From assembly GCA_038087875.1 (NCBI GenBank), contig JAXLNO010004732.1, positions 1-51,170 of the forward strand: a stretch of 51,170 nt of DNA. The letters run 5' to 3'. Shown here in pieces: positions 1 through 51,170 of the stretch. Below the pieces are notes generated by a model. The model worked only from the letters and a program-made list of their open reading frames with translations, had not been told where the DNA came from and searched no databases. The stretch comes from Malacoraja senta (Eukaryota). Position 1 is the stretch's first letter. Each line of letters begins with the position of its first letter. A program made the translations under genes and the position numbers.

Positions 1-1195
1 ATTTGAATAAATTATCATTAAATTTAAACAAAACCAAACTTATGCTGTTTGGAAAACGCAAAATAAATACACAAGTAAAAGTAATTATAAATAATGTTGG
101 AATAGAAAGAATGTATGAAAATAAATTTCTGGGTGTGATTCTTGATCACAAAATCTGCTGGAAACCCCATATAAAACATGTGAGAGCAAAAGTAGCACGG
201 AGTATTGGAGTGATGGGGAAAGCAAGGCATGTTTTGAATGAGAGAGCACTGTATATTCTGTACAGCTCACTTGTGTTACCGTATTTAAATTACTGTGTGG
301 AAGTATGGGGCAACACCTACAAAACCACCTTACAATCACTAAGCACACTACAAAAAAGAGCTATTCGTATAGTAAACAATGTAGGATATCATGAACACAC
401 CAATATACTGTATTTAAAATTACACACCTTAAAGATTAAGGATCTGGTAGAATTTAAGACTGCACAAATAATTTATAAAGCAAAAAATAAACTGCTACCT
501 GTAAACATATAAAAACTGTTCAAAGACAGAGAGGGGGGTTATAACTTTAGAGGGAAACTAAACTTGAAACAGCATTATGCTCGGACCAATTTAAAAAGTA
601 TGTGGATTTCCATTTGTGGGGTGGTTTTGTGGAATGGTCTTGACGAAACGATTAAACAAAGTATGAATATAATGCAATTTAAAAAAATGTACAAAAGATA
701 TATCTTTGAAAAGTACAGTAATGAGGAAGGAGAATGTAAATCTCACAGATGTTAATGGTGCTGGTTCTTTTTGTTCTTTTCTTTTTTTATTCTTTTTTTC
801 TTAATAGCTTGATTGGAGTAGTTTTATTTGAATTGTCTGTTTAGTTTATTTTATTGAATTTTGCATTTGTTAATGGTGAAGAATGGGGGTAGGACTTGAC
901 AAGCATAGGCTTCTTCCTATCCCTTTTCCAACGAGTCGAATGTGTATTATGTTGAAATTGGCTTTTGATTTTTTTANNNNNNNNNNNNNNNNNNNNNNNN
1001 NNNNNNNNNNNNNNNNNNNNNNNNNNNNNNNNNNNNNNNNNNNNNNNNNNNNNNNNNNNNNNNNNNNNNNNNNNNNNNNNNNNNNNNNNNNNNNNNNNNN
1101 NNNNNNNNNNATTGTTCATTATCATCTTTTTTTTCTTCTTGTTTTGATCGTTCAAAATAAAAATAAAAATAAATAAATAAATAAAAAGAAAAAGA
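1..1195 (+). mobile_element. 3' part of an L2/CR1-group (Crack-like) LINE: RT C-terminus, 3'UTR and A-rich tail, inserted into the CR1 at 1196
   Basis: ORF 3-512 (KTKLMLF...KFLGVILD..ICWKPHI...LYSSLVLPYLNYCVEVWG) is typical of the post-RT region of L2/CR1-group LINEs. AATAAA-rich tail at ~1155-1195 abuts CR1 RT sequence. The element spans the N gap. Confidence 0.75.
977..1110. other. Assembly gap (134 N)
   Basis: Run of N in the sequence. Confidence 1.
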
Positions 1196-2364
1196 AAATC
1201 TACTTCATTATCCACAACACCACCTATCTTAGTATCATCTGCATACTTACTAATCCAATTTTCCACACCATCATCCAGATCATTGATGTACACGACAAAC
1301 AACAGTGGACCCAACACAGACCCCTGAGGCACCCCACTAGTCACCGGCCTCCAACCTGACAAACAGCCATCCACCATTACTCTCTGGCATCTCCCATTCA
1401 GCCACTATTGAATCCATCTTGCTACTCCACCATTAATACCCAACAATTGAATCTTCTTAACCAACCTTCCATGAGGAACCTTGTCAAAGGCCTTACTGAA
1501 GTCCATATAGACAACATCCACTGCTTTACCCTCATCAATTTCCCTAGTAACCTCTTCGAAAAATTCAAGATTAGTCAAACATGACCTTCCAGGCACAAAT
1601 CCATGTTGACTGTTGTTAATCAGACCCTGTTTATCCAGATGCTTATATATATTATCCCTAAGTATCCTTTCCATTAATTTGCCCACCACTGACGTCAAAC
1701 TAACAGGTCTATAATTGCTAGGTTTACTCTTAGAACCCTTTTTAAAGAATGGAACAACATGCGCAGTACGCCAATCCTCCGGCACTATTCCTGTTTCTAA
1801 TGACATTTGAAATATTTCTGTCATAGCCCCTGCTATTTCTACACTAACTTCTCTCAATGTCCTAGGGAATATCCTGTCAGGACCTGGAGACTTATCCGTT
1901 TTCATATTTTTCAAACGTGTCCACACTTCCTCTTCTTTGAATCTCATAGTTTCCATTGCTACTCTGCTTGTTTCCCTTACCTCACATAATTCAATATCCT
2001 TCTCCTTGGTGAATATCGAAGAAAAAAAATTGTTCAATATCTCCCCCATCTCTTTTGGCTCTGCAGATAGCTGTCCACCCTGACTCTCAAATTGACCAAT
2101 ATTATTCCTTGTTATCCTTTTGCTATTAATATAGCTGCAGAAACCCTTTAGGTTTACTTTCACCTTACTTGCCAAAGCAACCTCATATCTTCTTTTAGCT
2201 TTTCTAATTTCTTTCTTAATATTATTTTAAATTCTTTATACTCCTGCAGCACCTCATTTACTCCATGCCGCCTATAATTATTGTAGATCTCTCTCTTTTT
2301 CCGAACCAAGTGTCCAATTTCCCTTGAAAACCATGGCTCTTTCCAATTTTTACTATTTCCTTTC
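1196..2364 (-). mobile_element. CR1 LINE copy A, ORF2 reverse-transcriptase region (disrupted)
   Basis: ORFs 1405-2175 (KSPGPD, NYRPVSLTS, QHGF, YMDFSKAFDKVPH) and 841-1377 ([14 protein letters not shown]) are CR1 RT motifs. Confidence 0.95.
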
Positions 2365-2976
2365 ATAGATACATAGATACATAGAAAATAGGTGCAGGAG
2401 TAGGCCATTCGGCCCTTCGAGCCTGCACCACCATTCAATATGATCATGGCTGATCATCCAACTCAGTATCCCGTACCTGCCTTCTCTCCATACCCCCTGA
2501 TCCCCTTAGCCACAAGGGCCACATCTAACTCCCTCTTAAATATTGCCAATGAACTGGCCTCAACTACCCTCTGTGGCAGAGAGTTCTAGAGATTCAGCAC
2601 TCTCTGTGTGAAAAAGTTTTCCTCATCTCGGTCTTAAACGATTTCCCCCTTATCCTTAAGCTGTGACCCCTTGTCCTGGACTTCCCCAACATCGGGAACA
2701 ATCTTCCTGCATCTAGCCTCTCCATTTTGTACGTTTCTATAAGATCCCCTCTCAATCTCCTAAATTCTAGCGAGTATAAGCCAAGTCTATCCAGTCTTTC
2801 TTCATATGAAAGTCCTGACATCCCAGGAGTCAGTCTGGTGAACCTTCTCTGCACTACCTCTATGGCTATAATGTCCTTCCTCAGATTTGGAGACCAAAAC
2901 TGTACGCAATACTCCAGGTGTGGTCTCACCAAGACCCTGTACAACTGCAGTAGAACCTCCCTGCTCCTATACTCAA
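2365..2976 (-). mobile_element. 5'-truncated CR1 copy B (3' end with TCTATGTA-type tail) nested in copy A
   Basis: ORF 2594-2944 (LVRPHLEYCVQFWSP...RTRGHSL); tail repeat atagatac at 2365-2385. Copy A ORF2 is continuous across it (YVPVR | LKGNSKNWKEPW). Confidence 0.9.
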
Positions 2977-4781
2977 CCGAACAGGGACATAAAGATTCTG
3001 TACTCTTAAAATTTCACCTTTAAATGTCCTCCATTTCTCTTCTACATCCTTCCCATAAAACAACATGTCCCAATTCACTCCTTTTAAATCCTTTCGCATC
3101 TCCTCAAAGTTAGCCTTTCTCCAGTCAAAAATCTCAACCTTAGGGCCAGTTCTGACCCTCTCCATAATTATATTGAAACTAATGGTATTGTGATCACTGG
3201 ACCCAAAGTGCTCCCCAACGCATACCTCCGCCACCTGCCCTGTCTCATTTCCTAACAGGAGGTCCAGCACTGCCCCTTCTCTTGTAGGTACCTCTATGTA
3301 TTGCTGCAAAAAACTATCCTGCACACATTTTACAAACTCCAAACCATCCAGCCCTTTTACAGAATGTGTTTCCCAGTCTATATGTGGAAAATTGAAATCT
3401 CCCACAATCACTACCTTGTGCTTACTACTAATATCTGCTATCTCCTTACATATTTGCTCTTCCAATTCTCGCTCTCCATTAGGCGGTCTATAATGCACCC
3501 CTATAAGTGTTGCTACCCCTTTCCCATTTCTCAGTTCCACCCAAATAGCCTCCCTAGACGAGCCCTCTAATCTATCCTGCCAAAGCACTGCTGTAATATC
3601 TTCCTTGACAAGCAATGCAACACCCCCACCTCTTGCCCCTCCAACTCTATCACACCTAAAGCAACGAAATCCTGGAATATTTAGTTTCCACTCACAGCCC
3701 TCCTGCAACCATGTTTCACTGATCGCCACATCATACTTCCAGGTGTCAATCCAGGCTCTAAGCTCATCCACCTTTCTTACAATGCTCCTAGCATTTAAAT
3801 ATACACATTTAAGAAACCCCACCACCACTTATTCGCTGTTTATTATCTTTTTCTTCTTTCTCCCCTACATTTTGGGTCCGAGTGCTTCCCTTCTCTGCCT
3901 CCTGCCTCACACCCTGACTACTAGCTTTCCCTATTCGAGTCCCTCCCCCCAACCGTTCTAGTTTAAAGTCTCCCCAGTTGCCTTTGCAAATCTCCCGCCA
4001 GGATATTGGTCCCCCTCGGGTTCAAGTGCAACCCGTCCTTTTTGTACAGGTCACACCTTCCCCAAAAGAGGTCCCAATGATCCAGAAACTTGAATCCCTG
4101 CCCGCTGCACCAGTCCCTCAGCCACGCATTTATCCTCCACCTCATTCCATTCCTACTCTCACTGTCTCATGGCACAGGTAATAATCCTGAGATTGTTATA
4201 TTTGTGGTCCTTCTCCTTAACTCTCCTCCCAACTCCCTAAATTCTCCTTTCAGGACCTCTTCTCTCTTTCTACCTATGTCATTGGTACCTATATGTACCA
4301 CGACCTCAGGCTCCTCTCCCTCCCATTTCAGGATATCTTGGACATGTTCAGACACATCCCTGACCCTGGCACCAGGGAGGCAAACTACCATCCGGGTCTC
4401 CTGACTGCGTCCACAGAATCACCTATCTGACCCCCTAACTATAGAGTCCCCAATTACTAATGCCCTTCTGAGCAACAGGGCCGGTCTCGTACCGGAGGCC
4501 CGGCCGCTGTCGCTACCCGCAGGAAGGCTGTCGCCCCCAACCGTACTCAAACATGAGTACTTATTGTCAAGGTGTACAACCACCGTGGTACTCACTAGTC
4601 CCTGCCTCTGCCCCTTGCCCTTCCTAACAGTGACCCACTTGCCTGCCTCCCATGGTCTTGGAGTGACCACCTCCCTATAACTCCTTTCTATAACCTCCTC
4701 ACTCTCCCTGATCAGACAGAGGTCATCGAGCTGCTGCTCCAGGTTCCTAACACGGTCCCTTAGGAGCCCCATCTGGATACA
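2977..4781 (-). mobile_element. CR1 copy A, ORF1 (coiled coil + SGNH esterase) and ORF2 endonuclease
   Basis: GDSIVRG, VHIGTND, DGLHLN (esterase); YLNARSI, SETWL, YRPP, GDFNFP, SDHN (APE endonuclease). Confidence 0.95.
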
Positions 4782-5117
4782 ATACAAAGCCTTACCCTGG
4801 ATACAATACAAAGCCTTACCCTGGATACAATACAAAGCCTTACCCTGGATACAATACAAAGCCTTACCCTGGATAGAATACAAAGCCTTACCCGGGATAC
4901 AATACAAAGCCTTACCCTGGATACAATACAAAGCCTTACCCTGGATACAATACAAAGCCTTACCCGGGATACAATACAAAGCCTTACCCTGGATACAATA
5001 CAAAGCCTTACCCTGGATACAATACAAAGCCTTACCCTGGATACAATACAAAGCCTTACCCTGGATACAATACAAAGCCTTACCCTGGGTACAATACAAT
5101 GCCTTACCCTGGGTACA
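4773..5117. repeat. 24-bp minisatellite, ~14.4 copies (CTGGATACAATACAAAGCCTTACC)
   Basis: Direct tandem copies without spacers; translates as (CIQGKALY)n on the minus strand. Confidence 0.97.
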
Positions 5118-5199
5118 AGCCAATCAGCGGCTTCCCCTAGTCCGTTTCCACCAATCAGTGGCTTCCTCAAGCCCACTTAATTTGAAGTGTGAACTGCGG

Positions 5200-5640
5200 A
5201 TGGAATACTCCAGATGTGGTCTCACCAGGGCCCTGTACAACTGCAGAAGGACCTCTTTGCTCCTATACTCAACTCCTCTTGTTATGAAGGCCAACAGGCC
5301 CAAACTGTACACAATACTCCCAGGTGTGGTCTCACCAGGGCCCTGTACAACTGCAGAAGGACCTCTTTGCTCCTATACTCAACTCCTCTTGTTATGAAGG
5401 CCAACAGGCCCAAACTGCACACAATACTCCAGGTGTGGTCTCACTAGGGCCCTGTACAACTGCAGAAGGACCTCTTTGCTCCTATACAAAATGTAAAGCA
5501 CTTTGGCCAACGAGAGTTGTTTTTTAAATGTGTTATATAAAATAAATGTGACTTGACTTGACTTGATACTCAACTACTCTTGTTATGAAGGCCAACAGGC
5601 CAAAACTGCACACCATACTCCAGGTGTAGTCTCATTAGGG
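5200..5640 (-). repeat. ~110-bp CR1 RT fragment tandemly repeated about 4 times, interrupted by a short (GACTT)n-tailed insert at ~5489-5566
   Basis: Recurrent caatactccaggtgtggtctcaccagggccctgtacaactgcagaaggacctctttgctcctatactcaactcctcttgttatgaaggccaacagg units. Confidence 0.85.
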
Positions 5641-5935
5641 ATGGAGTGAGAGGGAGTGAGAGAGGGGCAGAGTGGGAGGGGGAGAGGGGGGAGTGAGGGA
5701 GAGGGGGGGGATGAAGAGGGGGAGAGAGGGGAGAGAGGAAGGGGTAGAGAGACGCAGAGAGGGGGAGGGAGAGAGGGGGGGGAGAGGGGAGAAGAGAGGG
5801 GGGAGAGAGAGGGGGGGAGAGAGAGGGGGGAGAGAGAGGGGGAGAGAGAGAGGGGAGCGAGAGAGGGGGGGTGAGAGGGGGGTGAGTGAGGGGGGAGAGA
5901 GAGGGGGAGAGAGAGGGGGTGAGAGAGGGGGAGAT
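5641..5935. repeat. GA-rich low-complexity tract
   Basis: Almost purely G/A; a similar tract lies at ~6520-6660. Confidence 0.95.
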
Positions 5936-6084
5936 AGGTCAGCCAGGGTTGCAAGACGGAGTGGACTCGGTAAGTTGGCGATATGCAGAGAACTGCCCTG
6001 CTGACTACAAATTCAGAAAGGTCCAATGCAGACAATGCCAAGTGTGGGCTAGCAGTAGTGAAATGGGCTGAAGGGCCTTTTCCG

Positions 6085-6360
6085 GATGCTCCAGGCTCCC
6101 CGCATCCACCACGTTGTCCTGCAAGGTCAGTTTGGTGACTTTGGGGGAATTTTTGGGGCAAATGGTTTGGAAATGAGACAGGAATCGGCCTGCAAGGGTC
6201 ACATTAAGCGTGGATAAAGTGTGGTTATAAAGTGTGGGAACCGCCTGCCAGCGCCTGTGCATGCTCCCCCTGCTGCATTATAGTGAATGCATGCATCACT
6301 GGCTGCATTGCTGCCCCCCCGCTGCATGGTAGCGCTTTTATCTTTACCTGCTCTTCACAG
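6085..6360 (+). repeat. Unclassified interspersed repeat, homologous to 50346-51095 (minus strand)
   Basis: Shared blocks: ctccc..catcc..gttgtc..gcaaggtc, aaatggtttggaaat.agacag, cctgtgcatg.tccccctgctgcatta, and gcttttatc.ttacctgctcttcac. Confidence 0.8.
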
Positions 6361-6974
6361 CTGCATTCCCCGAGGCGATTCCGGCGGGAGAGGGGACGCT
6401 TTAGGGCTGCGCACCGGGGCTGGCAAAGCGGGACGGCGGATCTCAGGCGTCCGGGTGGAGGGCGAAAACGGCGAATGTTGGTTCCGGGGTGTTTTTGTTG
6501 TTTTTTTGGTGCATTGAGGGTGGGGTGGAGAGGAAAAAGGAGGGAGGGGAGGGAAGAGAGGGAGAGAGGAATAGAGGGAATGAGGAAGAGAGGGATAGAG
6601 AGAGAGAGAGGGAAGAGAGGGAGAGAGGAGAGAGAGGGGTGACAGAGAGGGATAGAGAAGTATCATTGGGCGCTGTCTGTACGGGGTTTGCACGTTCTCT
6701 CTCCCCTTGACATGCGTGGGTTTTCTCCGGGCGCTCCGGTTTCCTCCCTCCAGGGCCGGATTTACGTATGAGCCAGACAAGCTTAAGTTTATAGCCTCGA
6801 GATCTAGGGGGGACTCGGCCCGCTCCACCAAGGTGTGTTAAACTTTTGACATAGTGGCGTTGTCACAAACCCTCCCATCGGTGGTGCTGTGCTTGCGATT
6901 CAGGAGGCTTTGGTGGTGTGGGGGGGGGGGGGGGGAATAAAATGCAGATGAGGTTATTTTCGTTGTGGAGAGGA

Positions 6975-7726
6975 CAGAAACATAGAAAATAGGTGCAGGA
7001 GTAGGCCATTCGGCCCTTCGAGCCTGCACCGCCATTCAATACGATCATGGCTGATCATCCAACTCAGTATCCTGTACCTGCCTTCTCTCCATATCCCCTG
7101 ATCCCTTTAGCCACAAGGGCCACATCTAACTCCCTCTTAAATATAGCCAATGAACTGGCCTCAACTACCTTCTGTGGCAGAGAATTCCACAGATTCACCA
7201 CTCTCTGTGTGAAAAATGTTTTTCTCATCTCGGTCCTAGAAGATTTCCCCCTTATCCATAAACTGTGACCCCTTGTTCTGGACTTCCGCAACATCGGGAA
7301 CAATCTTCCTGCATCTAGCCTGTCCAACCCCTTAAGAATTTTGTAAGTTTCTATAAGATCCCCCCTCAATCTTCTAAATTCTAGCGAGTACAAGCCGAGT
7401 CTATCCAGTCTTTCTTCATATGAAAGTCCCTGACATCCCAGGAATCAGTCTGGTGAACCTTCACTGTACTCCCGCTTTGGCAAGAATGTCTTTCCTCAGA
7501 TTAGGAGAACAAAACTTTACGCAATACTCCAGGTGTGGTCTCACCAAGATCCTGTGCAACTGCAGTAGAACCTCCCTGCTCCTATACTCAAATCCTTTTG
7601 CTATGAATGCTAACATACCATTCGCTTTCTTCACTGCCTGCTGCACCTGCATGCCTACTTTCAATGACTGGTGTACCATGACACCCAGGTCTCGTTGCAT
7701 CTCCCCTTTTCCTAATTGGCCACCAT
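6975..7726 (-). mobile_element. 5'-truncated CR1 (RT C-terminus + 3' tail)
   Basis: ORFs 7461-7700 (QRDLGV...KKANGMLAFI...LVRPHLEYC) and 7064-7393; same 3' end as copy B. Confidence 0.92.
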
Positions 7727-8030
7727 CGCCTCAGTCCACCCACCTGCCTTCCTCCGGCCCCAACCCTCATCCTTGCCGTGTGTTCACTATCCCCCCTGAC
7801 CTCCCCCTCTCAGATACCGAACGGTCTGTCCTCAGCAGAGGCCTCACCTTTGTCCCCCTCCGTCCCCACCTCAATGAGTTCCGCGCCCGCCTCGATTTGG
7901 AGCTCTTCTTCCCTCGCCTCCGCCTCACACCGTTCTTCCACGGGAAGGAGTCCTCGCCCCCATTGATGATCCCTTTTCCCGTCTCCAACGGACCCCATCC
8001 TCTTGGACCCCCCCCCCATGGCCATTGGGA
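7727..8030 (+). mobile_element. Penelope-like element fragment (N-terminal part of the ORF)
   Basis: VFTIPPDLPLSDTERSVLSRGLTFVP...DLELFF.RLRL matches the LSKGLxFxP region of Penelope ORFs (recognised by eye). Confidence 0.75.
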
Positions 8031-8084
8031 TAGTCGATGACGGAGTTGAAGGGAAAGAGAGTAAAGGGAGGGTTAATGACCCCA

Positions 8085-8375
8085 GAATTGATCCTCTCCA
8101 CATCCACTCTATCCAAGCTTTTCACTATTTGGTATGATTCAATGAGGTCCCCCCTTATTCTTCTAAAATCCAGCGAGTACCGGTCCACTGACATCAAATG
8201 CTCATCATATGTTAATCCATTAATTCCTGGGATCATTCTTGTACACCTCTTCTGGACCCTCTATAGAGCCAGCACATCCTTCCCCAGATATGGTGCCCAA
8301 AATTGCTCACAATGCTCCAAATGTGGCTTGACTGGTGCCTTATAGAACCTCAGCATTACATCCCTGCTTGACAGG
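8085..8375 (-). mobile_element. Older CR1 3' fragment
   Basis: DVMLRFYKAPVKPHLEHCEQFWAPYL...MIPG...RIRGDLIE. Confidence 0.85.
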
Positions 8376-8689
8376 GAGAAAATGCAATTGATATCTTTCA
8401 TATTAGTTAACCATGGATTTTCTTGACCACAGTTGACAGCCCCTAATGGGATTGCATCTCTTTCACACATCTCTATAGAGCATAGCGTTAAGCTTCGAAG
8501 GGCAAAATTTACACGAGTTGTGCAGGTCAAGTGTATTTTTGCAGAGAGAGCTTGATACCTAGAATGCGCTACCAGGAGTGGTGGTAGAGGAGGACATGAT
8601 AATGGTGCTTAAGAAGGTTTTGGACAGGCTTGTGGTTATGCAGGGAATACAAGGATATGGATCACATGCAGGCAGTGGAGTTTTGGTTT

Positions 8690-8970
8690 AGTTTAGAGAT
8701 AGAGTATGGAAACAGGAACTTTGGGCCACTGAGTCCGCACTGACCAGCAATTGCCCATTCACTATTTCTGTCCGACAAGCTAGGGACAATTTACAGAAGC
8801 CAATTATCCTACAAACCTGCACGTCATTTGTATTTGGGAGGAAACTGGAGCCCCCAGAGAAAACCCACAGGGTGACAGAGGGAACGTACAAACTCCGTCC
8901 AGACAGCACTCTAGTCAGGATCAAACCCGGGTCTCTAATGCTATAAGACAGCCACTCTATCACTGTGCCT
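8690..8970 (-). mobile_element. tRNA-derived SINE (HE1/V-SINE-like)
   Basis: Read on minus: head ...agagacccgggtttgatcctgact..gtgctgtc.gg.cggagtttgtacgttc..., CR1-like tail gtttcc...tctaaactaaac. The family recurs through the window. Confidence 0.65.
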
Positions 8971-9129
8971 CTGTGTTGCCTTAGTTTAACTTGGTATCCT
9001 GTTCGACATGGACATTGCAGGCTGAAAGTCCTGTTCTTGTACTGTTCTATGTTCCATATATTCTCATTAGACAGGGCAGGGATATGTTTTCCACTCCTCC
9101 AGCCTCCATGTTGAATACTTACTCCCAGT

Positions 9130-9660
9130 TTAAATCTGATTCAATTAGTCAATCCATTTCTCCCTCCCCTCCTGCCCTGATCCCCATTCTATATCTTGAA
9201 GTAGTCATTCCCTTTTTCACTCCCTGGTCTGTCTACTATGCCCACAACTTTCCTCTACTTTCCTGTCTTGGTGCATTCAACATCTATCCATTTACCTCTT
9301 CCCTTCCCACTGTCCATAGACCCAGGTAGTTCTTCAAAGTGAAACAGCGTGAAACACTAGCACTTCCAGTCAAATCTACTGCATTTAGTTTTCATGACGT
9401 AATCTTCCACATGGCATCAATGAAACAAATTGAATGGCTACTTTCTGGAGAACCTGCATTCAATCCATGGGACTTTCTAAGATTCCTAATTCCTGCCACT
9501 CTAATTCTCCATTCAACACCCACCATGATCCATCCATCTGTACCTCTTACACTAGGATAACAAGGGTGAAAGTAACCTTGAGGACCAACAACTCAGCTTC
9601 TGTCTGGACATGTTGCAGCCTTTCAAACTCAATTCCACATTCAACGAGTTGCATTCCCTG
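9130..9660 (+). mobile_element. Degenerate Penelope 3' region (GIY-YIG side)
   Basis: Resembles ttcaa.gtgaaacagcg...cctgccact.taattctcc...ttgagga.ca.ca.ctca.ctt...ttgcagcc of chondrichthyan Penelope elements; no open frame. Confidence 0.5.
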
Positions 9661-10714
9661 TCGATAAAAGAACTGGTGATTTCAACTGTTAAGTTGAAGT
9701 CAGAAAGAACAGATGCAAGAAGTATGAAGCAGGATCCCAAGCTGAAACATTACATAACCATGTCTTCCAGATGCTGCCTGAACCACTGAGTTACACCTGC
9801 ACGTTTTTGTGTGTTTTTTAATTACAGTAAAGTTATCCACCAGCAAAATCAGGACAGCCTGACCTACTTGAGTACTGCAGTATGTGCTGCATTTTATATA
9901 ACTGTTTAGTTTCATGCATGCAGAGATGCAGTGAAATGGTTTGGATGGAACAGCAGATGCTGTACACCTCGTCCATTCTCTCCAGAGATGCTGCCTGTCC
10001 CGCTGAGTTACTCCAGCTTTTTGTGTCTATCTGCAGTGAAATGGTTGTTCTGCATTCTCCCCAGTCAAGTCATACTGTACATAAGTACAATACGTCCACT
10101 TCTGGAACAGCACGCAGAGATCCACCACATTCCAGGACTATCTTGCAGCTTTCAAGTCTCTGAGAAGTCTGATTTTGCCCTAAGGAAATACCCAATTTCT
10201 AATTTTCCCATGTTAAGGCCCAGTGTCATAACAGCACTGGATTGATGAAGTTGAGGCGCCTGCCTCAGTTTAAGTTTTTCTGTTTCAAGATTGTGACCGA
10301 ACCCTCGTCACTGGAACTGTGCCGCAGTGCCACCCATTACGTATCAGTCCCAATTATCTTTCAACATGCTGGAATCACTTGTTTTTTAAATCCTTTTTAG
10401 ACTTTTTTCATGAATTGTTCAGCATAAACAGTTATGCTACAACAAAGTTAAGCGCAGCTACCACTTAGTTCCAGATACGTAACAACACAAGAGATAGTGT
10501 TAAAAGAATGATCAAACTCACACATAGTGGTTATTAGTAACATTGCAGAGGAAACACAAGGTGCTTTCTTCTCAGCATGCTTACTACCAGTCTACCAGAG
10601 AGAGAGAGGGAGAGAGAGCTGTCTAACAAGCCTGTGGGCAGAGCCACAGTATGAGTGACACTAATCTACAGATAGGCACAGGGTAAGTTGCGGTTTATTA
10701 TTGTCACGTTTAGT

Positions 10715-10985
10715 TTCGAGGTACAGCATGGAAATAGGCCTTTTGGCCCACTGAACCTGTGCTGACTAATGACCACCCAAATATTAGTTCTATCCTACAC
10801 ACTAGGGACAATTTACAGAAGCCAAAAAACTTACAAACCTGCACGTCTTTGAATGTGACGGAACTGTAGCACCCGGAGATAACTCACATGGTCACAGAGA
10901 GAATATATGAACTCTATATAGACAGCACCCATTGTCAGGATTGAACTTTGGTCTGTGGTACTGTAAGGCAGTAACTTTCCAGGTA
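10715..10985 (-). mobile_element. tRNA-derived SINE, same family as 8690-8970
   Basis: Same head/body/tail motifs. Confidence 0.6.
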
Positions 10986-12255
10986 GTTGCATGCTATCCA
11001 ATTGGATGAGATAACAACATACATATATATGATCAAGTTAACTCAAGTACTGAAGGTAGAGCAAAGGGGAAGGTACAGAGTGTGGCATATAGTTCTCAGC
11101 AATGTAGCACACCAGTTCCATTAGATAAGGGTCTCGACACAAAACGTGACACATTCCTTCTCTCCAGAGATGCTGCCTGACCCGTTGAGTTACTCTAGCA
11201 TTTTGTGTCTATCTGCGGTTTATACCAGCATCTACAGTTCCTTCCTGCATAGTTCCATAAACAAAGTCCACTGTCTGTAATGGGGTAGTGGTCAATTGGA
11301 CAGTACCCTAGCTTATGGAACGATCATTCAGAAGCCTGGTTTTCTCCTCAGTTATCAAGTTTCCGAGTAAGCCATTTGGTCCTCTAACCTGCCCACCATT
11401 CAATATGACCATGGCTGATGTTCCTCAGGCATCAACTCCTGTTCGGTGCCAGTTCCTCATTGCACTCAATTTTCCAATCTTTCAAAAGTTTAACTACCGC
11501 CATATTAAATACTTCCAATGATTTTGTCTTCACAAATCTCTGGCGCCAGAGAATGACCACACTCTGCAAAAAGAGATTTTGTAAACAAATGACTGGTCTC
11601 TTTTATCTCTTATTGAAGAGGAGTGAAAATACTGCCAATTTTAAGCTTGTCCCCTCCCCAATTGACGCTCATTTTGTAACTTGTCAATTATTTATTATTG
11701 TCAATAATATGCCCGAGTGAAAAGATTTGCCGTTGGTATTAGTTTATTATTGCCACGTGAACTGTGATATAGTCAAAAGTTTTTTCTGTGTGTTATCCAA
11801 TCAGATCATACTTCACATGTGCAATCAAGCCATCCACAAGTAGATCAGTGCAAAGAGAAAACTACTCAGAGTGCAGAATATCGGTTTACAATATCATAGC
11901 ATTACAGTTACAGAGAAAGTGCAGATCAAAAAGAGTTGCAAGGATCACAATGAGATTGGTTGGAAGATCAGGACAACATCTTATCTTACATGAGAATCAT
12001 TCAGTAGTCCAATAACAGTGGGGAAGTAGCTGTTCCTGAATTTAATGGTACATACTTTCAAACTTTCTTGTGTACTGTCTTAACAGGGAGGGTACGATCC
12101 CTTTTAAACCTCGTGGTTGGTTGATGGTGACGAAAGAGGCAAAATGGGGCAGATGTGGACAGTAACTTGGTGGTTGTAGTAGACTGAAGAATATTTTGTG
12201 ATGGGTGACTGCAAGTTTTACTGAAGGTGAAAATAACCATCTTACTGTCTTGTAG

Positions 12256-12522
12256 TTTCCCCTGAGGTCACTCTTGCTGCCCGCCCTGATGATCATTCAG
12301 TCCTGTACTGCACTGTGTTTGGATTTTACCCACCGGCCATCAAAGTCAGCTGGTTGCAGAATGGTCAACATGTCTCTGAGACAAAATCTTCTGGGGTCAT
12401 ACCCAACAACGATGGAACATATCATCTAAGGTCTGTCCTTGAGTATGATCCATATGATTGGAAACGGTATTCCTGTCATGTCGATCACAGCAGCCTGCCC
12501 GGTGGGAAGACCATCATCTGGG
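12256..12522 (+). CDS. MHC class I heavy-chain-like gene, alpha-3 (Ig C1-set) exon
   Basis: Acceptor tcttgtag| and donor |gtaag; 267 bp, phase 1-1. Encodes SPEVTLAARPDDHSVLYCTVFGFYPPAIKVSWLQNGQHVSETKSSGVIPNNDGTYHLRSVLEYDPYDWKRYSCHVDHSSLPGGKTIIW: C..GFYP, W, PNxDGTY and YSCxVxHSSL motifs, with 54 aa between the cysteines. Confidence 0.88.
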
Positions 12523-12597
12523 GTAAGAACGTTAAATATTCTTTCATAGATAATCATTATCTTCTGTTGATTCCATTTGAGTCATTGTGACTACATC

Positions 12598-13641
12598 TAG
12601 GTATGTTACAAAACTTACCTTCAGCGGCGCTGCAGTTCTGTCACTGCCCGTGTGCGCGACTTTGGCGCCTTTGAGAGGGGGCCGGGTTTAAAATGCGATA
12701 TTTCGGCAGCCTGTTCTAAACGATCTTGAACAGGCTAAATAGTTGATGAAGAAAAATCGCTTCGACTGCCGTTTTATTAAGTTTATTAATATTAGCGCTT
12801 TATAATTTAATTGGCGGAGTAAAATTAAAATCATCTTCAAATGCCGTAAACGCCGACAACGGGGACGGATTTCACGCACGGGACAAGGCAAGGTACACCA
12901 TTTATTTTTTCATATAAACTTGCTTCTTAGGATGCCTTTAATAAAAATTTAAAGTTGCGAAAATGTGATTATTTAAATATACCAACCGGCTGTATTTTTC
13001 CTGCCGATATTGGGGTTTAATTCAGTGCAACCGCAGCGTTCCAAACCAGCGCGTTCCACAAAATCCCACTCGCAAGATGATTTAAATGACCATTAATTTA
13101 CAGGAATTAAACACTAAATTCCTTCCATTTGGCCTATAAATTAATGACAATGAGATTTAAAAATCATGTTATATTGTGAATTCTTGTGAAATGTTATTTG
13201 GACACTTAGGCTTTTTAAAAAATGTTAACTTTTTCTTAAGAAATGGATAGATATTTAGATCTAGTAATTGAATTTTGTAATTAGCTACAATTGGGTAACT
13301 AACTAATTATATGCTTTAATTTCAGGTCATCCAAGTAAGATTGTTTCATATTTGTTTCAGAATGCTTCAATCTATAATAACTGAAAATGTCATTAAGTTC
13401 TCTTAATTTTTAAGAAAGTTATGGGCTTTTGACTGTCCTTGATCACAGCTTTTGTGTTAAGTCAATGGAAAAGCAATAGGGAACAAGATGCTAATTTCCG
13501 AGTATGAAAATGGCCAAACTTTTTTAATACAGAAGATATGAAAGTGGATTAGGTGTCAAATTAAACTTCTTTTTATGCTTTATCTGATGGGATAAATTGC
13601 AGACTTGATTTTTAAAATCTCAAAATTTTGTGACATTGCTA
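12598..13641. mobile_element. ~1.04-kb non-autonomous DNA transposon-like element in the intron after the alpha-3 exon
   Basis: Imperfect TIRs TAGGTATGTTACAAAACTT / TAGCAATGTCACAAAATTT (15/19); CATC directly repeated on both sides; no ORF. Confidence 0.6.
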
Positions 13642-13879
13642 CATCCCATGTAGTACATCCCATATTCCAAGATGCTTAAACTTTCTTTGTTTAGTGGTGT
13701 TGCTCTAAGTAATCACGTAATCAGCACCCACTCTCCACATGAGCAGAAGACTTTGTCAACAGAAAATTTATTAAAAGTAAGTAAATAAATAACTAATATA
13801 CAAGGAAGGAGTATTTGGGATTCTCAGTGGTGGAACTGATATCCATGAAAGGTATGTTTAAATAAAAAATGAATCTTTC

Positions 13880-15010
13880 CTCATGATGTGATTAACAGCA
13901 AGGCACTGGAGGAGTACATGCCCCAATCTGAATCAATAGTCTGAAGTGGAAATGATTGAGAGCTTTGTGTTCCTTGGCATGAATATATCCAATATTCGGT
14001 CATGGACTGACCACATAGCCAAGGAGGCACACCGACACCTCTACTTCCTCAGGAGACTGAGAATATTCATCATGTCTCTGGTGACTCTAGCAAACATCTA
14101 TAGATGCCGCTAGAGAAAGCATGTTGTTGGGTTGCATCACATCTTGATTTGGGAACTGCACTGCCCAAGACTGCAAGAATATACAAAGAGTTAGAGAGAT
14201 TAGAGAGATTCCTTTATTTGTCATTCAGACCTTTCGGTCTGAACGAAATTTCGTTGCCTGCAGTCATACATATAATAATAAATGACAAAACACACAATAA
14301 ACACAAATTAACATCCACCACGGTGAGTTCACCAGGCACCTCCTCACTGTGATGGAGGCAAAAGTCTTAAAGTCTCTGTCTCTTCCCGCTTTCTTCTCCC
14401 TCTGCGCTGAGGCGATCCAGGCTTCTGATGCTGTGGCCCCGCCGGGCGACGGTAAGCCAGTCCAGCGGCCGAATCCGTGCTCCACGACGGGCCGGCTCAA
14501 ACTCCGCGGCCCGGGGTGGTCGAAGCTGCCGAAGCTGCCGGCAGCTTCGACCACCCCGGGCCGCGGAGTTTGATCATCACACAGCCCAGACTTCCCACTA
14601 TTGACCCAATCTACACCAGGTTGCCTTGGAAAACGAGACTTATCACACCTTTCTCACATTCCTCCTTCCTGCTCCCATCAGGCAATAGGTACTGAAAGTT
14701 GAAAATAAGCACTGCCAGACTCAGGAACACCCCCTTTCCACCTGTTAACAGGCTTCGGAAGGGTCCTTCCATAATGTAGGTTTAATGCCCGATTCACCTC
14801 AACCTCATTGAACATTGAACATTGTCCATGGAACTGATGTGTTACAATGCTGAGAACTATATTCTGTACTCTGTATCCTCCTCTTTGCTCTATCTATTGA
14901 TTTTGAGTTTTTTATTTATCTATAGTATTATCTAATTTGTTTGGATAGCATACAAAACAAACCTTTGCGCTGTATCTTGAAACATCTGACATTAATAAAA
15001 CTAAACCTAA
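13880..15010 (+). mobile_element. Degenerate L2/Rex1-like LINE 3' end, split by a minus-strand retroposon (~14200-14573)
   Basis: aaggaggcacaccgacacctctacttcctcaggagactgag and cagcccagacttcccactattgacc motifs; (CTAAA)-type tail near 15000; insert has a (TCTCTAA)n tail. Confidence 0.6.
14497..14573. repeat. Perfect 34-bp GC-rich inverted repeat with a 9-nt loop
   Basis: Left arm TCAAACTCCGCGGCCCGGGGTGGTCGAAGCTGCC (14497-14530) is the exact reverse complement of 14540-14573. Confidence 0.95.
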
Positions 15011-15914
15011 TGAAGTAAGTTCCCTAACGCAAGTTACAGATACAGCAATGAAAAATATAACTGCCTGACAAACAGCGATCGTAGTAGTTTGATTCCAGGT
15101 ATGCTGCACTAACCTACACAAATGCTCACTTTTGAAGATTCCCTCAAACAATGCACAAATAAGGAATCTGATGTTTCACTCTGAAGACTGTTGACATACT
15201 CCAGAACTTAATTTTCAACCTATCTATGTATCATCAGCAATCTAGGCTACAGCGCCACCAGTCCATTCTTCTGCTCTTAATACCAACGATAGGTAGTTCA
15301 CTTTCTTGCATTCATTCCCATCCTGCAGTTGCAGTTTCCCAACCTAAACACTCCTTTAAGACTCTACTTGCTCTTATTTGTTTTTCCATTCATGCTAATT
15401 ATTACCCCCAATGTCTTAAGGCATGTGCCTTTGCATCACTTGATCAGATATCTTATGAAAATCCAGATATTCTGGCGACATCTGGTGGTCAGGCCACTTA
15501 TTGCTAGAACCCTCGTCAGGGGAGCTGGGACTATCATGTGACAGGGTTTTGGTGGGAGTTGGTGATGAGTTAATCGCCAGTCAACTGGTGTGCCCGATTA
15601 CAACGGCAGGAACTTTGCTCAAGTCCTTACTAAACGTGAGTGTGCCAAAACTGTATTTCTTAAAAAAAACATTGATTTGTTCACGACGCTTGGATCTCTA
15701 CAATATATTGTGTTTCTTTTGTTTCTCATTCCCATTTTGTTACCTATTCTGCTTTTCCATCATTTTGTTTTTGAATTTTGGGCTGTGCACACCTGCAAAC
15801 TACTGCTGCTCAAATATACATTGTCTACGGGTTCCTGTTGCATTTTCAAAGAATTCTAAGCAATTTCTCAAACAAAGTTTGAAGAAGGGTCCGTAAACGA
15901 AATGTCACCTGTCC

Positions 15915-16110
15915 ATGTGTAGGGAGAAACTGCAAATGCTGGTTTACACTTAAGATGGACACAAATTGCTGGAATAACTCAGCTGGTCAGGCAGCATCTC
16001 TGGAGAAAAAGAATAGGTGATGTTTCGGGTCACAATCCTTCTGACTGAGCCCATGTTCGCCAGAGATGTTGCCTATTCCGCTGAGTTACTCCAGCATTTT
16101 GTGTCTATCA
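15915..16110. repeat. Partly palindromic short interspersed repeat (gacacaaaatgctggagtaactcagc family)
   Basis: Inverted copies of gacacaaa.tgctgga.taactcagc...gcagcatctctggaga; other copies or halves near 9760, 9980, 11140, 16500 and 17870. Confidence 0.65.
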
Positions 16111-16673
16111 TGTATATTCTTTCCACTGACTGGTTAGCATGAAACAAAAGCTTTTCACTGTACCTCAGTACTCATGACAATAAACTAAACTAAAGCTTTT
16201 GTGTAAATCAGTATCTGCATCTCTTTCTTTCTACAATTTTCCTGTTAGTGCCCTGTTAATGCACTTTATTGTTTTGTTATTACTCAAATGTTCTGCCATT
16301 ACTGAAAGGAATCCAGCATTTTCCCCAAAACAGATGTTAGATTATATAGGGTTAAAGCTTTCTGCTTTCAATTCACCTTCTTTCATGAATTAAGTGCCAT
16401 AGATCATAGAGTTGTACAGAACAGATATTGCCCCTTTGCCATGTTGCAGATCTCCGTGATTCAAAACAACATATTTATATATGTTGAAAAGCGCCAAAGA
16501 TAGACACAAAATGCTGGAGTAACTCAGCGGTCAGGTAGCATCTCTGGAGAAAAGGAATAGGTGACATTTCGGGTCGAGACCCTTCTTCACCCTGAAGTCT
16601 TCAGACAGTGCCAATCTATTTAGCTGCACAGCTTAGCAATTGATTTGTAAAATTATGCATTCTTATTTTTCAG

Positions 16674-16781
16674 AAGGAAATAGGAAGAAAGACAGGCACA
16701 TAGGCCCTATTGCCGTGTGTGTGCTGATATTGCTGGCTATTGCCTTGGCAGTAATTGTTTGGAGGAGAAAAAAGAGGAGAG
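16674..16781 (+). CDS. Connecting peptide/transmembrane exon of the MHC class I-like gene
   Basis: Acceptor ttcttatttttcag|, donor |gtaag; 108 bp, phase 1-1, in frame with the alpha-3 exon. Encodes (E)GNRKKDRHIGPIAVCVLILLAIALAVIVWRRKKRR: hydrophobic helix plus basic stop-transfer. Confidence 0.85.
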
Positions 16782-17094
16782 GTAAGATGGAAAAATTGTG
16801 ATGAACTGTTGCTAGTAAAGATATTGGGCTTGAAGAAATGATCGATCTCAAGTAGGATAAGGCAGCAGCTACACCTGAAATGCCTCGACAGTCACCACTG
16901 TCAACTAATGCGGTTACACGGAGAACGTGCAAACTCCACATAGATGGCACTCAATGTCAAAATTGAACCCGGGTCTGTGTCGCTATGAGGCAGCTGCTCT
17001 ACGAGTTGTGACACTGTGCTGATCTGTTGGGGGCTCGCACTGTTCATGATCCAAGTCAGCTATGAGGCAGATTGGTTGCAGTTTAACATTTACT

Positions 17095-17390
17095 AGTTTT
17101 CTTTAGTTTAATTTAGAGATGCAGTGACGAAACAGGCCCTTCGGCCCATCGAGTCTGCGCTGACCAGTGATCCCCGCACATTAACACTATCCTATACACA
17201 CACACACCAAGCCAATTAACCTACATACCTGTACGCCTTTGGAGTGTGGGAGGAAACCTTAGATCTTGGAGAAAACACACGCGGTCACGGGGAGAACGTA
17301 CAAACTCTGTACAGACAGCATCAGTAGTCGGGATCGAATCCGGGTCTCCGGTGCTGCAAGCGCTGTAAGGCAGCAACTCTACTGCTGCAC
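17095..17390 (-). mobile_element. tRNA-derived SINE
   Basis: Well-preserved copy of the family; tRNA-like head ending near 17390. Confidence 0.7.
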
Positions 17391-18289
17391 ACAGTAGCCG
17401 CCTCCGTGGCCACTGTTGCTGGAAGACTCTATGTTTCTATGACTCAAAATTAAGTGGGAATGTGAGTAGTGGGAGAAATGGTTCAAAGTGGAAAGTCGAA
17501 TGAATGAGCAACAACATGACAGGTGGACTACAATGTGAAACATGGCAGTACTGAGTCAGAGATCTTAATTAAATACCGACATCTGTGGAGTTTGCATGTT
17601 GTTCCTGTGACTATGTGGGTTTCCCCAGGTGCTCTGGTTTCGTACCACATCCCCAAAACATTGTTTGGTAGGTTAGTTGTCCCCTGGATTGTGCATGATA
17701 CAATGTGGGGAGAGCTGATGAGAATGTAGGACAAATGTAGGATTAGTGTACATGAATGGTTGGTGCAGGTCAGTGGGACAAAGGCCATGTTTGTATGCTG
17801 CATATTTCCATGACTCTTTATGATGTAGATGCTGACTATTTTTGAATTATAAGATTGGAAAAGACTGTGAGGGATGGTGCTAGAGTAACTCAGCAGGTCA
17901 GGCAACATATAGGTGACATTCTGGTTCGAGACACTTCATGCAAATTACAATGGGTATTCCTCCGCTTAAGTCTGATAGTAGTGTACAGATGCACCTCGAC
18001 CACTGACGTGCTCAACAAGTGCCCCAATGAGTTGAATTAAAGTATGTTTGGAGTAACATGCAGCATTCCTTAAAATCTACAATTTCCTAAATCCCAAGAG
18101 AGCTGGATGATCAGGGATTTAGTGTAAATTCAGTCATCTATATCACTGGTTTCTTGCCTGTGATCACACTGTTGTAAGACATATTCTGGTGATGAATTGC
18201 AGTTCACTTTCCTCCTGTGTAAAGGAGTTATTGTGTTGAATATAACAAGTGGAAGGGAAAGTCAGTGTAGGATTTAGAGTTTGTACATA

Positions 18290-18585
18290 ATGCAGCATGG
18301 TAGTGCAGCTGGTAGAACCGCTGCCTCACAACGCCAGAGACCCAGGTTCAATCTGGACCTGGGGCACTGCCTATGTGGAGTTTGCACGTTCTCCTTGTGA
18401 CTATGTTGGCTTCCTCAGGGAGCTCCGGTTTCCTCCCATATCCCAAATATGAGCAGGTGTGCAGGTAATCATCCTCGGTAAGTCACCCTGACAGTGTAGG
18501 GGGTGGATGGGAAATCTATTATGAATGGGTGATTGCTGGTTAGTATGGATTTGGTGGCACAAATGGCCTGTTTACACACTGCATC
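18290..18585 (+). mobile_element. tRNA-derived SINE followed by a CR1 3' tail fragment (to ~18760)
   Basis: gcagcatggtagtgcagctggtagaaccgctgcctcacaacgccagagacccaggttcaatc is a tRNA-like A/B-box head. Confidence 0.7.
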
Positions 18586-19289
18586 ACTGTTTTCAAGAGA
18601 GAGTTAGATTTAGCTCTTAGGGCTAAGGGATTCAAGGGATATGGGGAAAAAGCCGGATAGGAGTACTAATTTTGGATGATCAGCCATGATTGTATTGAAT
18701 GGCGGTGCTGGCTCAAAGGGCCGAATAGCCTATTCCTGCACCTATTTTTTTATGTTTCTATCTTTCTATTAAATAAAATAAATTGGAAGACAGAAGGTAT
18801 TGACTGATGCATCTTCACGCCAGCTGTAAATGTCATAAACTGTGAGAATTGATTGCAAATGTTATACAATATTATAAAATAAACTGGGTGATCAAAATGA
18901 CAAGATGGATGAAGAGCAGAGTTTTCATTGAAATAACAGATGTGCTGCTTTCTCGAGCACTTGGCATTGGTTGTGTAATATTTCCTCTTCAAAATACAAT
19001 GTTCCCTGGCATTGCTGGTCTGAGACACCATTCAGCAAGTATATTTCCTGAAACGGAGGTTCTGCTTTCATGGTATCAAGATGTCCAACAGCTCCAGCAC
19101 CCAGAACCAAGCCATTTCTCACCTTGCCAAAACTAAGAATGCAGCAACAATTTAGTCTTTGAACATCAACAACATGCACATTTGAACTGAGGCAATGGTT
19201 AGCTTATTATCACTAAACCAGTCGTGGTCATGGGTCTGCCATTGTGGTCACTATTACTGAGGGTGATTAACTATCATTTAGCAGTGAAA

Positions 19290-19857
19290 GAGAAAAGAAT
19301 TGGCTTTTCAAGCCCACGGAGCCATAGTCATACGGCATGGAAACGGACCCTTTGCCTCAACTTGGCCATGCCAACCAAGATGCCATGTTTAAATTACAAT
19401 TTTCCTGCAATTGACCCATATCTGACTGAACCTTTCCTATCTACAGTATGTACCTGTCCATGTGTGTTCTAAAATGTTTTTTAATACCTGCCTCAACTCC
19501 TTCCCCTGGAATGTTCTTCCATATTTCCACTTCCTCTGGTTCTGAGTAACTCGTTTCCTTCTCACCTTAAACCTAAGTCCTCTGGTTCTTGATTACACAA
19601 GGCTGGTTAAAAGATTCTGTGCATTCAATCTATCTATGCTCCTTGATTTTATAAACTTCTATAAGATCACCCCTCAGCCTCTTGCGTGCCAAGGACTAAA
19701 GTCCAAGCATTCTCATCCTCTCCCTGAATCACAGGCCCTGTTAATGACATCCTTCCGATAGTGGAGTGACCAAAACTTAACACAATACTCCAAATGTGGC
19801 CTCACCAACATATTGTACAACTGTAGCAGAACATCCCAACTTTTTTATTCAGTACCT
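19290..19857 (-). mobile_element. Degenerate CR1 3' end
   Basis: caatactccaaatgtggcctcaccaaca..ttgtacaactgtagc (LEYCVQFW region) and tail motifs. Confidence 0.7.
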
Positions 19858-20341
19858 TTCTTTTAAAATCTTTTTATTGTTTTTTTTCCAAAAAACAAAA
19901 ACAGAAACAAAAATAAAACATTAAAAACAGAGGAAAAAGAATAATGATAAATATAACAATGGTATTGATACATAGGGATCAGGATTCAACACATTAATAA
20001 CAGGTATAACCTAATATGAGACCAGTGTCAAAATACACAATGAATATAGACCTCTCGGTCTCTATGTAAATATAGTTAAATCTTTAAAAGGAAACATAAA
20101 TGTAAAAAAAAGCAAAGATAAAAAGACAAAAAGAAAAAGAAAAAACAAAACCCCCATAAACTTAAAAAAATAAAAATTGATAATAATAAAATAAGAATAA
20201 AAATAAATTAAATAAATAAAACAAAACAGAGCAAAACCGAATCTGAACTGAGAAATTCAACAATTTAAGTCTGTTTGTCGTCAAGTCTGTTCCACCCTAT
20301 GAAGGTAAAATATTTTTTATAACGGTTAAAGAGGGAACAAT

Positions 20342-23300
20342 TTATGTTGTATGAAAGTGTTCAATAAATTTTCCCCAAGTCTTATCAAATTTAACCAAGG
20401 GTTCAACAATATCACTTCTGATTTTTTCTAAATTTAAACATGATATCGTTTCAGAATACCACTGGAGTGTGGTCGGAGGGTTGGAATATTTCCATTTAAA
20501 TAAAATAAATCTTCTGGCAATTAATGTGGTAAAAGCAATCAACCGATGGGCGGAGTGGGACAAATGAATAGAATCTAACATTGGTAACCCAAAAATTGCA
20601 GTAATAGGATGAGGTTGTAAATCTATACCTAAGACTACCGAAATAGTATCAAAAATTTATTTCCAATATTTTTCCAAAAGAGGGCAGGACCAAAACATAT
20701 GGGTCAGTGATGCCACTTCAGAGTTACATCTGTCACAGGTAGGATTTATATGACCATAAAAACGAGCTAACTTATCTTTTGACATATGAGCTCTGTGGAC
20801 CACCTTGAATTGTATCAAAGCGTGTCTTGCACACATTGAAGAAGTATTAACTAATTGAAGGATCCTCTCCCATTTCTCTATAGATAAAGACATTTGGAGT
20901 TCTCTTTCCCAGTCATTCTTAATTTTATCAAATGTATCTATTTGTAATTTTAAAATCAACTCATGAATAGTCGTTATTAATCCTTTCTGATAAGGGTTCA
21001 CTGTAAAAAAAATCCAAAATTTCGGGTTGATGTGGTAGCGGAAAAAGGGGTAGTTCCTTTTGTCTAATTTGTAAATATCTAAAAAAGTGTGAATTAGGTA
21101 AGTTATTGGAGAGTTGTTCGAAAGACATAAAACAACACTCCAAAAACAAATCACAAAAAGCTACTAATCCCTTCCTCTTCCATAACAAAAAAACTTGATC
21201 AGTACTAGATGGTTGGAAGAGATATTTGGATAAAATCAGATAGCCCAAAAAACTTATGAAATTGAAACCGTATTCGGAACGTATGTCTTATTATTGGGTT
21301 CGTCATATATTTATTCAATCTCGTAATTGTAAAAGGTAACGAGGTCCCTAGAATAGAAGCCAATTATAGCCCTTGTAAGGAATCACGTTCTAGGTTTATC
21401 CGTCCAGGGCATTGGGTATCTTCTAAATCTTTTGTCCAAAATGTTAAATAACGATCATTGACTGCCCAATAGTAGAGTCTAAGGTTCGGCAATGCCAAAC
21501 CACCAACTTTTTTTTATTTCTGCAGGTATTTTTTACCTAGTCTGGCATTTTTATTCTGCCATATATATGAAGATATTTTAGAGTCTATAATATCAAAGAA
21601 AGATTTGGCAATAAAAATTGGTATCGTCTGAAATAAATACAGAAATTTAGGTAAAATGAACATTTTAATAGCATTGATTCGGCCAATTAAGGATAAGGAC
21701 ATTGGTGACCATTTAGTGAACTGATGTTTAATATGGTCAATTAAAGGAATAAAATTAGCTTTAAATAAATCCTTGTGTTTCTTGGTGATCTTAATACCTA
21801 AATAAGTAAAACTTTCGGTAGTCAATCTAAATGGAAACTGTCCATAACTCGAAACAAAATTATATAATGGGAAAGCTCACTCTTACTAAGATTTAGTTTA
21901 TAACCAGAAAAACTACTGAATTGATTAAGTAATGCTACTATTGCCGGAATAGATTTCTCAGGGTTAGAAATAAATAATAACAGATCATCTGCATAAAGAG
22001 ATAGCTTATGTGTCTTATTCCCGCGGACAATACCAAAAATATTAGGGGATTCCCTAATAGCAGTGGCTAAAGTTTCCAAAGCAATATCAAATAGTAAAGG
22101 ACTTAAGGGACAGCCCTGTATAGTACCTCGAAAGAGCCTGAAAAAAGGGGATCTCTGATTATTAGTAAATACAGAAGCCTGAGGTATAAGATATATCAGT
22201 TTGATCCAAGAGATAAATTTTGGACCAATCTTAACTTTTTCAAGTATATTGAATAAGTATTCCATTCTACTCTATCAATAGCCTTCTCGGCATCAAGTGA
22301 GATGACACTTTCTGGGATTTTATTAGACGCTGTATATACAATATTTATTAATCTCCTAACATTAAAGAATGAGTAATGATTTTTAATAAAACCTGTCTGA
22401 TCTTCAGAGATAATTTGCGGTAAAATCTTTTCCAATCTCATAGCTAATATTTTGGAAAGAATTTTAAAATTTACATTGAACATTGATATAGGTCTATATG
22501 ATGTCACTTCAGTAGGGTCTTTATCTTTTTTAAAAATTAAAGAAATAGAAGCTTCATAAAAAGATTGTAGTAATCTATTCCTTAAAAAGGCTTCTTTAAA
22601 TACCTTGCATAGCCATAGAGACAATAAATTTGAGAAATACTTTTAAAATTCTACTGTAAACCCATCTAAACCGGGAGCTTTACCAGAATTCATTGAAAAA
22701 ATTGCATTCTGTATTTCCTCTTCCGTGATGGGTTCATCTAACAACAGAGACTCAGGAACATCTGGCCTCCGTAGAGGCAATAGCGGAGGCCTCAATAGGC
22801 CTGACTGGGGGAGATCTGGGGATGGGGACTGGACATTGTGCCTTCTGGTAACCATTGTGGGGGGATGATTTTTGTATGTAGTGTCTATTTTTAGTCTGTG
22901 TCCAAGATCGCGGTCGGAAGGGAGAGTGGACGCTGGCACGGTTTAGCTGCCGCTGCTCTCTCTTCACATTGTGTTTCTGATTTTTGTTTTTTTTGTTGTG
23001 TCTTTGGATCGAATTCTGTCTTTAATTTGTGTGTTGGTGAGGTCTTTATAATTTATTTTACTCCGATTATATGTTTCTTATTTGTTAAACTCTGTAAGGT
23101 GTCCTTGAGACTTTGGTATAAGGCGCCCGTAAATAAAAGTTATTATTATTATTATTATTATTGTATGGTAAATTTGGTAAGTTCAGTTTCTTTAAAAACT
23201 CATGCATTATATTGGAATCAGTAGGAAAATTTGATTGGTATAGGGAGGTATAAAATTCCTGAAAGGATTTATTAATTTCGTCATGGTCTACAGTTACTGT

Positions 23301-24480
23301 ACCATCCCGTTTACTCACTTTAGTAATCTGACGCTTGGCCGACACTGCTTTCAATTGATTAGCAAGTAATTTACCAGATTCTGCGCCATTTATATAAAAT
23401 TAACTTTTGTTTTTAAGTAACTGGTTCTCAATCGGTGATACTAATAACAAATCATAACTCAATTGAAGTTCAACTATATTCTTATAGAGCTCTAAACTAG
23501 GAGCTTTTGAATATTTTTTATCAATTTCTTTAATCTCGTCAGCCAATGTGCGTATTTCTTTTTGTGCTTGTTTTTTTAATCCCGCGGAGTATGAAATAAT
23601 TTGTCCACGAATATATGCCTTAAAAGCATCCCAAACTATACCATTGGATATTTCTTCATTAGAGTTTGTCAAGAAGTAAAAAGCAATCTGATCTTTCATA
23701 AACTTAATAAAGTTTAAGTCTTGGAGCAAAGTAGCATTAAATCGCCATTGTTTAGCACTAAACTTGGAATCAGGTAGTTTGATCAATAGTTTCACTGGTG
23801 CATGATCAGAAATAGCAATTGCATCATACTCGCATGCAATGACCGATGGAACTAGCCGAGAATCTAGTATAAATAGTCGATCCTAGAATAACTATGATAT
23901 ACATGAGAGAAAAATGAAAATTCTTTGTCATTTGCGTGTAAGAATCTCCAAATTTCTAACATTCCCGAGTCAAGTAAAAAAGAATTAATAAAATTAGCTG
24001 ATTTATTTGGAAGCACATGATCAGATGTAGACCTATCAATCGAGGGATTCAAACAGCAATTGAAGTCTCCACCCATTATTAAAAAGTGTTCATTTAAATT
24101 AGGAAAGGATGCAATTAACTGTTTAAAAAACTCAGGGTGATCAATATTTGGTGCATAGACATTCACCATTGCGACTTTTTGCCTATAAAGGAGACTGGTA
24201 ATCACCAAGAATCTGCCATATGGATCAGAAATTGTTTCATGGTGAACAAACGGAATTGAGGGGTCGATAAAAATAGAGACTCCTTTCACCTTAGCCTGTG
24301 AATTTGAATGAAACTGCTGTCCTCTCCAAAACTTGAAAAATCGTGACTTGTCATCTTGCCTTACATGAGTTTCCTGAACAAAGATAATCTGAGCATTTAG
24401 TCTGTGAAGAACTTTTTTTTAAAAATCCTCTTAATGGGATGGTTCAAGCCATTCACATTCCATGAAAGGAACTTTATACA
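20342..24480 (-). pseudogene. L1 ORF2 (EN-RT-CCHC), multiple frameshifts and stops
   Basis: Consecutive ORF fragments 23864-24289, 23400-23795, 23085-23354, 22196-22624, 21822-22265, 21514-21825, 20657-21154 and 20342-20581. Confidence 0.92.
22765..23163 (+). mobile_element. ~400-bp retroposon 3' end with (TTA)n tail, inserted in L1 ORF2
   Basis: Breaks LNLPNL | PDVPESLLLDEP; ends aataaaagttattattattatt. Confidence 0.8.
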
Positions 24481-25094
24481 TATTGCTTGTAAAAATCATG
24501 TGGGATGTAATGGGTTAGTTTCTTGAAGCCTAAAAGTTCATAATACTGGAAGAAGAAAAATCTAGGGCGGAGCCAGAAGTGACGACATTTCAGCCAATTT
24601 TGTAGTTCAGAATTTGCACAAATGGAGATCACTAAATAGGGAACAAAAGACCCCTCCCCCTTCCCCCCTCCCACCCCTGTAGAACCCCAAACTGACCAAA
24701 AGACAGTCAGCAAACTACCTAATCCCCTCCCCGATCCCATCTCTCCCAGTAACAGCGCTCAGGATAAAAAGAATAATATTTAACCACCACGTCATAACAC
24801 ATTCGTTATTATCTCTTTGAGAGAGAAGAAAAAAAAATACAGACTGGCATGGAATGCTGCTTATTATTATTCAAGGTCAAGATATGAAAAACAAGAACTG
24901 CGTTCTCTTAGTTTGTCTAACAACAGGGGAACACAAATTAACAAAGAAATTCTTAAAAGAATATATATAAAAGAAAAACAACTCGTCCAGTTAAATTCTT
25001 AATCATTACCAAACGAAATGTTGTCAAAATAGGAACAGTAAATCTCCAATTATAACTTAATCAGCTATCAATTACTCCCCTTCCTCGTCGTAGC

Positions 25095-26069
25095 TCTTCA
25101 GACGCAGCTGGAGGCGTCTTGAGGACTGTTAAAAAATCGAAAGTTACCATTGAAAAGCCGAATACGCAATCTAGTTGGAAATAATAGAGCTGGGCGCAGT
25201 TTTTTCTAATACAAATCAGACATTACATTATAAAAAGTCTTTCTTATTTCCAAAAGCTCGTAACTATAATCAGGGACAAACCGAAACTTACATCCTTCAT
25301 ATTCAACCACACCAAACTTTTTTGCTGCCTGGAGAATATTCTCCTTCATTTGAAAAAAATGAAACCGAATGATCAAGTGTCTCGGTTTATTACCGGATCT
25401 CTTCCCAATCCTATGTGCCTTATCCAGGAACGGAAGGTTTTCATTGTGCTCAATGTTGAATGTTTCCTTTATCATTTTAGAAGCATATTTTATAACATTA
25501 TCTCCTTCTTGGCCTTCCGGCAAACCAACAATTCGTAAATTCAAACGATGGCTTCTGTTTTCTAAGTCCATATTTTTAGACTTGTATTGCTGAAGTGCTC
25601 GAGTGTTTTCATTCATTCTCCGTTCCAATTTTTCAATCTTCAAATCTCTCTCCTGTCCCAGGGTGCACAAGATATCAATTTGATCCTTTTGTTCACAAAG
25701 TTCATCTTGTAACAAAGACAGTTTTCCTTGGACTTCCTTCAATTTGGTCGAAACTCCTTTCACCATTTCTTCCAAACTGCCAAATCTTGTTTTCATTTCA
25801 TTTTTCAGCTCATTTTTCAATTCATCGTTCATTTTCGATATTGCTTCTATGATGCTGGAATCAGAAGCTGCAGCTGTGGTTGTGGCTTTCCCCAGTTCCT
25901 TCTTTGGGGATCCTCCTTTCCTTCTTGTCTCCATGCTTTTCACGATTAAGGCGTGTAAAAGTGCAACCTTACAGCATGCTGCCTTACACAAGGAGAGTCT
26001 AGTTATTGACATGTTATTGATGTTCATGATTATTCTGTTCTTTGTGCCTGGCCATTTTGACTTTGTCAC
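25095..26069 (-). pseudogene. L1 ORF1 (frameshifted near the C-terminus)
   Basis: LENRSHRLNLRIVGLPEG...AHRIG...PRHLIIRF...FRFVPDYS; continues after a frameshift as FPTRLRIRLFNG. Confidence 0.9.
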
Positions 26070-26519
26070 ATTTTACTTGGTTTATGATATTGTACAAGAT
26101 TTGCAATCACACCTCCCAATTGACTAAAATTATCCCAATTAACTAAATGCCTACTATGGCATTTAACTTATTGCATTATATTCAGTGCAGGGTAGAAGCT
26201 GCAGTTTTTTTTAAAAGGGCAAGTTTGTATTACATACTATGTGGTGTGTGCCTGGAAAGCACTGCCAGGGATGGTGGCGTCTGGGGTGCACCTTCGTGGT
26301 GCATGGAGATGGAGGGGTTTGAGGGACATGAATCATTTGCAGGCAGATGCTGCCTAACTGGTGTCTGTCTGACTGATCTGGAGGGATCTGATGGTCAGGC
26401 AGGGAATATTTCCAGTGACCCAATGGTGCTGAGTTCGCTGAATTTTACGGTGAATGGGAATGCCCCTGTAATAGAGGAACAGGTCCTTTGTCCAACAACG
26501 TTTGTGCTGAACATGACGC

Positions 26520-27040
26520 AACCTGAGGCAGAGTGGCGCTGCTGATAGAGCTGCTGCCTCAGTGCGTCATAGACATCAGTTCAATCCTAACCTCGGTTGT
26601 CGGCTGTGTGAAGTTTGCATGTATTCCCTATGACCGCATGGGTTTCCACTGTCCTCCAGTTTTCACACACATACTAAAGATGCCAGGTTTTATGGGTTAA
26701 TTGGTCTCTGTAATTTGACCCTAGTGTGGAAGCGAAAGTTAGATAACATAGAACTTGTGTGAACGGAACTATTTGAAGGAGTATTGAGTTTTTTGTTTAG
26801 TTTAGAGAGAGAGCATTGAAACAGACACTTCGGCCCCACTGAGTCCGCACCAACCAACGATCACCCACATAAGCTAGGGACACAAGTCAATTAACCTACA
26901 AACCTGCACATCTGTCTTTGGAATGTGGGAGGAAACTGGAGCACCTGGAGAAAACCTATGCAGTCACAGGGAGAAGGTACAAATTCCGTACAGACATCAC
27001 CCGTGGTCAGGATCAAACCCAGGTGTCTGGCGCTGTGCCT
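26520..27040. mobile_element. Two tRNA-derived SINEs in opposite orientations (~26520-26765 +, ~26790-27040 -)
   Basis: Same family motifs as the other SINE copies. Confidence 0.6.
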
Positions 27041-28189
27041 TTATATCTGGAAGGAAGATGTTATGTGGGATGAATCAACAGTTAAAGTGAATAAACTAGT
27101 TGCATCTTTCTGAGTTCTGTTCTCTGCTATGCCATTTCTTTGTTGTCTAATATTTAATTTCCCTCCTCAGATTATCAAAATATTCAACCAAAGCAGAACG
27201 TGCACTGCTAACCAATCGCTGAGTAGAAGATTTCATGGATGTGATTAAAATGCAGGAACTGAAATAAATGGAAAGAGTTAAATTAAGTTTATCAAACATG
27301 ACAGAAATTCTCAATAAACTGCCCTGCATTTGTACAAATTAGAGCTATCTAGCAATTTATGTTGATAACAGCTGATATGACTAAGGCCTCAACTCCTTTA
27401 CTGTGCTTATTCCACATAAGACACAATTCCCTGGTCTTTTAGAATATATCCACGCATTATCCATCAATTCACCACCACATCATGCCTCTTTAATACATTC
27501 ATAAGGTTAACTCTGTTTCTTGTCATCTCCAAGGGACACAGAACCAGTGATTTCAGCCATTCATGGTTAGGCAACACTTGCTTATTCCAGAAATCTCTTC
27601 TAGCTGATATGCAATATTAATATATCCTTTCTTAAATTTGAGGACTAAGCTGTGCACAGTGCTCATGGTTTGTTCTTAGCAACATCATGTACCATAATTA
27701 CAATAGTAACCTACCTTTGAATGCTACTCACCTTCTGAGTTGTGTGCTGCATCTACCTGCTGGCTTTTTGTTTTGCACTTTAAGCACTTGAATCTCTTGT
27801 ACTCCACTCATTTGCAATCTCACTCCATTTAGATAATAGCTTCCTTTGAATTGCTCTTACCAGAGTGTGTGAGCACATATTTTCCATTATTAAACTCCAT
27901 TTGCCATGTTTATGTTCATCTAACAAAGAGTCATAGAGCCATATAGCATGGAAGTAGGTACTTCAGCCTAATGCTCCAAGCTGAACAAGATGCTACATCT
28001 AGGTTAGTCACATTTGCCAGCGTTTGGCCCACTTTCCTCTCAACATGTTCTATCCATGTACCTGTCCAAGTGTCTTTTCAATGTTGTTATTCTGCCTTCG
28101 CTGGCAGCTCATTCCATACACCCAGTAACCTCTTCGTAGAAAAGGTTGCCTCTCAGGTTCCTACTAAATCTTCCTCCTCACCTTAAACC

Positions 28190-28811
28190 CAGGGGTGCAG
28201 TGCTGCCGGAGCTCACCTGAGCACCGATCCGGCACATCTGTTAAAGAAAAAATAAACAGGGTGGAATTTTAACTAGCGGATGTGTGGTCGGGGTAACCTG
28301 ATTAAAAGAGGGGTAAGGGGAAGACCCATCACTACTGAGGTTCCCTGTAGGAGGAGGGGAACACTATGATGCAGCAGAGACAGACCATGTGATGTGTGCA
28401 TCGTTTGTGGTTGTGGGCCTGGAGCTGAGCCTGGAACTCTGGTGGGTGGGTGTGTAGGTGAATGGGTGTGAGGGTGAGAGTGTGTGTGTGTGAAGGCCCA
28501 GAGCTGTGGGATAGTCAGGGTGAGTCGGTGTCTTGCCGGCACCTCTGTAAAAATACATGATAACAGTCTTTTTCTTTACTTGCTTCATAATTATATTTCA
28601 TGATAATCAGTGAGTGCAACCGTGCAATATTTTGTCATAATTAAATTATGTATTATATGTTTTAAAGTACTAGCTATACACTGGGATGTAGTAATAGGCT
28701 ATAATCTTGTTTGACCCTCTAGGGAGACTAGCTTGCCCCCCCCCCCCCAGCAAAATCTGAAATGCCCCTGTTTGACAGCTCCGACACCTAAAAAATTAGC
28801 ATTGAACACTG
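28190..28811. mobile_element. Non-autonomous hAT-like DNA transposon in a CR1 tail
   Basis: 8-bp TSD CTTAAACC (28182-28189 and 28812-28819); imperfect TIRs CAGGGGTGCAGTGCT / CAGTGTTCAATGCT; subterminal CCGGCAC-like motifs. Confidence 0.75.
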
Positions 28812-29643
28812 CTTAAACCTGTTTTTGCTGGTTCTTGATTACCCTACCCTGGGTAAAATAAATCCTGATCAATCGCCCTCATGATTTTAGAAAGCTCTCT
28901 AAGCACCAATTAAATGGTTTCAATTATAGATAGAGTAAGACTTTGTGGTTATTTCCAACAAGAATTTTAGACTAAAGAAAGGCCAGTGGAAGTACTTGGT
29001 CAAACAGCATCTGTGGAGGCAAATGACATATACCAACATTTCAAGGCAAGGCACTGCATTAGAATTGAAGGAGAGGATGGGAAGATTCCAGCAGTTTGAA
29101 GGAGGAATGGGGCAGAGGCTGGTATGTGGCAGGTGGAATAGTAAGATTAAACGAGAACTTACCAAGTTTGAAGTTTGATCTTTATTTTATGAGGAGTAAC
29201 GTTGAGGGATTACGTGAAGAAGCCCCGTCCAGCCGCACACGCGTCAATCTTTCAAAGCAGCGGAGTGACAATCACAGACGATAATTACTGAAGTATGATA
29301 GTAAGATGCATAAAGACTTAGAACTACCAGCTTGATCCTTTTATGAGGGTGGGAGCGGAGGGCACGTAATCCCTCAACGTTACTCCTCATAAAATAAAGA
29401 TCAAGCTTCAAACTTGGTAAGTTCTCGTTTAATCTTACTATTTTACTTCGGAGTCACGTGAGTGACTACGTGAAGATTTCAAAGCTCTGTGATTTCACAC
29501 CGTGGATTCAAATCCAGGTGTTCACTGCATCGATTGACTCTATTTGAGTAAGCACAATCAACAATGCATAACCACAACATTTGAATGTAATCAGTTAATG
29601 GTTTTATTTATTTTAATAAAAGTAACAAAATTAGGCCCATTTA

Positions 29644-30639
29644 TTATAATGGGGGATTTAATACTGTATCCAGCACAGCATTACCAAACCCTCTGAGATC
29701 TTTAATCTCCTTGTGGTAATACTTGTGAAACATCTGTTCACTTGCCCATCCTGCGGCCATGAGAATAAGGTCTATTAGCACGTCTGAATCCCTGGCCGCT
29801 GATGTTGATGCCGCCCTGGTGGAATGAGATTTAAATTTATCAGTATCAATACCTGAATATCTCAACACCTGTTTCAACCATCGTGAAATTGTTTGTGTTG
29901 ACACTTTCTTATGAGGCTTTTTATGACTAATAAAAAATGCCAATTCGGCGCCTCTTAAAACTTTTGTTGTTTCTATGTAACATTTCACATATGTTACTAC
30001 ACACAGTCGTGAATCTGTAGGATATGCTAAAAATTCCAACTTGCATCCTGTGAACCCAGGTCTACTTTGCTTCAGTAAATCATAGACATAGAATGTCACG
30101 GCATTTTGCCCTACTTTCATTCTATCAATTCTGAGTTTCTGTAATGTGTGAACTCTCTGTGCTGAAACTAATGCCATGAGCATAACCAATTTCATGGTAA
30201 TTTTGGATAATGACAGAGTTTCAACTGGATTCCAATTCCTTAGGAACATCAGTACATCTTTTACATTCCAAATTTCTGTATACCTGGGTCTGGGAGGATT
30301 AGAGTTGAAAATTTCTTTCATAAACCTACAGACCCAAGGATGTGCTCCAATTGGAGTTTGTTCTGATTCACTGCTTAAATATGCAGAGAGTGCACTTCGT
30401 GCAGTATTAATTGCACTATAACTTAATTTCAATTCATAGTGTAGAGTTGAAAGAAACTCTATTACATCTGAAATTTCTGCTGTGTTATATGCAATATTCT
30501 TTCCTGAACAAAACACCTCCCATTTCTTTATATATGAAATGTACTGCTTCTGGGTACTATTCCTCCAGGCTGCTGTCATAACATCCACCGTACGGTCTGA
30601 TAATCTTTTTCCAAGATATGGCCTTCTTAGAATCTGCAA
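29644..30639 (-). CDS. DIRS tyrosine recombinase (open frame, 331 aa)
   Basis: N-terminal WRNSTQKQY; catalytic R (SAQRVHTL), HSTR, GW and Y (FHKYY). The track start is TTG; the first ATG is internal (DVMTAAW). Confidence 0.9.
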   Translation of the reverse strand: MQILRRPYLGKRLSDRTVDVMTAAWRNSTQKQYISYIKKWEVFCSGKNIAYNTAEISDVIEFLSTLHYELKLSYSAINTARSALSAYLSSESEQTPIGAHPWVCRFMKEIFNSNPPRPRYTEIWNVKDVLMFLRNWNPVETLSLSKITMKLVMLMALVSAQRVHTLQKLRIDRMKVGQNAVTFYVYDLLKQSRPGFTGCKLEFLAYPTDSRLCVVTYVKCYIETTKVLRGAELAFFISHKKPHKKVSTQTISRWLKQVLRYSGIDTDKFKSHSTRAASTSAARDSDVLIDLILMAAGWASEQMFHKYYHKEIKDLRGFGNAVLDTVLNPPL

Positions 30640-30682
30640 ATCAACAAACCAATACGATTATGTAAAGGATGTGATTCATTAG

Positions 30683-32540
30683 TCACAGGGTGTACAAGCA
30701 GTTTAATCTGCTTTGGAATAACCATAAGGGTTTTGGTTTTTTTTCCCCCATTTTTAACACCAGTGGGTACCACACCTGTGTAGGCCAATCTGGTACTACC
30801 AAAATCCCTGAGGCTGAATCTTGTTTAATTTTCTGTATGCATTTGTGGATTAAACAAAATGGTGGAAACGCATACAGAAACATACCACCCCAATGTAGCG
30901 AGAAAGCATCCACCACTACTGCACCAGGATCAGGTTCCCATGACACATACTTAGGCAACTGGTGGTTCAATCTTGATGCAAACAGATCAATTTCTGGCAT
31001 TCCAAATTGTGTGATAATTTGTGTGAATATTTTCCGAATTAACATCCATTCTGTATTATCATTAAATTTATGTGATCTTTTGTCTGCAATTGTATTAATT
31101 TTTACCTGGTAAATATTGCTGACAGCCACATTTTTCTGGCAATACCCCAGGTCCAAATTTCATTTGCCAATTTATCACATGATTCTGATTTTATACCACC
31201 CATGTGATTTATGTATGCTACAGCTGTAGTATTGTCAACCTGTACCTGAACATGCACATTTCCCATATCAGTGCAATAAGCTCTAAGGCCGTAAAATGCG
31301 CCTAATAGCTCTAGGTAATTGATTCCCAGTTTTTCCAGCAAAGGTACTTCATTCACATTCCACCTACCTCCACAGCTGGAAATCATGTTAGTAGCGCCTC
31401 AACTCAGCACACTTACATCAGTCTGTAGAGTGACGGAAGGTGTTTCTACCAGAACTTTTCTGGAAGCATTAGAAACATTGTTAATCCACCATTCTATTTC
31501 TGTAATGGATTGAATTGTTAATTTCATGGGCCTATCAAAATGCCCTCTATTCATTTTTAACGCTTGTACCTTAGCTCTCTGTAAACATTGATAATGCAAT
31601 GGTCCAAACGTGACCGCTGGAAACCCTGCAATTAATTTGCCCAGCAAACTTGCCACTTCTCTAATTGAAGGTGTGTCCTCGTTAATGGGTTTTATGCAAC
31701 CTTCAATTAATTGCAGCTTTTTATCTTTTGGAAAAGTGATTACCATGTGTTCGGAGTTAATTGTGAACCCTAGGTAATCAATCTTTTTGCTTGGTAACAA
31801 TTTAGATTTTTGTAGGTGAATCATGAAACCTAATTTCTCAAAATGTATTTGACTCTGGATACTGACAATTTTGCAGCAGCCAAAGTGTCCCCTACAATGA
31901 GGATATCATCTAAATAAGCCATTAATACATGGCCCTCAGCTCTTAACAGAGCTAAAATTTGGTTTGAGCAATTTAGTGAATAATCTTGGTGCTGAAATCA
32001 GACCAAGCAGAATAATATGCATTTTGCAGATCTATGCTTGCCTTATAGCAATTCTTTGTGACTAGCTAAATGGCATTAGTAAATGTTTCCATTTTGAAAT
32101 GTTTCTATTGTACATAAAGGTTAAGATTTGTCAGATTGGAAATGATTCTATATCCACCATCCCTTTTCTAGGAGAATATTCCTAGGAGAATATTTGACAC
32201 AAACTGATGGTGTTGTTCTCCTGACATTTATATCATCCTTTTCTGCATAAAGTTTTTCAATTCTCCTTTGATCAACCCATTCTCTTCCTTTGAGAAAATC
32301 CGTGACCAGTTTGAATTATGCTGAATTGGAGGATCCAAACGTGGAGAGAACTCAATTTTGAATCCTACAATGCTACATAGAATAAATGAATCATTTGTTA
32401 TTGATTGCCATTCTTTTAGGAAGAATCGTAACCTTCCCCCTATTTGTGAGTGTGAAACATTTGTTGTGTTTCTTACCAGACCAAGCCCCCTAACCTCGGG
32501 GTTTGCCACCGGCAGTTGTTGTCCCCTTCTAGTAGGCACA
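30683..32540 (-). pseudogene. DIRS RT / RNase H / DAM-like methyltransferase ORF, frameshifted
   Basis: GGRLRFF..EW; YLDDILI region ~31900; KSKLLPSKKIDYLG; TDVS; INYLELLG; VDNTTAVAYINHMGG; ADKRS; DLFASRLN...DAFSLHW...YAFPPF. Confidence 0.9.
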
Positions 32541-34137
32541 TTGTAACCTCCACGTATCCTCGGTGCAGCACGTCAACGTGTATACGAGAATGATAGGATT
32601 GTTCCTTCTCCAGCACCACATTTCGCCTGTAGGGATACTGCCTTCTCACCGCTCTGCTCAGCATAGGTGATCCTTTAGTTTCTTTGTTAGATTTTCTCCA
32701 AAACAGATTTAGGCATTTGTATATTGGATGGTTTGCAGAGCCTGCATACTTAGGATGAATATTTGGTCTTATTGCATTTTTATGAATACAATTTATTTCA
32801 AAGTGCACACTACACATGAGTGCTACATTTTGTTGTGAATACGATATATAACCTTCATCCAACCACTGACCCCAGAAATTTCAGCACTTGTGTAATTTCA
32901 ATTCTTGTGAGCGTAAACCACTGCTCAAATTACCCATATCAAGTTTATTCACTGCTGTAACTGCTACAATTTCCCGGGTCTCATATTTTTTTGATAGTCT
33001 CATCCATGGTTAATTCCTGGGCTGATGGGAGAGTAGATAATTTATAGTCATAGCTATTTCCTCTCTCAAAGGTTCCCCTGTTACTCTGGGAGCAGCAAAG
33101 TTTTGTGCCAGCCTTGGAACATTTTTGGCTCTGATAATGGGCTCTGGTCCTCATTTAAATCATCATCTAAATCTAGATATTCATTTTTATGTTGGGTAAT
33201 TTCTGGCTCCCCTGTTTCAGGTAAGTCTCTGCCAGATTCCCCCTGCGCGGGCTCTCTTGTAGGCCCACGGACAGGCAGCCCTGCTTCAGGTGCTGCTGGC
33301 TCTGGCTCAATTCTAGGCCAACGCTTCATTATTTTTACACTTTATATTTGTCGGTGCTGGCACATTTATCATTGCACGTTTGTGCTGCCTTTTGTTCAGG
33401 CATTTCTAGTACTGGCTCTCCAATAGGCCAACACATAACTTGCCTTTTTTCTGGCATTTTTGGGCACTGGCTCTCCTGTAGGCCAACCTCTTTAATGTTT
33501 CTGCACAGGCACTGATGGCTCTCCTGTAGGCCACCCTTGTGCCTGTTCCAAGGCACCTCCTGTGCTGTACTTCATTGGCTAACACCGACTTAAATCCTCC
33601 TGTGGGGGTTCTTTACAAATCATCTGCCCCATAAGGAGTTAAAAAGTTTTTGACCCTTGCAGTGTAATTCTCTTTCCTGCCTGAGGAGGGCATACCTCCG
33701 GGTCTGACTCACTCGAGTCCACAGGTCGGGCCGATTTTTTTTTCTCAGCCTTGCGCCCGCCCGCGGCGGTTTAACGCACATTCGACCACGACGGGAGTTA
33801 ATGGCTTCGCTGCCACTGACTCCCCTGACTGACGCCCGCTACCCTTAGGATCTGGGGTTTTACTACGGTGCGTCCCTGGCCGCCTCTCCTTCCCATTTCT
33901 CTATAATAAACTTGTGTGGAGCTCCACGAACAAGTCTAAACGGGAAGGAAACGCTCCTGTAAGTGAAAAGTAACGCACTTACCTTCCGACTTTTGTTTTA
34001 CTTTTGTTTTACTCACCGGCTGGAGGAGCTCCTGCTCCTCCACACACGGTCATGAACGCTATGCGTCTGATCGATAATGACGCGTGTGCGGCTGGACGGG
34101 GCTTCTTCACGTAGTCACTCACGTGACTCCGAAGTAA

Positions 34138-37100
34138 AATTGTTATTTAGACCCAATCCTGGACAGACTCTCAACAAAACCGGCTCCTACCATAGCCTCA
34201 GTGCAAACTTTAAATGATTTAACTAAGACTAGGAATATGGTTGACATTTGGCGACTGCAGCATCCTACTAACAGAGATTTCTCTTTCTATTCTCATGTCC
34301 ACAAATCTTACACTAGGATTGACTATTTTTTGATTTCGTCTGAATTACTGTCCAGTATAACAAATTCCACCTATCATAATATTTTGATTTCTGACCATAG
34401 TCCGGTGTAACTTCAATTTAAATATATTCTGTCCAAACAAAAGTACAGCTGGTGCTTCAACCCTCTTCTTCTTAATGATCACTCTTTTATTGACCAAATG
34501 ACTGCATGTATAGATGAGTTTCTTACCATAAATGATAATGGGGAAGTCTCTGATTCCACTTTATGGGAGGCTTTTAAGGTTGTGATGAGAGGCCATATCA
34601 TTTCATTTGAATCATATACAAAAAGAGAACTTAATCGTCGCCTTAGGGATATTGATAAGATGCTTCCAGTGCTTGAAGAGACGTATAGATCCTCTCTTAC
34701 AGTCTGACTACAATAAGATCTTAAAACTAAAATATGAATATAATACTATCCTCAATAAACGTCTTAGCAGCCAATTACTAAAGCTCAAACAGAAATACTT
34801 TGAACTCGGTGATAAACCAGAGAAATTATTAGCAAGTCAACTTAGAGGTGAGCAAGCTAATCGTGCCATTCATAGGATTAAATTAAAATCAGGTATACTG
34901 GTTACTGACTTGAAGCATATAAATGCTTGCTTCAGGGACTTTTATAAAGAACTTTATTCCAGTAAAGTAAAGCCCACTGAAACAGATTTTTGTGATTTTT
35001 TCACTAACCTAAATATTCCACAACTTGATGGAGCATCTAGAGATGATATTGACACTCAGATTTCTGTAGATGACCTTCTGGAAGCTATCTGAGCATTTCC
35101 CTCTGGAAAAGCAGCAGGCCCAGATGGCTTCGGCTGCGAATTCTATAAGGCGTTTCATGGAAAAATAGTCCCTCTCATGTTAAGAATGGTGAATGATTCA
35201 GTGAAAAACAAGAGGCTCCCTAGCTCACTCTATGAAGCTAATGTTTGCTTGCTCCTGAAAAAGGGAAAAGCAGAGACTGACCTTGCAAGTTACAGACCAA
35301 TCGCTCTTCTGAACTGTGACCAGAAGATGATAACTAAAGTCCTGGCCACAAAATTAGGTAAGCACATCTCAAAAATTGTACATCCTGATCAGACTGGATT
35401 TATACCGGGTAGATTCTCATTTAGTAATGTTCGTCTGCTGTTAAATACATTATATTCGGTTCATGACAAGGATACGCAAGCTGCCATCCTATCTCTCGAT
35501 GTTCAGAAGGCTTTCGATCAGATCGAATGGCCCTATATGCTAGAGACGTTAAAACAGTTTGGGTTCGGGATGAACTTTATAGAGTGGATTAAAATAATTT
35601 ATTCAAATCCAGTATCTTCTATTCTGACTAACACAGAAAAATCCCAACCTTTTGACCTGCAGCGCGGTGTGAGACAGGGTGATCCCCTTTCTCCCCTGCT
35701 GTTTGATATCGCTTTAGAACCTCTTGCAATAGGAATCAGGGGTCACCCGGGTATTCATGGTGTAAAATTTGGTAATGTTGAATGTCTTGTGAATTTATAT
35801 GCAGATGATTTATTAATTTGTTTATCTGATCCGGTAGTGTCAGTTCCCAACCTTCTGAACTACATTAAGTCATTTGGTAAACTGTCAGGATATACAATTA
35901 ACTGGGATAAAAGTGAATTCATGCCCTTGACGAATAATTTGAGCCCTGCTTTCTTGAAATCTTTGTCATTTAAATTAGTTACCACCCACTTTCCCTATGT
36001 TGGACTGAAGATTTCCAGAAACCCCAAACTTCTACTTAAATTGAATTTTTTGGACATGGTAGACAAATTAAAAGCTAGCAATAGGTGCTGGAAGCTGCTT
36101 CCCCTCTCAATGATAGGTCGCATCAATGCTATTAAAATGGTTGCACTTCCAAGATTTTTGTATCTTTTCCAAAACCTTCCTGGCTACTTACCTTTGTCTT
36201 TTTTCAAACAACTGGATTCGGTTATACTCTCATTTGTCTGGGCAGACAAATCCCCTCGCATTGCTAAAGCCCACCTACAGAAAAATGTGGACAGGGGTGG
36301 CCTCGGCCTTCCGGTACTGAAGCATTACTACTGGGCTGCAAATGCGAGGGCTCTCACTTTCTGGAAATGGGGTTTTCCTGATGATGACCGGTCTGATGTT
36401 TCCCCACTCTAGCTAAAAATTGAATCCATGTATGTTTCAGAGACCTCTCTCCCAGTGTTGCTCTTTTTCGGAGCACAGGTTCCCTACAAATTAGTTGGCC
36501 ATAACTTCATTCTCAGAAACTCCGTAAGGATTCTGAATCAAATAAAAACAAATTGGGGATTGGTAAATATCTCAGTGTATACCCCTATAGTACACACAAT
36601 CACTTGTTCAAACCGGCACTGATGGATAGAGTGTTTCTGGACTGGAGGGGGAAGGGGCTGTGTTGTATTGATGATCTCTACATAGATAATAAATTTGCCT
36701 CATTTTTTCAGCTCCAAACTAAATATCGCCTTCCTCAACAACACTTCTATCGCTACCTTCAAGTCGGGCAATTTGTACGGGAGCGTATCCCAGAATTCAT
36801 AGTCAAACCAAAAAGTCACATTCTTTATGATCTACTTCTCTCACAGCCTGACTCTAAACACTTGATCTCCCGCTTTGTCACTGCCTTTACGACACCAGTT
36901 GAAGCTGGTCATCTCAGGGAGGCCTGGGCTACAGAATTGGGCACTCCTGTGTCAAATGAACTGTGGGAGGAAGGTTTGTCCGGTATACAGAGTTGCTCTA
37001 TTAGTTCTAGATACAGATTAATTCAATTTAAAGTCTTGCATAGACTACATTATTCTAAAACCAAACTTAACAAGATTTTTGAATCGGTTTCCTCCATGTG

Positions 37101-37756
37101 TGACAGATGTGGTACTGCAGAAGGATCACTATCACATTTATTTTGGCACTGTCCAGTATTAAGTAATTTCTGGAGTGACATATTTAACTGTCTTTCCAAA
37201 CAATGTCGAATAAATATTCCGCCTGATTGTAATCTGGCTATTTTTGGTTGCTCTGACAATACAAGGGCCCTTCCTTCCCACCAGAAGCAGATTCTTAGAG
37301 CAGGTATGGTTGCAGCTAAAAAAATAATATTACTGAATTGGAAGTCCCCACTCTCCCCATGTTTTAAGAGGTGGCTCAACAAAATGCTTTCTATTGCTAA
37401 GATGGAACAGATTCGTTTTAACAAAGGAAATTTACAAAATTATTTTTTGAAGGTGTGGAAACCATTTTTGATTTTGCTTGAAGAGGCATAATTGTCTGAT
37501 CTGTTTATTTTGCTGTTGTGCTATGTCTTTAATCTGAGCGAACTTTGATCTTGCACTCTGATTGATATTCTGGCTGCCCCACACTTGTTTTTTTTTTGTT
37601 TCTTTAATTGGTGTTTTTTGTTTGCTGTCTACTGTGCGTTCGTTATGATTAAAAAAATGAAGCTGTACAATAATTGTATAATGGTAGATGCCGAGCGATT
37701 TATCCTTGTACAATTGCTTCCAATAAAAATAAATTAATAAAAAAAGGAGAAAAAAA
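34138..37756 (+). mobile_element. 5'-truncated L1 (ORF2 from mid-endonuclease to C-terminus, 3'UTR, poly(A))
   Basis: NCYLDPILDR, YTRIDYF, SDHSP, GPDGF, YRPIALLN, QTGFI, QGDPLSPLLF, YADDLL, CDRC...HLFWHC; AATAAA at ~37722 then an A-rich tail. Confidence 0.95.
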
Positions 37757-38942
37757 GAAGTAATATCCTTCCTCTGTATATAATGATCCATTACAGCCCC
37801 TTCGGGTATTAATGACTTCTCCCCCTCCAGACCAGTCCCTCCACGCTTCACTGATCCCATTGCTATAACTGGGGATTGGCAGGTAATGGGATCCTACCGT
37901 CAGATGAGTCCCGTTAGCCCATCCACACAACAGCTGAAATCCAGCATTTACAGGGATACATTCCTTAGACACCTTACATTGGACTCCTTTATAGGTAAGG
38001 TTACATGCGGAACCGTGAACGGGCCCTTGCAGAGAGCAAGTGAGGTTATTTTTTAACATTTATGACTATACACCCGTGTCCTTGGTTACTAAAACAATTT
38101 TCATATTGCCTGTTGTCATTATTGGTGGTGAAGTTACATGGCCTAGCCGGTGCTCTTGACGCCGTCCTAGATCCATGATAGCAATTGTCGTAGGAGTGGT
38201 TATTGTTCTTAGGGAGCGGTAAGCAGTTGGCCGGTGGAGCGAGAAGCCTATCATAGCTGATGATAACGGGCTTGACAGGGACCGGTTTTTCATCCTGGCA
38301 CTTCACCAGTCGTTCAGTTCTGCCCCATGCAGGGGATGGGGTAAACAGGGAGGTAATTGATGTAATTCGTGGATAACAAACCACCTGCCCCTTCCCGAAT
38401 AGCTCGCTGTGTGCCTGAATAAATAGATTGGAGTTTTCTCATTCCCCTTTCTTTCCTCGTTTGTTCCATCCGTATTCAGGCTTTGTCCATTTCCAACCGA
38501 AACCGATTAACCCTACTGAGGTCGTCACACATATTAATGCCACGAAGACCCTCATCTTAGCGGTTTATTTCGTATCTGCGAACACAAGGGAAGGGAAAAG
38601 AAAAGAACGTGCAATTTCATAGCAAAATTAATTCGTACCCTGCTTTTCGTGGACCAGATCCCCCTCCCTGACCTCGACCTCCCCCCTTTGCTTGGTGTCA
38701 CCAAGCACTTTACAATGGTGCAAATGCACCGATGCCGATCGTCCTTCCACCTTTACCGCGGTGGGGGTGGTGAGGAGAACCTGGAAGGGGCCCAACCATC
38801 GAGGAGAAAGGGTGTCCTTACGAACGCAATTCTTAATCAACACATAAGAACCCAGGGTGATCCGTCCATCAACGGGAAAGTCTATGTCGCCCACATAAGC
38901 GGCCTTGATCTCCCCGTGAATCTCACGCAGGGCCCTTGTAAG
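37757..38942 (-). mobile_element. Endogenous retrovirus remnant (class I/epsilon-like): integrase C-terminus + 5' part of env
   Basis: PRWLGPFQVLLTTPTAVKVEGR..VHLHHCK (retroviral IN C-terminus). A signal-peptide-like MRVFVALICVTTSVGLIGFG at 38555 is followed by a Cys/Asn-rich frame with one stop and one frameshift. Confidence 0.8.
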
Positions 38943-39118
38943 CAAAGATACTAGAGGAGCAAGATAGACGACTCCTCCGAAATCCAATGGACTGACGTGT
39001 AGTACGCAATGGAACGTCACGGCCGCCATTTTCTAATGCAAAACGCGACTTCCGGTTTGCCTCCCGCTGCTTTGATCCAAAGATTATATAGCGGAGCGGA
39101 GCGCCTCTAGTATCTTTG
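38943..39118. mobile_element. 176-bp P-family MITE (or MITE + terminal remnant)
   Basis: Perfect 15-bp TIR CAAAGATACTAGAGG...CCTCTAGTATCTTTG. The interior resembles the 5' end of the P transposase element at 50345. No clean TSD. Confidence 0.75.
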
Positions 39119-39589
39119 GTGTAACCAGTGTAATTAGTGTTGTAGGGAACAGTGTTTGATATATCAAACAGTGTTTGATATAGCGCATCTATCACCTCAC
39201 ATATTTCAGTTAATTTTATTGTAAATGTTTTCCCCATTCCCCCATTTCCCTCCCATCTTTCCTCCCCAGCCGCCACCTTTGCGTAGTTTCCCTTGCATTG
39301 TATTGTGCAGCTTCCCTTGTATTGATTTAACACACACTACACAAAATTAAATGTAACTTATATATATATTTATATGAATGTGTGTTTGTGTGTGCCTGTA
39401 TGTGAGAGGCAAGTTGAGGGTCTGTCCCACCAGCATGCAATTGCATGCGTCCAGCGCGACCGAACGTGGTCGCTTGTGGTTTTAAATGTGCTATATAAAT
39501 AAAAGTGACTTGACTTGACATATTTCTCTAGTTTCTTTCTTCAGATTTCCTCTAATTTGTTTAGCAACCTTTTTCTTTCAATCTCTGTG

Positions 39590-39623
39590 TGCATGTATAT
39601 ATATAATTGTGTGTGTGTATCAC

Positions 39624-39659
<36 letters not shown>

Positions 39660-39790
39660 TATATATCACTATATATATCACAATATATATTACAATAAGT
39701 GTGTATATACATATATAAACACATATATTTGTATGTATACACATATATATATACACACACACACATATATATAAAATATATATGAAATCC
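39590..39790. repeat. Compound (TA)n/(CA)n microsatellite
   Basis: Direct reading. Confidence 0.95.
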
Positions 39791-40934
39791 TAATATTGTG
39801 AATAAAATATCCATGAACACAATGTCGAAATATTTTTCCATTATTTCATTCTATATTAGCGTAACACAGTGTAGTGCATACATCCCTACATATTTAAATT
39901 CAGTCGATAAGTTGGTCAAATAATATGGGGACCTTCTTGCTTTTTTTGACACATGGATTTTTAAAACTTGAATGTCTCATAACGATACATTTGTGGGTCA
40001 GCAGTATTTTGCACCAACCCCCACAATTTCAAATAATTCTAAATTGAACTTCATAAACAAGGAAAACACTTTTTATTTACATCATTTTGTGCGCGACATA
40101 TACAGGGTTGCAGTGTTTTGCATATCAGCTAATCAATAAAAGTGATGTCAAATTCAACATATTTCAAACAAAGGACAACATTTCCAACTTATATACAATA
40201 ACTAGACTAAGTTGGGTCCCAGCATCACACGGGAGGGCTGGTCACCCAATGCAATATTCCACCTCTCCACCAATTCCAATATTGCTGGCCAGTGCGGGGA
40301 GGGGGGGCTTTCTGTTGCGCTAGTATGGGTGTTGTGGGCCGAAGGGACTTGTTTCCAGAGGGCTAGTATGGACATTGTGGGTCGAATGGATTCTTGGGCT
40401 GGCAGCTCAGTCACTGAGGCCTGGCAGTACAGTCACTCAGACCTGGCAGGCTGGCAGCTGAGAAACTGCCAGAAATTCTGCCCAAAACAGGTGACAGACT
40501 CTGAGAGAAGGGGGAGAGGGTGGACTGAATGGATTATTGGCCTGGCAGTTCAGTCACTTACAGCTGGTGTGCTGGCAGTTCACTTACTCACGGCTCGTGG
40601 GTTGGCAGTTCTGTCACTGACGGCTGGAACCGATATTGCACCAACCCACTCAATTTTAAATAATTCATAATAGAGATCCATTAACATACTTCTCACTTTA
40701 TTTCTGACATGCATGGTAAGATTTACATAATTAACATTATTCTGTGCGCGAGATATACAGGGTTGCAGTGTTAAGCATATCAGCTAACCAGTGAAAGTGA
40801 TGTACAATTCAACGTATGTAACACAATGATAGCCCCACCCCTGCTTACACCAAAGACCAAAATGTCCAACGAAGATACAATAATAAATAATCGCCATTTG
40901 CATTGTTTTGTGCAGTTAACAAATCACAATTTCA

Positions 40935-41290
40935 CACAATGTACATAAGACGGCAGTTATTTGACAAATACTCCGCAGTTCGGTGTAGATCATGTCCTGT
41001 CGACATCTGAAATTAAAGAAAATATCATGCAGTCAATATGTTCTTATTCTGCATTAAATAACAGAGAGGTATAAAGAAAATGCTCTTTAGGAGAATATTT
41101 TTAAAAGGATGTTGCCATGAGGACTCGACTATCTGAGATCAATGATCTAACTACAGTGAGAGATTGAACAGGCTAAATAAAAATTTCAATATGCCACAGA
41201 AGTAATAAATGTTTTCTTACCTTTCCTCCTTAATGGGGAACCTGAAGAAAGACAAGTCGGGTTGCCTACATTGCCGATTGTTTTTCTCAG
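40935..41290 (-). pseudogene. Second, decayed THAP/P-transposase copy (partial exon 1, 214-bp intron, partial exon 2)
   Basis: NRQCRQPDLSFFRFPIKEER|gtaag at 41221; acceptor tttcag|ATGTCGACAG at 41006; RTAEYLSNNCRL is homologous to the copy at 48664-50242. Confidence 0.8.
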
Positions 41291-41462
41291 GTCCATCTGG
41301 AGCACACGGTATTGGGGGTAGGGTGTTGACATGGATAGAAAATTGGTTGGCAGACCGGAAGCAAAGAGTAGGAGTGAACGGGTCCTTTTCAGAATGGCAG
41401 GCAGCAGCGAGTGGAGTGCCGCAAGGCTCGGTGTTGGGGCCGCAACTGTTTACCATATATAT
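41291..41462 (+). mobile_element. CR1 RT fragment
   Basis: HGIGGRVLTWIENWLADRKQRVG...[11 protein letters not shown]. Confidence 0.9.
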
Positions 41463-41727
41463 CGAGCAACTGTCCATATGGTGCCAGCACAATAACCTGG
41501 CACTCAACACCAGCAAAACACTACAAAAAGTAGTAAACACTGCCCAGTCCATCATCGGCTCTGACCTCCCTTCCATCGAGGGGATCTATCACAGTCGCTG
41601 CCTCAAAAAGGCTGGCAGTATCATCAAGGACCCACACCATCCTGGCCACACACTCATCTCCCTGCTACCTTCAGGTAGAAGGTACAGGAGCCTGAAGACT
41701 ACAACGACCAGGTTCAGGATTAGCTAC

Positions 41728-44700
41728 TGTAGATGAGATATGCATGTGCCTTTAACATAGTGACCTCATACCTACTAACCACTCCCCATATCACAAGTAT
41801 ATCTACAACCTCCCCACCCACAGATCGCTCTCTAGTTCCTGTGACAGACCACGTACAGCTAGTGCAATGTGTAATGCTCCAGTATGAATAAAGATAGTAA
41901 AGTAACGATGCCTCGTTATGGATTCTTTACATGGTGTCGAATAACTTACCTTGCGCCTCCTGTTTATCGGTTTATCATTTAATTTTGTCCCAGTTTTTTG
42001 TTTCCCCCGCCCTCCTATTTCTTTGTCATGGCCTCTTCTGCCCGTAAGCCCGATGTGCTCGTTTTCGATTTAGACATCGCCCTTCGATGGGACGTATTCA
42101 AACGTGACTTTGAACACTATTTCACGATCGCTCATCCTGCCGCCACCGCCGATCTCAAAGCCTCTCTGCTTCTCAACTTGGCTGGTCCCGAGGCCCTGAC
42201 TCGCTCTGACTTCTTCGTCTACGCTGATGGCGAATCAGCTCGGGACCCGGTATGTCTGGTGGCTAAGTTTGATGCTATTTGTGATATTCCGACAAATTGC
42301 ATCTTAGAACGTTTTAAACTGTTCGCGCGGCGTCAGCTCCCTGGGGAATCTGCTGAGAACTATGTCATTGCGCTGCGGCACCTCGGCAGGCGCTGCCGCC
42401 TCCACGCGTGGAACCCCGATGAGATTCTCAGGGACCTACTGGTTTACGGTCTCCGTGATGAGAAGCTTAGGGCCGAACTTCTGCGCAAGCCGGATCTGAC
42501 TTTAACCGATGCTATGCACGCTACTCGCTTAGCTGAAGCTGTTTCCTCGGCGGCGTCGCCGGCTGAGCAGGCGATCAACTTTGCCAGCACTCCCAGTCAT
42601 CTCATGAACACACCCCAGTCGCGACCCCCGGGGTCGCTCGCTGCTCGAGGGGGACGCGCCCCGGGGTTCGGTGCTACAGGGGGAGGTACCCGGCAAAGGT
42701 GCCCTAATTGCAACTTCACGACTCATCAATACAATGTGTGCCCTGCCTTGGGTAAAACGTGTAATGTCTGCAAAAAATTGAACCATTTTGCTGCGGCTTG
42801 TCGTTCCCGTGGGAAGCCTGTCGCTGCTCGAAGGGGAAATTTAAACAACCTTCTACAAGCTGACAGTGCGCTCAGCTCCCAGTGTTATTTCGATGAACAG
42901 TCTGTTTCTGCATCTGACTCCTCTCAGGGGGAGACCAACTTGTTTACCGTGTTGGACGCACCTGCTATGATAACGGACCCTTCTGTGCTAGTCACTGTGA
43001 ACAACTCGACCTTCACTGCTAAGATTGACACGGGGGCTGTGGCCAACGTAGTGTCAACATCTCTTTTCAACCAGATAAGAACTAATGAGCAGATATTTTC
43101 CCAGAGCTCAACCTTGCATGCCTACGGTGGGGAGATTCTTACTCCTGTGGGCAAGGCCACGCTACGCTGTAAGATACTAGAGACCTCTCGGCCCCTCACC
43201 TTCTATCTCCTCGATCAAAAATGCATTCCCCTGTTGGGGATCCGGGCATGCCAGGAAATGGGACTGGTGTACTTCCACCGTGACATCCACCAGGTGCAGA
43301 CTCTTATGGACCCGCTGGCCGATTATCCCGACCGCTTTGATGATCAGCTAGGCAAACTACCCTGCAGCTACAAGATTGTAGTGGACCGTAAGATCGTTCC
43401 TGTGGTCCATGCTCCTCACCGTGTCTCCTTCGCCATGAGGGACAGAGTGGAGGCGACACTACACAGTATGGTACAAATGGGCATCCTAAAGGCGGTCGTC
43501 GAGCCCACCAGCTGGGTCTCTTCCATGGTTGTTGCTGCTAAAAAGGACATGAGTGAGATACGCATCTGCATCAACCCCAAAGACCTCAACCTGGCCATTA
43601 GACGCCCTCACTACCCTATGAGAACGGTGGAAGAACTCGCTGCACAGGTTGGTCCAGCAACGGTTTTTTCTGTCCTCGATGCCAAAAGCTCCTTCTGGCA
43701 GATACCACTGGACGAGCGGTCGTCCATTTTGACAACTTTCGCCACCCCCTACGGAAGGTTTCGGTTCCTCCGAATGCCATTCGGAATCAACTCTGCCAGC
43801 GAAGTATCTCAGCGGACAATGGAGCAGTTGTTTTTAGGTCTACCATGCGCCATAATTGTTGACGACATCCTCGTTTACGGTAAGGACGTTGCCGAACACG
43901 ATGTCAACCTCCGCCAGGTCCTGGACCGGGCCCGGCAAATCAACTTGAAACTGAACCCCAAGAAGTGCCGATTCCGCGTCCCGGAGGTCACCTATGTTGG
44001 ACATGTATTCACCGCTGAGGGGTTAAAGCCAGACCCGCAGAAAACGGCTGCCATTTCAGGGATGCCCCCTTCTACCAATGTGGCAGGCCTGCAACGCTTC
44101 CTCGGCTTGGTAAACTACCTGGGGAAGTTCATCCCCGACCTCAGCGAGCTCAGCGCTCCCCTGAGGGATCTGATAAAAAAGGACACGTCCTGGCTTTGGT
44201 TACCCAACCATCAGAAGGCATTCGACATTCTTAAGTCTAAGCTGATCAGCACCCCCACGCTCAAGTTCTTTGACCTGCAGCGTCCCATTGTCCTCACCTG
44301 CGACGCCTCTCAGTTCGGACTCGGTGCCGCCTGTCTCCAGGTCCATGACGGCCTGCAGCTGCCTGTCTCCTTCGCGTCCCGCACCATGACCGCCACCGAA
44401 CAGCACTACGCGCAGATCGAGAAGGGGCTACTGGCCGTGGTGTTTGCCTGCTCCAAATTCCGGGACTACATCGTGGGCAACACTTTCACTGTTGAAACTG
44501 ACCATCAGCCTCTTGTCACCATCCTCAACAAGTCGATCCATGTGGTCTCAACACGCCTGCAGCGCATGATGCTGCAGCTCCAGCGCTTCACGTTCACGGT
44601 GGTTTATCGTAAGGGCAAGGACATGTTCGTGGCCGACACGTTGTCTCGTGCCCCGCTGACGTCCACCGCTCGCCACCAATATGAAATGTCTGAGCTATTG

Positions 44701-45493
44701 GTGCTACAATTGAACATCGTCCCCTCACAGCAGATGAAGTCCCTGGTTGAACACACTACCAATGACCCTGCCCTGCAACAGCTGTCTGCCGTCATCCGGC
44801 AGGGCTGGCCTGACCGTCGTTCGGCACTGCCGGCTGGTGCCGTGCCCTACTTCCTGGTCCGTGACGAGCTCGTACTACACGACGGCGTGGTGGTGAAGGG
44901 TCACAAGGTGGTCGTGCCCGCGGCGCTGCACGACCACTATTTTCAAGTCGCTCACCGCGGTCATCCTGGGGCCGAAGCCACCGTGTCTCTCGCCAAGAGC
45001 CAGTTCTATTGGCCGGATATGGCCAAATACATCCGGGAGAGGGTCTCCTCGTGTTCCACCTGCAACAGCCTCGCCCCCCACCAGCAGCGTCAGCCGCTTC
45101 TGCAGCAGCCCGCGCCCGAACTGCCCTGGATGGCGCTTGCCGCCGACATTTTCGAGTGGCGGGGCAAACACTTCCTGGTTCTCGTTGACTCCTACTCCAG
45201 CTGGTTTGTGGTTGACCGGCTGCATTCCATAACCTCTTCGGCCGTCATCGATAGGTTGTACCCTCATTTTGGCACTTTTGGCCCCCCGGCAAGCCTGCAA
45301 TCGGACAATGGCAGCCAGTTCACGAGCTCATACCTACTAACCACTCCCCATATCACAAGTATAACTACAACCTCCCCACCCACAGATCGCTCTCTAGTTC
45401 CTGTGACAGACCACGTACAGCTAGTGCAATGTATAATGATCCAGTATGAATAAAGATAGTAAAGTAACGACGCCTCGTTATGGATTCTTTACA
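41728..45493 (+). mobile_element. Gypsy/Ty3 LTR retrotransposon with internal 3' deletion
   Basis: 5' LTR 41728-41931 (TG...CA); PBS-like TGGTGTCG at 41932; truncated 3' LTR 45327-45493; 5-bp TSD GCTAC (41723-41727 and 45494-45498). Confidence 0.96.
42028..45453 (+). CDS. Gypsy gag-pol polyprotein (single open frame; integrase truncated)
   Basis: CCHC knuckles; protease IDTGA; RT LDAKSSFWQI/MPFGI/VDDIL; RNase H CDAS..GLGA, TDHQPL; IN H..HPG/CSTC, ADIF, SDNG; then runs into LTR sequence. First ATG at 42028. Confidence 0.95.
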   Translation: MASSARKPDVLVFDLDIALRWDVFKRDFEHYFTIAHPAATADLKASLLLNLAGPEALTRSDFFVYADGESARDPVCLVAKFDAICDIPTNCILERFKLFARRQLPGESAENYVIALRHLGRRCRLHAWNPDEILRDLLVYGLRDEKLRAELLRKPDLTLTDAMHATRLAEAVSSAASPAEQAINFASTPSHLMNTPQSRPPGSLAARGGRAPGFGATGGGTRQRCPNCNFTTHQYNVCPALGKTCNVCKKLNHFAAACRSRGKPVAARRGNLNNLLQADSALSSQCYFDEQSVSASDSSQGETNLFTVLDAPAMITDPSVLVTVNNSTFTAKIDTGAVANVVSTSLFNQIRTNEQIFSQSSTLHAYGGEILTPVGKATLRCKILETSRPLTFYLLDQKCIPLLGIRACQEMGLVYFHRDIHQVQTLMDPLADYPDRFDDQLGKLPCSYKIVVDRKIVPVVHAPHRVSFAMRDRVEATLHSMVQMGILKAVVEPTSWVSSMVVAAKKDMSEIRICINPKDLNLAIRRPHYPMRTVEELAAQVGPATVFSVLDAKSSFWQIPLDERSSILTTFATPYGRFRFLRMPFGINSASEVSQRTMEQLFLGLPCAIIVDDILVYGKDVAEHDVNLRQVLDRARQINLKLNPKKCRFRVPEVTYVGHVFTAEGLKPDPQKTAAISGMPPSTNVAGLQRFLGLVNYLGKFIPDLSELSAPLRDLIKKDTSWLWLPNHQKAFDILKSKLISTPTLKFFDLQRPIVLTCDASQFGLGAACLQVHDGLQLPVSFASRTMTATEQHYAQIEKGLLAVVFACSKFRDYIVGNTFTVETDHQPLVTILNKSIHVVSTRLQRMMLQLQRFTFTVVYRKGKDMFVADTLSRAPLTSTARHQYEMSELLVLQLNIVPSQQMKSLVEHTTNDPALQQLSAVIRQGWPDRRSALPAGAVPYFLVRDELVLHDGVVVKGHKVVVPAALHDHYFQVAHRGHPGAEATVSLAKSQFYWPDMAKYIRERVSSCSTCNSLAPHQQRQPLLQQPAPELPWMALAADIFEWRGKHFLVLVDSYSSWFVVDRLHSITSSAVIDRLYPHFGTFGPPASLQSDNGSQFTSSYLLTTPHITSITTTSPPTDRSLVPVTDHVQLVQCIMIQYE

Positions 45494-45789
45494 GCTACTT
45501 CCCCACAGCCATCAGGCTATTAAACTTGGCTCGGACAAAACTCTGAACATTAATAGCCCATTATATGTTATGTGCACTTTATCAGTTTATTTATTCATGT
45601 GTGTATAAATTTATATAATTGTATATGGACACACTGATCTGTTTTGTAGTCAATGCCTACTATGTTCTGTTGTGCTGAAGCAAAGCAAGAATTTCATTGT
45701 ACAATCAGGAACACATGACAATAAACTCAATTGAACGAACTTGAACAATAGTATTACTTCAAATAAATAATGTCTGAAAATTATGCACT

Positions 45790-48236
45790 TTATTTATGTT
45801 CCACTTTTTGAAGTTTTTTACAACTCCTTTTAACAGTCATGTTATGCATTTTTCTATTCTTGAATTTGAGTCCATAGTGCATGTGGATACTCACAAAGAT
45901 TGCTACAATTCTAATCTTGACTCTATTGCAGCACAAGTTCATGTCTTTGTATTGCTGTGTGTTATGTATTGCTGTGTTTATTAGATGGGAAATGTTATCC
46001 CTGGTCATCTTAACATCATCAAATTCTGTGCGGAACACTTTCTCGCACACTTCACAGAACCCAAGAAAGTATTCCGAAGGCACCATCAATGAGCCAAAGT
46101 CAGACGTTGATGTGTTGTATGCTTTGTGATGGATGAATATAATAATAATAATAATAGATTTTATTTATATAGCGCTTTTCAGGACTCAAAGTCGCTTTAC
46201 AATTGAGAGTCAGGAATAAACAAAACAAAATAGAGCAGTAAGACAGAGGGGGGGGGGGGAACATGGGACTAAGGGTTTGCAGAGGTGAAGAGATGGGTCT
46301 TGAGGCGGGACTGGAAGATGGTGAGGGACTACTAAAGTGGCATCCGTTCGTAATAGAACTTCTCTGCATGTGTGGCATTTTGAGGACAGTTCATGTGAAG
46401 AGATGATTTTGTGACAGATGTGTCCTGCGATGTAAGCTAGTGTATTCTCTTCAGGGAGATCTAGTGAAATGCTGCAGACTGCATTGTGTTGTTTTGTTTT
46501 ATTGGTATGGGAGATAGATGGAGATGGTTTCTTGACTCTGTTTTTTGTTAGTGTTTGCAATGTTAAGATAAATCTGTCTGAGTCGGGGGAACAGTTTGCA
46601 CTCACAGATGGCTTTATCAGTTCAGCCACCATAACCATCCGGAAAGCACATCGAAACTCCTTCGCTGATGGATTTTCTCTGAATCCGCCCTTTCGCTGAA
46701 TAGTGGAGAACAAATTCTCTACAACATCCTGATTGATCCGAGATGTGAACATAAAACGGGCGTCTGTGCTTTCCTTTATGTGCTGCCACAGCTGTGAAAT
46801 GCAAGAAATTGCAAGCCGCCATCCCTTGACAAACAACACATTTTTAGCTCCAAGCACTGTCAAGCTTCGGAGTACAGTCAAGCATGATTCAAAGAATGAC
46901 TTATGCGCAGACTTTTCAGAAATAGGCCTCCTTAACATTTTGGGGTCCTTGAAAAACCTGCTGTTAAATGAGTCAAACAGTCCATCAACCATTTCAATGA
47001 ACTCTGCCGCATAAACAGCCTCCCCAGGTAACTTTCCAAGAGCTGCATAGGTGTAGACGCCTGCTGCTACCGAATGGCTAAGCACCTGCGCAGCCTTGTT
47101 GACTCTCATTTTAGAGAAGCTGTTTAAAACAAAATGGCCTCTGGTTAATTTATGGGCTTTTCTAATGGGCAACTGTGAATCATGATCATAAAATGTGTAA
47201 ATATTACCCCATTTGATATGTTTTTTTATGCCATCCTCTCCCTTGACATCAAAAACATATTTCTCCAAATTTGAGCGAGTGTTTTTCAACAAGTGGGGTG
47301 GGTCATGCATGCAATAGATATTGGTTCCCCCGTGGACGAAGAAAGGATGGTCTTCTGTCACACCCAAGTTGGAGTACAGGCGAATATTGCTTGGGCCTTG
47401 GTCACAAACAACGGCATTAGGCTGTAGTCCAATAGCCTTGACCTTCTGTAAACATTCATTGAGTAATGTTTGTAGTTTGTCAGCCGTTGTGCAGTCCCGT
47501 GAAAGAAAGTAACCTACAGGTTGCTTCCATTTCCCCATCAAGCCTCTAACCATGAAAACTAGGGCATGGTTGGCAGGCCTTGATGTCTTCCCTTGGGATC
47601 CAAAGTCCTCAAAACCTTCCACTGAATCTTCAGTAATATTGTAAGAGAGGCTTGCACGTAAACTCATTTCGTCAAAGGAGACTACACATAATGTATCCCT
47701 CTCTGACATCCCCGCAACCCTGTCTTTCAAAAGTTCAAAGATCTTAGGGGGAAACCCAGGCCTCACTTCAATATTGCTCAACCACCTACGTAGTGATGAG
47801 ATTGATGGAAGTGTGAAAATGCACTGGCAGAACTGATATGCTCGGGGACTCTGGTGGTAGAGGGACAAGGCAACCACCTTGTCTGAATAACTCCATCGTC
47901 TTCCTCTTGCACTTCTACGTCCAGCCGCATTACGCAACTGCGACGCAAAGAAAGACAGCGCTGGTTCTTGTAAAAATTCACCAGCCCCTCAGATCAAGTC
48001 ACTAATTGTCTTAATTTCTGTAGTATTCTTTTTCATTGATAATTTAATCTGTTGTACTCTTTTTTTGAGGGGGAAAGTACGCTGTCTTTCCTTCTTCAGA
48101 GCTCTGCTGTCATTCACATTTGGTGTGGATTGAAGATCAGGTTTTTCAGGAGTTGTAGAGACATTGCTGGGTTCTTTACGATGAATTTTGTCTGCAGCTG
48201 AGCAGTAAGAATGTTCGGCCAGTATGTTGTGTGACA
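45790..48236 (-). pseudogene. P transposase exon 3 (coiled coil + catalytic core + C-terminus)
   Basis: SPRAY, LPS..SL, FDEM, KWKQPVGYF, CDQG, HDPPHLLKN, MRVNKAAQVLS, NQDVVENLFS, GSLMVPS. One in-frame TGA at 47989-47991 and a ~200-bp insertion. Confidence 0.92.
46136..46328 (-). mobile_element. L2-like LINE 3' end with (TTA)n tail, inserted in the P transposase
   Basis: ccctcaccatcttccagtcccgcctcaagacccatctc...aataaaatctattattattatt; transposase frame resumes as FIHHKAY. Confidence 0.8.
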
Positions 48237-48663
48237 CTGCCAAGACCAAAAAAATGAGAAAGGGAAAAAGAAATGTCAAGCATACTAATGAAAAAGATGA
48301 AGCATATACATGTAAATAAATCAGCATCTACTAATAATTATAATTAAAAATAGATGTGATGCACCAATTTCAATCTACCAGAAGAAAAGTTAAATCAATT
48401 TAAATGTTGTATGAATTATGCTTGAGGAAGCTTTAAATGGATGTTCTTACTTTAATTAAATACTAGTACGCATTCCATCAGCCCACACTGTGTAGTCTTA
48501 CGTGTGATTATAGTTTTGTGAACATTTCACAAATGAAAATAAAAGTACCATACATGCCATTACATATTGACCATTGGCAATTATATCAGTTTGGATATAA
48601 CTTTTTAATATTTAGCCAAAATGAGAGAATATATTTTATTTTAAAAAGGAGAAAATTACTTGC

Positions 48664-48932
48664 CTCTTTGCTGTTTTAAAGGCGTTGGTGAGGATGGGAG
48701 GTTCTCATTCTTCCTCTTGAGTAACCTGCGTTGGGAAGACAGACGTTTTGGCGGGTTAGGAATGTCAAAGAGCGTTGGAACTGCATTCCAATTTAGCCTG
48801 TTCTTGGTCTGCTTGTTGGAAAACTGGTCAAGTTCAAAGTGTAAAGAACAAAGACAACAGTTGGCTGACAAGTACTCCGGAGTTCAGTTCAGGAGATCTT
48901 GTCGACGAGTATTCTGGACCCACTGTTGACAT
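48664..48932 (-). pseudogene. P transposase exon 2 (THAP C-terminal half)
   Basis: Acceptor tttcag|; RCQQWVQNTRRQDLLN*TPEYLSANCCLCSLHFE...RLNWNAVPTLF (C2CH and AVPTLF box); in-frame TGA; probable GC donor. Confidence 0.88.
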
Positions 48933-49631
48933 CTGAAATTACAGAACATATCATTTAGGATTAACTACATGCCTGCAGAATGGATGATGTATCACTTAAG
49001 TGCAATTGTTTTCAGTTGTGTGGAGAGACCTGTATATTGAAGATGCATTTTGCCTCTAATATGTCAATTTACCTTAAATGTAGAAGAGAATATTAAAAAC
49101 TTCTTACAAAGACCATTAAATATTTTCTTTCTATCCTCTTTTGGACCTAAGGCATAGCAGGGCTGCCAACTCTCACACAGAGGGAAGGGAGGGAGAGAGG
49201 GAAGGGAGGGAGGGAAAGAACGGAGAGGGAGAGAGGGAGGGAGATCGAGAGAAGAGAGGGGAGAGAGAGATCGAGAGAAGGGGGAGAGAGAGAGATCGAT
49301 TCTGACTCCGCGGTGTTTTCAATCCAGCGCTGCCCGCCCGCGGCGGGACGCCCTCACACCGCAGACCGCAGACCCTGTTGGTGGTCGGCGGTCACAGCAC
49401 TCCGGAGCGGCGACCCGGCAAGGCATCGCCCGCTCCGTGTTGGTGTCCCAGCGCTGAGAGAGAGAAGGAGAAAGAGAGAGAAAGGGGAAAGAGAGAGAAG
49501 GGGAGAGGGAGAAGGGGGTGAGGGAGAAGAGGGAGAGGGAGAAGGGGGAGAGGGAGAAGGGGAAGAGGGAGAAGGGGGAGAGGGAGAGTGGAACGATGGC
49601 ACGTTATAAGGCGCAGCCGTCCCATTCCGGC

Positions 49632-49667
49632 CAAAGATTATAGAGCAGAGCTCCTCTAGTATCTTTG
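49632..49667. mobile_element. 36-bp double-ended P-family remnant
   Basis: CAAAGATTATAGAGCAGAG-CTCCTCTAGTATCTTTG flanked by ATTCCGGC / ATTCCGAC (7/8 TSD). Confidence 0.85.
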
Positions 49668-49715
49668 ATTCCGACCGCCGCCGCCGCCGCCGAACCCCCC
49701 GCCCACCATTGCACC

Positions 49716-49752
49716 CAAAGATTATAGAGCGAGTGGAGTTTTATAATCTTTG
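49716..49752. mobile_element. 37-bp double-ended P-family remnant
   Basis: Perfect 11-bp TIR CAAAGATTATA...TATAATCTTTG flanked by a perfect 8-bp TSD ATTGCACC (49708-49715 and 49753-49760). Confidence 0.9.
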
Positions 49753-50133
49753 ATTGCACCCTTCTTCACGGCGGGCTTGTGATCTTTGCTTGTGGTGTCT
49801 CGACAATTCGAGGGACATAACGGGTAACAGCCGCTGCGTTCCCGGACTCGAATCTGAGCTCGAAAAATCTGGTGGTCACTGGGCCTAATGTGTCCATAAC
49901 ACGGGCCATATTTTGGAGACCCCTGCCTTACAAGAACAAAACCAAAAACGTACAGAAGTGTTACAATTATTGGCTTTATTATTGGTAAATAAAGATCTAT
50001 TAAAAATAATTCTAATAACTTTCTAATGTACCGACAAACCTAGTTTCCCAATGACCGTTGATGGGAGAACAGAAAATAACATTTTCAGTTCAGAATAAAA
50101 TCGACAGATGTCACATATAATATATTTTCTCAC

Positions 50134-50242
50134 CTTTCTTTTTTTCGGGGAACCTAAAGAATGACAGGTCGGGTCGTTTACATTGACGATTTGAGCAATT
50201 GATAGCAGAGCAGTGATATGAAGATTTAGATGTAGATGCCAT
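50134..50242 (-). pseudogene. P transposase exon 1 (THAP N-terminal half)
   Basis: MASTSKSSYHCSAINCSNRQCKRPDLSFFRFP; donor |gtgag. One nt short in the A7 run relative to the phase required and to the second copy. Confidence 0.88.
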
Positions 50243-50389
50243 GACTGTAGTCGAGGCACGCCGGTAAAATGGCGTCGACAACCACCCATGGCATACTACC
50301 CTTTCTTTGCTGAGTGGCGCATCTTGCTCTGCTATATAACCTTTGGTGAAGAGCAGGTAAGGATAAAAGCACTGCCATGCAGCGGGAGG

Positions 50390-50915
50390 CAGGAATGCAG
50401 CCAGTGATGCCATGCATTCCCTTTAATGCAGCCAGTGATGCATGCATTCCCTTTAATGCAGCCAGTGATGCATGCATTCCCTTTAATGCAGCCAGTGATG
50501 CATGCATTCCCTTTAATGCAGCCAGTGATGCATGCATTCCCTTTGATACAGCCAATGATGCATGCCTTCTCCTTAATGCAGCCAGTGACGCATGCATTCC
50601 CTTTAATGTAGCCAGTGATGCATGCATTGCCTTTAATGCAGCCAGTGACGCATGCATTCCCTTTAATGCAGCCAGTGACGCATTCATTCCCTTTAATGCC
50701 GCCAGTGACGCATGCATTCCCTTTAATGCAGCCAGTGGCGCATGCATTCCCTTTAATGCAGCCAGTGATAAATGCATTCCCTTTAATGCAGCCAGTGATG
50801 CCACGCATTCCCTTTAATGCAGCCAGGAATGCATGCATTCCATTTAATGCAGCCAATGATGCATGCATTCCCTTTAATGCAACCAGTGATGCATGCATGC
50901 CCTTTAATGCAGCAG
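50390..50915. repeat. 30-bp minisatellite, ~17-18 copies (ATGCAGCCAGTGATGCATGCATTCCCTTTA)
   Basis: Direct tandem copies; source of the repetitive ORFs in the track; lies inside the repeat homologous to 6085-6360. Confidence 0.97.
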
Positions 50916-51170
50916 GGGGAACATGCACAGGTGCTTGCAGGCCGATCCCCGCATTTTATAATTCACACTATATTCACACTTAATATAGCCCTTCAGGCAG
51001 ATTTCTGTCTTATTTCCAAACCATTTCCCCAAACTCACGAAGCCGACCTTGCGTGACAACGGTGTGGATGTGGGGAGTCCAGACCGCCCAAAACAGGCCC
51101 TTCGGCCCATTCCCCCCCCCTGCCAGCCCGCAGTTGGTATTGTGTGAATCAGGTCTACGTTCGCCCAAAT

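What the first reader, a model, noticed from the sequence alone, without database searches (positions are those of the whole stretch)
38943..50345. One P-family system in a single window: transposase terminus, MITE and remnants share the same ends
Seen: on the minus strand the transposase element begins CAAAGGTTATATAGCAGAGCAAGAT...ACTC...GTAGTATGCCATGG...CGCCATTTT. The 176-bp MITE begins CAAAGATACTAGAGGAGCAAGAT...ACTC...GTAGTACGCAATGG...CGCCATTTT. Homology between 6085-6360 and 50346-51095 stops exactly at that C (cctgctcttcac|), which defines the insertion point. Established: THAP9/P-type transposases have CA-starting TIRs and 8-bp TSDs, and P elements are extinct or domesticated in most studied vertebrates. 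Inference: this is a recently mobile, possibly undescribed chondrichthyan P family with autonomous, MITE and scar forms.
Basis: partly seen in the sequence, partly recalled or inferred. Interest (0 to 1): 0.72.

Follow-up and report, generated by a model that had tools for sequence, protein, structure and literature searches.

The report
Dead skate P-element copy with relatives
This stretch of skate DNA holds a broken copy of a P-element-type jumping gene, a 176-base miniature relative and two tiny two-ended remnants that all begin with the same end sequence; this is an ordinary, multi-copy transposon family that has not been written up for cartilaginous fishes, not a working element or a host gene.

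Summary
On the minus strand a P-type transposase gene starts 103 bases inside a CAAAG terminus at 50345. It has a split THAP domain, HTH, an RNase H core with a GTP-binding insertion, and an intact DDE triad. The 176-base element at 38943-39118 and two 36-37-base elements in intron 1 carry the same kind of terminus. The flanking repeat's homology stops exactly at 50345/50346.

- The "autonomous" copy is dead. It has a 1-base deletion in exon 1, two in-frame TGA stops and a 200-base SINE-like insertion in the coding sequence.
- It has no 3' terminus. A LINE carrying a nested Gypsy element follows 47 bases after the stop codon.
- The 176-base element has perfect 15-base inverted ends but no target duplication, and its copy number was not tested.
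- Contigs from four related organisms cover the whole gene many times. In two of them the end regions are far deeper than the body. This points to a multi-copy family with non-autonomous derivatives, not THAP9.
- One remnant has an exact 8-base duplication and a matching empty site in paralogous copies.

The scan had already noted P-type scars and a spliced P/THAP family elsewhere in this genome. This window links such ends to a transposase. Verdict: new member of a known kind, modest interest.

The parts
50243..50345 (-). 5' terminal region of transposase copy A: CAAAG terminus (50345-50321) and leader up to the ATG. It is homologous to the left 90 bp of the 176-bp element.
50134..50242 (-). 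Exon 1, the N-terminal half of the THAP domain. It ends in phase 1 because one A of an A-run is missing, so it is out of frame with exon 2.
   Evidence: THAP E=0.006, profile 1-27.. table 4 (other copies carry an extra base at 50138). Remnant B keeps phase 2.
49069..49925 (.). Unrelated 857-bp repeat nested in intron 1; it hosts both mini-elements.
   Evidence: joint 49068->49926 (a contig of X6 lacks it).
49632..49667 (+). Mini-element 1 (36 bp). It consists of a 20-nt end like copy A's terminus joined to an 18-nt end identical to the 176-bp element's terminus. Flanked by ATTCCGGC / ATTCCGAC (7/8).
49716..49752 (+). Mini-element 2 (37 bp) with CAAAGATTATA at both ends and an exact 8-bp duplication ATTGCACC. 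Paralogous copies show the empty site with one ATTGCACC.
   Evidence: joint 49704->49753 (X19, X1).
48665..48932 (-). Exon 2, the C-terminal half of the THAP domain (AVPTLF motif). It has an in-frame TGA at 48886-48884. The downstream intron has a GC donor.
   Evidence: (THAP E=3.7e-6, profile 50-87).
46333..48236 (-). Main exon: EHSY motif, coiled coil, in-frame TGA at 47991-47989, HTH, RNase H N-terminal part, GTP-binding insertion, RNase H C-terminal part. Catalytic D (47673-47671), D (47403-47401) and E (46719-46717) are kept.
46130..46329 (-). SINE-like retroposon tail inserted in the coding sequence between ...DATL and FIHHKAY. It brings stop codons.
   Evidence: (P0001, P0002 and P0004 are continuous here). 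(summed depth 316,000-395,000 in X19; loose end at 46329).
45747..46129 (-). Last part of the coding sequence, stop codon 45795-45793 and a 47-bp 3' stub. No terminal repeat.
41296..45746 (+). Insertion block that removes or displaces the 3' end of copy A. It is a LINE fragment (41296-41738 and 45492-45746) split by a Gypsy-like LTR element (41739-45491; 193-bp LTRs, 97% alike).
   Evidence: loose ends at 45491/45493 and 45725/45728.
40947..41282 (-). Remnant B, a second P fragment: part of THAP exon 1, a short (about 215-bp) intron and the start of exon 2. It is cut at the LINE junction.
   Evidence: 79% to 50117-50191.
38943..39118 (+). 176-bp non-coding element with perfect 15-bp inverted ends (CAAAGATACTAGAGG). 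The left 90-135 bp resemble copy A's 5' end. The right 41 bp resemble mini-element 1. Flanks CTTGTAAG / GTGTAACC give no TSD.
50346..51150 (.). Flanking repeat R with a 30-bp minisatellite, an inverted copy of 6026-6358. It serves as the paralogous empty site for the 5' junction.
   Evidence: loose end at 50354 (X6).

Best explanation
The window holds members of one P-superfamily (P element / THAP9-type) cut-and-paste transposon lineage of a skate.

Copy A (50345 down to about 45747, minus strand) is a once-autonomous element. It has a CAAAG terminus, about 100 bp of leader, and a three-exon gene for a THAP-HTH-RNaseH/GTP-binding transposase. It is now dead. Exon 1 has a 1-base deletion, there are two TGA stops, and a retroposon tail sits in the C-terminal coding region. 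Its 3' end is lost or displaced by a LINE that later received a Gypsy element.

The 176-bp element and the two 36-37-bp elements are non-coding derivatives carrying the same kind of terminus. The mini-elements are what remains at sites where a longer element inserted, making an 8-bp duplication, and was later excised or almost wholly deleted during repair.

Shown: domain content, catalytic triad, lesions, shared termini, 8-bp duplications, an empty site, and multi-copy status in several organisms.

Inferred: that this transposase lineage mobilised the small elements, that the mini-elements are excision or repair products, and that the canonical element has slightly different 5' and 3' ends (CAAAGrTTATAkAGC and CAAAGATACTAGAGG).
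For: Transposase identity:
- Pfam hits PF12017, PF21787, PF21788 and PF21789 on the main exon.
- THAP halves on exons 1 and 2.
- Alignment to Drosophila P transposase 6p5a at E=4.6e-42, with FDEM, CDQG and VVEN matching D230, D303 and E531.
- 233 relatives, the best at 79, 74 and 72% identity.
- Atlas neighbours are all THAP9 / P transposase clusters.

Termini and insertion evidence:
- Eight CAAAG termini in 51 kb.
- Terminal homology anchored at base 1 of both elements.
- TSDs of 8/8 and 7/8.
- Empty site in paralogues (joint 49704->49753).
- The flank repeat stops exactly at the terminus and continues in its other copy.

Copy number:
- Every bin from 45734 to 50400 is covered in four organisms. 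Summed contig depth is 20,000-58,000 in X19, against 17-50 for single contigs.
- In X1 the 3' region reaches 46,000-64,000 and the 5' region 2,000-30,000, against 400-700 for the body.

Known P features for comparison: 8-bp TSD, CA-starting TIRs and a 17-nt staggered cut.
Against: - Copy A has only one end, so no TIR pair or TSD can be shown for a transposase-bearing element.
- The 176-bp element has no TSD, and its copy number is unknown.
- Similarity between its left end and copy A is moderate (about 73% with gaps), so it may belong to a sister family.
- hAT elements also make 8-bp duplications and often start with CA. The P assignment of the ends therefore rests on physical linkage in one copy, plus co-varying depth of the terminal and exon-1 bins.
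- Summed contig depth is not a copy number.
- The mini-elements keep 18-20 nt per end, slightly more than the 17 nt expected from the Drosophila cut.
Confidence: 0.8

Rival explanations
1. The small elements belong to a related but separate P family. The transposase lineage of copy A did not mobilise them, and the shared ends reflect common ancestry only.
For: The left end of the 176-bp element is only about 73% like copy A and needs gaps. Two terminus types coexist. No 3' end of copy A is available for comparison.
Against: Mini-element 1's left 20 nt match copy A's terminus at 18/20. The internal motif at 39078 matches at 28/33. Transposases commonly cross-mobilise elements that share terminal and subterminal sites.
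Confidence: 0.15
2. The CAAAG termini belong to another superfamily with 8-bp duplications (hAT), and a fragment of such an element merely abuts the P transposase gene at 50243-50345.
For: 8-bp TSDs and CA starts are not specific to P. Copy A shows one end only.
Against: The terminus lies at the position expected for a P element, about 100 bp before the ATG. The depth of the terminal bin follows the exon-1 bin in three of four organisms. Contigs of X1 join intron-1 sequence directly to the ATCTTGCTCCTCTA motif. No hAT transposase is present in the region.
Confidence: 0.04
3. The locus is the skate's domesticated THAP9 host gene.
For: It has a THAP9-like domain set and an intron-containing structure.
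Against: There is a frameshift, two stops and a retroposon in the CDS. Thousands of diverged contigs cover it in four organisms. A transposon-type terminus is present. The neighbours are all transposable elements, with no host gene found.
Confidence: 0.01

Closest known systems
Zebrafish Pdre elements / zfTHAP9 (P-like transposons of a vertebrate)
   Same: P-type transposase with THAP domain. Short terminal inverted repeats starting with CA, 8-bp target duplications, and one coding copy plus many internally deleted copies.
   Different: The termini differ (13-bp CATACCTGTCAAC in zebrafish, CAAAG... here). The host is a skate. The coding copy here is broken and lacks its 3' end. The gene here is split by two introns, one with a GC donor.
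P elements with MITE relatives in insects (Anopheles gambiae P/MITE families; Drosophila BuT5)
   Same: Short non-coding elements share terminal and subterminal sequence with a P transposase-bearing element (PMC1562414 and PMC3698922, seen).
   Different: Those MITE families were shown to be multi-copy with TSDs. The 176-bp element here is a single observed copy without a TSD.
Drosophila melanogaster P element
   Same: Same domain order and catalytic D-D-E. 8-bp duplication. Remnants of about 2 x 18 nt fit a long staggered cut (17 nt in Drosophila).
   Different: 31-bp TIRs in Drosophila against about 15-20 bp here. About 30% protein identity. The stagger length here is unknown.
Human THAP9
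   Same: Homologous protein architecture.
   Different: THAP9 is a single-copy domesticated gene without terminal repeats. This is a decayed member of a multi-copy family with a transposon terminus.

Membership tests
P superfamily DNA transposon | N-terminal THAP zinc-finger DNA-binding domain | tested here: met
   Exon 1 matches THAP profile 1-27 (E=0.006). Exon 2 matches profile 50-87 (E=3.7e-6, above the cut-off). Exons were searched apart, not joined.
P superfamily DNA transposon | HTH plus RNase H-like core interrupted by a GTP-binding insertion domain | tested here: met
   PF12017, PF21787 (E=2e-39), PF21788 (E=2e-13), PF21789.
P superfamily DNA transposon | Catalytic D, D, E triad | tested here: met
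   The triad aligns with D230, D303 and E531 of 6p5a (numbering counted from the alignment).
P superfamily DNA transposon | 8-bp target site duplication | tested here: inconclusive
   Met for the two mini-elements (8/8 and 7/8) with an empty site. Cannot be read for copy A, which has one end only. Not met for the 176-bp element.
P superfamily DNA transposon | Terminal inverted repeats at both ends of a transposase-bearing copy | tested here: not met
   Only the 5' terminus is present. The 3' end is replaced by a LINE from 45746 downwards.
P superfamily DNA transposon | Long staggered cut (17 nt) leaving terminal-repeat footprints | not testable with these tools
   Remnants of 36-37 bp (18-20 nt per end) fit the idea but do not prove it.
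MITE | Short, non-coding, with terminal inverted repeats | tested here: met
   176 bp with 15/15 inverted ends.
MITE | Flanking target duplication | tested here: not met
   CTTGTAAG against GTGTAACC. The right flank does not continue the retroviral integrase fragment on the left.
MITE | High copy number | not tested
There is no other copy in the window.
Domesticated THAP9 gene | Single copy, open reading frame, conserved synteny, no transposon ends | tested here: not met
   Multi-copy, broken frame, a terminus present, and only transposable elements around it.

The most novel reading that the evidence does not exclude
Skates carry a large P-element family that is young in places, with intact and possibly still active copies elsewhere in the genome. 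This family would be the so far unidentified parent of the many 8-bp-flanked palindromic 'excision scars' that the scan has noted near gene starts in this genome. That would make skates the first non-teleost vertebrates with a demonstrably mobile P system.
Probability: 0.25. Interest if true: 0.6.

Novelty: new member of a known kind. Interest (0 to 1): 0.4.

Why it matters
P-type transposons are well studied in flies and known in zebrafish. No paper on them in cartilaginous fishes turned up in the searchable library.

This window ties a P-type transposase physically to CAAAG-type ends. The same ends occur on tiny two-ended remnants with 8-bp duplications. That gives a candidate parent for the P-like scars the scan has flagged elsewhere in this genome.

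If intact copies exist, they would be a second vertebrate source of a P transposase for mechanistic comparison. As it stands, the window shows a decayed copy of an ordinary repeat family.

Tried and rejected
- Looked for the 3' terminus of copy A with degenerate terminus patterns and by BLAST of the 3' stub and of 39119-41761. Nothing was found.
- Tested whether 38943 and 50345 are the two ends of one 11.4-kb element. Rejected: the flanks CTTGTAAG and GTGAAGAG do not match, and the 176-bp unit has its own right end.
- Looked for the other half of flank repeat R with its expected duplication. It is absent.
- Ran two metagenome scans. They gave one close relative, L001 (74% protein, 71% DNA), which holds neither THAP exons nor termini.
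- Sequence look-ups in the scan's own notes were blank.
- Did not build a named phylogeny against THAP9 and Pdre2, because no tool returned those sequences.
- Did not join the exons into a spliced protein. Exons were searched apart by reference.
Full report
**What is there**

The quoted sequences are at the stated places. The minus strand reads CAAAGGTTATATAGCAGAGCAAGAT from 50345. The plus strand reads CAAAGATACTAGAGGAGCAAGAT from 38943. These are the only two matches of CAAAG-N(8-14)-AGCAAGAT in the window, against 0.03 expected. Both continue with ACTC, GTAGTAyGCmATGG and CGCCATTTT.

A gapped alignment anchored at base 1 of both scores 21.5. Shuffles gave mean 10.9, sd 2.1 and a largest score of 22.5 in 1000. 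The maximum over 1920 random window segments was 19.5. The homology is real but moderate.

The flank 50346-50389 is an inverted copy of 6315-6358 (91%), and the match ends exactly at 50346/6358. The copy at 6359 onwards continues with other sequence. A loose end in run X6 shows that further copies of this repeat also continue past the junction. The transposon therefore sits inside a copy of that repeat, and 50345 is a true element boundary.

**The gene**

Exons were searched apart, by reference.

- Exon 1 (50242-50134) matches the first third of the THAP profile, and exon 2 (48932-48665) matches the last part.
- The main exon (48236-46333) carries an EHSY motif, a coiled coil, the P-element HTH, the RNase H N-terminal part, the GTP-binding insertion and the RNase H C-terminal part.
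- It aligns with Drosophila P transposase 6p5a at E=4.6e-42, and the three catalytic acidic residues are kept.
- The best database relatives are unnamed proteins at 79, 74 and 72% identity. A teleost (Coilia grayii) protein is 62% identical.

**The copy is dead**

1. Exon 1 ends in phase 1 while exon 2 needs phase 2. Remnant B has the fitting phase, and contigs of other copies carry one more base in the A-run at 50138.
2. There is a TGA inside the THAP domain at 48886-48884.
3. There is a TGA at 47991-47989, where relatives have E or R.
4. A 200-bp SINE-like tail (46130-46329) sits between ...DATL and FIHHKAY, where relatives are continuous. Its bins reach a summed depth of more than 300,000 in X19.
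5. An 857-bp unrelated repeat lies in intron 1. A contig of X6 lacks it.
6. 47 bp after the stop codon the sequence becomes the 3' end of a LINE (45492-45746, continued at 41296-41738). That LINE is itself split by a Gypsy-like element (41739-45491; 193-bp LTRs, 97% alike).

No 3' terminus of the P copy exists anywhere in the window.

**Other family members in the window**

- Remnant B (41282-40947, minus strand) holds part of THAP exon 1, a short intron and the start of exon 2. It is cut at the LINE junction.
- The 176-bp element has perfect 15-bp inverted ends. Its left 90-135 bp resemble copy A's 5' end, and its right 41 bp resemble mini-element 1. It has no target duplication. It lies at the edge of a retroviral integrase fragment that does not continue on its other side. 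Its copy number was not tested.
- Mini-element 1 (49632-49667) joins a 20-nt end that matches copy A's terminus at 18/20 to an 18-nt end identical to the 176-bp element's terminus. Its flanks match at 7/8.
- Mini-element 2 (49716-49752) has an exact ATTGCACC duplication. Contigs of two organisms show the same host repeat with one ATTGCACC and no insert.

Elements of 36-37 bp lack room for internal transposase-binding sites. I therefore read them as what is left after excision or near-complete internal deletion of a longer insert. Their size, 18-20 nt per end, is close to the 2 x 17 nt that the Drosophila cut would leave. That reading is an inference.

**Family status**

Contigs of four organisms were laid at 80% likeness or more. 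They cover every bin of 45734-50400.

- Summed depth of the gene body is 20,000-58,000 in X19, while single contigs have depth 17-50.
- In X1 the last 330 bp reach 46,000-64,000 and the 5' region 2,000-30,000, against 400-700 for the body.
- In X6 the 5' 430 bp reach 185,000-430,000, against 6,000-14,000 for the body.

Summed depth is not a copy number. Even so, the pattern is that of a multi-copy family whose end regions are amplified in non-autonomous derivatives. Listed contigs differ from copy A by 4-17%. This, the lesions, and the all-transposon neighbourhood exclude a domesticated THAP9 gene.

**Comparison and novelty**

P transposons with 8-bp duplications, CA-starting repeats and deleted derivatives are known in zebrafish. 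P-related MITEs are known in Anopheles and Drosophila. Fish repeat surveys tabulate a P superfamily. I found no paper on P elements of cartilaginous fishes. Repbase and Dfam could not be queried.

The scan's own notes record P-type scars with unknown parent and a spliced P/THAP family on other pieces of this genome. This window adds the physical link between such ends and a transposase.

**Limits**

- The two metagenome scans gave no termini.

**Verdict**

This is a new member of a known kind, with interest 0.4.

Noticed in passing
window 39078-39118 and 49632-49667: The right 41 bp of the 176-bp element have the same build as mini-element 1: a 5'-type end fused to a 3'-type end. The small element therefore looks like a 5' fragment plus a two-ended module. 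No simple deletion model explains this.
   Followed up: partly
window 41282-41300 and 45747: The LINE block is flanked on one side by copy A's 3' stub and on the other by the middle of THAP exon 1 of a second copy in the same orientation. Either two P copies lay head to tail before the LINE arrived, or the LINE insertion came with a rearrangement.
   Followed up: no
window 41739-45491: Gypsy-like LTR element with 193-bp LTRs (97% alike), AGCTAC on both sides, a 1151-codon open gag-pol frame, and an integrase cut short by an internal deletion that runs into the 3' LTR.
   Followed up: partly
window 29137-34143: Tyrosine-recombinase ORF (29644-30639, minus strand; Phage_integrase plus SAM-like domain). 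It lies between long inverted repeats (29137-29476 and 34078-34143, 95-99% complementary). This looks like a DIRS- or Crypton-like element.
   Followed up: no
window 50394-50930 and 4701-5180: A 30-bp minisatellite (about 18 units) lies in the flank repeat, and a 24-bp minisatellite (about 20 units) lies near its inverted partner. The flank repeat begins with an exon-like CAG|GTAAGG.
   Followed up: no
window 48221-48210 and 48664: The transposase carries an EHSY motif (the HCF-1-binding type found in THAP proteins) at the start of the main exon. Intron 2 has a GC donor. Another reader noted both for this family elsewhere in the genome.
   Followed up: partly
proteins P0010 and P0003, P0121-P0134: A teleost (Coilia grayii) protein is 62% identical to the skate transposase. 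The P0003 cluster (72% identical to the skate transposase) contains 15 retrieved members, all 677 aa long and 97.6-99.9% alike. They are either young copies or one conserved gene seen in many runs.
   Followed up: partly
window 49069-49925: The 857-bp repeat in intron 1 ends, on the minus strand, with CAGGGGTCTCCAAA. It holds GA-rich tracts like those at 5640-6650. Its type was not determined.
   Followed up: no
window 38711-38852: A fragment of an MLV-type integrase C-terminal domain (minus strand, E=1.4e-13) borders the 176-bp element.
   Followed up: partly

What the first reader, a model, noticed from the sequence alone, without database searches (positions are those of the whole stretch)
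49624..49760. 36-37-bp double-ended elements with 8-bp TSDs: candidate vertebrate P-element excision footprints
Seen: two tiny elements, each consisting only of two CAAAGAT-type termini, flanked by 8-bp direct repeats (ATTGCACC perfect; ATTCCGGC/ATTCCGAC 7/8). In the first, the right end read inward matches the first 18 nt of the 38943 MITE exactly (CAAAGATACTAGAGGAGC). Its left 19 nt match the P transposon terminus at 50345 at 17/19. A third, 41-bp version lies at 39078-39118. Established: Drosophila P transposase makes 17-nt staggered cuts, so end-joining leaves roughly 15-18 nt of each terminus between the 8-bp TSDs. Inference: these are germline excision scars, implying this vertebrate P family used the same unusual cut geometry in vivo. 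They seem too short to have been mobilised as units.
Basis: partly seen in the sequence, partly recalled or inferred. Interest (0 to 1): 0.78.

Follow-up and report, generated by a model that had tools for sequence, protein, structure and literature searches.

The report
Skate P-element excision scars
Two 36-37-base leftovers, each made only of the two tips of a P-element-type jumping gene between intact 8-base target duplications, sit inside a dead copy of that same transposon in a skate genome. They are most likely the scars left when such elements cut themselves out with the long staggered cut known from fruit-fly P elements.

Summary
E1 (49632-49667, 36 bp, flanking repeats 7/8) and E2 (49716-49752, 37 bp, 8/8) are the only clean TSD-flanked double-ended mini-elements in the window.

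That gene is on the minus strand, has a split THAP domain, a DDE core and a GTP-binding insert, and matches Drosophila P transposase 6P5A at E=3e-42. Its 5' tip at 50345 matches E1's left arm 18/20.

All three tiny elements fit 18 nt + n + 18 nt, with n = 0, 1 and 5. The 5 is a tandem copy of the adjoining arm end. Similarity to the full-length ends stops abruptly at nt 18-20. Experimental Drosophila P scars look the same, as 17 + insert + 17.

The third element (39078-39118) has no duplication of its own. It is the right end of a 176-bp MITE, so it is not an independent scar.

I could not run a genome census or an empty-site comparison, so a mobile micro-MITE and in-situ deletion remain possible. 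This scan had already noted similar scars elsewhere in this genome. This window adds the parent transposase in cis. It is a new member of a known kind and of moderate interest.

The parts
49624..49631 (.). Left copy of the 8-bp target-site duplication of E1 (ATTCCGGC)
49632..49667 (+). E1, a 36-bp tip-only remnant. It is an 18-nt A-type left arm plus an 18-nt B-type right arm with no filler. It can also be read as 20+18 with a 2-nt GC overlap.
49668..49675 (.). Right copy of the E1 duplication (ATTCCGAC, 7/8 match)
49708..49715 (.). Left copy of the 8-bp target-site duplication of E2 (ATTGCACC)
49716..49752 (+). E2, a 37-bp tip-only remnant: 18-nt A-type left arm, then T, then an 18-nt right arm of a third end type (CAAAGATTATAAAACTCC read inward). 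It has an 11-bp perfect TIR.
49753..49760 (.). Right copy of the E2 duplication (ATTGCACC, 8/8 match)
49776..49796 (.). Possible third, heavily trimmed scar: CTTTG between CTTGTGAT and CTTGTGGT (7/8), 36 bp from E2. Weak evidence.
   Evidence: The loose scan has a chance level of 3.4 hits per window.
49200..50199 (.). CpG-island-like block that holds E1 and E2 (CpG observed/expected 0.77-1.25, against 0.49 for the window)
50326..50345 (-). 5' terminus of the P-type transposon (CAAAGGTTATATAGCAGAGC on the minus strand). Similarity to the 38943 element begins exactly at this C.
50134..50242 (-). Transposase exon 1: ATG and the N-terminal half of the THAP domain
   Evidence: PF05485 positions 1-27, E=0.006
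48933..50133 (-). Intron 1 (about 1.2 kb), which splits the THAP domain and contains E1, E2 and GA-rich simple repeats
   Evidence: A paralogous fragment at 40997-41279 has an intron of only about 180 bp.
48659..48932 (-). Transposase exon 2: the C-terminal half of the THAP domain, with one in-frame stop at 48884-48886
   Evidence: PF05485 positions 50-87, E=3.8e-6
46324..47985 (-). Main transposase exon: RNase H-like core with the GTP-binding insertion domain. The FDEM, CDQG and NQDVVE motifs align to the catalytic D, D and E of Drosophila P transposase.
46132..46323 (-). SINE-like insertion of about 190 bp with an (AAT)n tail that interrupts the transposase reading frame
45793..46131 (-). 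C-terminal coding part of the transposase (THAP9_C-like by homology to P0002/P0004)
38943..39118 (+). 176-bp nonautonomous element with a 15-bp perfect TIR of B type. Its left 135 bp or so are homologous to the P 5' region.
39078..39118 (+). E3, a 41-bp double-ended module at the right end of that element: 18 + GCGGA + 18, where GCGGA is a tandem copy of the arm's last 5 nt. It has no TSD of its own.

Best explanation
E1 and E2 are germline excision scars of nonautonomous or autonomous members of a skate P-superfamily transposon family.

Proposed sequence of events:
1. An element with CAAAGAT-type ends inserted into the CpG-island-like part of intron 1 of a resident P copy and duplicated 8 bp.
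2. P-type transposase later cut the transferred strand at the element/TSD boundary and the other strand about 18-20 nt inside each end. The chromosome kept two 3' overhangs made of the element's tips.
3. End joining fused the overhangs directly or through a 2-nt GC microhomology (E1), or with one extra base (E2). This left 36-37 bp between intact duplications.
4. The remnants have no room for internal transposase-binding sites, so they are immobile and decay neutrally.

E3 has the same 18 + 5 + 18 build. I read it as an older scar about 135 bp inside a P 5' end whose inverted arm was later used, together with that 5' end, as the two ends of a new 176-bp MITE. This last step is inference only.

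What is shown: the anatomy, the TSDs, the arm boundaries and the P-type nature of the parent. What is inferred: the insertion-excision history, the cut position and the repair route.
For: 1. The anatomy is far beyond chance.
2. The TSDs match 8/8 and 7/8.
3. E1's arm identity to full-length ends in the same window is 18/20 (left, P terminus at 50345) and 18/18 (right, 38943 end). It then drops to 0/5 and 0/7. E3 shows the same boundaries, at 18/20 and 17/18.
4. The three elements differ in length only at the exact centre (0, 1 and 5 nt). The 5-nt filler is a tandem copy of the adjoining arm end, which is the templated-insertion signature of alternative end joining (PMC2895639).
5. The three junctions are all different, so these are not copies of one master.
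6. The parent is P-type. THAP is split over exons 1 and 2. PF21787, PF21788 and PF21789 are hit. The match to 6P5A is E=2.7e-42 with the catalytic motifs aligned. It is the only cut-and-paste transposase in the window.
7. The Drosophila P enzyme cuts 17 nt inside the end (PMC7776569). Sequenced Drosophila scars read TSD + up to 17 nt + microhomology or insert + up to 17 nt + TSD (PMC2895639).
8. The site is CpG-island-like. This agrees with the P-element preference for promoter and open-chromatin regions (PMC7776569).
9. Known P elements and P-MITEs need about 100 bp or more per end to move (PMC1562414).
Against: - No empty or filled allele, related species or second haplotype could be examined.
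- No genome-wide length distribution could be made. There are only two clean cases, or three with E3.
- The arms are 18-20 nt, longer than the 17-nt Drosophila maximum. Either the cut differs or a few bases were copied before joining.
- No full-length element with an A-type and a B-type end, or with E2's right end, is present. The 3' end of the autonomous copy was not found.
- E1 and E3 are 33/36 identical outside the 5-bp indel, which is also what descent from one mobile 36-bp unit would give.
- The two TSDs resemble each other (ATTCCGGC vs ATTGCACC, 5/8, both beginning ATT). This is unexplained.
- Two events 84 bp apart require a hotspot.
Confidence: 0.6

Rival explanations
1. Micro-MITEs: the 36-41-bp double-ended units are themselves mobile. 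The transposase pairs the two closely spaced inverted tips and moves the unit, making a fresh 8-bp duplication at each landing site.
For: - TSDs are intact around E1 and E2.
- E1 and E3 share both end types and are 33/36 identical apart from a 5-bp central indel.
- E3 is a native part of a larger MITE end, so such a module exists ready-made.
- An earlier unchecked scan note reports two identical 22-bp hairpins, each with its own duplication, elsewhere in this genome.
Against: - The three junctions differ and E2 has a different right arm, so there is no single master.
- E3 has no TSD.
- Thirty-six base pairs leave no room for subterminal THAP sites.
- Known P elements need about 138 bp and 216 bp of end sequence, and P-MITEs keep somewhat under 100 bp per end (PMC1562414).
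- From general knowledge, a 36-bp duplex is too stiff to bring both tips into one synaptic complex.
Confidence: 0.12
2. In-situ shrinkage that says nothing about the cut position. A longer inserted copy lost its interior either by incomplete gap repair (short synthesis from a sister copy, then end joining) or by transposase-independent slippage or hairpin-stimulated deletion between its inverted ends. The remnants would be real relics, but their arm lengths would not report the cleavage geometry.
For: - In Drosophila most repair products come from incomplete synthesis followed by end joining (PMC2895639).
- The arms of 18-20 nt slightly exceed the 17-nt overhang.
- A 2-nt GC microhomology lies at the E1 junction.
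- A 176-bp relative exists in the window.
Against: All six arms end within nt 16-20. E1 and E3 share the same boundary with a sharp loss of similarity beyond it. Random breakpoints would scatter. No intermediate sizes between 41 and 176 bp occur in the window, though the sample is tiny and the tiny ones are the conspicuous ones.
Confidence: 0.17
3. One event, later duplicated. E1 and E2, with their flanks, arose from a local tandem duplication of a single TSD-remnant-TSD unit followed by divergence.
For: The four flanking octamers are alike (ATTCCGGC, ATTCCGAC, ATTGCACC, ATTGCACC). The left arms are identical for 15 nt, and the units lie 84 bp apart.
Against: The right arms belong to different end types and the central parts are only about 50% alike, while each unit's own flanking pair is 7/8 or 8/8. 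A duplication old enough to scramble the right arm would also have scrambled the TSDs.
Confidence: 0.05
4. Scars or relics of a different superfamily with 8-bp duplications (for example hAT), which merely lie next to a P transposase gene.
For: CAAAG also fits the generic hAT tip pattern and hAT makes 8-bp duplications (general knowledge, not tested).
Against: - The matching terminus sits 103 bp upstream of the THAP start codon, in the correct orientation.
- Similarity with the 38943 element starts exactly at that terminus.
- No other cut-and-paste transposase is in the window.
- From general knowledge, hAT excision goes through hairpins on the flanks and does not leave 18-nt tips.
Confidence: 0.03

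Closest known systems
End-joining scars of Drosophila melanogaster P elements (17-nt staggered cut; Beall and Rio 1997, as reviewed in PMC7776569; junction tables in PMC2895639)
   Same: Both 8-bp duplications are kept. Only the two element tips lie between them. Arms run up to the full overhang length. Junctions show 0-3-nt microhomology or short templated insertions. Insertion favours promoter-like, open DNA.
   Different: - The arms here are 18-20 nt, not 17 or fewer.
- The ends are unrelated in sequence (CAAAGAT... versus CATGATG...).
- The TIR is short (7-15 bp versus 31 bp).
- The host is a cartilaginous fish.
- These are old fixed germline relics read from a genome, not recovered from an excision assay.
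Zebrafish Pdre2 / zfTHAP9 (bioRxiv 10.1101/2024.03.22.586318) and human THAP9
   Same: A vertebrate P-superfamily transposase with a THAP domain, short TIRs (13 bp in Pdre2) and 8-bp TSDs. Excision activity has been shown experimentally for zfTHAP9.
   Different: In the zebrafish excision assays the donor sites mostly showed larger flanking deletions, and the paper does not map the cut position. Here the natural scars keep both tips and so hint at the cut position. The skate gene has introns splitting the THAP domain, and this copy is dead.
P-derived MITEs (Anopheles gambiae P-MITEs, PMC1562414; BuT5 in Drosophila, PMC3698922)
   Same: The 176-bp element 38943-39118 is a short nonautonomous relative sharing its ends and 5' subterminal sequence with a P transposase-bearing element.
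   Different: E1 and E2 are 5-30 times shorter than any described P-MITE and have no subterminal sequence at all. The 176-bp element's right end is a double-ended scar-like module, not a normal 3' end.
Excision footprints of Tc1/mariner, hAT, PIF and piggyBac elements
   Same: They are remnants at a vacated donor site, flanked by the target duplication.
   Different: From general knowledge, those superfamilies leave 0-5 nt of the element or palindromic flank nucleotides. None is known to leave 16-20 nt of each tip.

Membership tests
P superfamily transposon (parent element) | N-terminal THAP zinc-finger DNA-binding domain | tested here: met
   PF05485 is hit by exon 1 (profile positions 1-27, E=0.006) and by exon 2 (positions 50-87, E=3.8e-6). 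The domain is split by intron 1.
P superfamily transposon (parent element) | RNase H-like DDE core interrupted by a GTP-binding insertion domain | tested here: met
   PF21787 (2e-39), PF21788 (2e-13) and PF21789 (5e-8) are hit. The match to 6P5A P transposase is E=2.7e-42, with FDEM, CDQG and NQDVVE aligned to the Drosophila catalytic motifs.
P superfamily transposon (parent element) | 7-8-bp target-site duplication and short TIRs | tested here: inconclusive
   E1 and E2 have 8-bp TSDs at 7/8 and 8/8. The autonomous copy's 3' end was not found, so its TSD and TIR cannot be read. The 176-bp element has a 15-bp TIR but only 5/7 (2/8) flanking identity.
P-type excision scar | Both copies of the target duplication retained, with only terminal element sequence between them | tested here: met
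   for E1 and E2. Not met for E3, whose flanks match 4/8.
P-type excision scar | Each arm no longer than the staggered-cut overhang (17 nt in Drosophila), joined with microhomology or a short insertion | tested here: inconclusive
   The arms fit 18 + n + 18 with n = 0, 1, 5. Similarity to full-length ends stops at nt 18-20. This is 1-3 nt longer than the Drosophila limit. The cut position of this family is unknown.
P-type excision scar | Arms identical or near-identical to the ends of longer family members | tested here: met
   E1's left arm is 18/20 to the P terminus and its right arm is 18/18 to the 38943 end. For E2 only the left arm has a longer relative in the window.
P-type excision scar | Filled, empty or scar alleles at the same site, or experimental excision | not testable with these tools
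   No other haplotype, species or genome copy could be fetched. Related contigs L001, L002 and L006 lack the region. The metagenome scan gave only chance hits.
MITE / micro-MITE | Many near-identical copies at independent sites descending from one master | tested here: not met
   Within the window the three units have three different junctions and two different right-arm types. The genome-wide test was not possible.
MITE / micro-MITE | Enough terminal and subterminal sequence for transposase binding and synapsis | not testable with these tools
   This rests on published requirements only: 138 bp and 216 bp for the Drosophila P element, and under 100 bp per end in Anopheles P-MITEs (PMC1562414). 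No binding sites are known for this family.

The most novel reading that the evidence does not exclude
The long staggered cut is an ancestral property of the P superfamily, retained in a vertebrate lineage at about 18-20 nt. It can be read directly from fixed germline scars without any biochemistry. Such scars are also not inert: an inverted arm of a scar lying inside a P 5' region can pair with that 5' end and give birth to a new MITE. The 176-bp element 38943-39118 would be an example. In this window the pairs 49632-50345 and 49716-50345 have the same potential geometry.
Probability: 0.3. Interest if true: 0.65.

Novelty: new member of a known kind. Interest (0 to 1): 0.5.

Why it matters
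The 17-nt staggered cut is the oddest feature of P transposition and has been mapped only for the Drosophila enzyme. The papers I read on zebrafish and human THAP9 show excision but no cut map. If these remnants are scars, a skate genome carries a natural record of where a vertebrate P transposase cut. It would show that such elements not only inserted but were excised in the germline, and that they favoured CpG-island-like DNA, including their own 5' regions.

This window adds something the scan's earlier notes on similar scars in this genome lacked: the scars and a transposase-bearing parent with the same tip lie side by side. A genome-wide census would turn this into a quantitative map of cut position per P family. 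It would also test whether scars seed new MITEs.

Tried and rejected
- **3' end of the autonomous copy.** The coding sequence runs to 45793. The CAAAGAT at 45894 is inside coding sequence. The CAAAG at 45681 shares only 5 nt with the family ends and has no matching TSD. Treating 38943 as the 3' end gives a TSD of 3/8. The 3' end was not found.
- **Other copies for an empty-site test.**
  - The closest proteins (79-72% identity) come from contigs that are too short or have no DNA available.
  - L001, L002 and L006 carry no family termini and no alignable intron 1.
  - A protein search with the ORF spanning the 5' tip found nothing.
- **Metagenome scan with the 20-nt A-type tip.** It gave 3 hits, all single chance matches in unrelated DNA.
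- **E1 and E2 as the ends of one 121-bp element.** The outer flanks match only 5/8, while each unit has its own 7/8 or 8/8 pair. Rejected.
- **tRNA and Rfam search of the intron.** Nothing found.
- **Other DNA transposases in the window.** None; only retroelement and tyrosine-recombinase ORFs.
- **Loose scan for trimmed scars.** It gave two weak candidates at about chance level. They are reported only in passing.

Full report
**What is there**

E1 (49632-49667, 36 bp) lies between ATTCCGGC and ATTCCGAC. E2 (49716-49752, 37 bp) lies between two copies of ATTGCACC. A 41-bp relative, E3, lies at 39078-39118.

The double-ended pattern CAAAGRT-N(15-45)-AYCTTTG occurs three times, against 0.06 expected. 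I also scanned the window for any 12-70-bp piece with 6-nt inverted tips and 8-bp flanking repeats allowing one mismatch. Outside TA/CA low-complexity DNA it found only E1, E2 and one unrelated 50-bp hit. Shuffled windows averaged 0.33 hits.

E1's right arm equals the first 18 nt of the element starting at 38943. Its left arm matches the terminus at 50345 at 18/20.

Earlier notes of this scan identify the genome as a skate. The ORF at 46210-47937 on the minus strand hits the three P-transposase core families, including the GTP-binding insertion domain. It matches the solved Drosophila P transposase 6P5A at E=2.7e-42, with the FDEM, CDQG and NQDVVE motifs aligned to the fly catalytic residues.

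Close relatives (79-72% identity) exist in public assemblies, and a 62% relative is annotated in a teleost. Comparison with them shows two things:
- The coding sequence continues to 45793.
- A SINE-like insertion of about 190 bp at 46132-46323 interrupts it.

Upstream on the minus strand the THAP domain is split over two exons:
- Exon 1 is 50242-50134 (PF05485 positions 1-27).
- Exon 2 runs from 48932 (positions 50-87) and carries one in-frame stop.

The terminus at 50345 lies 103 bp upstream of the start codon. Similarity between this 5' region and the left 135 bp or so of the 38943 element begins exactly at the C of CAAAG. That places the element boundary there.

E1 and E2 therefore sit inside intron 1 of the transposon's own gene, 600-700 bp from its 5' end. 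This intron is about 1.2 kb, whereas a paralogous fragment at 40997-41279 has one of about 180 bp. The part holding E1 and E2 is CpG-island-like, with CpG observed/expected of 0.77-1.25 against 0.49 for the window.

No other cut-and-paste transposase is encoded in the window. This copy is dead: it has the SINE-like insertion, the stop codon and an apparent frame mismatch between exons 1 and 2. Its 3' end could not be found.

**Anatomy of the remnants**

Cutting each element into its first 18 nt, its last 18 nt and a middle gives this:

| Element | Left arm | Middle | Right arm |
|---|---|---|---|
| E1 | 18 nt | none | 18 nt |
| E2 | 18 nt | T | 18 nt |
| E3 | 18 nt | GCGGA | 18 nt |

The GCGGA in E3 is a tandem copy of the last five bases of its own left arm.

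Two full-length references are available in the window: the P 5' end (A type) and the 38943 end (B type).
- E1's left arm is 18/20 identical to the A-type end, then 0/5.
- E1's right arm is 18/18 identical to the B-type end, then 0/7.
- E3 gives 18/20 then 0/5 on the left, and 17/18 then 0/7 on the right.

Both reference ends read ...GAGC followed by AAGAT at this point. Because GC is self-complementary, E1 can equally be read as 20 + 18 with a 2-nt overlap.

So the arms end at nt 18-20 in every case, length differences are confined to the exact centre, and the three junctions all differ. E2's right arm is a third end type with no longer relative in the window.

**Comparison with the known mechanism**

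Drosophila P transposase cuts the transferred strand at the element boundary and the other strand 17 nt inside. This leaves 17-nt 3' overhangs of element sequence on the donor chromosome (PMC7776569). Sequenced repair products read TSD, up to 17 nt, a microhomology or a short and often templated insertion, up to 17 nt, TSD (PMC2895639). E1, E2 and E3 have this anatomy with 18-20 in place of 17.

P elements also favour promoters and replication-origin regions (PMC7776569). That fits the CpG-rich landing site and two events 84 bp apart.

Drosophila P needs about 138 bp and 216 bp of end sequence to move, and Anopheles P-MITEs keep somewhat under 100 bp per end (PMC1562414). From general knowledge, no other eukaryotic superfamily is known to leave 16-20 nt of each tip.

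For vertebrates, zebrafish THAP9 excises Pdre2, but the paper does not map the cut, and its donor sites mostly carried larger deletions.

**Best explanation and its limits**

I read E1 and E2 as germline scars of P-family elements that inserted into the resident copy's CpG-rich intron and were later excised. The two overhangs were then joined with little or no processing. My confidence is about 0.6.

The steps from anatomy to history are inferred. I could not obtain another copy, haplotype or species for an empty-site test. A metagenome scan gave only chance hits.

The rivals are:
- A mobile micro-MITE (0.12). E1 and E3 are 33/36 identical outside the central indel.
- In-situ shrinkage by incomplete gap repair or slippage (0.17). 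The remnants would still be relics but would say nothing about the cut position.
- A local duplication of one event (0.05).
- Another superfamily (0.03).

The arms exceed the fly maximum by 1-3 nt, so 'the same geometry' is not shown, only a similar one. The likeness of the two TSDs (both begin ATT, 5/8) is unexplained.

**The third element**

E3 is not an independent scar. Its flanks match 4/8, and it is the right end of a 176-bp element with a 15-bp perfect B-type TIR.

The left 135 bp of that element are a homologue of the P 5' region. One reading is that a scar formed about 135 bp inside a P 5' end, and that its inverted arm was later paired with that 5' end to create a new MITE. This explains the missing right-hand TSD and the double-ended right end.

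The same geometry exists at 49632-50345 and 49716-50345. This is an idea, not a result. It predicts that all copies of the 176-bp element share the E3 junction.

**Relation to earlier notes of this scan**

Unchecked notes report tip-only remnants of 12-46, 22, 23, 31, 34 and 36 bp with 8-bp duplications at other places in this genome. Several are near promoters and some occur in pairs. The notes also report further CAAAGAT micro-insertions. Follow-ups there said the parent element or its transposase type could not be shown.

I could not verify those notes. They agree with the present reading, and the kind of thing was therefore already found by the scan on other DNA. This window adds scars and a P-transposase-bearing parent with the same tip in one place, plus the 18-20-nt arm boundary measured against full-length ends.

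**Verdict**

This is a new member of a known kind: P-type excision scars, here in a cartilaginous fish. Interest is moderate (0.5). It would rise if a census confirms a sharp arm-length mode and scar-seeded MITEs.

Noticed in passing
window 50351-50982: About 21 tandem copies of a 30-bp unit (GCAGCCAGTGATGCATGCATTCCCTTTAAT-like) start 6 bp outside the P 5' terminus. The transposon abuts or landed in a minisatellite.
   Followed up: no
window 40997-41279: Fragment of a second, more diverged P-like 5' region on the minus strand. It holds a THAP exon 1 homologue and the exon 2 boundary, with an intron of only about 180 bp. It lies inside or next to the Gypsy-like element.
   Followed up: partly
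window 46132-46323: SINE-like insertion with an (AAT)n tail and a G12 run that interrupts the transposase ORF. A 29-nt piece recurs at 23130-23158.
   Followed up: partly
window 49160-49310 and 49455-49600: Two GA-rich (GGGAGA-type) simple-repeat blocks flank a very GC-rich, CpG-rich core in intron 1. The CpG-rich core might be captured host promoter-like DNA, as other notes of this scan report for transposons in this genome. This was not tested.
   Followed up: no
window 49776-49796: CTTTG between CTTGTGAT and CTTGTGGT (7/8), 36 bp downstream of E2. It may be a third scar trimmed to 5 nt. Locally unlikely by chance, but found post hoc.
   Followed up: partly
window 685-716: AAAAGATATATCTTTG (8+8, palindromic except for the first base) between AAATGTAC and AAAAGTAC (7/8), in AT-rich DNA. 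It may be a 16-bp scar of the same family. Weak evidence.
   Followed up: partly
window 13094-13143: 50-bp piece with 6-nt inverted tips (TAATTT...AAATTA) between ATGACCAT and ATGACAAT (7/8). It is unrelated to the CAAAGAT family and is at chance level.
   Followed up: no
window 41998-45453, with 41762-41931 and 45324-45493: Gypsy-type pol ORF (RT, RNase H, integrase). A 170-bp direct repeat (97%) lies upstream of the ORF and again over its 3' end. This is an odd arrangement for LTRs and suggests a rearranged or tandem copy.
   Followed up: no
window 29644-30639, 25206-26069, 2926-3828, 35177-37491: Other mobile-element ORFs are present: a tyrosine recombinase (Crypton/DIRS-like), an L1-type ORF1, an AP-endonuclease, and reverse transcriptases with a zf-RVT domain. 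The window is almost entirely transposon-derived.
   Followed up: no
window 4785-5093: About 13 tandem copies of a 24-bp unit (CAAAGCCTTACCCTGGATACAATA), picked up by the loose scar scan. It is a minisatellite and is unrelated to the finding.
   Followed up: no
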